Shown: piece by piece, positions 1 to 40,155 of the stretch
Numbering within the stretch: position 1 is the first letter of the stretch
How the letters are laid out: every line of letters starts with the position of its first letter
From: a virus
Taxonomy: Duplodnaviria > Caudoviricetes
IMG/VR virus record: IMGVR_UViG_3300025635_000051
Span: 1 to 40,155 of that record
Direction: 5' to 3' (one strand)
Length of the DNA: 40,155 bases
Made by a program: the position numbers and the translations under genes
The notes under the pieces: generated by a model
The model's database searches: none
Told to the model about the DNA's origin: nothing
The model's input: the letters and a program-made list of their open reading frames with translations, nothing else

Positions 1-142
1 CTTCCACCACATTGTCTGTTACATCACCCAAACATTTAATCATTTCGGCAAGTCGTTCTTCGAGAAGAACCATTTCCCATTTGTCAAAGTGTTCGCCACT
101 AAAACAATGTTTCAGGACTTCGTTTATGTGTTTGTGCAAACC
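1..142. repeat. Terminal direct repeat, left copy (circular overlap)
   Basis: Identical to 40014-40155 except position 16 C versus 40029 T. Confidence 0.95.
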
Positions 143-220
143 CAAATACAGAGTTTTGATTTCCAACATTTGGATATCGTTTAACACATCTTGATTGAGA
201 TATTTTACTTCATCGCTCAT
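1..220 (-). CDS. Hypothetical early protein, 5' part (MSDEVKYLNQ...); continues across the circular junction to 39910
   Basis: ATG at 220 with AGGAG RBS and ATGA overlap with the upstream stop; frame joins ORF 39910-40152 (LHKHINEVLKHCF...). Confidence 0.8.
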   Translation of the reverse strand, partial: MSDEVKYLNQDVLNDIQMLEIKTLYLGLHKHINEVLKHCFSGEHFDKWEMVLLEERLAEMIKCLGDVTDNVVE

Positions 221-444
221 TTTGTTTCTCCTGTTTCTTTTTCGTTGATAAGTGCCATCAGTTCTTCTTCTGTGTAACTAATCCATTTGGTTGCATCCAT
301 TGACAGTAAATCAAATTCAGACCAATCCAATATTTCACCAAATGATTTATTGCGAAACACAATCCAATAAAACGCTTCCAATCTTCCATCGCCCCAACTA
401 CGGTTGCAGCGATATCCGTGAATAATTCTTTGTAGTTTGTTCAT
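217..444 (-). CDS. Hypothetical early protein (MNKLQRIIHG...)
   Basis: In ORF 217-525; start chosen at the TAATG overlap with the upstream gene. Confidence 0.6.
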   Translation of the reverse strand: MNKLQRIIHGYRCNRSWGDGRLEAFYWIVFRNKSFGEILDWSEFDLLSMDATKWISYTEEELMALINEKETGETK

Positions 445-641
445 TATGACCATGCCTGTTCTGTGTCGCTGAAAGTGCGAATCAAACTTTGAGTTGCTTC
501 GCATTTCATTCTCCAACCACACCACTCATTCACACGAGCCGTGTCTTGCCACATTGGCAAACGGCGACGCTTGCGTCGTCGTTGTGCTTCTTCTCGTCGC
601 AAAGAAGTTGGTGTTGGTGCTGTATCTCTATGTTCTTTCAT
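444..641 (-). CDS. Hypothetical basic early protein (MKEHRDTAP...)
   Basis: ATG 641 preceded by AAGGAG. Confidence 0.6.
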   Translation of the reverse strand: MKEHRDTAPTPTSLRREEAQRRRKRRRLPMWQDTARVNEWCGWRMKCEATQSLIRTFSDTEQAWS

Positions 642-673
642 TATTGTTCTCCTTGTTTGTGTTGGTATATCTA

Positions 674-738
674 CCCAAACGGGTAATTGAGCCCACAAGT
701 TTCTATGTAGAAACTTGTGAACTCTCAACGCGTTTGAA
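674..738 (-). other. Long intergenic RNA hairpin capped by the 18-bp palindrome
   Basis: Perfect inverted repeat 694-719, extended by pairs that are G-U only on the - strand. Confidence 0.7.
698..715. promoter_or_regulatory. 18-bp palindrome AGTTTCTA-TG-TAGAAACT, copy 1
   Basis: Identical copies at 2068-2085 and 2119-2136; all intergenic. Confidence 0.75.
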
Positions 739-742
739 TTAA

Positions 743-916
743 CTACGAGTTAATCGCGCACTCCATATTGCCGAACTGTGCAGAGAACTGCATCTGTTTG
801 GCAATGAGTTCATCATCAAACACAGATGACAACATTTCTAACTGAGCGTCATCTGTAATGAGCGTCTCCAAGCGTGAATAGAACGCTTGATTGTATAGTG
901 CTGGTCTTTCTAACAT
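743..916 (-). CDS. Hypothetical early protein (MLERPALY...)
   Basis: ATG 916 with AAAGGA RBS, downstream of hammerhead 1. Confidence 0.65.
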   Translation of the reverse strand: MLERPALYNQAFYSRLETLITDDAQLEMLSSVFDDELIAKQMQFSAQFGNMECAINS

Positions 917-948
917 TGTCTTGTCCTTTGTTTGTATGTTTCTAACGA

Positions 949-1012
949 GCAAAGACTCATCAGACCTGTTTAATCAGGTGACACTCGCCTAAGCGAGTGT
1001 TTCTGTCTTCGC
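949..1012 (-). ncRNA. Hammerhead ribozyme type II (HH1; extra A before GAAA)
   Basis: - strand GCGAAGAC-A-GAAAC-ACUCGC(UUAG)GCGAGU-GUC-ACCUG(AUUAAA)CAGGU-CUGAUGA-GUCUUUGC: three stems plus conserved core. Confidence 0.8.
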
Positions 1013-1252
1013 ACTCTTTAATTTGCATTGAACCAAGAACTCATCGGTATCTGGAATTGCATAATTAAACAGAAATGCCATTTCGTATGCCAACATCAAC
1101 AACTCGTGGATTGCATTTGGCTCGCCTCCAGATTTCTCTACCCGAGAAGCAAATCCAATTTCCAATCTTCGTTTGATGTCTTTATTAGACCGAGCATCTT
1201 CTGTTTTGATTTTTTCTTGGATTAATGTTTTGTGTGTTTTGTTTGTAATCAT
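989..1252 (-). CDS. Hypothetical early protein
   Basis: 87-aa ORF in the early cluster; stop codon lies in HH1 loop III. Confidence 0.65.
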   Translation of the reverse strand: MITNKTHKTLIQEKIKTEDARSNKDIKRRLEIGFASRVEKSGGEPNAIHELLMLAYEMAFLFNYAIPDTDEFLVQCKLKSAKTETLA

Positions 1253-1274
1253 TGTTTCTTTCTAGCATTATCGG

Positions 1275-1334
1275 TTGATAATACTCTTTGACTCACGAGC
1301 AGGGGAGTGCTCGTGAATCGCAGACTGTTATCAA
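1275..1334 (-). other. Long imperfect intergenic RNA hairpin (RNase III-site-like)
   Basis: UUGAUAA/UUAUCAA base plus 12-bp GAUUCACGAGCA/UGCUCGUGAGUC upper stem with a U-G pair on the - strand. Confidence 0.65.
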
Positions 1335-1340
1335 ACAGTG

Positions 1341-1514
1341 TTAAGCGAATATCTCGCTTATGTTGCTGGATGTTGGGCAAATGATTGCTGTGTGTTCTTC
1401 AATTGCCTTGAGAATATTCTCTCGCTCAGCGACCCAAGCAGCATCGCCAAGTTCTAACTTGGTGAGAAGTTTGATTATTTCTCCCTTGGAATATTCTTTA
1501 TCTAACTCTGGCAT
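1341..1514 (-). CDS. Hypothetical early protein (MPELDKEY...)
   Basis: ATG 1514 with AAGGAG RBS, downstream of hammerhead 2. Confidence 0.7.
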   Translation of the reverse strand: MPELDKEYSKGEIIKLLTKLELGDAAWVAERENILKAIEEHTAIICPTSSNISEIFA

Positions 1515-1537
1515 TTGTTTATCTCCTTTTGTGTTCT

Positions 1538-1587
1538 GATGACTCATCAGTGCGCTTCGCGCAGACCCCTCACGGGGTTTCGTCATC
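1538..1587 (-). ncRNA. Hammerhead ribozyme type II (HH2; canonical core)
   Basis: - strand GAUGAC-GAAAC-CCC(GUGA)GGG-GUC-UGCGC(GAA)GCGCA-CUGAUGA-GUCAUC. Confidence 0.9.
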
Positions 1588-1598
1588 GGGACGAATTC

Positions 1599-2045
1599 TT
1601 ATTTAGATGCCTTACGAATTGCTTTCTGCGTAGCGATAGGCAAAGCCTTAAACGCTGGCGAAGCAAACAATTTCTTGAGGGCATCTTCTGGACTAAGCGC
1701 TACGGCTTTGCGAACAGTCTTCTTCTTTGGAATGCGTGAATACGCATCATCAAGATGAAGCAACTGATTGCTTTGGTATTTGGCTCGCAACGCTTTGGCT
1801 TTTGGTGAACTGCCGTCAATGAAAGCAGCGAAACGAATTGCCTTGCTAAGTTGCGCCTTGATGTTCTTGTCAGGGTTCGCCTTAATCAACGCTTGACGAG
1901 TGAAGTCAAGGTTGTGAATTGCGTAACCGATAAGATACCAAGTCTCCAACATACTTTTGTGTTGGAGAACCATTGCTTTCTCTGTGTTGAAGATTTGGTT
2001 CAACCAAGAGCAAGCCTGGCTTAGTGTTGTCTGTTTGTGTTTGAT
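1599..2045 (-). CDS. First early gene, basic hypothetical protein; start uncertain (ATC 2045 or TTG 2003)
   Basis: ORF 1599-2003 stays open upstream to an ATC placed 6 nt after AGAAGGAG. Confidence 0.65.
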   Translation of the reverse strand: MKHKQTTLSQACSWLNQIFNTEKAMVLQHKSMLETWYLIGYAIHNLDFTRQALIKANPDKNIKAQLSKAIRFAAFIDGSSPKAKALRAKYQSNQLLHLDDAYSRIPKKKTVRKAVALSPEDALKKLFASPAFKALPIATQKAIRKASK

Positions 2046-2067
2046 AACTTTCTCCTTCTGTTGTAGA

Positions 2068-2136
2068 AGTTTCTATGTAGAAACTAATCCTGCCTAACAA
2101 TTAGACAGGCGACTAAATAGTTTCTATGTAGAAACT
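2068..2136. promoter_or_regulatory. Tandem 18-bp palindromes (copies 2 and 3) in the early leader
   Basis: AGTTTCTATGTAGAAACT at 2068-2085 and 2119-2136. Confidence 0.75.
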
Positions 2137-2462
2137 ACTCACTCGTCTGCCTAAGTATTATTGAGAGACTAAAAAAGTAGAGAGCACGCTAAGAATTGCG
2201 TGCGAAATAAATTGTGAAACGCTGTTGCGTTATGACCTGCCCCCATACCTAGACACCAGCACAAAGCCCAACAACCAGCGTGTGCGAGCGCCCGAGACAT
2301 ATACCAAATACACGCCATATTGCGCCGTTGCGAACTCGCGCGCGCATTTGGCGCTCTTTGCGCCAGCACAGCACGAGGGGGGGCAGGGTGGGGGTGCGGC
2401 CCGTTGCGATTAATGGATGGTTTCGTCGCGTGTCCGTACAGACCATTTTTAAAAAATCTGTT

Positions 2463-2696
2463 TTATACCCCTTCAGGGTTCAATTCACGCCGTTTTATTT
2501 TTGCTACGCAAGTTTTTGCGCAATACAGTACGCCTTTGTATTCACGAATTATGGCGCGCTTTGTTTTTTTGCTACATTCTGGGCACACATGGTTTGTGTC
2601 GGGTGTCAAACCAACGTACAGCGTTGGTTTGCCGTAATCCTCTTTAGGCGCTACTGGTGTGCTGGTACTACGCTTAGCTGGTTTTTTGCCAGCCAT
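2463..2696 (-). CDS. Small Cys-motif (zinc-finger-like) protein
   Basis: CPEC...CAKTC; abuts upstream gene. Confidence 0.65.
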   Translation of the reverse strand: MAGKKPAKRSTSTPVAPKEDYGKPTLYVGLTPDTNHVCPECSKKTKRAIIREYKGVLYCAKTCVAKIKRRELNPEGV

Positions 2697-2969
2697 TTAA
2701 CAATTCCATTTTCTAAGTGCCAACGCTTTGCGTGTTGGGCGACCCTTACTGTCTTTCATTGGGCCTGGCATGCCACCCATTCTGGCGCAAAACGATTTGC
2801 GGCGTTTTGCCGCTTTTGACCCTGGTTTTAATTTTGATGGTTTTGTTGTAACTGCCATCTTTAGTTTTGAGCCAGGGTTTTGTGCACGGTAGGACGCAAC
2901 GCCCTTGGCGTTAAGTCCGCCTGTGGGGTTTTTGCCTTCCTTGCGTTGCCAGGCTGCTGTTTTAGCCAC
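2697..2969 (-). CDS. Conserved basic phage protein (DUF6321-like)
   Basis: AWQRKEGKNPTGGLNAKG...RRKSFCARM...LRKWNC signature recalled from phage proteins. Confidence 0.7.
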   Translation of the reverse strand: MAKTAAWQRKEGKNPTGGLNAKGVASYRAQNPGSKLKMAVTTKPSKLKPGSKAAKRRKSFCARMGGMPGPMKDSKGRPTRKALALRKWNC

Positions 2970-3063
2970 GATGTTTTGGACCTTTCATCAGCTTGCCGTT
3001 AGGCATGCGATGAAAGCCTTTAGGCACTTTTTTAGAAGTTTGTTTCTTTTTTGTATGTGCCAT
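2962..3063 (-). CDS. 33-aa basic peptide MAHTKKKQTSKKVPKGFHRMPNGKLMKGPKHRG (not in ORF track)
   Basis: AAGGAG RBS; stop overlaps start of next gene. Confidence 0.65.
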   Translation of the reverse strand: MAHTKKKQTSKKVPKGFHRMPNGKLMKGPKHRG

Positions 3064-3168
3064 TACAGTATGCTCCTTAAACCCCGGCTTGTGTTGGCCT
3101 TAATCGCTGGCGCTTAGGGCGCCGCGATTAACAGCAACTGGGGAAACAGGGTTTTTCCGTTTCCCCCC

Positions 3169-3219
3169 CTATAGTCCCCCCCAAAGCGTTACATGTAACA
3201 AACTGCCTACACATTGATG
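3169..3219. promoter_or_regulatory. Back-to-back GTAAC promoter-like motifs at the strand switch
   Basis: GTTAC-AT-GTAAC at 3188-3199; leftward GTAAC-N14-TATAG, rightward GTAAC-N12-CATTG-ATG. Confidence 0.6.
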
Positions 3220-3645
3220 GCAATAGAAGAAGCAACGCTCACAGTTGCACAACAAAATTATCTTGACTGGCTGTGCACCGCTCCCTCGGAGCGGGTGCCA
3301 GCCTCCAAAGCCAAGTACGCCATAGAACACCAAGTAGACGAAACCACCCTACGACGCTGGCAGAAAAAAGAAGTGTTCGTCAACGAATGGAAGAAACGGG
3401 TAGACGACATCCAAGGCTCACCAGAGCGTACACAAAAGCTTCTGGACACACTTTACAACAAAGCCCTAGAAGGTGACACCAAGTCAGCCCAGCTTTACCT
3501 ACAGGCCACCAACCGTATGTTGCCACCTACGGTAACGGTTAACTCTAATAAGAAGGCAACGGAGTTGTCCGACTCTGAGCTCGATGAACTCATTGGACAG
3601 ATTGCTGCCCATGAGAAGTCGCGACGTAATTTCAAGGTGGTGTAA
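3217..3645 (+). CDS. Terminase small subunit (HTH)
   Basis: HTH VDETTLRRWQK, ALEGDTKSAQLYL, C-terminal LSDSEL motif; first gene of the structural arm. Confidence 0.7.
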   Translation: MAIEEATLTVAQQNYLDWLCTAPSERVPASKAKYAIEHQVDETTLRRWQKKEVFVNEWKKRVDDIQGSPERTQKLLDTLYNKALEGDTKSAQLYLQATNRMLPPTVTVNSNKKATELSDSELDELIGQIAAHEKSRRNFKVV

Positions 3646-3941
3646 TGGGTCAAACCAATGACCAAATGTATGTTGCTTTAATGGCAATGTATCCCGAAGC
3701 TGGTGATACTTTGGCGGATTTGCTGTACACCCATTGGTCTACTGTTGGGTTGCAATATCGTGGCAGTTTGCAGTATCAGTATTACAAAGATGCTGGGGTT
3801 GCTGGTTCTACTTGGGGTGATGTTGCTAACGCGTTTTGGTCGGATGGCGATTTTGTTGTTTACAATCTTGAGATGGAAGATGGTAACGATTTGTTGTTGG
3901 AAGATGGAGGTTTCGTTTTGATGGAGGCTGGCAATGGCTGA
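3645..3941 (+). CDS. Virion-associated hypothetical protein
   Basis: C-terminal LxxEDGxxLLLEDG repeats; translationally coupled. Confidence 0.6.
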   Translation: MGQTNDQMYVALMAMYPEAGDTLADLLYTHWSTVGLQYRGSLQYQYYKDAGVAGSTWGDVANAFWSDGDFVVYNLEMEDGNDLLLEDGGFVLMEAGNG

Positions 3942-4230
3942 TAGTAAAATAACACAACTTACTGCGTTAACCGACTTAGCTTCTGGCGACCTGTTTGTTG
4001 TTGTTGACAGCGTTGACGGCATTCCTGTCAGCAAAAAGATTACGGCTGCCAATGTGGCTAGTTACATCAATAGTCTTGTCCCTGCCGGTGTTACAACCTT
4101 GGATGGTTTGAGTGATGTTACGATAACTTCTGTTAGTAGCGGACAGTTGTTGTCTTACAATGGTTCAGCGTGGGTTAATAGCGCCCCTGTGGCGGCTTTC
4201 AACCCTGTTGAAGCCGCAGTATTCATGTAG
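3934..4230 (+). CDS. Putative fibre/decoration protein
   Basis: KITQL N-terminus and LSDVTIT...GQLLSYNGSAWVN motif typical of phage fibre proteins. Confidence 0.6.
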   Translation: MADSKITQLTALTDLASGDLFVVVDSVDGIPVSKKITAANVASYINSLVPAGVTTLDGLSDVTITSVSSGQLLSYNGSAWVNSAPVAAFNPVEAAVFM

Positions 4231-4263
4231 GGAACGATTTAACCACTTATTAGGAGATAACAA

Positions 4264-4626
4264 ATGGCAACTTTTACAAAGAAAACTCTTTCAGCAAGCA
4301 CAGATGGCAAAGCCATCAAGGTTGCTCAAACCGCTACTGCTGGCACACTTGTTCATACTGGTTCAACAACCACGACAACTCTTGATGAAGTTTGGTTGTA
4401 TGCGGTTAATACCTCCGCATCGTCAGTAAAACTGACGATTGAGTGGGGCGAGGCAACTGCACCTGATGGCAACATTGAAGTAACTGTGCAACCAGAAGCA
4501 GGTCTTGTGACTGTAATTCCTGGGTTGCTTATCAAAGGTAATGCGACTGCGCTTACTGTTCGTGCGTTTGCTGCGACTGCAAACGTTGTTTGCATTCACG
4601 GTTTCGTTAATCAGATTACGGTTTAA
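4264..4626 (+). CDS. Putative virion structural protein (beta-rich)
   Basis: AGGAG RBS; Thr/Val/Ala-rich. Confidence 0.65.
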   Translation: MATFTKKTLSASTDGKAIKVAQTATAGTLVHTGSTTTTTLDEVWLYAVNTSASSVKLTIEWGEATAPDGNIEVTVQPEAGLVTVIPGLLIKGNATALTVRAFAATANVVCIHGFVNQITV

Positions 4627-4628
4627 CC

Positions 4629-6344
4629 ATGCCCAATAGGCGTGAACTTGGTTATGTAAGTAGCGGTAATACCCCGACTGTTGTTGGGCAGGTTGGCGCT
4701 TACGGTGTAGGTTCAGGCGGTACTGCCACAACTATTACTTCTGGTGGGTCTAGTTATAATCTTTACACTTTTATTTCCGACGGTAACTTTGTTGTCACTT
4801 CAGCAGGCTTGTTTGATGTGCTTATGTTTGGTGGCGGTGGTGGCGGCGCAAGCGGTCGTGCCGCAACAGATAGTGGTGGTGGCGGTGGCGCAGGCGGAGT
4901 TCTTGAACAAAGCATCTATCTAGAAGCAGGCACATACGCTGTTGATATTGGCGCTGGTGGTGCATCAAACTCTATTGGTTTAGGTTCTAATCTCAATTCA
5001 ACTGCTCGTAGTTTCGGTGTTGGTGGCGGTGGAACTGGTCATGTTTTTGGTTCTTATCAAAACGCAAGCGGTGCTTGCGGTGGTGGTGGAACTGGTACGG
5101 GTGACGCAGGTGCGGTAATTGGTGGTGCAGCGACAAATGCTGGCATTAACGGTTTTAACGGTGGTACTGCAACTGCAACAAACGGTAGTGGTGCAGGTGG
5201 TGGCGGTGGCGTAGCAGCAGTTGGCGCAAATGCTTCTGGTACTACTGCTGGTGCAGGTGGCGCTGGTTATGATGTCAGCGCTTTCATTGGTGGCTCAGCA
5301 TTGTTTAAGGGTGGCGGAGGTGGAGGCGGTTCTCGGAGTGGTTCTGCTGGCGCTGGTGGTTCTTCGGTAGGTGGCGCTGGTGGCGCAGGTTCTTCAACAG
5401 GTACGGCAGCAGGAGCGAACACGGCTTCGGGTGGTGGCGGTGGTGCTGGTGCAGCAGGTGGTGCTGGTGGTTCAGGCATTGTTTATATTCGTAGCAAAAC
5501 TAGCGCAGTACAAAACCTGAGTGGATACGGAACTGCTACAGGTGGAAGTTCATCAACGATTACTGTTGGTAGTCAGAACTATACGCTGTTGTCTTTTACG
5601 AGTGATGCGAATTTGACTGTTAGCACAGGTGGTTTGTTTGATGTGTTGCTTATCGGTGGCGGTGGTGGTGTCAATGGCGCATACGGAACAAACAGCCCCA
5701 GCGGTGGTGGTGGCGGTGGTGGCGTATTAGGAATTACAAGCACAACAACCGTTTATCTTACCGCAGGAACATATTCTGTTGATGTAGGTGCTGGTGGAAG
5801 TGGCACAAATACTTTAGGTTCCGCAACACCTGGTTTGAAATCTTCAATAGGAAACCTAATTTCTGTTGCTGGTGGTGGATGTGGTGGTTTTTATGACGGT
5901 CAAGCAAATGTGTATCCAAGTGGCGCATCAGGTGGTGGCGCAAATGACCCTGCATTAACTGGTGCGGGCGGAAAATCTGTTGATTTAAATGTTGGCAACA
6001 ATGGTGGCGGAACTACTCATGGTCTTAATGGTGGCGCAGGTGGCGGTGGTGGTGCTGGCGGTGCGGGTGGCAACACAAGCACAACAACAGGCGGAACAGG
6101 TGGTCACGGGAAAGATATAAGTCCATTTATTACTGGCGCAACTTATTATGCTGGCGCAGGTGGTGGTGGCGGTGGTTCAGGCGCAGGTGGCGCAGCAGGT
6201 AATGGTGGAGTTGCGGGTGTATCTAGCGGTAATGGCAATAGCGGTGTTAATTATGGTGCTGGTGGTGGCGGTGTAAACACACAATCAACCGCTACTGGTG
6301 GTAGCGGTGCATCAGGTGCAGTCTATGTCAGGTTCAAAATCTAG
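4629..6344 (+). CDS. Glycine-rich fibre/receptor-binding protein with two tandem Gly-rich domains
   Basis: Repeated FDVL..GGGGG / YL.AGTY.VD.GAGG / G.SG.VY.R units. Confidence 0.75.
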   Translation: MPNRRELGYVSSGNTPTVVGQVGAYGVGSGGTATTITSGGSSYNLYTFISDGNFVVTSAGLFDVLMFGGGGGGASGRAATDSGGGGGAGGVLEQSIYLEAGTYAVDIGAGGASNSIGLGSNLNSTARSFGVGGGGTGHVFGSYQNASGACGGGGTGTGDAGAVIGGAATNAGINGFNGGTATATNGSGAGGGGGVAAVGANASGTTAGAGGAGYDVSAFIGGSALFKGGGGGGGSRSGSAGAGGSSVGGAGGAGSSTGTAAGANTASGGGGGAGAAGGAGGSGIVYIRSKTSAVQNLSGYGTATGGSSSTITVGSQNYTLLSFTSDANLTVSTGGLFDVLLIGGGGGVNGAYGTNSPSGGGGGGGVLGITSTTTVYLTAGTYSVDVGAGGSGTNTLGSATPGLKSSIGNLISVAGGGCGGFYDGQANVYPSGASGGGANDPALTGAGGKSVDLNVGNNGGGTTHGLNGGAGGGGGAGGAGGNTSTTTGGTGGHGKDISPFITGATYYAGAGGGGGGSGAGGAAGNGGVAGVSSGNGNSGVNYGAGGGGVNTQSTATGGSGASGAVYVRFKI

Positions 6345-6363
6345 AAAGTTAGGAGAATAAACA

Positions 6364-6591
6364 ATGTCAGCACAATACTTCGCACAACTAGACGACAACA
6401 ATGTAGTAACCCATGTCGCTGTAGTGCAACGAGAGTTCCTAGAGGCGAATCCTCAACGCTATGAGGGTCGTTGGGTTGAAACCTTTTTTGATACTGAGGG
6501 TAAAACTTATGCTGGTATCGGTTTCACTTACGATGAAGTGTCAGAGGATTTTGTTGAGCCTGTTAGCCCTGTGATTGAGGATGAGGTTTAG
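6364..6591 (+). CDS. Small fibre-associated protein, paralog A
   Basis: YFAQLDDNNVV...TYAGIGFTYD; AGGAG RBS. Confidence 0.7.
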   Translation: MSAQYFAQLDDNNVVTHVAVVQREFLEANPQRYEGRWVETFFDTEGKTYAGIGFTYDEVSEDFVEPVSPVIEDEV

Positions 6592-6593
6592 TT

Positions 6594-7409
6594 GTGTCTG
6601 CTAGGTTGATGGGTTATGTTTCGGCTAGTAACACACCGACAATAACTGTACTTTCCCAAAACTTTAGTGTTGATTATTTGGTAATTGCTGGCGGCGGTGG
6701 CGGACCTACAAATTCAGGCGCAGGTGGCGGTGGCGCAGGCGGTATGCGTTGTACGGTAACAGGAACAGGTGGTTCTGGCTCTTTGGAAAGTTCGCAATTA
6801 GTAGCACTCGGTTTGAATTTTAATATGCAAATCGGTGCAGGTGGTGCTGCAACTGCAAATGGTTCAAATAGTGTTGCAAGTTTTACTACTACAATAACTG
6901 CAACTGGTGGTGGTACAGGTGGTTCCCCAGTTTCTAACGGCACAGCAGGTGGTAGTGGTGGCGGCGGTAGTGGTGATGGTGGACTTGGTGGTGCAGCATC
7001 TCCAAGTGGTCAAGGTTTTGCAGGTGGCAATGGTGCGCCCGCAAATACTCGTGGTGGCGGTGGCGGTGGTGCTGGCGGTGCTGGGGTTGCTGCAAATAGC
7101 ACTACTTCTGGTGCTGGTGGCGCTGGGCGAGCAACTGATATATCTGGCGCAAGTGTAACTTACGCAACTGGTGGAACTTCTAATTTTACTAGTGTTGCAA
7201 CAGCAGGTGCTGCAAATACAGGCAACGGCGGTTTTTCTGGCTCTGGTGGGGGAACGGGCGCAGGTGGTAGTGGTGTAATTATTTTGCGTTATCCAGATAC
7301 ATACACAATTACTATCGGTGCAGGTTTAACAGGCACAGAAAGCGCAGCGTCAGGTGGATACAAGCGAGCAACACTTACTGCTGGTTCAGGGAATGTGAGT
7401 TGGTCATAA
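6594..7409 (+). CDS. Glycine-rich fibre/receptor-binding protein, single domain
   Basis: VDYLVIAGGGGG...GGSGVIILRY. Confidence 0.75.
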   Translation: MSARLMGYVSASNTPTITVLSQNFSVDYLVIAGGGGGPTNSGAGGGGAGGMRCTVTGTGGSGSLESSQLVALGLNFNMQIGAGGAATANGSNSVASFTTTITATGGGTGGSPVSNGTAGGSGGGGSGDGGLGGAASPSGQGFAGGNGAPANTRGGGGGGAGGAGVAANSTTSGAGGAGRATDISGASVTYATGGTSNFTSVATAGAANTGNGGFSGSGGGTGAGGSGVIILRYPDTYTITIGAGLTGTESAASGGYKRATLTAGSGNVSWS

Positions 7410-7708
7410 TGGCACATTACGCATTTATCGGATACGGAAACAAGGTTGTAAAAGTTATTGTTGGTGTTGATGAAACTGTTACACAAACAGATTTAGATGG
7501 CACAGTAGTTGGCGGTTCTTCTGAAGCGTGGGAACAGTTCTATCAAAACCAACCACAGCATCAAGGTTTGTTATGCAAGCGCACTTCATACAACGGAAAC
7601 ATTCGTGGCACATACGCAGGTATCGGTTACACCTATGACCCTGTTACTGACGAGTTTGTTGCACCTGTAGTTGAAGAACCTGTAGGAGAAAACAATGAAA
7701 TTATCTAA
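7409..7708 (+). CDS. Small fibre-associated protein, paralog B (MAHYAFI...)
   Basis: TSYNGNIRGTYAGIGYTYD; TAATG coupling. Confidence 0.7.
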   Translation: MAHYAFIGYGNKVVKVIVGVDETVTQTDLDGTVVGGSSEAWEQFYQNQPQHQGLLCKRTSYNGNIRGTYAGIGYTYDPVTDEFVAPVVEEPVGENNEII

Positions 7709-7886
7709 ACAGCAAAAAGCAATGTTCCATTCATATTTGCGTAGTTGTCTGGCAGCAGTTCTTGCTGTCATTGCTACAGGCAATTATGACCCATCAGACC
7801 TATCTAAGGCGTTGTTGGCGGCTGCTTTGCCGCCGCTTATTCGTTGGGCTAATCCGAACGACAGGGCGTTTGGTCGCAAGCCGTAA
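7695..7886 (+). CDS. Putative holin
   Basis: 63 aa, two hydrophobic segments, RWANPND..FG C-terminus as in actinophage small membrane proteins. Confidence 0.55.
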   Translation: MKLSKQQKAMFHSYLRSCLAAVLAVIATGNYDPSDLSKALLAAALPPLIRWANPNDRAFGRKP

Positions 7887-7889
7887 CTT

Positions 7890-9485
7890 ATGGAGCTATC
7901 CGACCTTCTCAACGAGAAGGAATGGAGAAAATGTAAAGGGCCTGAAGACGCAACCTTAGAACAACAGGTTGAGGCATTTGAATATTTCTGTTCCAACTAT
8001 TGGATGATACGCCACCCTGAACGGGGTCGTATCAAGTTTGAGTTGCGTGATGCGCAACGAGAAACAATTGCCACATGGTTATCCACCCGATACTCGATAG
8101 TGCTTAAAGCACGACAGATTGGGTTTTCTACCCTTGCGTCTGCATATTCATTTTGGTTGGCTTTTTTTTGGCCTGACAGATTTATTGTTATGCTTTCGCG
8201 CACAGAGCGCGAAGCAGCCAAGTTGTTACAGAAATCAAAGTACGGTTACAAGATGTTGCCGGCATGGATGCGCAAACATGGTCCAGAGTTGCTTTCTGAT
8301 AATCAACTTAAGATTGTGTTTGCTAACGAGTCTGCTGTTGAATCGCTGCCGTCAGGCAACGACCCAGCCCGAGGTGAATCCGTATTTTTGGTAATCATTG
8401 ACGAGATGGCGTTTTTGCCAAACCCAAGCGAAGCTTGGGCGTCTATTGAACCAGTTGCCGACGTTGGTGGTCGCGTTATCTGTTTGTCCACAGCTAACGG
8501 TGAGGGCAATATATTTCACGAACTATGGGTTGGTTCTCAAACCAACACAAATAGATTTACGGGAATCTTCTTCCCTTGGTCTGCTGGCGACCGTGACGAA
8601 GAATGGTACGAAGCCAAAAAACGTGACTTGCCCGACTGGCAAATGGCACAAGAATATCCATCCGACCCAGACGAAGCCTTTATCCGTTCTGGTCGTCCTG
8701 TGTTTGATTTGGAAGCCTTACGCGCGTGCGAGCCCGTAGAGCCTCGCCGCGGTTACTTGCACAAGATTATGGGCAAAGGAATGTACGAGTTCCGTGAGGA
8801 CGGCGGTGAGCTCGCTGTGTGGGAGTTCCCAGAACCATCGCAAGTGTATGTAATTGGTGCTGACGTTGCTGAAGGTTTGGGACATGGAGACTACAGCACG
8901 GCGCACATCATCAATGTTGAAACTGGTGCTGTGGTGGCACATTGGCACGGTCATGTGGACGCAGACATCTTTGGCGAAGAAGTATTGAATGCTTTGGGTT
9001 GGTGGTACAACCATTGTCTTATTGGTGTTGAGTCAAACAACCACGGGTTGACAACGCTAAAAGCGTTGCAACGCGTGGGTTACAAAAACTTGTACCGACA
9101 ACGACGTTTGGGTCAACGCAATCCAACGATTAGCGAGACTTTAGGTTGGCGCACTACTTCGGTTTCTAAACCATTAGCTATTGACGAATTAAATGCAAAC
9201 ATTCGTGATTCTGTTATTTGGATAATGTGCAAATCCACCATTGCCGAGTTGCGTACTTTTATTCGCGAAAGCAATGGCAAGATGCACGGTTCACCCCACG
9301 ATGACCGTGTTATGTCTTTGGCTATTGCCAACCAAATGTTAAAGTATGTTTGGTTGCCTGAGTATCGCGCAAATCTTGCCCCTAGAAAAAACACTTTTGG
9401 TTGGTTTGAACAGTTCATTCCAAAGGCTCAAACCCCTGAAAGGGTCAAAATTGGAGCTCACAACGTTAGAAAAGTAACGATTTAG
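7890..9485 (+). CDS. terL: Terminase large subunit
   Basis: Walker A KARQIGFS, Walker B VIIDE, RNase H-fold GADVAEG and HDDRVMS. Confidence 0.95.
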   Translation: MELSDLLNEKEWRKCKGPEDATLEQQVEAFEYFCSNYWMIRHPERGRIKFELRDAQRETIATWLSTRYSIVLKARQIGFSTLASAYSFWLAFFWPDRFIVMLSRTEREAAKLLQKSKYGYKMLPAWMRKHGPELLSDNQLKIVFANESAVESLPSGNDPARGESVFLVIIDEMAFLPNPSEAWASIEPVADVGGRVICLSTANGEGNIFHELWVGSQTNTNRFTGIFFPWSAGDRDEEWYEAKKRDLPDWQMAQEYPSDPDEAFIRSGRPVFDLEALRACEPVEPRRGYLHKIMGKGMYEFREDGGELAVWEFPEPSQVYVIGADVAEGLGHGDYSTAHIINVETGAVVAHWHGHVDADIFGEEVLNALGWWYNHCLIGVESNNHGLTTLKALQRVGYKNLYRQRRLGQRNPTISETLGWRTTSVSKPLAIDELNANIRDSVIWIMCKSTIAELRTFIRESNGKMHGSPHDDRVMSLAIANQMLKYVWLPEYRANLAPRKNTFGWFEQFIPKAQTPERVKIGAHNVRKVTI

Positions 9486-9495
9486 GATTGTATTG

Positions 9496-9723
9496 ATGCT
9501 AAAAGTAACCTGCGAAGACTGTTCAACCGAGTTTTATGCACCAGAACTCCCCAGAAGGGGTGCTATTTGCTTTAAATGCCATGTTGGTAGTCTTCGGTTT
9601 GGTTTTACTTACGGTAAAGACAATTTTCATGGTCCAACCATCAAAGAGCGTCAAGACAAGCAGATAGCTGACGCTAAAGCTGGTGGATTGGACCCTCAGC
9701 CAATTGGCAGTCGTTGGATTTAG
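9496..9723 (+). CDS. Zinc-ribbon protein
   Basis: CEDC...CFKC. Confidence 0.7.
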   Translation: MLKVTCEDCSTEFYAPELPRRGAICFKCHVGSLRFGFTYGKDNFHGPTIKERQDKQIADAKAGGLDPQPIGSRWI

Positions 9724-9727
9724 TGCC

Positions 9728-9928
9728 ATGCCTGAAGTCTGGGTTCCGATTGTTGTTGCGGTCATCACGGGCCCAGTAGTGGTAGTACTTAGCAAGTTGC
9801 GTAAAGAAAACTCTGAACAACATGCTGAGGGTCGAGAACTTTTGCATGCAATCGGTGCGAAGGTTGACAAGGTCGGTAGTAAGTTAGATAAGCACATTGG
9901 ATGGCACGAAGGTAAAGAGGATAAATAA
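9728..9928 (+). CDS. Small single-TM membrane protein (possible lysis accessory)
   Basis: MPEVWVPIVVAVITGPVVVVL followed by an amphipathic coil. Confidence 0.65.
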   Translation: MPEVWVPIVVAVITGPVVVVLSKLRKENSEQHAEGRELLHAIGAKVDKVGSKLDKHIGWHEGKEDK

Positions 9929-11766
9929 TGGCACGGATAACCAACACAGAACTGCTAACAAAATATCGTAACAAACTTGAACAGTCGCGCCGTTGGCGCA
10001 GAGAAGAACGTTACGACGACCTGTGGACTCGTTTAATTGATTTGTACCGGGGTAAGCATCACCGCACCGATATCAAAGAAGACCAACTGTTAATTAATAT
10101 TGCGTTTGCAACCATCAACGTTATTTCTCCTTCGGTGTCTATTAATCACCCAAAAATTGCCGTTAATGCAAAACGACCAGAAGATGCCGATAAAGCAATT
10201 GTTACCGAAGCCATTATTAATTATTGGTGGCAACATTATGGCTGCCAAGAACAATTTCGTCGTGCCGTAAAAGATTTTCTTATTTGTGGACATGGCTGGA
10301 TTAAAACTGGTTATCGTTATGTTGAAGAAGAAAAAGCAAAAGATGAAACGCCAGATTTTGAATCATACGACGAATTAGCCACCCCGAGTCCCGAAGCAGC
10401 AATTGAGTCGGAATTAATTATTAAAGAAGATAGACCATTTTTGGAACGTGTTTCTGTTTTTGACATGTTTGTTGACCCAGACGCAACATCAATGGACGAC
10501 ATTCGTTGGATTGCACAACGCACTCGTCGCCCAATGGAAGATGTTAAAAAAGACAAACGTTACAATTCATCAGCCCGCAATGATGCCGCACCGTCGCATT
10601 ATTCAAAATGGGGACAAGATGAATTTCGTCCACGAATATCAACGGACAAAGATGATGCGTATGTAGAGGTTTGGGAATGGTATGACATTGACCGAAACAC
10701 AATGTCTGTATTTTGTGATGGCTCGGATAAGTTTCTTGTTTCGCCAACAAAAATGCCATTTTTGTTTGGCCATCCATACACAATGATTCGCAACTATGAC
10801 GTGCCTGATTATTTTTACCCAATGGGTGAATTGGAAGCCATTGAACCATTACAGCACGAACTGAATTTAACTCGTACGCAGATGATGAATCATCGTAAGC
10901 GTTTTAGTCGCAAGTGGCTGTATAAAGAAACAGCATTTGATGTTGATGGTCGCAACGCTCTTGAATCAGATGAAGACAATGTGATGGTGCCAGTTATTTC
11001 CGAAGAAGGCATTAATAGTGTTGTTGCACCCATGCCTGCGGTTATCAACCCGCCAGAGTTCTACAACCAGTCGTCGCTAATTTCTGATGATATTCGTTCA
11101 GTCTCTGGACTTAACGAATATCAGGGTGGTGGAATGCCAGAGATTCGGCGTACCGCCACAGAAGCAGCCATTATTCAAGACGCAGCCAATGCTCGCGTTT
11201 CGGACAAGTTGGCCATTGTTGAAAAATCTATTGGCGATTGCGGTCGTCGTTTGATTATGCTTGCACAGCAATACATGACTGGCGAACAAGCTATTCGCAT
11301 TGTTGGTTCAGAAGCCGAACCCGTATGGTTAAAATTTGACCGTGATTACATCCAGGGCGAATTTGATTTCTTGGTTGAGGGTGGTTCAACTCAGCCAGTT
11401 AACGAATCGTTCCGTCGTCAAATGGCCATGCAGGTCGTAGACGCCATGGCTCCGTTTGCTGGTGCTGGCATTCTTGACATGCCAAAACTCGCTACGTATG
11501 TTCTGCAATATGGTTTTGGTATTCGTGGTGCTGGTTCGTTTGTCACCCCACAACCAATGATGCCAGTTCCACCACAAGGGGTTGGCCCAGAAGGACAACC
11601 ACCTGAAACGCCTGGTGGAATGCCAATGCCACAAGAACCATTAGCAGAACCACAAGAAATGCCACCTACTGGTGGCATGGCTATGCCATCTAATATCCCG
11701 CCAGAAATTTTGTCTCAATTACTTGCGCAAGGTGCTCCGCTAGCAAATACTCAGATACCTATGTAA
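9928..11766 (+). CDS. Portal protein
   Basis: 612 aa after TerL; RTATEA motif, Pro/Gln-rich tail of P22/T7-like portals. Confidence 0.85.
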   Translation: MARITNTELLTKYRNKLEQSRRWRREERYDDLWTRLIDLYRGKHHRTDIKEDQLLINIAFATINVISPSVSINHPKIAVNAKRPEDADKAIVTEAIINYWWQHYGCQEQFRRAVKDFLICGHGWIKTGYRYVEEEKAKDETPDFESYDELATPSPEAAIESELIIKEDRPFLERVSVFDMFVDPDATSMDDIRWIAQRTRRPMEDVKKDKRYNSSARNDAAPSHYSKWGQDEFRPRISTDKDDAYVEVWEWYDIDRNTMSVFCDGSDKFLVSPTKMPFLFGHPYTMIRNYDVPDYFYPMGELEAIEPLQHELNLTRTQMMNHRKRFSRKWLYKETAFDVDGRNALESDEDNVMVPVISEEGINSVVAPMPAVINPPEFYNQSSLISDDIRSVSGLNEYQGGGMPEIRRTATEAAIIQDAANARVSDKLAIVEKSIGDCGRRLIMLAQQYMTGEQAIRIVGSEAEPVWLKFDRDYIQGEFDFLVEGGSTQPVNESFRRQMAMQVVDAMAPFAGAGILDMPKLATYVLQYGFGIRGAGSFVTPQPMMPVPPQGVGPEGQPPETPGGMPMPQEPLAEPQEMPPTGGMAMPSNIPPEILSQLLAQGAPLANTQIPM

Positions 11767-11807
11767 CGCTTTTGCGTTAGGTATAGAGCAAACCGTTGGA
11801 GGACTCT

Positions 11808-12587
11808 ATGAGTAATGAGAACACCGTTGATAGTGCAATTGAAGCCCCAGAACTTGGACAAGCAGAAGTTAGCACGGAAATAGGTGAAGCCCTTGAAACG
11901 AATGGCGATTATTTTGCTTGGGACGAATATGCTGACAGACCTGTCAAGCTAAACGTTGCTGGTGAAGAAATTGACGTACCGTTAAAAGAGGCGCTTGCTG
12001 GATACCAGCGTCAAGCGGACTATACACGTAAGACACAGGAATTAAGCGAGCAACGAAAGCAGGTGCAATTTGGCGCCGCTTTGCAAGAAGCCTTGCAAAA
12101 CGACCCTCAAAGCACTTTGGAATTGTTGAAACAACACTATGGGTTGAATGAACAACAACCGTCAGATGAAGACGAATTGTATTTAGACCCTGCGGAAAAA
12201 CAATTTCGGCAACTAGAATCCCGAATCAAAGCATTTGAACAAGAAAAGGCTGTGCGAGATTTGGAGCGTTCTGTTGAGCTTTTGTCCAAGAAGTATGGCG
12301 ACGCATTTGATGCAGATGAGGTAATTGCTAAGGCTTTGGCTACAGGCAATCCAAATCTAGAAGCCGTCTATAAACAGACAGCGTTTGACCGTATCTTTGA
12401 ACAAAGTTTGACTGCCAACCAGGTGAAAGCCAAAAAAGCAGAAGAAGAAAAAGCTATTGTTCAAGCGAAACGAGAAGCGACTGTTGTGTCTAAGGGCGCT
12501 TCAGCTAAAAGCGCCGACGTGTCTTCTAAACCAGTAACCACACTTCGCGATGCTTTCGAGTTGGCTAAACGCCAACTTAACGGCTAG
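11808..12587 (+). CDS. Capsid scaffolding protein
   Basis: Acidic; GYQRQADYTRKTQEL motif; GGAGG RBS; between portal and capsid. Confidence 0.85.
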   Translation: MSNENTVDSAIEAPELGQAEVSTEIGEALETNGDYFAWDEYADRPVKLNVAGEEIDVPLKEALAGYQRQADYTRKTQELSEQRKQVQFGAALQEALQNDPQSTLELLKQHYGLNEQQPSDEDELYLDPAEKQFRQLESRIKAFEQEKAVRDLERSVELLSKKYGDAFDADEVIAKALATGNPNLEAVYKQTAFDRIFEQSLTANQVKAKKAEEEKAIVQAKREATVVSKGASAKSADVSSKPVTTLRDAFELAKRQLNG

Positions 12588-12609
12588 CACTAACAACAGG
12601 AGAATTTAA

Positions 12610-13551
12610 ATGCCAGCAAATAGTAATTTTGACGAACTTTTGTCAACGACCCTCGCGAACTATCGCGCAACGTTGACAGACAACGTGTTCACCGCACGTC
12701 CATTGACTTATAAGTTGATGGAAAAGGGTCGTATTCGCATGCTCAACGGTGGTACAAAAATCGTTGAGCCGCTTATCTACGGCCAGAACAGCACGGTTGC
12801 ATCGTACTCAGGGTACGACACAATCTCGCTGACAGCCCAAGAAGGCATCTCAGCTGCTGAGTACGAATGGAAGCAGTACGCTGCTTCAATCGCAATTAGC
12901 GGTATTGAAGAAGGAAAGAACAACGGCGAGCAAGAAATCATCAACTTGTTGGAAGCCAAAATCATGCAGGCCGAGGAGTCAATGCGTGAAGGTTTCAACC
13001 AGATGTTCTTCGCAGACGGCACAGGCAACTCAGGCAAAAACTGGAACGGTCTTGGCAACATTGTTGAGGCATCCGGTACTGTTGGCGGTATTAACCGTGC
13101 AACAGCTGGTAACGAGTTCTGGCGTTCGTACGAGGAAAACACCGCTGGTGCTTTGACCCTCGCCCAAATGTCAACTGCCTACAACACGGTGTCGGTTGGT
13201 AACGACCACCCAGACGTGCTTCTTACAACTCAAACATTGTTTGAGAAGTATGAGGCTCTGTTGCAACCACAATTGCGCTACACAGACACCAAGACAGCAG
13301 ATGCTGGTTTCCAGAACCTTCTGTTCAAGGCTGCTCCTGTGATGTACGATGTGCATTGCACAGCTGGCGTGTTCTACTTCCTGAACAGCAAGTACCTCAC
13401 ACTTGTCGGTCACTCAGGCAAGTGGTTCCAGCAGACAGAGTTTGTGCGCCCAGAAAACTTGGATGCACGCTATGCTCTCATCATGTGCTACGGCAACCTC
13501 ACTTGCCGCAACGCAAAGAAGCAGGGCAAGCTAACAGCTAAGACTGCTTAG
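12610..13551 (+). CDS. Major capsid protein
   Basis: 313 aa after scaffold, strong RBS, biased codons, followed by a hairpin. Confidence 0.85.
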   Translation: MPANSNFDELLSTTLANYRATLTDNVFTARPLTYKLMEKGRIRMLNGGTKIVEPLIYGQNSTVASYSGYDTISLTAQEGISAAEYEWKQYAASIAISGIEEGKNNGEQEIINLLEAKIMQAEESMREGFNQMFFADGTGNSGKNWNGLGNIVEASGTVGGINRATAGNEFWRSYEENTAGALTLAQMSTAYNTVSVGNDHPDVLLTTQTLFEKYEALLQPQLRYTDTKTADAGFQNLLFKAAPVMYDVHCTAGVFYFLNSKYLTLVGHSGKWFQQTEFVRPENLDARYALIMCYGNLTCRNAKKQGKLTAKTA

Positions 13552-13561
13552 TTAATCTGTT

Positions 13562-13600
13562 ATATTGGGTAAGGGGATAAAAGCTCCTTACCCAATATTT
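13562..13600 (+). terminator. Hairpin/terminator after the capsid gene
   Basis: ATATTGGGTAAGG...CCTTACCCAATAT followed by a short T run. Confidence 0.6.
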
Positions 13601-13619
13601 ATTACAAAGGAGAAATGCA

Positions 13620-13805
13620 ATGGCTGCAAAAAAGAAAGACAACAAATTGACTCGCGGTCAAAAAGCTGATGCTAAAAGAAAAACTGGCGAAGCTAAAGCG
13701 GCAATTGCTTGGAACAATAAATTAAAGGGCAAAGAAGCTATTGGAATTTATGCCCGCAAACAAACTCCTTCTTCAATGAAAGCAGGAAGAACCTACAAAG
13801 GTTAA
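13620..13805 (+). CDS. Small Lys-rich protein
   Basis: AAGGAG RBS. Confidence 0.65.
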   Translation: MAAKKKDNKLTRGQKADAKRKTGEAKAAIAWNNKLKGKEAIGIYARKQTPSSMKAGRTYKG

Positions 13806-13819
13806 ATTTAATTCGTAAT

Positions 13820-13856
13820 TTGGGGTGTGCCGACCACCTTCCGCGGCATACCCCAA
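13820..13856 (+). terminator. Intergenic hairpin
   Basis: TTGGGGTGTGCCG...CGGCATACCCCAA; no U tract. Confidence 0.45.
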
Positions 13857-13878
13857 GTAACGAAAAGGACAACTATTG

Positions 13879-14094
13879 ATGAAGAACGCAATATTGTCCC
13901 ACGAATATCATGGAGTTCCAGTATCGGGCATGAGACCCGCAGCAGAGGTAGCTGGTTCTAGATTAGCCGCAGGTAGCGGACCCTATCTTGGTAGAGGCAA
14001 CTTTTGTGCCGCCAATGATGACACCTGTGAAGGCAGAAAGGCTAAGGGGACGGATTACTGCATGGGGCACCTACGCAGTAGGGGAGAAGCCTAA
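13879..14094 (+). CDS. Small protein with C-x6-C-x9-C-x2-H motif
   Basis: CAANDDTCEGRKAKGTDYCMGH. Confidence 0.65.
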   Translation: MKNAILSHEYHGVPVSGMRPAAEVAGSRLAAGSGPYLGRGNFCAANDDTCEGRKAKGTDYCMGHLRSRGEA

Positions 14095-14789
14095 TGACAA
14101 TGAGCCTTGCCGATGTGCGAACTATGGTTCGCGACATCTCAGACCTTGACGCCACAGACATCCCCAACAGCATCATTGACAACGCTGTCAAAGAGGCGTT
14201 TCAACGCATTGTTGCGTTAGAACGCCGATACCCAAAGTATCAAGAGTCCTATACGTTTAACACGGTAGTTAATCAACGTGCTTACACGTTGTCAGCTATT
14301 GGCGATATTCGAGAAGTCATTTCTCTTGTAGAGACATCTTCGTCTGGCTCAAGACTGACAATGATTCCGTATGACAACGCAGAAGAAATTTGGCTTGGCA
14401 ATACCGACACAGCTTCACGCCCATATTTTTATGCTATGTGGGATGGCGCTTTGCATCTATATCCAAAGCCCGATGCCGCTTACAGCATTACCGTGCGCGC
14501 GTACAGGAACCCTGTTTACACTTGGTTAAGCAACACGAACGAAGCAATTGACCTTGATGAATGGTTCCATGTGTTGCTTGCTTATTTTGCTTTGGCTCGC
14601 GTCTATCAACGCCAAGAAGACCCAGAGCTTTCGCAAATGTATATGCGTTCGTTTGAGGAAGGTGTAGCGATGGCTCGCCGTGACTTAATGAAGACCCCTA
14701 GCGCCCGTCCGTTGTTAATGTCTGGCGGTAGACAGTATCCAACGATGAAACGTTGGTTGCAAACTCTTGGTGCAACGTTAGGTAGTTAA
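14094..14789 (+). CDS. Head-tail adaptor (tail tubular protein A-like)
   Basis: LYPKPDAAYSI motif; size and position. Confidence 0.7.
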   Translation: MTMSLADVRTMVRDISDLDATDIPNSIIDNAVKEAFQRIVALERRYPKYQESYTFNTVVNQRAYTLSAIGDIREVISLVETSSSGSRLTMIPYDNAEEIWLGNTDTASRPYFYAMWDGALHLYPKPDAAYSITVRAYRNPVYTWLSNTNEAIDLDEWFHVLLAYFALARVYQRQEDPELSQMYMRSFEEGVAMARRDLMKTPSARPLLMSGGRQYPTMKRWLQTLGATLGS

Positions 14790-16396
14790 TGGCGCAGATT
14801 CTTCTTGAGCGTTACGACGATTTTACTGGCGGCCTGAATCTTCGCGCCGACCAGTTTTTGTTGGCCAGGAACGAATCTCCTGACATGCTCAACGTTGAGA
14901 TTGACCCTCGTGGTGGTGTGTTTAGTCGTGGTGCTATGCAGAGAATTAACTCTACTGCTGTGTCGGGCACTTGGGCGCCCGACAAACTGCATGCTTTTTA
15001 TGGTGCAACGTCAACAATTATGTTGGCAAACAGCACAAAGGTTTATCGTTCTACTGGCACAAACTTTTCCACTTTGCAGTTTTCGTCTGGTAATGACATT
15101 GCCACAACAAATGCGCATGGCGCATCGTTTGCCAACTGGGGTGACACGCTCTATATCAGCACGGGAGCTACTGGAACAGCAGGATATAAATGGCAAACAA
15201 CAAACACTTACGCAACAGCGTTAAATCCTTCTGGGCCTTCTTGGCAGCCAACCACAAGTCCAACAACGGGATTCATGCCAAAAGCAGAACACAACATTGT
15301 GCATGCCAACAAAATGTTCGTAGCCAACACAAGGGAAGATGGCGTAAATTACCCTGACCGACTGCGATGGTCGCACGAAGGTTTGCCTGAGTCTTGGGTA
15401 GAAGATGACTTCATTGACTTTAAGGCTGGCGGTAGTGGAATTAACGGTCTTGCTGTTGTGCAAGGTCAGTTGGTTATTTTTAAAACCAACGCAATCTATT
15501 TGTTGCTTGGCACAGAGTCAGACAACTTTAATGTTGTTGAGTTGACAACAAGTCTTGGTTGCTCTAGTCGCAACAGTATTGCTGTTGCGGAACGGGGCGT
15601 GTTTTTTTATTCGGTGCCAGAAGGTTTGTTTTTTTATGACGGTTCTGTTGTCAGAGATGTTTTTGACCAGTTGCGACCAATGGTTGACAACAAAGAATTG
15701 TCCGCGTTAAGCACAGAGCCTTATAGTGTTTCAAATGTTGGTCGTCGTATTTGGGTGTCATTGCCATACGACCCTGATGGTTTAGCTACTGCACCTACTG
15801 CAAGTTTTGTGTACGACCCGACTATTGGTCCTCGTGGTGCTTACATGAAGTTTGCCACCCATGACGGCAAAGGCGTCATTGGTGGCATTGACTGGACTAA
15901 TTCAAGCAATGAAAACTTTAGATTGTTTATTCACCCAACACAACCGTATGTGTTGAAAGTTGACATGTATGACGAGGAGCAAGACAACATTACCGGTACA
16001 CCAACTGGTTTTGCTTCGTTCTATCGCACGGGTTGGATTGATGGCAGAACTTATGCTCAAAAGAAAATGTTTCGTCGCCCAGACATAGCATTCAAACAGG
16101 TTGACACACAACGCACAATCAACGTAAAAGTGTTTCATAATTATGAAGAATCGTCTGGTTCTGAACGCAAACAATTCAATGCTGTTCTTGGCGCTTCTGG
16201 TGCCGGTATGCAATGGGGTGTAGATAACTGGGGTGTTGGTTTGTGGGGTAAGAAATCTGTTGGCGTACAAATCTTGAACGGTTCTAATCTTGGGTTTGCT
16301 CGTTCGGTGCAGCTTTTGTTTACTGGACCGCTTTCTCAAGACTGGGGTTTTGACTCTATCGCTATTAAATACAACAATAGAAAGATGACTGGATAA
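14789..16396 (+). CDS. Tail nozzle/stabilisation protein (tail tubular B, P22 gp10-like)
   Basis: FTGGLN N-terminus, beta-propeller-like content, position. Confidence 0.7.
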
Positions 16397-16722
16397 TGGC
16401 CTTAGTAATACCTTACTCATTTACAAACAACACCATTGCAGAAGCCAATGAGGTAAACAACAACTTTATTGCTGTTCGTGACGCTGTTAATGCGTTGCAG
16501 AACGGTACGGGTTTTGATGCTGGCGCTATCGGTGAAGCCGATATCGCCAACGGCGCAGTTACCGCTTCAAAACTTGCTAACACAACCGTTACCCCTGGTT
16601 CGTACACAACGGCAGATATTACGGTGGATGCGCAGGGGCGCATCACCGCAGCATCTACAGGTAGTGGCGGTGTTACTGGCGATAGTGACCAACTTGTGTT
16701 GGGTTCGCAGGTGTTTGGTTAA
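16396..16722 (+). CDS. Putative tail fibre anchor protein
   Basis: [29 protein letters not shown] motifs. Confidence 0.6.
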
Positions 16723-16895
16723 TGAAAACTTGGACCACGCCCGTCATAAACGCTTTGAAAAGTGCTGATGCTGCTTTGTTGCAGCAAATCTTTTCTTCGT
16801 TGTCGCACGAGATTGGTCACTTGTACGAAGAAATTGAAAGATTAAAAATAGAAGTTAACAAAAATAATCGCAAAGATTATCAAAGGATTAAATAA
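16722..16895 (+). CDS. 57-aa coiled-coil protein [14 protein letters not shown]... (not in ORF track)
   Basis: TAATG overlaps at both ends fill the gap exactly. Confidence 0.7.
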   Translation: MKTWTTPVINALKSADAALLQQIFSSLSHEIGHLYEEIERLKIEVNKNNRKDYQRIK

Positions 16896-17329
16896 TGGCT
16901 TACAATCCAGCCGACTACGAAGCTCGCAGGCGCGGGTACACACAGCAATATGGCGCAACAGGCGCCATGAATGCGTACGCTAACTTTCTTTCACAACAAC
17001 GTGGTACTCGCGAACGTCAAGGAATGACAGAGGAATACAACAAAGCACAGCCACGAGTTGTGTCGGGATATTCTCGCCGTGGTATGGTTGGTCCCAATGT
17101 TCGTTCTGGTTTGTTTGCGCGTGGTTTGCAAGATTTTGCAAAACAACGCGCTCGTAGTTTTTCTGAATTTGACCAACAACAATTAGAACAACAACGAATG
17201 TACGACCTAACCGAAGCCCAACGGCTTGAGGCTTTTAGAAATCAATTGGCAGATATGGAATCAGAAAAAGCACAAGCTATTGCTGACGCCGCGCGTCAGC
17301 TTTATGCACGTAGAGCAGGAGCAATATAA
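16895..17329 (+). CDS. Putative internal virion/ejection protein
   Basis: Gln/Ala-rich, helical; position after the tail genes. Confidence 0.55.
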   Translation: MAYNPADYEARRRGYTQQYGATGAMNAYANFLSQQRGTRERQGMTEEYNKAQPRVVSGYSRRGMVGPNVRSGLFARGLQDFAKQRARSFSEFDQQQLEQQRMYDLTEAQRLEAFRNQLADMESEKAQAIADAARQLYARRAGAI

Positions 17330-18423
17330 TGTCAAACGTTGAACAAGATGGTTCTGTTTGGGTTTGGAAACCTGGCGCAACACCAAAAACTAGGGTTACT
17401 TCACAGTTCCCGTCAATACCGGCATCGCCAGAAGCTGAAGGGTTTTTTCGCACAAACTGGGCAACAAACGAAACAACACCACCAACAACAGCACCAACAT
17501 CAACAGGTGGTAGTGGTTATGGTGGCGGCATGACAGCAAGTGATGCACTTGCGCTAGCGAAATTTAATTACGAAAAAGAACAAGATGCCAGAAAGGCGTC
17601 TGGTTTGTCTGACTACTACACGGGTGGTTCTTACAACACGGGTTTTGATGCGTTATTAAAAATGATTGCAGACCAAAGCAAAGTAAGCGAAGGCGCAATT
17701 GGTGGTGCTTATGATAGGGCGTTGCGAAATATAGGTCAGGGCTACGATGTTGCCAAAGGACTTGGCGACGAGGGTTATAGGGCCTTAAACGCATATTTGG
17801 CCGCAAACCAAAACAATCCATATGCTGAAATAAAAGCGCAGGTTGGTTCTGCGCCAGACGCTTTAACCAATTATTTAAACGCCTATGGTGTGTCGGACGC
17901 ACCTGTGCGTGGACAAATAGAAGCAGACCAATTGCAAGCACAGCAAGGTGCTGCTAATTTTCAAAATCTTGCCAACACACTCAGCGCACTTGCGCAGCAA
18001 GGTGCTGGGTCGCGTGCCGCAGAATCCCAAATGGCGCAATTGTTGTTTAATACTGGTTTGGGTCAAGAACGTGCTGGATACACAAGCCAAGCTGAAAACG
18101 CGCAAGCGCAAGCGCTTGCAGCGTTGCAACAAGCCGTTTATCAATCACGGTTTGGCGTTGAAGAAAAACGTAATGCTTTGGCACAAGAATTGGCTCAAAC
18201 CATTTCTCAATTAACTGGCGCCGCACCAACAAAAAGTGGTAGCGGTAGCGGTAGTGGTAGTGGCGATGGTGGCAATGCTCCATTACCTGGACAATTGGTA
18301 CAAACAGCAACTCCGCAAGAAATCCTTGCCAATCAATTAGCAAACCTTGTAGCCCCAGCGCAGGCGCAGGGCGGCACGGCGCAGCGATTGCTCGACGAGC
18401 TTAATGCTCGTCGCGGCAGGTAA
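17329..18423 (+). CDS. Putative internal virion/ejection protein
   Basis: Ala/Gln/Gly-rich, no Cys. Confidence 0.55.
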   Translation: MSNVEQDGSVWVWKPGATPKTRVTSQFPSIPASPEAEGFFRTNWATNETTPPTTAPTSTGGSGYGGGMTASDALALAKFNYEKEQDARKASGLSDYYTGGSYNTGFDALLKMIADQSKVSEGAIGGAYDRALRNIGQGYDVAKGLGDEGYRALNAYLAANQNNPYAEIKAQVGSAPDALTNYLNAYGVSDAPVRGQIEADQLQAQQGAANFQNLANTLSALAQQGAGSRAAESQMAQLLFNTGLGQERAGYTSQAENAQAQALAALQQAVYQSRFGVEEKRNALAQELAQTISQLTGAAPTKSGSGSGSGSGDGGNAPLPGQLVQTATPQEILANQLANLVAPAQAQGGTAQRLLDELNARRGR

Positions 18424-18440
18424 CGAAAAGGCTTATAGGC

Positions 18441-19652
18441 GTGGACCAGGAGCAGTTCAATTCCATAGTTGCGCAATTGCGCGGGCTTAATTCTTCTGGC
18501 ATTCTAAACACATCTGATTTGTCCATTTTGCAAAACGCCATTCTTGGCGTTTTGACAGACACATACACACCTGCTTATATTGGGAAAACGCCAGAACAGC
18601 TAATGGCTGATTATGCTCCCAATTTTTTTAATGCAGACCAAACAAACGACCCAATACTAAAAGATGTAGCAAGCGACATTTCTAAAGGTTACGACCTTTG
18701 GACCATTAAACAAAACTTAAAAGCCGTTTTGCAAAACGACCCAAACATCACAAGCGGTTCAGCCGAGGTGGATGATTACCTAAATCAAGCAGAGTTGTAT
18801 TATCGAGAATGGAATGCTTATCAAAAAGCTCAACGAGAAGATACTCAATTAAAAATTGAAAATGACCCATTCAGAAAAAGTGGTTTGCCAGGATTTGATG
18901 AAAGATATCAAGCAATTGATGTTTATGGTGACGCATTTAAAAAATTAGCAAAAGACTATGCTGCTCAACCCTACGAATCAAAACAAAAAAAATATCCACC
19001 TGGACAAAAACCTGGCAGTCCAATCGTTGACAAAACACAACCAATTCCTGCTTACACACCAAAACTAACAAAGGTTAATGCTCCGGAAGAATACGTAAAA
19101 ACTGCTGAAAAAAATGTTTCCGAAAAAGCCGACGAATTAACAAAAGCTAAAAAAGCTTTTGATGAATTTGTTGCAAAAAATCCAGATACGTACGATTTGG
19201 AATATCAAAGCTTGTTAGACGCATTGGATGCAGCAAGACAACGTTATTCCGAAAATGTTGCCGACACAGTTGGTTTTGTTGGTGCACCAAATACCAAAGA
19301 ATTAAAAACATCTGACATGATTGAGGCTTTGGCAAAAAGACAGGCTCAACAGGAAACTCAAAAAAATGTTCCTCGCCGTTATGCACAAGGAAGCACGGTG
19401 CCTATGTCAACCGTTCCTTTTGACGAGGCAAAAGCAAGACTTGCTGGCAATACGCCAGAACGAATGGCACGAGTCGCAGAAGCCATGGTTGCTTTATTGC
19501 AACCAAGAGTGGACGCTTCGGGTGCAACGCCACTAAAAGATGCTTTGATGAAACGTGGAATATTTAGTGCTGCTGCCGCTATTCCTAAATCGTCGGGTGC
19601 GTCTAAAAACTACACGGTTAAAGGTTCCAAAGTAGTTAAATTAGGCAAATAA
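18441..19652 (+). CDS. Putative internal virion protein
   Basis: 403-aa ORF coupled to the giant gene. Confidence 0.55.
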   Translation: MDQEQFNSIVAQLRGLNSSGILNTSDLSILQNAILGVLTDTYTPAYIGKTPEQLMADYAPNFFNADQTNDPILKDVASDISKGYDLWTIKQNLKAVLQNDPNITSGSAEVDDYLNQAELYYREWNAYQKAQREDTQLKIENDPFRKSGLPGFDERYQAIDVYGDAFKKLAKDYAAQPYESKQKKYPPGQKPGSPIVDKTQPIPAYTPKLTKVNAPEEYVKTAEKNVSEKADELTKAKKAFDEFVAKNPDTYDLEYQSLLDALDAARQRYSENVADTVGFVGAPNTKELKTSDMIEALAKRQAQQETQKNVPRRYAQGSTVPMSTVPFDEAKARLAGNTPERMARVAEAMVALLQPRVDASGATPLKDALMKRGIFSAAAAIPKSSGASKNYTVKGSKVVKLGK

Positions 19653-22600
19653 TGGCAACAAATGACAACAGTAGTCTCTACAAAAGATTAGCAGAACTTC
19701 AAGCTAATCGTCCGCAAAACGCGGTTGTGCCATCACAAAAAGCTGCGCTTAATTTTCGCGATGCAAAAATTAAAGCGTTACAAACCGCGCCAGGCCTAAC
19801 CGAAAGATTGCAACAAATTTCTAAAGGTGGACAACCAGCGCCAAGTGGCGCTTTGGGAACCATTGGCAATTTACTTGTTAATAATCCAATATCCAAAACT
19901 GTCTTGGGTGGATTATCCGCAATTGACATACCTCGTCGTTTGGTTATTTCTGGTATTAAAGAATTTAAAGACGCAGTAGATAATAATCCCAACACACAAG
20001 CATCTTTCAAAGATTATAAAGACCAAGTAGCAGACCCAAATTTTGGATTTGGCAGAGTTGTGCCTATGAGCGGTTGGGGCGGAAGAATAATTGGGTTAAT
20101 TGGAGACATTGCTCTTGACCCATTAACATACGCAACTCTTGGTGGAACAATTTCTAAAAAAGCAGTTACTCAAACAGGTAAAGGCGCAATTGAAAAATTT
20201 GCCACAGAGGCCGCAAAACGCTCGGATGAATTAGCTAATTTGGGTTTAGGTGGCGTTTCCGACACGGTCGTAAACGCTTTGCGCAAAACTTCAAAATATG
20301 AAGAAGCAATACCCACAAGAGAATTTTTGGGAACAAAATCTATTCAGGGTCGGCGTGGTTCGGAAGCTTTGGCTTCTGGTGCAAGAAAACTTGGTGCCAC
20401 CGATGCCGAAATAGCAGAAATTCTAAAACGAGGTCGTAATGGGCTAACCCCAGAAATGGCCAAATTGATGGGAATGAACGACTATGGAATTTATTATCTT
20501 GGCTCAAGAATACGTGTTCCTTTTAGTGGATACATAGGCAGGGGTCTTGCTTCAGGAATAACAAATGCTCGTTTAGGCATTTTGAACACAAGAGCTGGTG
20601 AATATCTTGGCAAGTTAATAACTCCGACCGGCACAGCAGCCAACTTGGATTTGCGCGACATTCGCTTTGCTGGCAGAGCTGGCAAATCAATGCCTGGCAA
20701 CCTAACACCCAAAATGGGTTTAGCCATTTTGGATGCAGATAATGCAGCCAGGGCGGCAAGAGGTGTTGCAGCCAGGGATGGGGCAAACATTGTTGCTCAA
20801 GCATTAAGCGACCCAGATGTGGTTGCTGAATCAAGCGTTATCTACAAATACCTAGACACCGACGTAATCCCAACAAACATTAGCGACAGACAGCGTCGAG
20901 CAATGCAAAAAATTAAAGACGCTACGGATAAGTTGTACGAAAACATTGATTCGTATGGAAGATTTGTTGCTGGCAACGAACCAAATGGTTTCGTAATTGC
21001 TGGTCGTCGCAAAAATTTCTTCCCTCACAAAATGACTGCTTCAGCACAGGATTTTGTTCAAAATAGTTCATCACAAAGAGCGATAGATGTTCGTCGGTAC
21101 ATGAAAGTTGACCATACAAATATTGGTGGTTCTTTTGAGTCGCGAAACCTTGAAGCGCTTGTTAATTCGGGCGAAAGCGTTGATTGGTTTGGAAAAATAC
21201 TTACACCCGAAGACATTGCTGGTGGCGTAGACAGGTTAAATGAACTCGCACGCTTGGGTGGGTTCAAAGGCGATTTTTTTGAAACAGATATTAGAAAAGC
21301 CCTTACTTCTTATTTGTCAAATTATGCGGAAGGTATTGGCACTATTGCCTTTTATCAAAACCTAAAAGAAAGCGGCAACGATATTGCCAGCATGGCTGTT
21401 CAGCGTGGCATGATTACCAAAGAGGCCCTTGAATCAATTTTAACGCAACCAGAACGAACCGCAAAAGCCGTCAAAACTGCTTACGAACTTGCTCGCAAAG
21501 AAATGTCGGATTTTGTTAACACGATTTCAAAAGAAGCGCAGTCTCAACTAAAAGAACAAACAAGATTAGCCAACCTAAGCCAAGAAGAAGTTGGAAAACT
21601 TCTTCTTGGTGGAACAGATGCAGAACAACTGATTGCACAAAAAACATTATCGGCAACCGAAGCAGATGCTGCCCTGCGAACCAAGACAGCAGAGAATGTT
21701 CAAAAAGCAATAGAAAAATTAAACAATGCCCGTGCGTTAATAGTTGAAAAACACGCAAAACACATGGCAATGTTTCAGGAACAATCTGTTCTTTTGGCAG
21801 AACAACAAGCACATCATCAGATTATTTTGGAGTCACTTGATTTAAGGCAGACAGCCTTAAATCAATATCTTGATGTGTTAACGCAGGCTTCAGAGGCACC
21901 TCCTGCGGAATATGTAAATAATTTGTTGAAGAATTTGCAAACAATGCAAGACGTTGTTGCCCAAAGTGCGGCCGAAATAGAACATAAATTTAATATTTTT
22001 ACAAGAGACTCTCTTGAGTTTTTAAATGATGCTCTATCTGATTTGTCAAACTATACAACGGTTGGCAACAAAAATGCTTCTCAAGTAATTACGGATTTAA
22101 AGAATCTTGCCAAGTTTGGTCAAATTCAAATTGGTCAAAATGTTAAATCTCGTGGCGGTCAAAAAGGCTTAAATTTTGACACAGTCATTAGACCATATTT
22201 GAACGCTACCGAAAAAGCAGTTCCAATTGGCAACCAAGAACAATGGAATGCTTGGGTTAAGTTAAAGAATCAACTTGAATTAGACACCATCACAAGAAGC
22301 AATCTTGAGAAAAAAACAATTGCTGATGTTCGTGAAACATTAGCCAGAGCAGCTACGTCCACCGACCCAACAGACCTAGGCGATGTGCGGGCAGCAATTA
22401 GTTGGTTGTTTGTGCGGGCTCAAGTAGATGACCCAAATTTTGCTAAAAATTTGTTAGACAACCCAACAGAAGAATATAAGGCAATTTTAAGAATTACAAA
22501 AAATGACGCTATTAGAAAAAAATACGGAATTATAAAAGTTGTTGAAGATAAACTTGATGGGTATGTTTTTACAAACATAAAAGAATTGCCTGCTGGCTTA

Positions 22601-25600
22601 AAACTTCCTGCTCAATGGTTGGTTATGGACAAACAAATTCGAGAGTTGGAAAGAAGGCTTTTAGCCGTTCCTGAACATTTGGCAAAAGTTCCAGATACTG
22701 GTTTGGGTGTAACAAATAGAGTTTATAGTTCTTTTGTAGACGTATTTGGTGATTACAACCAATCGCAAATATTAAAACCAGAAGGTTACGATGCGGTCAT
22801 TAACCACCTAAAGCAATTAAATGCCGACAATGGAATTGTCGGTTTGGAAGATTATATTAAGCAATTAGAAACGGCAAAAAACAATCCTGGCGCCCAAATT
22901 TCTTTGGGCGAATTATCTGATGACATCCAAGAACGTTTTGCGGCTGCTGAAAGCCGCATCAAAATAACAGACAATCGTTTAAGCAATAATGAGTTGAGTT
23001 TTTATGAATCAAAAACTCAACCCAACCTTCCTTTAAGAAACAGAATCATTGAAAAACAAAAAGCAATGATTAAAGAACGTGATGAGTTGATTCAAAAACA
23101 AAACAAATTAACAAGCAGGTTGCCAAAAGACACGTTGGACGAAATTAACTTTTTGGTTAACTCGGGTGGACAAAATCCAGCATTTGGTTATCAAAACCCA
23201 ATTGATATATCCCAGGGTTCAATGGAGCTTGCAAAAGCGGCAATGAATTTTTATATAAAAGAAGAATCTAAATACGTTCTTAGAATGGCAAATGAACTTT
23301 TGGGTGCAAGTGGAAGAACGTTGACACCACAGGGTCATGCTCGCATGACTCACGAAATTTATGAAACCTTTGCAAGAACGGCAACTGAACACGTAGATTC
23401 ATTGGAAAGGGCAAAAAATTTACTTGAACCAATTGCCGAAGAAGTTGTTGCCTCTGGAAGAAACGCAGAAGAAATGCAACTGCTTCTTCTTGAAAAACTT
23501 AGGGCAATAATGAACAACCCTGACGAACGAGAAGTTCTTCAGGAAATATTTCCAAATTTAGTTCTCAATTTGGAATTAAAGAAATTGTCCGACATTAAAA
23601 CGTACCTTGCTTCTGATTTGCAATATCAAAATATTGTCAACAGCATAGCCGACATCGAAGTTAGGGCTTTCCCTGTTTCGCAAATGAGCAATCTTGGCGG
23701 CGCTGGAGTTATTGATTTTAGGACAATAGCTGACCCTGTGATGGCAGCAAAAATGGAAACAAGTCGTCGTGCGCAAGAATCGGTTCTTGGTTCGGAAGGT
23801 TTGCAAAAATCTAAGATTTTGCAAAACCTTGCGAACAAAGGTCACGAAGGATACAAAACTTATTTAACCAATTTGAAAAAAAGAATTTTGGGCACCAAGA
23901 CATTTGGTGACGAACTAAAGAAACAACTTTCTTATGACATAGATGTTCAGATGAGTCTTCTTGATGAACACTATTCAAAGGTGGCCAAAGAACTAGAAGA
24001 AGCCAAACAGTTGGCAAAAGAAACAGCTACCGCACAACGAAAAGAAATTAAAAAATTGTCAGCTCGTATGTCTGGGCCGCAAAGAATTAAAGAACTGCAA
24101 AAACAAACAAGGGCTTTTGGAAAACGTCGTGACGATGCTGGTTATTTTGCTTATCAAGCAGACAGCATAGACCGCTATATCAACGACGCATTAAACAGCA
24201 ACATTAATTCAACACGGGCTATTAAAGAGTTGTTTGGGGCTTTATTTGGTGGGGAAAGATACGCAACACCTACGTTGCGTGGTTCGGAAGCTGCGCGTTT
24301 GTCTGGTTCCGGCACATTGAGTCTTCGTGTACAGAAACAAGAAGACTCATTTTTTTACAGAAACCTCAAGAATGCAAAAAGCATGCGCGATGAACTTAGG
24401 GTGCGAACCTATTCTTCTAACCCAGAAGAAGCGCAAATTTTAAGACAAAGAAAAGAATATGTAGATTATCTACAACAAACCTTGGACGATTTGGAACAAA
24501 TGATAAAGGCTAAACCAGAAGCCGCCAAGGCGTTAAAACAAGCAACCAAAGAACTCGATGCTGCGGAAAAACAAATTGCACAAGTCAATGGAGTCCCTTT
24601 GTCTTACGAAGAACGCATGGCTTACATTGACCATGTTCGGTTTGCTTTTGGAGAAATTAAACCACGCGAACGCGTGTTTAATTTGAACACACGACAATGG
24701 GAGTTTAAGAGAATAAAAAACGCTGACAGACCAGAATTGAAACCAATTCCAGAAGGCGCTTTTACCCCTGACGAAGCAAATTTAGTTAAAAAATATATTG
24801 ATGCAAAAACAAAACATCAACAATTTATTGAAACAGAAGAATACGGCATGGCCGCCCGAGAAGAATCTTTAATGAAATTCAAGAGAGAATTGGCTGCTGC
24901 TGATTTGTCTAAAATTACTTGGACCGTAACTGGAGACACATCAAATGCGGAATCTTGGACACCTCAACTTAATAAAATTATTTCTAATAGCATTGCTAGC
25001 GACCCAACGAATCTTCCATTTGATGCCCAACAAGTAATTTTGCAAAACCCCCTAAAGGGAGGTGTTGCAAAATTGCCTGACCCATTTAATAAAGATTTGC
25101 CAAAATTAATTAATCGAATGTCGGACCCAACTCAACCTGAGTTGATTTTCTTAGATGCAAACAATAATCAAATCCAGTTAAGGGTTGCTCGAGATGCCGA
25201 AGGCAAATCTTTGGGTTACTTAGAGAAATTGCAAATCAAAACAAGACAAGAAGCACCCGTAGCAGAAACTGCACCTGGAGGCGTAACCAAAGAACGCAGA
25301 TATGTTCCGCAACCAAGAATAGACCCAAATACGGGACAACCAGTACCAAACGAATTTGATTGGGTGATGGAATATACCAAGGCGGAAATACCTGCTGCTG
25401 GGCCAGCTGCACAAACAATTCGTCAAAAAACAATTTACGAACGTGTGTGGGAACCCTGGAATTTCAACATGGAAAGACTGAGCGTAATTGAGCCTGCATC
25501 CGTAATTGTAGAAGACGGACAAAAAGCTTCTAGGAAAACAATAACAACAGCAGAAAAATTTAACCCAGACGATGCTTGGGTTCCAATTGTAAAAACTAAC

Positions 25601-28600
25601 GACCCTGATTTGATATTGGATAGTCCAACACAATATGTGCGTATGTCTGCGTTTACCGGAACAATGGGTAGCGAAAAATCATTTATTCAACTCCCAGACA
25701 GCATGGGTGGTGGAAACTTTATGTTTACACCACCAGAGCAAGAAGCCTTGTTTACTGATTTTCTTTCGGATTACTACAGGCGTAATGCAACATATTTTTC
25801 AAGGCCATCAGCTTTTGTTGCTGAAGTAAAACGCCGAGAACAACAAATTGCTGGAGTCGCTCAACAGATTAAAAAATCCTATGACGATTTGGGCAGAAAA
25901 CAAAATTTAGCGTTGGGCAAAGTTTACACTAGCAAGTACGATAAAAAAGTAGCTGAATCCTTGAAGGCGGATTTGGAATTGTTGCAAAATGATTTAAACG
26001 AATTTTTGCGCTCAAAAGAAGTTTGGGATTCTCGTGCATCTGCTAACAAAAAAGTTGCTTTTTTGTATAACTTCTTTGATTCCACTGAAAGCAGAACAAG
26101 CAAAATAAGAATAACGCCAGACTTTGTTGATGAAATTACGGAAACAGGAATGGGTTCACCCAGCAACGTTCTTTCTGGCGTAACTGGCAATAAGCCCTAT
26201 ACGAGACTTCAGAAATACATTGAAGAACAAAACGTAGTTGATGATTTGGATAATTCTGTAAAGGTCTCTAAAGAAACAGCAAGCGAAAGACGCAAAATTA
26301 TTAATGGTTCTTGGGTGGGAACGCCAGAAGAAGCATTAATCACAAAAGCCAGCAATATGGTGTCTGATGTCAACGGCATAATGATGACCTATGGGCAAAG
26401 CACAGAACAGTTGTTGGCAAGATTATTGTCAACACGCGCTAGATACGACAGCGTTATTAAGATGGACGGCCTTAAAGCAGAAATGCAAAAGGCTGTGTTG
26501 GCAAAACAGCTGCAACAATCTGGGGTGATTAGTCCAGAAGCAACAGACATTACCGTATCTACACTCCGCAAGGGTGTTGCTCAAGAAACAGCAACGGCTG
26601 AACAGGCTTTGAATGCTGGCCCATTTGTGCAAGATTTGCCAGGCCGTCAGCCTATGGCTGACGAACTGGCTGGACAACAGGCTGCTTACAATCCACCACA
26701 GGTAGTGCGCAAAGAAATTGATGCTGCTGCTCAAAAGAAATCTGATTCGTTTGGGATGGAGACGGCGCCCCCAGGTGTTGGGTTTGCTGGTGAGGTTGCG
26801 CAAATTGAAAGTCTTCAATTTGCAAAAGAATTAGAACAAGAGGTTGCTTGGATTCAGGCCATTCAACTAAAAGAACAAAACGTCAAAACAGCAATGGCTG
26901 GTGCTGTTAGAGAAGAAGTCAAAGAAATTGATAAAGAAACAAAATTGTTGGCTCAATCTGAAAAAGAGTTAGCAAAAATAAACAAGAAACAAACCGATGC
27001 GCTTCGTGGAATTTCCAAACTTGGAAATGTCACAAAAGAAGAAACAGCGTTGGAAAATGCTAGACGGGCTTATGACGCTGCACAAATAGCAACTACACCC
27101 GAAGATGTAAACATTGCAATGCAGAAGATTATTGAAATTGACAATGTACTAAAATCTTCAGCCAGAGTTAGGGCTGCAATTAAGGGTATTAAAGGCAAGG
27201 AAGGTTACGATGCTTTTGTTACAGAGTTCCAAATGTTTGTTGACGAAGCAACAAAATTTGCTCAAATTGCCATCAACCCATCAGTTGATAAAAACATTCG
27301 TGACCAAGCTTCAAAATGGATTCTTGCCAACACAGAGTATTACAAACAAGTAGCAATTTTGAATTCGCAAGAACACATAGCGCGAATTGCAAATGGTCTA
27401 ACTAAGTCGTCTTACCTGAAAGAAACTGTAGGCAAAGACGGGAAAGTTAGACAAGAACTTGTGGAGGGTGTGCAGGTTCCAAAAGATAGTAGATTGAACT
27501 ACTTTGTTGATACCGATTTTGTTACTTCGTTTGACGAAGGAATGGTTCAATTAAGCAAGCAATTCCCAACAACTCAAGTGGCCCCGCAAATAGCCGAGTT
27601 TGTCAAAAACGTACACAGGTTGCAGGAACCAGCAATAGCAAGAGAGCTAAATATGTTTCTTGGTAAATACACAAGATTCTTTAAGGCTTACGCAACCTTG
27701 AGTCCTGGCTTTCACGTTCGCAACTCTATATCCAACGGCTTCATGTTGTTTGCCGCTGGAGGTAGTCCAAGGTATTTGATGGAAGGTTTGCAGATGTCAA
27801 GAAGCCTTAATGAAGCTTCTCGTGCTGGCAAAAGCGTAGAACAATGGCTTCAAAGTTTGCCTGTTGCGAAAAGGGCAAAAGCCGAAATTGCCGTAAGGGC
27901 AAGTTTTGCTTCTGGCGGCGGTAACGCAGCTGACAACTTGCGTCAACTGTACATGTCTGGTCGTTTGATAAACAATCCACTTACTCGTGGCAGCAAAGGT
28001 TTGGGACAATGGATTGAAGGACATTCGCGATTCATGTTGGCCTACGACGGGGCTATGCAGGGAATGGACTTCAATACTTCTGCGGCGAGAGTTCAGCGTT
28101 TCTTAATTGACTACGAAGATTTGTCTACCTTAGACAAATCTTTGCGTCAAATAATTCCGTTTTGGATGTGGACATCACGAAACCTTCCAATGCAAATACA
28201 AAATATTTGGTTGAATCCTCGTGCTTACCAAATCTATGGAAACACTAAACGTAATTTCAGGGACGACAAAGAAGGCGAAATCGTGCCTGCTTGGATGCAA
28301 GAAATGGGTGCTTGGAAACTTCCTTTTGGTCGCAATATATACGCAACGCCAGATATTGGTTTTAACAGAATCCAGGCAGATGTTAATATGTTGCAAGACC
28401 CAGCAAGATTTTTGTCAAACGTAAACCCATTGGTTCGTTTGCCAATTGAATTAACTGGAGAAAGACAACTGTTTAGCAATAAACGTTTCTCGCAAACTCC
28501 GGTCGAGGTTACTGGTGGTGTTGGCGCTGCGCTACAACCATTAATGGAATTATTGGGATATGGGGAAACTGGTGCGGGTGGAAGAAAATTTGTTGACGAC

Positions 28601-28834
28601 AAAGCATATTATGCTTTGCGTAACCTGATTCCTTTGTTGAGCAGGGCTGAGTCTTTGAATCCGTCAATACCAACTGACCCAGGCACATCAATGGTGAATC
28701 CGTTGCTTGGCTTGGTTGGTGCGCCAATTAAAGAAGTCAACCAACAAATGCAAGATAACGAATTGTTGAGAAGGCTGTACGACATGCAGGAAATTGCTAA
28801 ACGGGACAAAGCAATAAACAACCCAGAGGGATAG
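19652..28834 (+). CDS. Giant 3060-aa putative DNA-ejection/internal virion protein
   Basis: Uninterrupted ORF; DIALDPLTY near the N-terminus and PGFHVRN...IIPFWMW near the C-terminus, as in large podophage internal proteins. Confidence 0.65.
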   Translation: MATNDNSSLYKRLAELQANRPQNAVVPSQKAALNFRDAKIKALQTAPGLTERLQQISKGGQPAPSGALGTIGNLLVNNPISKTVLGGLSAIDIPRRLVISGIKEFKDAVDNNPNTQASFKDYKDQVADPNFGFGRVVPMSGWGGRIIGLIGDIALDPLTYATLGGTISKKAVTQTGKGAIEKFATEAAKRSDELANLGLGGVSDTVVNALRKTSKYEEAIPTREFLGTKSIQGRRGSEALASGARKLGATDAEIAEILKRGRNGLTPEMAKLMGMNDYGIYYLGSRIRVPFSGYIGRGLASGITNARLGILNTRAGEYLGKLITPTGTAANLDLRDIRFAGRAGKSMPGNLTPKMGLAILDADNAARAARGVAARDGANIVAQALSDPDVVAESSVIYKYLDTDVIPTNISDRQRRAMQKIKDATDKLYENIDSYGRFVAGNEPNGFVIAGRRKNFFPHKMTASAQDFVQNSSSQRAIDVRRYMKVDHTNIGGSFESRNLEALVNSGESVDWFGKILTPEDIAGGVDRLNELARLGGFKGDFFETDIRKALTSYLSNYAEGIGTIAFYQNLKESGNDIASMAVQRGMITKEALESILTQPERTAKAVKTAYELARKEMSDFVNTISKEAQSQLKEQTRLANLSQEEVGKLLLGGTDAEQLIAQKTLSATEADAALRTKTAENVQKAIEKLNNARALIVEKHAKHMAMFQEQSVLLAEQQAHHQIILESLDLRQTALNQYLDVLTQASEAPPAEYVNNLLKNLQTMQDVVAQSAAEIEHKFNIFTRDSLEFLNDALSDLSNYTTVGNKNASQVITDLKNLAKFGQIQIGQNVKSRGGQKGLNFDTVIRPYLNATEKAVPIGNQEQWNAWVKLKNQLELDTITRSNLEKKTIADVRETLARAATSTDPTDLGDVRAAISWLFVRAQVDDPNFAKNLLDNPTEEYKAILRITKNDAIRKKYGIIKVVEDKLDGYVFTNIKELPAGLKLPAQWLVMDKQIRELERRLLAVPEHLAKVPDTGLGVTNRVYSSFVDVFGDYNQSQILKPEGYDAVINHLKQLNADNGIVGLEDYIKQLETAKNNPGAQISLGELSDDIQERFAAAESRIKITDNRLSNNELSFYESKTQPNLPLRNRIIEKQKAMIKERDELIQKQNKLTSRLPKDTLDEINFLVNSGGQNPAFGYQNPIDISQGSMELAKAAMNFYIKEESKYVLRMANELLGASGRTLTPQGHARMTHEIYETFARTATEHVDSLERAKNLLEPIAEEVVASGRNAEEMQLLLLEKLRAIMNNPDEREVLQEIFPNLVLNLELKKLSDIKTYLASDLQYQNIVNSIADIEVRAFPVSQMSNLGGAGVIDFRTIADPVMAAKMETSRRAQESVLGSEGLQKSKILQNLANKGHEGYKTYLTNLKKRILGTKTFGDELKKQLSYDIDVQMSLLDEHYSKVAKELEEAKQLAKETATAQRKEIKKLSARMSGPQRIKELQKQTRAFGKRRDDAGYFAYQADSIDRYINDALNSNINSTRAIKELFGALFGGERYATPTLRGSEAARLSGSGTLSLRVQKQEDSFFYRNLKNAKSMRDELRVRTYSSNPEEAQILRQRKEYVDYLQQTLDDLEQMIKAKPEAAKALKQATKELDAAEKQIAQVNGVPLSYEERMAYIDHVRFAFGEIKPRERVFNLNTRQWEFKRIKNADRPELKPIPEGAFTPDEANLVKKYIDAKTKHQQFIETEEYGMAAREESLMKFKRELAAADLSKITWTVTGDTSNAESWTPQLNKIISNSIASDPTNLPFDAQQVILQNPLKGGVAKLPDPFNKDLPKLINRMSDPTQPELIFLDANNNQIQLRVARDAEGKSLGYLEKLQIKTRQEAPVAETAPGGVTKERRYVPQPRIDPNTGQPVPNEFDWVMEYTKAEIPAAGPAAQTIRQKTIYERVWEPWNFNMERLSVIEPASVIVEDGQKASRKTITTAEKFNPDDAWVPIVKTNDPDLILDSPTQYVRMSAFTGTMGSEKSFIQLPDSMGGGNFMFTPPEQEALFTDFLSDYYRRNATYFSRPSAFVAEVKRREQQIAGVAQQIKKSYDDLGRKQNLALGKVYTSKYDKKVAESLKADLELLQNDLNEFLRSKEVWDSRASANKKVAFLYNFFDSTESRTSKIRITPDFVDEITETGMGSPSNVLSGVTGNKPYTRLQKYIEEQNVVDDLDNSVKVSKETASERRKIINGSWVGTPEEALITKASNMVSDVNGIMMTYGQSTEQLLARLLSTRARYDSVIKMDGLKAEMQKAVLAKQLQQSGVISPEATDITVSTLRKGVAQETATAEQALNAGPFVQDLPGRQPMADELAGQQAAYNPPQVVRKEIDAAAQKKSDSFGMETAPPGVGFAGEVAQIESLQFAKELEQEVAWIQAIQLKEQNVKTAMAGAVREEVKEIDKETKLLAQSEKELAKINKKQTDALRGISKLGNVTKEETALENARRAYDAAQIATTPEDVNIAMQKIIEIDNVLKSSARVRAAIKGIKGKEGYDAFVTEFQMFVDEATKFAQIAINPSVDKNIRDQASKWILANTEYYKQVAILNSQEHIARIANGLTKSSYLKETVGKDGKVRQELVEGVQVPKDSRLNYFVDTDFVTSFDEGMVQLSKQFPTTQVAPQIAEFVKNVHRLQEPAIARELNMFLGKYTRFFKAYATLSPGFHVRNSISNGFMLFAAGGSPRYLMEGLQMSRSLNEASRAGKSVEQWLQSLPVAKRAKAEIAVRASFASGGGNAADNLRQLYMSGRLINNPLTRGSKGLGQWIEGHSRFMLAYDGAMQGMDFNTSAARVQRFLIDYEDLSTLDKSLRQIIPFWMWTSRNLPMQIQNIWLNPRAYQIYGNTKRNFRDDKEGEIVPAWMQEMGAWKLPFGRNIYATPDIGFNRIQADVNMLQDPARFLSNVNPLVRLPIELTGERQLFSNKRFSQTPVEVTGGVGAALQPLMELLGYGETGAGGRKFVDDKAYYALRNLIPLLSRAESLNPSIPTDPGTSMVNPLLGLVGAPIKEVNQQMQDNELLRRLYDMQEIAKRDKAINNPEG

Positions 28835-28836
28835 TT

Positions 28837-29331
28837 ATGAGAGCAAAGAAGACCTACACAGGCAATAAGGACGGCGTCGCCGCGGGCGAACGCCCAGGTT
28901 TAACAGAATTAGTTAAGCACCTTATTTACTTAAGCGAAGGTGCGTTGTGGAACAACGGCACATTTGTAAACAGGCCCAAGAGGGGCTCTGAGAGCCTCTC
29001 TGTACACGCCACAGGACGTGCGGTAGACCTTAGTTATCGCAAGACACCAACTAAGGGCAGACGAAACGGCAGGCAGTATGCCGAACACATGGCGGACTTC
29101 CTTGTTCGTCACGCAGACGAACTAGGTATTGAGCTTGTGTTGGATTATTTCCCAAAACCACACGGTCGTGGCTATAACTGGACTCGCGGCACTTGGCAGA
29201 ATTACACCAAACCGACAATACATGGTGCGCCAGACGGTGATTGGTTGCATGTGGAACTGAGCCCGCTGTGGGCTGACTCTAAGCAGAAGGTTCGGGATTC
29301 GTTTCTAAGGATATTTCCGCAGACTCAATAA
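28837..29331 (+). CDS. Zn peptidase M15/LAS-type endolysin
   Basis: SVHATGRAVD (SxHxxGxAxD) and WLHVE. Confidence 0.7.
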   Translation: MRAKKTYTGNKDGVAAGERPGLTELVKHLIYLSEGALWNNGTFVNRPKRGSESLSVHATGRAVDLSYRKTPTKGRRNGRQYAEHMADFLVRHADELGIELVLDYFPKPHGRGYNWTRGTWQNYTKPTIHGAPDGDWLHVELSPLWADSKQKVRDSFLRIFPQTQ

Positions 29332-29650
29332 ACTCGTAAACCTCAGGTCGTTGAGCGAACTTGCCTTGCAAGTATCGCTCAAATTCTTCTTTGTCTCCAT
29401 AAATTTTAGCTTCGCTTAAAATTTGCAGCGGTGCTACATAGACAATCATGTCGTAGGGAATTGCCATGATGCCACAACAGTTACCGCCATCTTGGTCAAT
29501 TGTTGAAGCGATGTGAACGTAGTCGTTGTTATAAGCAACAATGTAGCCAATAGAAATGTTTGGTGTTTCGGGTTTGGGGTTGTAGTGCTCAACACTCATC
29601 CACTCATCTTCCGAGTAGGCGTCATCCCAAAGAACAATTACTGGTCTCAT
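29279..29650 (-). CDS. Hypothetical protein (MRPVIVLWDDA...)
   Basis: W-x-D-A motif; ATGA coupling. Confidence 0.65.
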   Translation of the reverse strand: MRPVIVLWDDAYSEDEWMSVEHYNPKPETPNISIGYIVAYNNDYVHIASTIDQDGGNCCGIMAIPYDMIVYVAPLQILSEAKIYGDKEEFERYLQGKFAQRPEVYEFIESAEISLETNPEPSA

Positions 29651-29790
29651 TGTGTTTCTCTTTTCCACAGTTCTTGTTGTGCAACGCGAAGCTCTGCTCG
29701 CATTGCTTCCAATGTTATTTCTAATTCTTCTACTCGGTCGCGAAGATAGCGTTCCGTTTCTGCTTGCGTTTCCGACAGTTCATTTTGCAT
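29647..29790 (-). CDS. 47-aa coiled-coil protein MQNELSETQ... (not in ORF track)
   Basis: Fills the gap; overlaps both neighbours. Confidence 0.55.
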   Translation of the reverse strand: MQNELSETQAETERYLRDRVEELEITLEAMRAELRVAQQELWKRETQ

Positions 29791-30064
29791 ACGGGTCTAT
29801 CCCTTCTTCCTGTAGGTGTTCTTCAATTGTACCGATAAGCGCATCCAGAAATCCCATTATATGCAACCATGCTTGCATGTTACCTTGTGTGCTGTCGTAG
29901 TATGCCCGACATAGTTTGATGGCGCTGTCGTTGGTTGCTGACAACACTACATTGACTCCGTTGTCTAGGTTCTGTTGAAGACTTTTTGCTTTTGATTCTA
30001 TTTCTTCAACTTGTTTGGCAGGGATAATGTCATATATCCAATCTTGAGGTCCACTATTTGACAT
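29780..30064 (-). CDS. Hypothetical protein (MSNSGPQDW...)
   Basis: 3' portion of ORF 29780-30205. Confidence 0.6.
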   Translation of the reverse strand: MSNSGPQDWIYDIIPAKQVEEIESKAKSLQQNLDNGVNVVLSATNDSAIKLCRAYYDSTQGNMQAWLHIMGFLDALIGTIEEHLQEEGIDPYAK

Positions 30065-30227
30065 GCTTTTTTTTCTTGTTGTGAACGTACAAACAATTTG
30101 TCTGTAAACCGTTTTCAAGAACTCCCCGACCAACATCAATCGGCCCATAGTGTTTCTCCAGTATTGCTGCAATCTCTGTCGCTGTAACGGGCATTTCAAA
30201 TCCAATCACTAACTGACTCGTTCGCAT
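30054..30227 (-). CDS. 57-aa hypothetical protein MRTSQLVIGFE... (not in ORF track)
   Basis: AGGAG RBS; fills the gap. Confidence 0.55.
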   Translation of the reverse strand: MRTSQLVIGFEMPVTATEIAAILEKHYGPIDVGRGVLENGLQTNCLYVHNKKKKHVK

Positions 30228-31044
30228 AATTCTCTCCTAATTCCAAATTGAATGTTTCGTCGTTAATCATCAAAGCTATTACACAATAGCCAACTATGTC
30301 CCGTAGCGTATCAAGCAACGATTCGTTTTGTGCTTTGGATTTTTTGGATTTAAGGTTGATGAGTCGTTCTACTTTGTCGGACAAACGCACAAGAACACCT
30401 TTGAGTCCAAAGGCTGTTATGTTGCCGTGTCCATAATCGTGTTGTTTGGATGCAAGCAGGCTACACATTTTGCCAGAGTCCCAAGCGTTGCGCATACGCA
30501 ACTCTTGGATTGCCTCAATGCCCATCTCTGTCCACAGCAAAGAAACAGGAACGTCGTCTTGGTCAAAAAGACAAACTCGAGCAACGTGAATTATTCTTTG
30601 TAGTTTTTCAGGAGAGACTTCTTGTTCTTCTGTTGCGAATGATGCAATGTGCATAACCCATTGGCTTGCTGATTGTTCCCATGTGTTGACCACTCTGACC
30701 TTCTTTCTGATTAGCGGGTGCATTGTTAATAGCTGTTGTAGTTTAGCATAAGCATTGTTCTTGAGTCGCCAGGCGTGAGGTTTGGAAACGCCAAGGCGTT
30801 TACCAAGCTGTTCGTAAGACAGGAACTCGCTGTTGACTGCGTTGATAATGAACTGGTCTTGCTCATCAAGTTGTTCAATGCACATCGCTACTGCTTCGCG
30901 TAGCGGTTGTAGTTCTTCTACTGATTCTTCTATTACGTCCGACACAGAAAGCATTAATGCTTCCATCGCCGTCTGTGGGCGTTGCTTACTTAGATAGGTT
31001 GATGAAAAGACGTAATTGTCTTGGGGTATGTCATTCTTTGACAT
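30196..31044 (-). CDS. Sigma-70 region 4-like HTH fused to a DUF1599/Nmad1-like (MazG-like) domain
   Basis: LDEQDQFII...LSYEQLGKRLGVSKPHAWRLKNNAYAKL; KQHDYG...VRLSDKVERL...ESLLDTLRDIVGY. Confidence 0.7.
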   Translation of the reverse strand: MSKNDIPQDNYVFSSTYLSKQRPQTAMEALMLSVSDVIEESVEELQPLREAVAMCIEQLDEQDQFIINAVNSEFLSYEQLGKRLGVSKPHAWRLKNNAYAKLQQLLTMHPLIRKKVRVVNTWEQSASQWVMHIASFATEEQEVSPEKLQRIIHVARVCLFDQDDVPVSLLWTEMGIEAIQELRMRNAWDSGKMCSLLASKQHDYGHGNITAFGLKGVLVRLSDKVERLINLKSKKSKAQNESLLDTLRDIVGYCVIALMINDETFNLELGENYANESVSDWI

Positions 31045-31459
31045 CGTCGTATGCGGGGTCATAGAGGAGTTGTGAAACTTCCTCTGGCGACAACAAATAA
31101 CCCTTCGCTGGATTATTTGTGCCTTCCGCAAACAACCTAATTCTTGACTTTGGTAACATTTCTATATAACGCTTTAATCTTTCTGTGGACACTACCACCA
31201 TTGCTTGGTTCATAGTATACACATAGACCCACCACTCTGCCTCGGTTATCATAAGCCCCGAAGGCTTCCACCCATGTTTACGGGGGTTTTGGGCTGTTTC
31301 AACCACCATCTTGCCGTTGCGATACCGGTCAGACTTGACCTCAAACGAACCATTAACAATTCCTTGCAGGAATTGTTTGACCTGTTCTTCGCCCTGTTTG
31401 CCGAACTCTAAATCTTTTTGAAAGTTTGGTTTGGGAATATCCCATCTGGACTCTTTCAT
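31031..31459 (-). CDS. Restriction-endonuclease-like fold protein
   Basis: GKQGE, FEVKSD, VVE, PSGL..T.AEWW motifs. Confidence 0.55.
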   Translation of the reverse strand: MKESRWDIPKPNFQKDLEFGKQGEEQVKQFLQGIVNGSFEVKSDRYRNGKMVVETAQNPRKHGWKPSGLMITEAEWWVYVYTMNQAMVVVSTERLKRYIEMLPKSRIRLFAEGTNNPAKGYLLSPEEVSQLLYDPAYDDVKE

Positions 31460-31821
31460 TTTTTCCTCAAATCCAATCTCATAATTTGTTTGTCGTCAGT
31501 AAAGGCTACACCATTCAATGCGTCAAGTATGGCTTTGGCATAGTTATCAATGTCGCCACGCAACTTAGATGAAGTTGATTCAGCATCCATTTCTTTAATT
31601 TCAATGGTTGTTTTGTGTTGGTCAAAAGTTAAAGAAACCCAAATTGGACCTTCAATAAATTTGGGACCATTATAAAGTTGAGCAATTTCTTTTTCGTAGT
31701 CCAATGTTGCTTTTGGCGTATAAGTATGACCTGTTTTTTTAACAAACCTTGGACGCCCTTTTACGGTAGGTCGTCGGTCAATAAATTGTTTCCAACTAAG
31801 CACCTTGCGTTTACTCGCCAT
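31456..31821 (-). CDS. rusA: RusA-like Holliday junction resolvase
   Basis: KGRPRF, DIDNYAKAILDALNG..FTDDKQI. Confidence 0.85.
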   Translation of the reverse strand: MASKRKVLSWKQFIDRRPTVKGRPRFVKKTGHTYTPKATLDYEKEIAQLYNGPKFIEGPIWVSLTFDQHKTTIEIKEMDAESTSSKLRGDIDNYAKAILDALNGVAFTDDKQIMRLDLRKK

Positions 31822-32692
31822 AAACATCTGCAATGATTTTTGCCAAGTGCATCTCCCCATCTTCTCTTGCGTAGAACTTACCCCATTGCATGTCGGCTGT
31901 GCGAATCAAACCGTAAGCCAATTCAATTGGAATACCGTCAGACCTAAACCGATAGGCAAGCTTAACTAAACAACTAGAACGGTCTGTGTCAGCCATCGGG
32001 CCTTCAAGAAACATCTTCAATGTCCACGGATGCAATATTGTTTTTGCTACATCAACGGGAATTGGTGCGCCCTTGGCTGTGAACTGTGCTGGAGTTTTTG
32101 GAACATAAGCGTCAGCAAGAGGCTGTAAGTCTTCTTGCGTGACGGCGTAGGTTGTTGCTTCCTTGACAAATGTTTCCAAAGACAAAGGCTTGTCGGAACT
32201 ATCTATCATGTAGCGAACCGAACATGGTTCAAACAAAGCGCCAGGGTAGGGCAGGCGAACATAGTTGCCGTAGCCAGAAGCTTGCTCTTGCTTTGGATTG
32301 ATTTCCCTAGCAGGAACTTTAACTGCGGCGTGTGCGGCGAGCAAGGCTCGGCGCATCACGCGAGCTTCAACAGGTTTCCTAGCGAACACCCACACATGAA
32401 AACCTTTGACGGTTCTCTCAACCCAACTCTCAATCAATTTAAGTTTGAGTGCGAGCTGAATGTTGCGGGCTTGGTCAATGTCATTCACATCAATATCTGA
32501 ACAGCCCCACCAAACGGTGCTGTTATCCATCATCGGATAGATTCCGATGTACTCCTGCCCCCACAGATGTTTCGTAAACGAACCCTGAGTTACTGGTTGC
32601 TTGATGCAACCACCTTCCCAAGAACCATAAGCGTCTGTGCGACCGGCAAACAACGCTGCAAAATCTTTTACCAGTTCAGAATTGTCTGTCAT
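31811..32692 (-). CDS. Archaeo-eukaryotic primase (AEP) family primase
   Basis: SDID, KGFHVWVF, GNYVRLPY; helical C-terminal DRS domain. Confidence 0.8.
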   Translation of the reverse strand: MTDNSELVKDFAALFAGRTDAYGSWEGGCIKQPVTQGSFTKHLWGQEYIGIYPMMDNSTVWWGCSDIDVNDIDQARNIQLALKLKLIESWVERTVKGFHVWVFARKPVEARVMRRALLAAHAAVKVPAREINPKQEQASGYGNYVRLPYPGALFEPCSVRYMIDSSDKPLSLETFVKEATTYAVTQEDLQPLADAYVPKTPAQFTAKGAPIPVDVAKTILHPWTLKMFLEGPMADTDRSSCLVKLAYRFRSDGIPIELAYGLIRTADMQWGKFYAREDGEMHLAKIIADVYGE

Positions 32693-33731
32693 GGATACTC
32701 CTCAGATATTGCGCTGGTAGGTCATTGTTAAGCAACGGAGTCAACCTACCAGTAGCCAAGTCCAACTCAAAGTCAATGTCGTCTACGAGTTGTCCTGCTG
32801 GTCGTTTGTTCTTCAACAAACTTACAGTAACCGTGTATTCGTGAATCTTTGCTTCGTATCGCAAAGAGTCAAGTCGTTCCATCGCTCGCTCTGAATGGGT
32901 CTTGTCAAGCTTGTTGATGATTTCATTCATCTCAGCTGCAATGGAATACTTCTTGCGACGAACACCGATTACAGATGTTGCTTGTTGCTCACCACCAAAC
33001 GCACCAGACGACATAGTTAGTTTCATGCCGTCAGCGCCCGATGAGCGAGAAGTCTGATGCAACACGAGCATTGGTATGTCGTGCCTACGACCAAACGACT
33101 TAACGAACGTCGCTTTGTCGGGGACTGTCTCGCCTGCTTCCACAAGGTCTAGGTAGTCAACAACCACCAGGTCGGGTATCTGTCCCCACACATCGCACAC
33201 CTCGTTATAGGCGCGTTCCATATCTAGGGCTGTTAGTGGTTGGTCGAATACTGCAAGGTTGGGAAAGTTTTCTTCTGCTGTTTGCCTGAGCAAATCAATT
33301 GTGTCTTTGTCATCTATCGCAACTAGACGCTCTAGTTCTCGGGCGTCAATGCCGTGATACATGCAAGTAAGTTTGGTCAGGATTAACTGACGTGGTTCGT
33401 CTGGAATGAACATCGCAATGTGCTTGTCGCGATTCTCAAGTAGTGAATGCAGTAGTAGCAATGTCTTACCACCGTGCGCATACCCAATCATCATTGACAT
33501 TTCACCTGCGGCAATGCCACGCATCTCTGCGTCAATTTGTGGCAACCCTAAATGAATTCTTTCGTGCGGACTCTGTGCCCACCTAACAAAAGAATGAGCC
33601 GCCTCGGATAGCGGCTCATACATTCTGTATTCGGTTGGTGGGGTAACAGGTTGAGAATCAGGCGGGAGTGGGTGTGCCTGACTCTCAACCGTTTCCCAGC
33701 CCGCAGAAACTTGTTCTGCGGTCAGTTTCAT
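32676..33731 (-). CDS. DnaB-like (SF4) replicative helicase
   Basis: Walker A GYAHGGKT, Walker B VVVDY, LHQ, LKNKR. Confidence 0.85.
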   Translation of the reverse strand: MKLTAEQVSAGWETVESQAHPLPPDSQPVTPPTEYRMYEPLSEAAHSFVRWAQSPHERIHLGLPQIDAEMRGIAAGEMSMMIGYAHGGKTLLLLHSLLENRDKHIAMFIPDEPRQLILTKLTCMYHGIDARELERLVAIDDKDTIDLLRQTAEENFPNLAVFDQPLTALDMERAYNEVCDVWGQIPDLVVVDYLDLVEAGETVPDKATFVKSFGRRHDIPMLVLHQTSRSSGADGMKLTMSSGAFGGEQQATSVIGVRRKKYSIAAEMNEIINKLDKTHSERAMERLDSLRYEAKIHEYTVTVSLLKNKRPAGQLVDDIDFELDLATGRLTPLLNNDLPAQYLRSIHDRQF

Positions 33732-34145
33732 TTAGGCCTGCCGTGTTCGTGGTGGCCAGTAAGCCTTGTCGGCGTCAACTGCTTTGAACCAAGGACGCTT
33801 TGCGTTGTCCTTGAGTCCATCACGGTTGTCGTAAACCTTGGTGATGCCATCACGCTTACAAGCTTTGATGAGCCAGTCTGGGATGTCGCCGTGTTGCTTG
33901 CCAGCGATTTGTACAGACTCGCCTGACGAGTTCTCTACGGGTGTCGCATTGAATGTCTTCTTTGCCATCTCGTAGATTTCTGCGCTTGGTGCGCCACCGT
34001 CAATTGCTTCAAAGATGATGTCCTTGACACTCGTGAACAAAGTTGCGAACTCGCCCAACTTTGCATCTGTGTTTGCTTCCGTATTGACAAGGTCGGCTGC
34101 AATTTTTGCAGCGACTTGTGTGATGATTGCTCTGTCTTTATCCAT
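33732..34145 (-). CDS. Putative ssDNA-binding protein
   Basis: Between nuclease and helicase; C-terminal YDNR...RPWFK...YW; GGAGG RBS. Confidence 0.45.
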   Translation of the reverse strand: MDKDRAIITQVAAKIAADLVNTEANTDAKLGEFATLFTSVKDIIFEAIDGGAPSAEIYEMAKKTFNATPVENSSGESVQIAGKQHGDIPDWLIKACKRDGITKVYDNRDGLKDNAKRPWFKAVDADKAYWPPRTRQA

Positions 34146-34983
34146 GTTGTGCCTCCTCGGCTTCGTTATCGGGCTCACTTATGTGAGCACCTTTGCATAC
34201 TGACCACCACGGGCACCAGCGCTGTGAGCACAGGTAGTGTTGGTCATTTATTAGCCAACGCTCATCCGTTGGTAAATCATTATCTTTCATCATAGCACAC
34301 GCTGTTGCGACGGCAGACATAGCCTGCTTAACAACAAAGTCTCCGTGTGCTTTGCTTCTATGAACCGTAACAATTTGACCGTAAGCGTTGTTCACGCGAA
34401 TCATTACACCAAAGTTAAAAACTGATTTCTCTTTGATGATGCCAAGCTTGTGTCCTGCATAAGAATAGATTGACGATTGGATGTCTTGGGATTGTTTCTC
34501 CAGCGCAGAATACTTTCGTGCTGCTGTCTTCCAGTCCCAAATACCCCATTCGTGCAGGTAGTCCATTGTTCCTTCAAACCATAGTTCCATGCCGTTCACG
34601 AAAGAGCCTGTCGGCACTGAGAACGGCACTTCACAACTTCCACCCATCGGAACTTTGGGAAGAATATCTTTTACCCACGCTTCCGTTAGACCCAACACAT
34701 GGTCATGCCAAGAGTCGGGGTTCACATTCGTGTGGTTAATTCCTACGCTCTCAAGTTCTTTGAACTTAATGAGCGAAATGTCGGGGGCGTCTTTGACCGA
34801 CGCATTCCCAGCCAACACAGCTTCAATGCCGGCATGAACGGCAGTGCCGATTGCGGCGCTGTCGTTCTGCGTTTTGAATTCAGGTTGCACGACTGCAAGT
34901 CGTGCTCTCTCTGGACACAAGAGCATGTCTTTCAGCCATGACTGCCTCACAAAGACTCTGTTGGTCTCTTTGTCAATTCTCAT
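34138..34983 (-). CDS. PD-(D/E)XK exonuclease, Cas4/RecB/AddB-like
   Basis: GTAVHAGIE, GTMD, DWKT, QSSIY; 1+3 Cys (CPER...CSQRWCPWWSVC). Confidence 0.85.
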   Translation of the reverse strand: MRIDKETNRVFVRQSWLKDMLLCPERARLAVVQPEFKTQNDSAAIGTAVHAGIEAVLAGNASVKDAPDISLIKFKELESVGINHTNVNPDSWHDHVLGLTEAWVKDILPKVPMGGSCEVPFSVPTGSFVNGMELWFEGTMDYLHEWGIWDWKTAARKYSALEKQSQDIQSSIYSYAGHKLGIIKEKSVFNFGVMIRVNNAYGQIVTVHRSKAHGDFVVKQAMSAVATACAMMKDNDLPTDERWLINDQHYLCSQRWCPWWSVCKGAHISEPDNEAEEAQHG

Positions 34984-35157
34984 TAGAACCTTCCTTTGTT
35001 TGTCTTGGAACCTTACCACGCCGACGCTTTGCTTGGCGTGGTTCTTGTTGCTTGCCCCCCGCTATCGGGTCTCCGCTACCCCCCTGGAGGGGGATTATAG
35101 TAAAGCACATCTGTGTACGGTCTGTCAAGCATTTAGGCTCAACCCCGATTCCCCATA

Positions 35158-35664
35158 CTACGCCTGCCACGGTAGCCACCCATCTCCATGCTCCCTATCG
35201 GAATAGAGCCATATCAGCCTTGCTGATAGTAGGTTTGTTCGTGGCAAATACAACTCATCACAGGTCTCGAGAACCCCGAAAGCCTGCAAGTATCCCATTG
35301 GATACCATTGTGATGGCTTGCACCAATATGCGTTGATTTGTGTGAGACCATAAGACCCGCCGTTTGGGTCTTTGCCATAATGAACCCACGTAAAACACCG
35401 AGACTCCCGATGGATAACTGAGTCCAGCATGGCAAGGTCTTGCTCTCTCCAACCCACACTCACGGCAAGTTGTGCCCACTCAGGGCACAACATGTCGTTA
35501 GGTAAAACAATTCTGTCCTTATGGGTTGATGGTGGGCTTTCGTCAAACGAAAATTCACTCACATAAATTGGCGACACCACTATTCCTTGCGGGATTCGTG
35601 GTGGCGTCAATATCCATATTGCTGCAATTGTGATTAGAAAAATTACCGTCAATCGTCTAGCCAT
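35158..35664 (-). CDS. Membrane-anchored/secreted lytic transglycosylase (SLT/lysozyme-like)
   Basis: N-terminal hydrophobic segment; RESRC, SYGLTQIN, GWLPW. Confidence 0.8.
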   Translation of the reverse strand: MARRLTVIFLITIAAIWILTPPRIPQGIVVSPIYVSEFSFDESPPSTHKDRIVLPNDMLCPEWAQLAVSVGWREQDLAMLDSVIHRESRCFTWVHYGKDPNGGSYGLTQINAYWCKPSQWYPMGYLQAFGVLETCDELYLPRTNLLSARLIWLYSDREHGDGWLPWQA

Positions 35665-35885
35665 GTGTTATCTCCTCCTGACAGACCTGCGTTGAGCACA
35701 GATTCCATCTCTTGTTTGGCTTCCAACAACGCTTGATACTCAACATAAGCCAGGTCGGCTCTGCTGTTATTGCCGTGTCGTTGAATCTTTTTTGCTAATT
35801 GGTCCGTGCCTATTGACAAAGACTTAACAACTACACGCAGTTGTGTAAGTGTAAGTTGTACTTCTAAGGTTGGTTCGAGTTTCAT
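35649..35885 (-). CDS. Hypothetical protein
   Basis: GGAG RBS; ATGA coupling. Confidence 0.65.
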   Translation of the reverse strand: MKLEPTLEVQLTLTQLRVVVKSLSIGTDQLAKKIQRHGNNSRADLAYVEYQALLEAKQEMESVLNAGLSGGDNTWLDD

Positions 35886-36193
35886 TTTATGTCTCCGTAT
35901 TTGTTTAGTTTTGATATGCCGGCAAAGGTGAATAATCTACCACCCCATACACCAACACAATCGTGGTCTCTGGCGAAGTTGAAGCATTCTGTTTTGACTT
36001 TACACGCATTACAGGTTGCGAACGCGCAATGCAAATTAGAGCCTGGATAAATTGGCATCTTGCCCCGAACATTTTCGGGGAAGAACCACTCACTAGGACA
36101 ATTTGTGCAGTTTGCGCTTGTGTAAATTGTTTCTAAGTCTTTAGTCATTTGCTCATTGAGCAATTTTTTTTCTTCATTTGTTTTTGTTCCCAT
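35882..36193 (-). CDS. whiB: WhiB-family Fe-S transcription regulator
   Basis: C...WFFP...CNACKVKTEC...GVWGG. Confidence 0.9.
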   Translation of the reverse strand: MGTKTNEEKKLLNEQMTKDLETIYTSANCTNCPSEWFFPENVRGKMPIYPGSNLHCAFATCNACKVKTECFNFARDHDCVGVWGGRLFTFAGISKLNKYGDIK

Positions 36194-36196
36194 GTT

Positions 36197-36409
36197 TTAC
36201 CATCCTCCCATTTCTATGAATGATTTACCACCGATATCCCAACCTGCGTCGCGAAGTAGTTGCGCCATTATCTCGCAACCAGCTTCACGAACATAGGAAC
36301 GGAACAGTTCTTCTATGTCTTCTAACGCAATTGCTTGCATCACACCTTTGAGGTGTGGCATACATTGCTCTGCGTCACTTAATTCAAACCCAACGCTTAT
36401 TGCTGTCAT
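36197..36409 (-). CDS. Hypothetical protein
   Basis: AAGGAG RBS. Confidence 0.65.
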   Translation of the reverse strand: MTAISVGFELSDAEQCMPHLKGVMQAIALEDIEELFRSYVREAGCEIMAQLLRDAGWDIGGKSFIEMGGW

Positions 36410-36419
36410 GGTATCTCCT

Positions 36420-36494
36420 TTAGTGTTTTGTGATTTGGTTAATCATGAATATTGTTGCGCCAATAAACACGATGACCCCGATTGTGAATGTCAT
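36420..36494 (-). CDS. 24-aa single-TM peptide MTFTIGVIVFIGATIFMINQITKH
   Basis: AAGGA RBS; ATGA overlap; fills the gap. Confidence 0.45.
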   Translation of the reverse strand: MTFTIGVIVFIGATIFMINQITKH

Positions 36495-36670
36495 GGCATT
36501 TCCTTATCTATGTGCTCAACAACATTACGAAATTTGGTTGCATAACGGTTGAATATGATTTCTATTTCTTCATCTGTAAACACAACACCTTGTTGTGCAA
36601 ATACGGAAATGAATTCATTAATTACATCAACTCGCTTGACCGAGTTTTCATATTTTTGCATTTTGTTCAT
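36491..36670 (-). CDS. 59-aa hypothetical protein MNKMQKYENS... (not in ORF track)
   Basis: AGGAG RBS; ATGA overlap. Confidence 0.6.
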   Translation of the reverse strand: MNKMQKYENSVKRVDVINEFISVFAQQGVVFTDEEIEIIFNRYATKFRNVVEHIDKEMP

Positions 36671-37152
36671 TGTGTGTCTCCTAGTCCAAACACCATTTCT
36701 TCCATTGCTTCCACTACTTGTTTTCTTGCATACAAATTGGCAACAGCATCAGCCAAACTGCCTTTGGCTTTGTTCTCATCAATAATGATTTCTTCTGGAT
36801 TATCTTTGAAACGCAACACAGATATTGCGCCATCTTCGGTTGCCGATACGAACAATCGCACACGGCGTCGTCCTTTTGCTTTTGATGGTGGCGTATCCTC
36901 GTCGCAATCTTCTATTTGGGCTGCCCAACCTGTGGTAAGAATAGCAAAAAATTCTTCCCCCTTGACTGCTTTGAGTGTTTCAGGGTCTTCCAACAAATCA
37001 TAAACATCTTTATTGAGTTTACGACAGGTCATTTCACCTGATTTGTTTAGAACCCATACTGACGCCATTGCTAAATCAAATGGATTTTTGTGGTCTTTGT
37101 GTATGTTGTGCACTTGGCTCTCTGCGAGAACAACTAATTTTGTATCTTTCAT
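36667..37152 (-). CDS. Hypothetical protein
   Basis: 161 aa; GWAA...PSK..GRRRVRL. Confidence 0.7.
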   Translation of the reverse strand: MKDTKLVVLAESQVHNIHKDHKNPFDLAMASVWVLNKSGEMTCRKLNKDVYDLLEDPETLKAVKGEEFFAILTTGWAAQIEDCDEDTPPSKAKGRRRVRLFVSATEDGAISVLRFKDNPEEIIIDENKAKGSLADAVANLYARKQVVEAMEEMVFGLGDTQ

Positions 37153-37170
37153 TTTTGTTTCCTTCCGCGA

Positions 37171-37551
37171 TTACAAATCGCTATTGTTGTTTGATTTGGA
37201 TTCAATTATTGCTGTCACTCGCTCAACTGTTTCATTGGTGACACCAACGGTGGCATCGCCAACAAGACGCATTAAACGACTGCTGAAGCGTTCATCATTA
37301 AGCAGATTGCTAATGACTCCATTTCTTGCGTAATCAATTACTCGTGAGTAATCGAGATTTGCTGACACATAATGGGCAATGTGGTCGTAGTCAACCGTTT
37401 CCAATATTTGACTTCTTACCTGTGAAACCAATTCTGATGCTATTTGGCTCGTCAATAGTTGTGTAACCAATTCACGAATTTCCACCATCATCTTGGAATA
37501 GGAATCGGGGTCTAATTCAAATGTGGTTGCGCCCCTGGTTGTCAATCTCAT
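37171..37551 (-). CDS. Hypothetical protein
   Basis: GGAGG RBS; short internal DY repeats. Confidence 0.65.
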   Translation of the reverse strand: MRLTTRGATTFELDPDSYSKMMVEIRELVTQLLTSQIASELVSQVRSQILETVDYDHIAHYVSANLDYSRVIDYARNGVISNLLNDERFSSRLMRLVGDATVGVTNETVERVTAIIESKSNNNSDL

Positions 37552-37679
37552 TTCTTACCACCTCCTGCCAGTTTGATTTCGTATGCAGTTAGTTCGGCTA
37601 GTGTTTTCTCCCAGCCGATATCCCTGCGTTTAACTTTGCGTCGCATCTTTTTGCGACGCTTGTGATTCAACTTGCTCAT
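37548..37679 (-). CDS. 43-aa basic peptide MSKLNHKRRKKMRRK...
   Basis: GGAGG RBS; ATGA overlaps on both sides. Confidence 0.55.
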   Translation of the reverse strand: MSKLNHKRRKKMRRKVKRRDIGWEKTLAELTAYEIKLAGGGKK

Positions 37680-38677
37680 TTAGTTACCTCCTCGAATGTT
37701 GGTGTGAATGATTGATGATATTCGTAGCCATCCCAACACTGGCATAAGCCAGTTTCGGTGCACACGAGACACGCTCTGCAATGACCACAATGCGTGTGGC
37801 TTGGTTCTAGTGGGTCAACTGGTGTGATTGCACCACAGTTGATGCACTCAACAGATGCGTAGTCCCAACCGTTGAGAGTTGTGAACTTGAGAACCTGCGC
37901 AGTCCATTCGGGATGTGCATACAGTTCGTCAAGAAGATAGGACTCAACTTCGGCTGTGTCCGAATAACGAGCGTTCTCGTCGTCGTCATAACCGTAGTCG
38001 TAATCATCCCACCCCCATGCACCTGTGTTGGATTTAGATGTGGATTGAGTCTTGGCAGTCCAACCACCAGAGTCATACATACTGCCATGCGCATAACTGG
38101 AATAACTTGTAAACGCAATTGGTTTGTATGAACTATTGGAATACCAAACTCCATCTTGACCCCAATGACCATCTTTCTCATTGACGATGTAGTAGTCATA
38201 CTTGGTGGCAGGATTGACGGTCATGATGACCAACTTGCTACCAGCAGACCACGCTTCTAGTTCTTTGAAGAACTCATCGTCGTCAAGACGCTCAACGCCA
38301 CCACAATGCGGAAGCACAATCTCTGCGAATAGGCGAGTATCGGAACGATTCTCGCCAACAGGCACAGCGACTGGCAACATACCGTTGTGACCAAGAACGG
38401 ACTGTGTGTCTTCACCGATATAGAACGGATGGCAGTTGTCAGTATTGACTGTGCCGTGCGTTGCTATGCGAAAGTGAAACATCGCAGCACCGTGTTGAAC
38501 TTTGCGAGCCTCTAAGAAACGAGTCCATAGATGCTCGAAGTTCATATCGTGGTCAGTCAGGATTGTGTCGCCTGCGTGAATAGCGAAACCGAAACCATCG
38601 GGATTGCTGATTGCTGCACGACGAGCATGCTCATAACTGATTGTTAAGCCCTTAGGCATGAATGTTAATAAACACAT
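37676..38677 (-). CDS. Class II (Ntn) glutamine amidotransferase with Cys-rich C-terminus
   Basis: N-terminal MC, NPDGFG, HFRIATHG, NCHPF, HNG, SDT. Confidence 0.9.
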   Translation of the reverse strand: MCLLTFMPKGLTISYEHARRAAISNPDGFGFAIHAGDTILTDHDMNFEHLWTRFLEARKVQHGAAMFHFRIATHGTVNTDNCHPFYIGEDTQSVLGHNGMLPVAVPVGENRSDTRLFAEIVLPHCGGVERLDDDEFFKELEAWSAGSKLVIMTVNPATKYDYYIVNEKDGHWGQDGVWYSNSSYKPIAFTSYSSYAHGSMYDSGGWTAKTQSTSKSNTGAWGWDDYDYGYDDDENARYSDTAEVESYLLDELYAHPEWTAQVLKFTTLNGWDYASVECINCGAITPVDPLEPSHTHCGHCRACLVCTETGLCQCWDGYEYHQSFTPTFEEVTK

Positions 38678-39799
38678 TTATTCTTCTCCATCTACCGAAG
38701 TTTCGGTTGGTGTGTGTGGGTCAACGAATACGCCACGGCTTACTGCACGAGCAATAAACTGTGAATACTTGTCCCGGTCTGTAATTGCGAACTCACCGAG
38801 CGACTGAAAGGATGCGAGCGCATTCTCTTTGACAACTTGGTTGTATGTAACTTGGTCTGTGTAGTCAAACAGACATTGCACGAACTCAATAGACGCTTGA
38901 ACTGTCTCTGGTCGCAATGACGGTCTGAAGAAACGCAACTCAAGTGTGTGCCGATTGTTGCGATTGAGTGCGAGATAGCGCTCATTCGCATACGGCGCAA
39001 TTGGATTACCTTTCTTGGTGCGACCTTTAGCAATTTCTGCGAGCGTGGGTGTTACATACACGCTATTGCCGTTGTCGTCATCGCCGTCATAAGCAGTTCC
39101 GAGGAATGATTCACGGTCAAACTTTGACCAATGTGAATCACGACCTGCGAAGTGCTTGATATTCGCAATGTGCAGTTCTTGCGCATTGCGTCGTATCTCA
39201 GACGCACGAGACACATCGCTACCGTAGATGAACCACATGAACTTGTGCATGTGTGCTTCATTCAAGAACGCATTACGCGAAATATGAATGTGCAAACCAC
39301 AAGTGCTGGTAGTCCAAGCACGGAAGCCCTTGCGACGCAAGCGTGTGAGACCGTCCCACAATGGTTCTGCGTGGTTCTTGACATAACCGAAACTCATCGG
39401 ATGCGTAACAATCTCGAAGCCGTTGTTGAGTGAACCGTCATGCTTGCAATAGACCAAGCCATTGCACATATCGGTAATTAACTCAGCGCCTTCGGATGGA
39501 TACGCACTGGACATCGCTTCTGTTTCTATCTCAATGCCAAAGTAAATCTTTGGCATAGAACCGATAAGAACTTGTTGTGAAGACTTACGACCATTGTCGT
39601 TAAAGAACAACGGGTTTGGGCGATAGTCGTGGTCTGAAATATATTCAGAGTCCGACTCTCGCTGTTCTTCCTCTAAGCGATATTCATAACAACCATCGCA
39701 GAGAGAATCACCCGAGTGACTGTTCTCGTATCCCTCCTCAATCTCAGTGCCACAGGCGTCGCACTCTAGATAGGATTCTTCTTCTGATTCGGTGGGCAT
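38678..39799 (-). CDS. Putative amidoligase (COOH-NH2 ligase type 2)
   Basis: FGIEIE, DGSL..GFEIVTHP, CGLHIH, RY.ALN, TLELR; N-terminal CxxC...CxxC. Confidence 0.85.
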   Translation of the reverse strand: MPTESEEESYLECDACGTEIEEGYENSHSGDSLCDGCYEYRLEEEQRESDSEYISDHDYRPNPLFFNDNGRKSSQQVLIGSMPKIYFGIEIETEAMSSAYPSEGAELITDMCNGLVYCKHDGSLNNGFEIVTHPMSFGYVKNHAEPLWDGLTRLRRKGFRAWTTSTCGLHIHISRNAFLNEAHMHKFMWFIYGSDVSRASEIRRNAQELHIANIKHFAGRDSHWSKFDRESFLGTAYDGDDDNGNSVYVTPTLAEIAKGRTKKGNPIAPYANERYLALNRNNRHTLELRFFRPSLRPETVQASIEFVQCLFDYTDQVTYNQVVKENALASFQSLGEFAITDRDKYSQFIARAVSRGVFVDPHTPTETSVDGEE

Positions 39800-39829
39800 A
39801 AAGCCAACCCCTTTCTGTTTGTGTTTGTG

Positions 39830-39869
39830 AACTGAGAGATGTCTCTCAGTTTCTACTCTTATGAGTATA
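39830..39869 (-). promoter_or_regulatory. Possible -10 (TATACT) followed by a perfect 22-bp palindrome, upstream of the amidoligase
   Basis: AACTGAGAGA-TG-TCTCTCAGTT at 39830-39851; TATACT at 39869-39864. Confidence 0.45.
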
Positions 39870-39909
39870 TCGCATCACACGAGTGTTTCCACCCGTGGAA
39901 TGCAGATAC

Positions 39910-40155
39910 TCACGAGATTCTGTTTCTGTTATTCCATTCGTCTGCTGTTTCGTATTTGTTTTCCGACAATGACGCAAATATGTTTTTGTTGTTCACAGTT
40001 ATGTGTTGGCTAACTTCCACCACATTGTTTGTTACATCACCCAAACATTTAATCATTTCGGCAAGTCGTTCTTCGAGAAGAACCATTTCCCATTTGTCAA
40101 AGTGTTCGCCACTAAAACAATGTTTCAGGACTTCGTTTATGTGTTTGTGCAAACC
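39910..40155 (-). CDS. 3' part of the junction-spanning gene starting at 220
   Basis: Frame continuous through the terminal repeat. Confidence 0.8.
   Translation of the reverse strand, partial: GLHKHINEVLKHCFSGEHFDKWEMVLLEERLAEMIKCLGDVTNNVVEVSQHITVNNKNIFASLSENKYETADEWNNRNRIS
40014..40155. repeat. Terminal direct repeat, right copy
   Basis: Matches 1-142 with one mismatch. Confidence 0.95.

What the first reader, a model, noticed from the sequence alone, without database searches (positions are those of the whole stretch)
674..2154. Candidate self-processing early operon: hammerhead ribozymes alternate with long RNA hairpins at consecutive gene junctions
Seen, in transcription order on the - strand: hairpin (2154-2101), gene, hammerhead HH2 (1587-1538), gene, hairpin (1334-1275), gene, hammerhead HH1 (1012-949), gene, hairpin (738-674), gene. 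Many imperfect pairs in the three hairpins are G-U on the - strand and would be A-C mismatches on the + strand, which argues for folding in the mRNA. Known: T7 early mRNA is cut by host RNase III at intergenic hairpins, and type II hammerheads occur in bacterial and phage DNA with mostly unknown roles. Inference: this phage cuts its early polycistronic RNA into near-monocistronic pieces using both self-cleavage and a host nuclease, giving alternating end chemistries and stabilities. This is my best candidate for an undescribed system.
Basis: partly seen in the sequence, partly recalled or inferred. Interest (0 to 1): 0.9.

Follow-up and report, generated by a model that had tools for sequence, protein, structure and literature searches.

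The report
Swappable cut-and-cap phage mRNA junctions
Between its small early genes this phage carries two hammerhead RNA motifs and four long RNA hairpins that trade places in related phages, and all six are predicted to cut the long message and leave a small protective hairpin in front of the next gene; the neat alternation first noticed is not conserved.

Summary
The five elements are real at the stated coordinates. HH2 is a perfect type II hammerhead whose stems covary in relatives. HH1 has an extra A before G12, so its activity is doubtful. The hairpins covary and favour G-U pairs on the transcribed strand. Alternation is not the design: of 25 loci spanning the array, 5 alternate and 12 have no hammerhead; elements swap and duplicate like cassettes. 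A further hairpin lies at 39856-39917, across the contig's terminal overlap.
New here: every element has a second, mutually exclusive fold that puts a stem-loop directly before the next gene's leader (33 of 33 hammerhead contexts, 48 of 48 hairpin 3' arms). This points to cleavage at the hairpins, probably by host RNase III (untested). Canonical hammerheads also have a blocking hairpin a few bases after the upstream stop codon, suggesting translation-gated cleavage. The tips of two hairpins are genome-specific palindromes that track the allele of gene 1 and behave like DNA operators.
Clustered phage hammerheads and T7 RNase III processing are published; I did not find the mixture in print, but this scan has noted it in other phages. 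New variant of a known kind; interest 0.55.

The parts
2094..2160 (-).
   Evidence: 5 variants, G-U 3-4 on the sense strand against 1-2 antisense
2119..2136 (.). Type-A palindrome forming the tip of HPa; likely DNA operator
2089..2109 (-). Alternative 9-bp hairpin of the HPa 3' arm; predicted 5' cap of the gene 1 mRNA after a cut near 2110
   Evidence: 3 of 3 variants, with compensatory changes in L153
2068..2085 (.). Solo type-A palindrome just before the gene 1 ribosome-binding site
1599..2045 (-). Gene 1, basic protein of no known family, probable AUC start; candidate binder of the palindromes
1579..1595 (-). 5' blocking hairpin of HH2, starting 4 nt after the gene 1 stop codon; pairs the stem II 5' strand and G12-A13
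1538..1587 (-). HH2, canonical type II hammerhead, predicted cut 1564/1563
1536..1550 (-). 3' alternative hairpin of HH2: the CUGAUG core paired with the stem II 3' strand and tail
1341..1514 (-). Gene 2, 57 aa, no family
1272..1337 (-). Hairpin HPb, about 23-25 bp with internal loops and a pyrimidine loop
1264..1285 (-). Alternative 9-bp hairpin of the HPb 3' arm; predicted cut near 1286
   Evidence: 26 of 26 variants
989..1252 (-). Gene 3, 87 aa, no family; its last codons run through the 5' half of HH1 and its stop lies at the stem III loop
949..1012 (-). HH1, type II hammerhead with an extra A (1004) between C11.1 and G12; predicted cut 980/979; activity doubtful
941..964 (-). 3' alternative hairpin of HH1 (core paired with tail, 9-10 bp)
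743..916 (-). Gene 4, 57 aa, no family
671..739 (-). Hairpin HPd: constant base, 1x4 internal loop, exchangeable palindromic tip
698..715 (.). Type-A palindrome forming the tip of HPd
671..686 (-). Alternative hairpin of the HPd 3' arm; predicted cut near 687
   Evidence: 13 of 13 variants
444..641 (-). Gene 5, 65 aa, no family
39856..39917 (-). Hairpin HPe, further junction element of the same array, reached through the 142-nt terminal overlap; GNRA loop in most variants; alternative 3' hairpin 39854-39867
39830..39851 (.). Type-B palindrome before the amidoligase gene
38678..39799 (-). Amidoligase_2 gene (PF12224) following the array, then a GATase_4 gene at 37676-38677

Best explanation
The junctions of this phage's early gene array hold interchangeable two-state RNA modules, hammerheads at some and long hairpins at others, that likely cut the polycistronic RNA (by self-cleavage or, probably, host RNase III) and would then refold to leave a small stem-loop at the 5' end of the next gene's message. 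Shown by sequence comparison: the structures, their selection on the transcribed strand, the second fold of every element, and the swapping and duplication of elements together with genes. Inferred: (1) host polymerase makes one long early RNA; (2) HH2 cleaves at 1564/1563, likely after the ribosome stopping on gene 1 opens the blocking hairpin 1595-1579; (3) HH1 is slow or conditional because of its extra A and because gene 3 is translated through it; (4) the hairpins are cut on the 3' side of their internal loops (near 2110, 1286, 687, 39868); (5) each 3' product starts with a stem-loop followed by an unpaired A/C-rich leader and ribosome-binding site, so each gene's RNA is protected and decays on its own; (6) recombination between the repeated modules shuffles genes. 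A separate DNA layer rides on the hairpins: the tips of HPa and HPd and two solo palindromes are likely operators, with gene 1's product the candidate binder.
For: Hammerheads: 17 distinct canonical-spacing sequences (24 copies) keep GAAA, GUC and C[U/C]GANGA while stems I-III change in pairs. Hairpins: HPb 97.3% of cells paired, 10 of 23 pairs with both-side changes; HPe 98.7%, 4 of 26, and 9 more pairs changing on one side only while staying paired through G-U; HPd 96.7%, 10 of 28, six of them in the swapped tip; more G-U on the sense than the antisense strand in all 12 HPe and 5 HPa variants and in all but one of 28 HPd variants. Swapping: after gene 1, 12 of 25 loci have a hammerhead, 13 have HPb; L076 and L079-L081 have another hairpin of the same build and no hammerhead. 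Second fold: 33 of 33 hammerhead contexts pair the core with the tail, following core variants; 26 of 26 HPb, 13 of 13 HPd, 6 of 6 HPe and 3 of 3 HPa 3' arms form a hairpin of 5 bp or more, 41 of these 48 beyond 95% of tail shuffles. Blocking hairpin: 16 of 19 canonical contexts pair the stem II 5' strand and GAA upstream; the stop codon is 16-17 nt before GAAA in 14 of the 14 contexts where an upstream ORF was found (5 had none); in L228 one stem II change is compensated in both folds. No U-tract terminator at these hairpins and no sigma-70-like promoter on the - strand of 1-2700. The phage has no RNase III domain; Corynebacterium glutamicum has; WhiB points to an actinobacterial host. Palindromes: the HPd tip matches the gene 1 type in 17 of 24 loci (12 of 18 distinct; permuted mean 3.6), centres are free (CA/TA/TG), arm mismatches are 3 G-U, 4 A-C, 9 other. 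Weak hint: contigs of RNA runs X1 and X2 both stop on either side of HH2 (gaps 1542-1584 and 1534-1589) and no listed piece bridges HH2, HPb, HH1 or HPd, while run X10 (kind not on record) bridges HH2 and HH1 and runs through HPb to its 5' edge.
Against: No cleavage was measured. Energy models give the active HH2 fold only 0.6% of the ensemble with 30 nt of upstream context and 0.002% with 30 nt on both sides, so HH2 could be mostly off. HH1 departs from the core consensus, and its near-invariance (11 distinct sequences, one compensatory change) may be recent ancestry. I saw no conserved loop I pseudoknot in either family (inspection). In RNA run X1 one contig runs through the 3' arm and loop of HPe to 39901, past the predicted cut; RNA run X9 has a contig bridging HH2; X1 contigs also break inside coding DNA (three gaps in 3.5 kb), and X1 and X2 share year and habitat. 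RNase III sites have no reliable consensus to test against (PMC5371410 passage). The relatives are not independent, which inflates all counts. The palindrome before the amidoligase gene matches gene 1 type in only 7 of 16 loci, and in the window it is type B while gene 1 is type A. Gene 1 has no family or fold match, and its type A is only weakly linked to the other types (hhalign probability 15%, E 0.002).
Confidence: 0.6

Rival explanations
1. The long hairpins are not cut: they are U-less terminators, pause sites or 3' barriers to exonucleases that set a gradient of early mRNA, and only the hammerheads cleave.
For: No direct evidence of cutting; one RNA contig runs through most of HPe; terminators with weak U-tracts are described in actinobacteria (recalled).
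Against: Stems of 23-30 bp with internal loops and no U-tract; no promoter consensus to restart transcription; a conserved second fold that needs the 3' arm set free; occupation of hammerhead slots.
Confidence: 0.15
2. The two-state hairpins are ribosome-driven folding switches that couple translation of neighbouring genes or expose a site for RNase E or J, without RNase III.
For: The hairpins begin a few bases after stop codons, and alternative folds exist for both arms of HPd.
Against: The ribosome-binding site lies outside both folds in most variants, so switching would not expose or hide it.
Confidence: 0.1
3. The elements persist mainly as recombination boundaries for gene cassettes, like PeSLs of T4-type phages, and their RNA activity is marginal.
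For: Duplicated HPb copies flank inserted genes (L184, L202, L236, L067), HPb abuts HH1 with no gene in L225, and orders are mosaic; PeSL-mediated shuffling is published (PMC2839356 abstract).
Against: Compensatory and G-U changes show selection on RNA structure on one strand; catalytic cores are kept. Shuffling is compatible with the best explanation.
Confidence: 0.07
4. One or more hairpin families are an unknown self-cleaving ribozyme.
For: They sit in ribozyme slots near amidoligase and glutamine amidotransferase genes; looking near ribozyme-associated genes found three ribozyme classes (PMC6765202 passage); HPd has a long invariant stretch.
Against: Four unrelated, unbranched sequences with no shared unpaired core; no Rfam match.
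Confidence: 0.05
5. Strict alternation of ribozyme and nuclease sites is itself the function, giving alternating 5'-OH and 5'-P ends.
For: The alternating order occurs in 5 of 25 loci, including the window.
Against: 20 of 25 loci do not alternate and 12 have no hammerhead; the same gene 4 family follows HH1, HPb or a U4C hammerhead in different phages.
Confidence: 0.03

Closest known systems
Clustered type II hammerheads flanking single genes in prophages (Perreault et al. 2011, PMC3088659)
   Same: Type II architecture, intergenic position between small phage genes, proposed processing into single-gene mRNAs; three such arrays cleaved in vitro.
   Different: Here hammerheads share slots with long hairpins; each has conserved anti-ribozyme folds; no pseudoknot seen; HH1's insertion before G12 is not among the variants named in the text I read (C3U/G8A, A6C, A6a, U13a, U15.1-A16.1, U10.1-U11.1, 2a/2b; Figure 5 not seen).
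RNase III processing sites of phage T7 polycistronic RNA
   Same: Host RNase III cuts T7 polycistronic transcripts at specific sites (PMC6938266 passage). Intergenic hairpins with internal loops and single cuts on the 3' side are recalled, not read.
   Different: Actinobacterial host, no phage RNA polymerase found, mixture with ribozymes, a conserved alternative 3'-arm hairpin, operator-like tips; cleavage not shown here.
PeSL cassettes of T4-type phages (Arbiol et al. 2010, PMC2839356)
   Same: Repeated intergenic elements in a variable early region that mediate gene shuffling (abstract).
   Different: PeSLs are promoter plus terminator; here no promoter or terminator consensus, and the elements look like cleavage sites.
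Stoperators of Cluster A mycobacteriophages and the 17-bp palindromic repeats of Cluster O (PMC5712189, PMC4351075)
   Same: Phage-specific repeated sites, largely intergenic, in actinophages; Cluster O sites have fixed arms and a free centre.
   Different: Only 3-6 copies seen, in the early and middle region, symmetric (unlike stoperators), built into RNA hairpin tips, and exchanged along with gene 1 alleles.

Membership tests
Hammerhead ribozyme, type II (HH2) | Core C3-A9, G12-A14, A15.1-U16.1, H17 | tested here: met
Hammerhead ribozyme, type II (HH2) | Three stems, stem II open, supported by covariation | tested here: met
Hammerhead ribozyme, type II (HH2) | Tertiary contact between loop I and the stem II tail (pseudoknot in most type II examples) | tested here: inconclusive
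   3-4 nt loop I of variable sequence, no conserved pairing seen; non-canonical contacts not testable
Hammerhead ribozyme, type II (HH2) | Score above the Rfam gathering threshold | tested here: not met
   partial Hammerhead_3 match only, 24.7 against 48.5 bits; a type III model cannot span a type II permutation
Hammerhead ribozyme, type II (HH2) | Site-specific self-cleavage | not testable with these tools
   contig gaps at the site in two RNA runs are a weak hint only
Hammerhead ribozyme, type II (HH1) | G12 directly follows Y11.1 | tested here: not met
   extra A in all 16 copies listed; filed as a core variant, not a canonical member
Hammerhead ribozyme, type II (HH1) | Remaining core and three stems | tested here: met
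   one compensatory change in stem II, other changes mostly in loops and the outer stem II
RNase III processing site | About two turns of RNA helix on the transcribed strand, intergenic | tested here: met
   the length rule is recalled
RNase III processing site | Proximal and distal box preferences | not tested
   no reliable consensus even in E. coli; host unknown
RNase III processing site | Enzyme-dependent cleavage | not testable with these tools
   only contigs available
Intrinsic terminator | Short G+C stem followed by a U-tract | tested here: not met
   no - strand hit at HPb or HPd; the hit at 2109-2089 is the alternative hairpin of HPa with a broken tail
PeSL cassette | Sigma-70-like promoter plus terminator stem-loop | tested here: not met
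Operator of a dimeric repressor | Repeated dyad with fixed arms, free centre, no RNA-strand bias | tested here: met
Operator of a dimeric repressor | Cognate DNA-binding protein | tested here: inconclusive
   site type tracks gene 1 type; fold search best Z 4.6, KorB, Spo0J and SopB rows at Z 3.0-3.5, rmsd 3.0-5.1, 67-82 residues
Catalogued Rfam motifs (RAGATH and others) | Match to a covariance model | tested here: not met
   none at gathering score in the window or 14 related loci

The most novel reading that the evidence does not exclude
Phage hammerheads and RNase III-type hairpins are two chemistries of one plug-in 'cut-and-cap' module; the hammerheads are off by default and are switched on by the ribosome terminating on the upstream gene, so processing reports translation; and the hairpin tips carry allele-specific operators for a new family of small early repressors (gene 1, AUC start) that let related phages shut down their own and each other's early arrays.
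Probability: 0.25. Interest if true: 0.8.

Novelty: new variant of a known kind. Interest (0 to 1): 0.55.

Why it matters
What bacterial and phage self-cleaving ribozymes are for is described as largely elusive (PMC6765202 passage). Natural swaps between hammerheads and hairpins in the same slot, with one shared predicted product (a stem-loop-capped, single-gene mRNA), give a concrete, testable answer: the cut and the new protected 5' end matter, not the chemistry. The conserved blocking hairpin at the stop codon would be a natural translation-gated hammerhead, and HH1 is a core variant that can be assayed in a day. The palindrome and gene 1 pairs may be an uncharacterised repressor family in these aquatic actinophages.

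Tried and rejected
Rfam: no family at gathering score in the window or 14 related loci. The 3060-aa virion protein was checked for RNA polymerase motifs in case the hairpins were N4-type promoters; none found. The palindromes begin with AAC and end with GTT at stop codons like integron attC sites, but are far too short and no integrase was annotated: rejected. A hammerhead-like stem III look-alike near 2444-2415 lacks the core and is not kept in relatives: rejected. The extra-A hammerhead pattern gave 50 viral matches, of which 3 folded as such a hammerhead, all close relatives. Among 79 amidoligase loci scanned (of 80 returned), good hammerheads occurred only in 3 close ones, with 3 poor hits elsewhere. 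Gene 1: no convincing Pfam, PHROG, PDB or viral-structure match; homodimer prediction gave no answer, score 0.09; the protein atlas did not answer. The genome search with the amidoligase gave 6 distant loci and no host. A search of Perreault's supplements for three short motifs found nothing, even for the common core, so it says nothing. Contig ends cannot map RNA ends. Rows dropped: L222 (same length as the window, taken as its own contig), L158 (poor fold) and 54 of 99 metagenome loci without the 5' arm of HPb. In one search the pattern missed HPb in L070, whose order is R,R,b,d; this does not change the tallies.
Full report
Context. The window is a whole virus record of 40,155 bases with a 142-nt terminal overlap, so the - strand early region continues from position 1 into the far end. 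It encodes terminase, P22/SU10-like portal and capsid, a DnaB helicase, WhiB, and an amidoligase and glutamine amidotransferase pair: a podovirus-like phage, probably of an actinobacterium (inference from WhiB). None of the six small early genes scanned has a family.

Observation. HH2 (1587-1538) is a perfect type II hammerhead, cut after 1564; HH1 (1012-949) has all stems and the GUC site but an extra A at 1004 between C11.1 and G12; no other hammerhead was found and 0 of 40 resampled genomes gave one at these stem lengths. The hairpins have z-scores of -5.9 to -7.7. Rfam calls none of them. A further long hairpin, HPe (39917-39856), and a palindrome precede the amidoligase gene.

Relatives. 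Viral and metagenome scans gave about 50 related loci (43 of 99 metagenome loci kept). They are not independent. Seventeen distinct canonical-spacing hammerheads change stems I, II and III in pairs around a fixed core; a few carry U4C or a bulge in stem II. The extra A is in all 16 HH1 copies, and the rest of HH1 barely varies. HPb, HPe and HPd covary (10 of 23, 4 of 26 and 10 of 28 pairs changed on both sides; 97-99% of cells paired), and their one-sided changes stay paired through G-U on the transcribed strand, so selection acts on RNA.

Alternation. Of 25 loci that span gene 1 to HPd or HPe, 5 alternate as the window does, 12 have only HPb then HPd with no hammerhead, and 8 have other orders. 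Elements duplicate around inserted genes, and in L225 HPb abuts HH1 with no gene between. More distant phages (L076, L079-L082, L115) have hairpins of the same build and no hammerhead. The array is modular; alternation is one outcome among many. Swapping in the same slot argues for a shared job.

Two-state design. In 33 of 33 distinct hammerhead contexts the CUGANGA core can pair with the stem II 3' strand and tail, and this pairing follows core variants; the predicted 3' cleavage product begins with two hairpins followed by an open A/C-rich leader. In 48 of 48 distinct hairpin 3' arms an alternative hairpin forms that excludes the lower stem, with compensatory changes, starting at the 3' side of the internal loop. 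Such a fold is useful only if the 3' arm is set free, which is why I read the hairpins as cut sites and predict cuts near 2110, 1286, 687 and 39868. RNase III is the likely enzyme by analogy with T7 (single cuts at internal loops are recalled); the phage lacks the domain and C. glutamicum has it. There is no U-tract at these hairpins and no promoter consensus on this strand.

Gating. Sixteen of 19 canonical contexts also have a 5' hairpin that ties up stem II and G12-A13, beginning a few bases after the upstream stop codon, which lies 16-17 nt before GAAA in 14 of 14 contexts with an ORF call; in L228 one substitution is compensated in both folds. Energy models make the inactive fold dominant for HH2 (active fold 0.6% with upstream context). 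Either HH2 is mostly off, or a terminating ribosome opens the block (footprint length recalled). In HH1 gene 3 is translated through the 5' half in 7 of 14 contexts, which would hinder folding.

Palindromes. The tips of HPa and HPd and a solo site before gene 1 are the same 18-bp palindrome, found three times in the genome. In relatives the HPd tip is replaced by other palindromes that recur 3-6 times in the same genome. Centres vary freely and arm mismatches show no G-U preference (3 of 16); distant relatives have their own repeats, some with no loop. This is the behaviour of DNA dyads. The site flanking gene 1 follows the gene 1 type, which linkage alone could explain; the HPd tip, several cassettes away, matches in 17 of 24 loci (permuted mean 5.0), the site before the amidoligase gene in only 7 of 16. 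Gene 1 is a basic protein whose homologue is predicted all-helical, without a family; fold hits stay under Z 5, with ParB-type DNA-binding domains among them. Operator and repressor is my reading at about even odds.

RNA data. Only contigs were available. In RNA runs X1 and X2 the listed pieces correspond roughly to single genes and stop on both sides of HH2, while X10 (kind not on record) bridges HH2 and HH1 and runs through HPb. Against this: X9 bridges HH2, X1 runs through most of HPe, and X1 has gaps in coding DNA too. A weak hint only.

Literature. Perreault 2011 (PMC3088659; passages, sections 6, 8 and the first part of 11, a supplement text search; figures not seen) reports type II hammerheads flanking single prophage genes, cleavage of three arrays in vitro, and the idea of single-gene mRNAs. 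PMC6765202 (passages) calls their role elusive. T7 processing: PMC6938266 and PMC5371410 (passages). PeSLs: PMC2839356 (abstract). Actinophage repeats: PMC4351075 and PMC5712189 (passages). PMC13481778 (passages) did not bear on this. Nine searches of the open library listed no paper on hammerhead and hairpin interchange or on this insertion; subscription journals are not covered, and Perreault's Figure 5 and Dataset S1 may hold the variant. Earlier notes of this scan describe the same swap and two-state hairpins in other phages (39 findings in at least 38 genomes matched the words, 8 shown); they are unchecked AI notes, not support, but they suggest that the pattern is not peculiar to this phage.

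Verdict. Real, under RNA-level selection, and a new variant of known phage mRNA processing. Confidence: HH2 active 0.85, HH1 usefully active 0.45, hairpins cut 0.7, by RNase III 0.55, translation gating 0.4, operators bound by gene 1's product 0.5. Interest 0.55.

Noticed in passing
window 2043-2057 (-): Gene 1 appears to start at AUC six bases after a strong AAGGAG; 7 of 8 type-A homologues examined have AUC there and the eighth has AUG.
   Followed up: partly
L088, L094, L107, L115, L118, L121, L135, upstream of the amidoligase gene: Distant relatives each repeat their own palindrome 2-4 times in the early region; a gene 1 homologue was detected only in L115 among them.
   Followed up: partly
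L072:4747-4811, L242:9-73, L168 near transcript position 3150, L243: Hammerheads with U4C, some with a bulge in stem II, whose 3' alternative hairpin follows the change; possibly detuned ribozymes.
   Followed up: partly
HPb, HPd, HPe (window 1272-1337, 671-739, 39856-39917): A YAC/GUG triplet of pairs lies 7-8 nt above the predicted cut in three of four hairpin families (inspection); possible nuclease recognition register.
   Followed up: no
window 2184-2460: Non-coding stretch with C-runs, a motif kept in relatives, a strong hairpin and a terminator-like site at 2203-2184; likely genome end or packaging region and early promoter.
   Followed up: no
window 19652-28834 (+): 3060-aa protein with no PHROG hit and no RNA polymerase motifs; probably an internal virion protein.
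   Followed up: partly
L022, - strand positions 3037-3089 and 3440-3492: Another phage with two near-identical type I hammerheads 400 nt apart, one with U4C.
   Followed up: no
window 3082-3151 (-) and 13812-13865 (+): Long hairpins outside the early array: one in the gap before the small terminase, one downstream of the capsid gene.
   Followed up: no
window 30196-31131 (-): Protein with a sigma-70 region 4-like part and a DUF1599 domain.
   Followed up: no

Follow-up and report, generated by a model that had tools for sequence, protein, structure and literature searches.

Can a hammerhead ribozyme whose core carries an extra base, and whose own loop holds the stop codon of the upstream gene, still cleave, and does translation of that gene decide when it does so? 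This question is raised by HH1, a hammerhead-like element at positions 949-1012 (- strand) of a 40,155-nt stretch of DNA (IMG/VR record IMGVR_UViG_3300025635_000051), referred to here as the window. This 40-kb contig comes from a tailed phage and has Pfam or PHROG matches to terminase, portal, capsid, primase, helicase and exonuclease proteins. HH1 sits among small leftward ORFs that form a cluster adjoining the small terminase gene and from their layout would be early genes. The first ORF of this cluster (1599-2003, -) ends 20 nt ahead of GAAA in a second element, HH2, an intergenic canonical type II hammerhead found by descriptor scan at 1538-1587 (-), with a predicted cut after 1564. A 57-aa ORF (1341-1514, -) follows HH2 immediately. 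Next comes P0001, an 87-aa gene of unknown function (989-1252, -) whose last seven codons and stop lie inside HH1, and, after an A/C-rich leader, a further 57-aa ORF starting at ATG 916 (743-916, -).

The hammerhead layout given for this element in the initial annotation proved right base for base in a descriptor scan, folding and alignment. Read along the reverse strand, the 5' strand of stem II (1012-1005) is followed by the extra A (1004), located between C11.1 and G12, by G12-A13-A14 (1003-1001) and by stem III, which comprises 8 bp including the A15.1-U16.1 pair (1000-993/988-981) and is capped by the UUAG loop (992-989). C17 (980) leads into stem I, with 5 bp and a 6-nt loop (979-975/968-964), then the core strand CUGAUGA (963-957) and the 3' strand of stem II (956-949), which has 8 bp in total. 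From the hammerhead consensus, cleavage would occur after GUC, between 980 and 979. U1.7 of loop I (973) and A1009 (position 11.5) are candidates for a tertiary contact, and an anti-core strand at 942-949 (-), complementary to the core, is predicted to form a competing hairpin. Stem II is open and stems I and III are loop-closed, which defines type II; the open stem I of type I is not found, and if the label HH1 was meant to denote type I, it does not apply. The three helices close the core with the pairs 10.1-11.1, 1.1-2.1 and 15.1-16.1, and the core itself (C3 U4 G5 A6 N7 G8 A9, G12 A13 A14 A15.1, U16.1, H17) is complete and invariant across 11 aligned copies. Owing to A1004, HH1 departs from the strict hammerhead consensus, in which C11.1 is directly followed by G12, and is filed here as a core variant of the hammerhead, outside consensus membership.

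Scanning the whole window with the descriptor returned only HH1 and HH2, compared to zero matches in 100 dinucleotide shuffles, and the 64 nt of HH1 folded in isolation adopt the hammerhead shape (-27.6 kcal/mol, z -5.2). At gathering score no Rfam model matched either element, and below this threshold both gave only partial Hammerhead_3 matches. Hammerhead_II (RF02276), the model whose topology class HH1 shares, matched neither even at E values up to 10; this model thus misses the canonical copy as well.

HH1 closely resembles the type II phage and prophage hammerheads described in the accessible parts of Perreault 2011 (PMC3088659) in its closed stems I and III, open stem II and CUGAUGA, GAAA and GUC motifs. 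As with HH1 and HH2, several copies flank small variable genes in a phage cluster there, and the clustered hammerheads, which flank changing small genes in prophages, were active in vitro. HH1 differs from that description in the extra A, in a stem II of 6-8 bp, in an upstream gene that ends in loop III and in the anti-core hairpin. Moreover, it lacks the pseudoknot between loop I and the 3' tail that is conserved in the type II consensus as given there; we rejected this pairing for HH1 by eye, since loop I is near-invariant, the tails differ and there is no shared complement.

As a baseline, we drew 138 loci, representing 144 distinct canonical elements (L163-L300), from the viral stretches matching the canonical type II pattern, which number about 650 when estimated from 12 of 64 parts of the collection. 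Like HH1, these elements combine U1.7 and A11.5, a nearby upstream stop and a frequent anti-core tail; unlike HH1, they have no insertion and mostly a 4-bp stem II. Both U1.7 and A11.5 are present in 120/144 of them and in HH1, whereas HH2 lacks the U. A loop I/tail pseudoknot with at least four pairs is far rarer (18/144). The U1.7/A11.5 combination would fit the trans-Hoogsteen contact outlined, in the portion available, between an A of loop II and a U located seven bases 3' of the cut (PMC9217987), if this contact can be transferred by analogy to an open stem II.

That an additional A at 1004 lies between stem II and GAAA and belongs to the reading frame, as had been noted earlier, was borne out on both counts: it is the third base of the Thr83 codon of P0001. 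The extra A is absent from the 144 canonical elements, a sample drawn with a no-insertion pattern, and an A at 11.1/12 was seen in one lineage only. Patterns with C, G or T at the same place gave six loci, none with stems. Wider A-insertion patterns, run on the viral side over 32 of the collection's 64 parts, gave 151 matches and no convincing new family; three stems were found only in the HH1 lineage and in one weak, G-U-rich match (L449). L449 has the same sequence as L142, which sits within a long ORF; L142 and L154 were discarded as chance matches before counting, and L014, a two-base-insertion match within an ORF, was likewise discarded as chance. A search on stem I and the core, made without regard to the A, yielded no viral contigs beyond the same three, GTDB genomes gave zero matches to stem I plus core, and GenBank phages gave one chance match of 25 nt. 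Scanning with stem III added a single locus, L158, in an unrelated 95-kb virus, where a canonical type II hammerhead (1501-1526, -) has the same 7-bp stem III sequence.

Hammerheads with a base inserted elsewhere in the core provide the closest comparison; a viroid hammerhead described by De la Pena and Flores in 2001 reportedly has such a base between positions 9 and 10.1. Perreault 2011 (PMC3088659) names U13a, A6a and 2a/2b in the text accessible to us, with U13a being tolerated; Penelope-type motifs tolerate a base inserted between 9 and 10.1, according to the available part of a second report (PMC4209133). Like these variants, HH1 has a single nucleotide added to a core that otherwise fits the consensus; the position differs, 11.1/12 not being among those named in the accessible text of either source. 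A literature search that covered few subscription papers found no report of an insertion at 11.1/12, nor of a stop in loop III. The insertion is apparently unreported and is the real oddity of this element. As stated in the accessible text of a further source (PMC11300833), G12 is the general base and its sheared pair with A9 adjoins G10.1-C11.1; A1004 lies beside this base, and a slower cleavage rate is therefore likely. Overall, we consider it likely that HH1 has useful cleavage activity. If active, it would add to the core variants that are tolerated yet escape consensus searches, and would inform on the flexibility beside the general base.

The ten distinct sequences of the element differ only in loops or by one G-C to G-U change, with no core substitution and no stem-breaking change, and 209/209 stem cells pair in the 11 aligned copies. 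None of the 19 pairs is altered on both sides, and the copies are very alike; given this near-identity and the absence of covariation, recent spread by recombination could give the same picture. In P0001, none of the five codons in stems and core vary, compared to 28/49 (57%) upstream (p of about 0.015 by our estimate, if codons are independent). Both loop III codons vary, and a change from TAG to TAA keeps the stop. These patterns suggest modest signs of selection on the HH1 RNA.

Next, we considered the overlap with P0001. The ORF at 989-1252 ends, as first described, with AKTETLA within the 5' half of the ribozyme, and its TAG (991-989) sits in the UUAG loop. Although P0001 has no match in Pfam or PHROG, it is a real gene, with 14 homologues at 76-83% identity and, across seven gene sequences, synonymous variation at 28/49 invariant-residue codons. 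All 15 proteins of the family keep the overlap ending, KTET(L/V)A, with P0013 and P0015 ending in TETVA. The first stops of the three frames in HH1 lie at 991, 972 and 962, and only the first of these, the loop III UAG, lies 5' of the predicted cut after 980. A gene running into the element must therefore use this stop or lose its stop on cleavage, since cleavage ahead of 972 or 962 would yield non-stop messages. Without A1004, P0001 would enter the frame first stopping at 972, 3' of the cut, and we consequently dropped the idea that the A is irrelevant to the frame. The simplest reason for its role in the frame would be that a non-stop message is thereby avoided. HH1 shares its loop III stop with the canonical hammerhead of an unrelated phage contig pair, which has no extra A: here, an 85-aa gene (L180 258-515, +; L276 335-592, -) ends in loop III before the cut. 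The gene that follows it may be DUF932-like.

In order to place the element in other contexts, viral and metagenome contigs were scanned with patterns. Of the 74 loci obtained, 24 represent the HH1 element; the other 50 do not, and almost all of them lack real stems. With other loci added, we distilled 18 distinct contexts from 29 records, many of them redundant (L143 is identical to the window and was counted once with it). In seven contexts the element overlaps the P0001 gene and in eight it is intergenic; of the remaining three, one shows run-through (L090), one has no full gene upstream (L144) and one is cut off (L126). The A is present throughout, as the HH1 pattern required; these contexts thus show its persistence without a reading frame, and not the absence of copies lacking it. 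The eight intergenic copies, including L138, which was placed among them from its flank, sit behind two unrelated gene families with the stop 27, 18 or 12 nt before GAAA, and both the A and the loop are kept. In L090, the upstream gene equals that of L116 minus 6 nt including its stop, and continues to the same loop UAG. Homologues thus retain the overlap within the P0001 gene family (15/15) and not elsewhere, eight of the 18 contexts being intergenic.

Relative to GAAA, the stops lie at -27, -18, -12 and +12. The conserved stop position relative to the structure that would mark a translation-gated switch is therefore not found, and all stops fall in one frame. We estimate the chance that the upstream stops of the intergenic copies all share the frame of the loop UAG at about 1 in 9 to 1 in 27, based on two gene families and one indel. 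The shared frame may hint that the overlap is the ancestral or favoured state. Genes downstream of the element also change, and one gene family is found before the element in some phages and after it in others. Overall, three different genes precede the same element and several follow it, and it behaves like a fixed junction between swappable genes. The lineage offers a natural series for testing effects of translation, with one ribozyme sequence that is overlapped or intergenic, four stop distances and a canonical partner in the cluster.

The cassette is patchy among relatives, with a hammerhead in only 4/41 of those scanned. L008, L010 and L011 have a small terminase 99% identical to that of the window and no convincing hammerhead in the 7 kb upstream. 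Further variants with a base bulged after G10.1 occur in L022 (near 4680, -; core CCGAUGA) and L025 (near 5578, -).

Of the readings considered, we favour, at somewhat better than even confidence, that this type II hammerhead with its extra core A self-cleaves, probably more slowly than without it, processing an early phage transcript between small swappable genes, and that the overlap with P0001 is a by-product of tight packing. Such an mRNA-processing cassette between swappable early genes is likely of the kind described in 2011, and the purpose of phage hammerheads between small genes is still called open in the accessible text of a later source (PMC6765202). On cleavage after 980, the upstream message would keep its stop and have a 3' hairpin (stem III); the downstream message would begin with a 5'-OH and carry stem I and the anti-core hairpin, which would also release the products and hinder re-ligation. 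In overlapped copies, ribosomes would damp cleavage as a side effect.

The best surviving alternative, which we regard as unlikely, is an inactive or near-inactive relic, in which the A would disable the core and the element would survive as a site of recombination and a leader for gene cassettes, or as a set of stabilising hairpins. This would be consistent with an insertion that adjoins the general base and is confined to one lineage, with the lack of covariation, with a predicted fold that is mostly the alternative one (see below) and with the shuffling of genes before and after the element among relatives. One RNA-run contig (X2 record 8, 914-993) also extends 14 nt past the predicted cut of HH1. 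However, core and stems are intact in ten distinct sequences while loops and flanks vary, the U1.7 and A11.5 bases are kept, and every gene that enters the element ends before the predicted cut. Insertions at other core positions, U13a (PMC3088659) and the base between 9 and 10.1 (PMC4209133), are tolerated, and linkers replacing helix II retain some activity (PMC544870), in each case as far as the accessible parts of these papers go.

Returning to cleavage by HH1 as the favoured reading, the remaining part of the question is whether translation controls it. The initial annotation proposed that terminating ribosomes unfold the ribozyme and that cleavage is thereby coupled to translation of the upstream gene. 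The first part is plausible, as a ribosome at the UAG would cover the 5' strand of stem II, GAAA and stem III, and masking the ribosome-covered bases raises the predicted share of the anti-core fold from 0.86 to 0.999. The second part is weakened by the eight intergenic contexts out of 18 and by the recurrence of the loop III stop in L180/L276, where the hammerhead is canonical and has no A. Proximity to a stop is also common in the baseline: among the 72 canonical elements with a clear upstream ORF, the stop lies 4-10 nt before GAAA in 47 and the ORF runs past GAAA in two, and a stop triplet in the 4-10 nt zone ends the dominant ORF in 47/60 cases. With stops usually adjoining phage type II hammerheads, a terminating ribosome would touch most of them, and HH1 is not special in this respect.

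The component that would make translation gating possible is the anti-core hairpin. The 3' tail is predicted to pair with 5-7 of the seven core bases in all 31 contexts of the lineage, canonical or variant, and pairing is kept while the tails differ in sequence. Among canonical phage elements, at least six core bases are paired in 32/144, compared to a mean of 16 and a maximum of 23 in 30 tail shuffles; a looser cut at five bases leaves a slight excess (55 vs 43, maximum 53). In 25/26 canonical cases, the tail base tracks N7. With flanks included, ViennaRNA, which ignores tertiary contacts, prefers the anti-core fold and leaves the active fold a share of 0.11 in HH1 and 0.001 in HH2. The hairpin likely serves product release together with protection of the 5' end, or damping, as far as these predicted folds indicate; if real, it would explain how products of these ribozymes are released or how their activity is damped.

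A selected translation gate would go further: ribosomes at the loop III UAG would open stem II, the RNA would switch to the anti-core hairpin, and cutting would occur mainly when P0001 is untranslated. It could account for the ending of all 15 P0001-family proteins inside the ribozyme, for the shared frame of the intergenic stops, for the predicted response to ribosome masking and for an anti-core hairpin predicted in 31/31 contexts, kept across differing tails and enriched in canonical elements. Nevertheless, we hold it to be improbable, and slightly more so than a relic: 8/18 contexts are intergenic, with as many as 27 nt separating element and stop, mere loss of the stop is enough for read-through in L090, avoidance of non-stop messages already accounts for the stop in loop III, and the anti-core fold is predicted to dominate without any ribosome (0.86). 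A still broader proposal receives yet less credence from us. Here, the A would both slow the core and place the loop III stop before the cut, and ribosomes would flip the RNA to the anti-core fold so that cutting occurs only when the upstream gene is silent. HH1 would then exemplify a two-state design found more widely in phage type II hammerheads, in which the 5' edge carries a stop and the 3' edge an anti-core strand.

For gating, HH2 would be a better candidate than HH1. Folded with its flanks (1531-1597), it is predicted to form a row of four adjoining hairpins in which both strands of stem II are sequestered, and a ribosome at its upstream stop could free the 5' strand. Two different-looking genes precede HH2 in relatives, with this stop 20 nt ahead of GAAA.

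In X1, X2 and X9, contigs from RNA runs (depth 2-12) terminate 16-30 nt before reaching the two predicted cuts and also break elsewhere; as assembled contigs cannot show RNA ends, they were not counted as evidence of cleavage. One such contig from a relative crosses HH2. That the two hammerheads excise the two-gene block between them (1564 to 980) as a separate, perhaps circularised RNA is highly improbable: two elements do flank two ORFs, and hammerhead cleavage leaves 5'-OH and cyclic-phosphate ends (accessible text of PMC11014351), but four RNA-run contig sets (contigs only, of low depth) contained no joints, and Perreault 2011 (PMC3088659), in the part available, detected neither circles nor spliced products.

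Several further features of the window were recorded. A near-palindromic 22-nt repeat in three copies (698-719, 2068-2089 and 2119-2140) flanks the leftward cluster; these copies are possibly operator or promoter sites, and similar sites occur in L001. Just ahead of P0001, a 27-nt inverted repeat spans 1275-1334, and a comparable hairpin of different sequence is present in L001. Elsewhere, the window encodes a 3060-aa ORF (19652-28834, +) and adjacent amidoligase-like and glutamine-amidotransferase-like genes (37676-39799, -).
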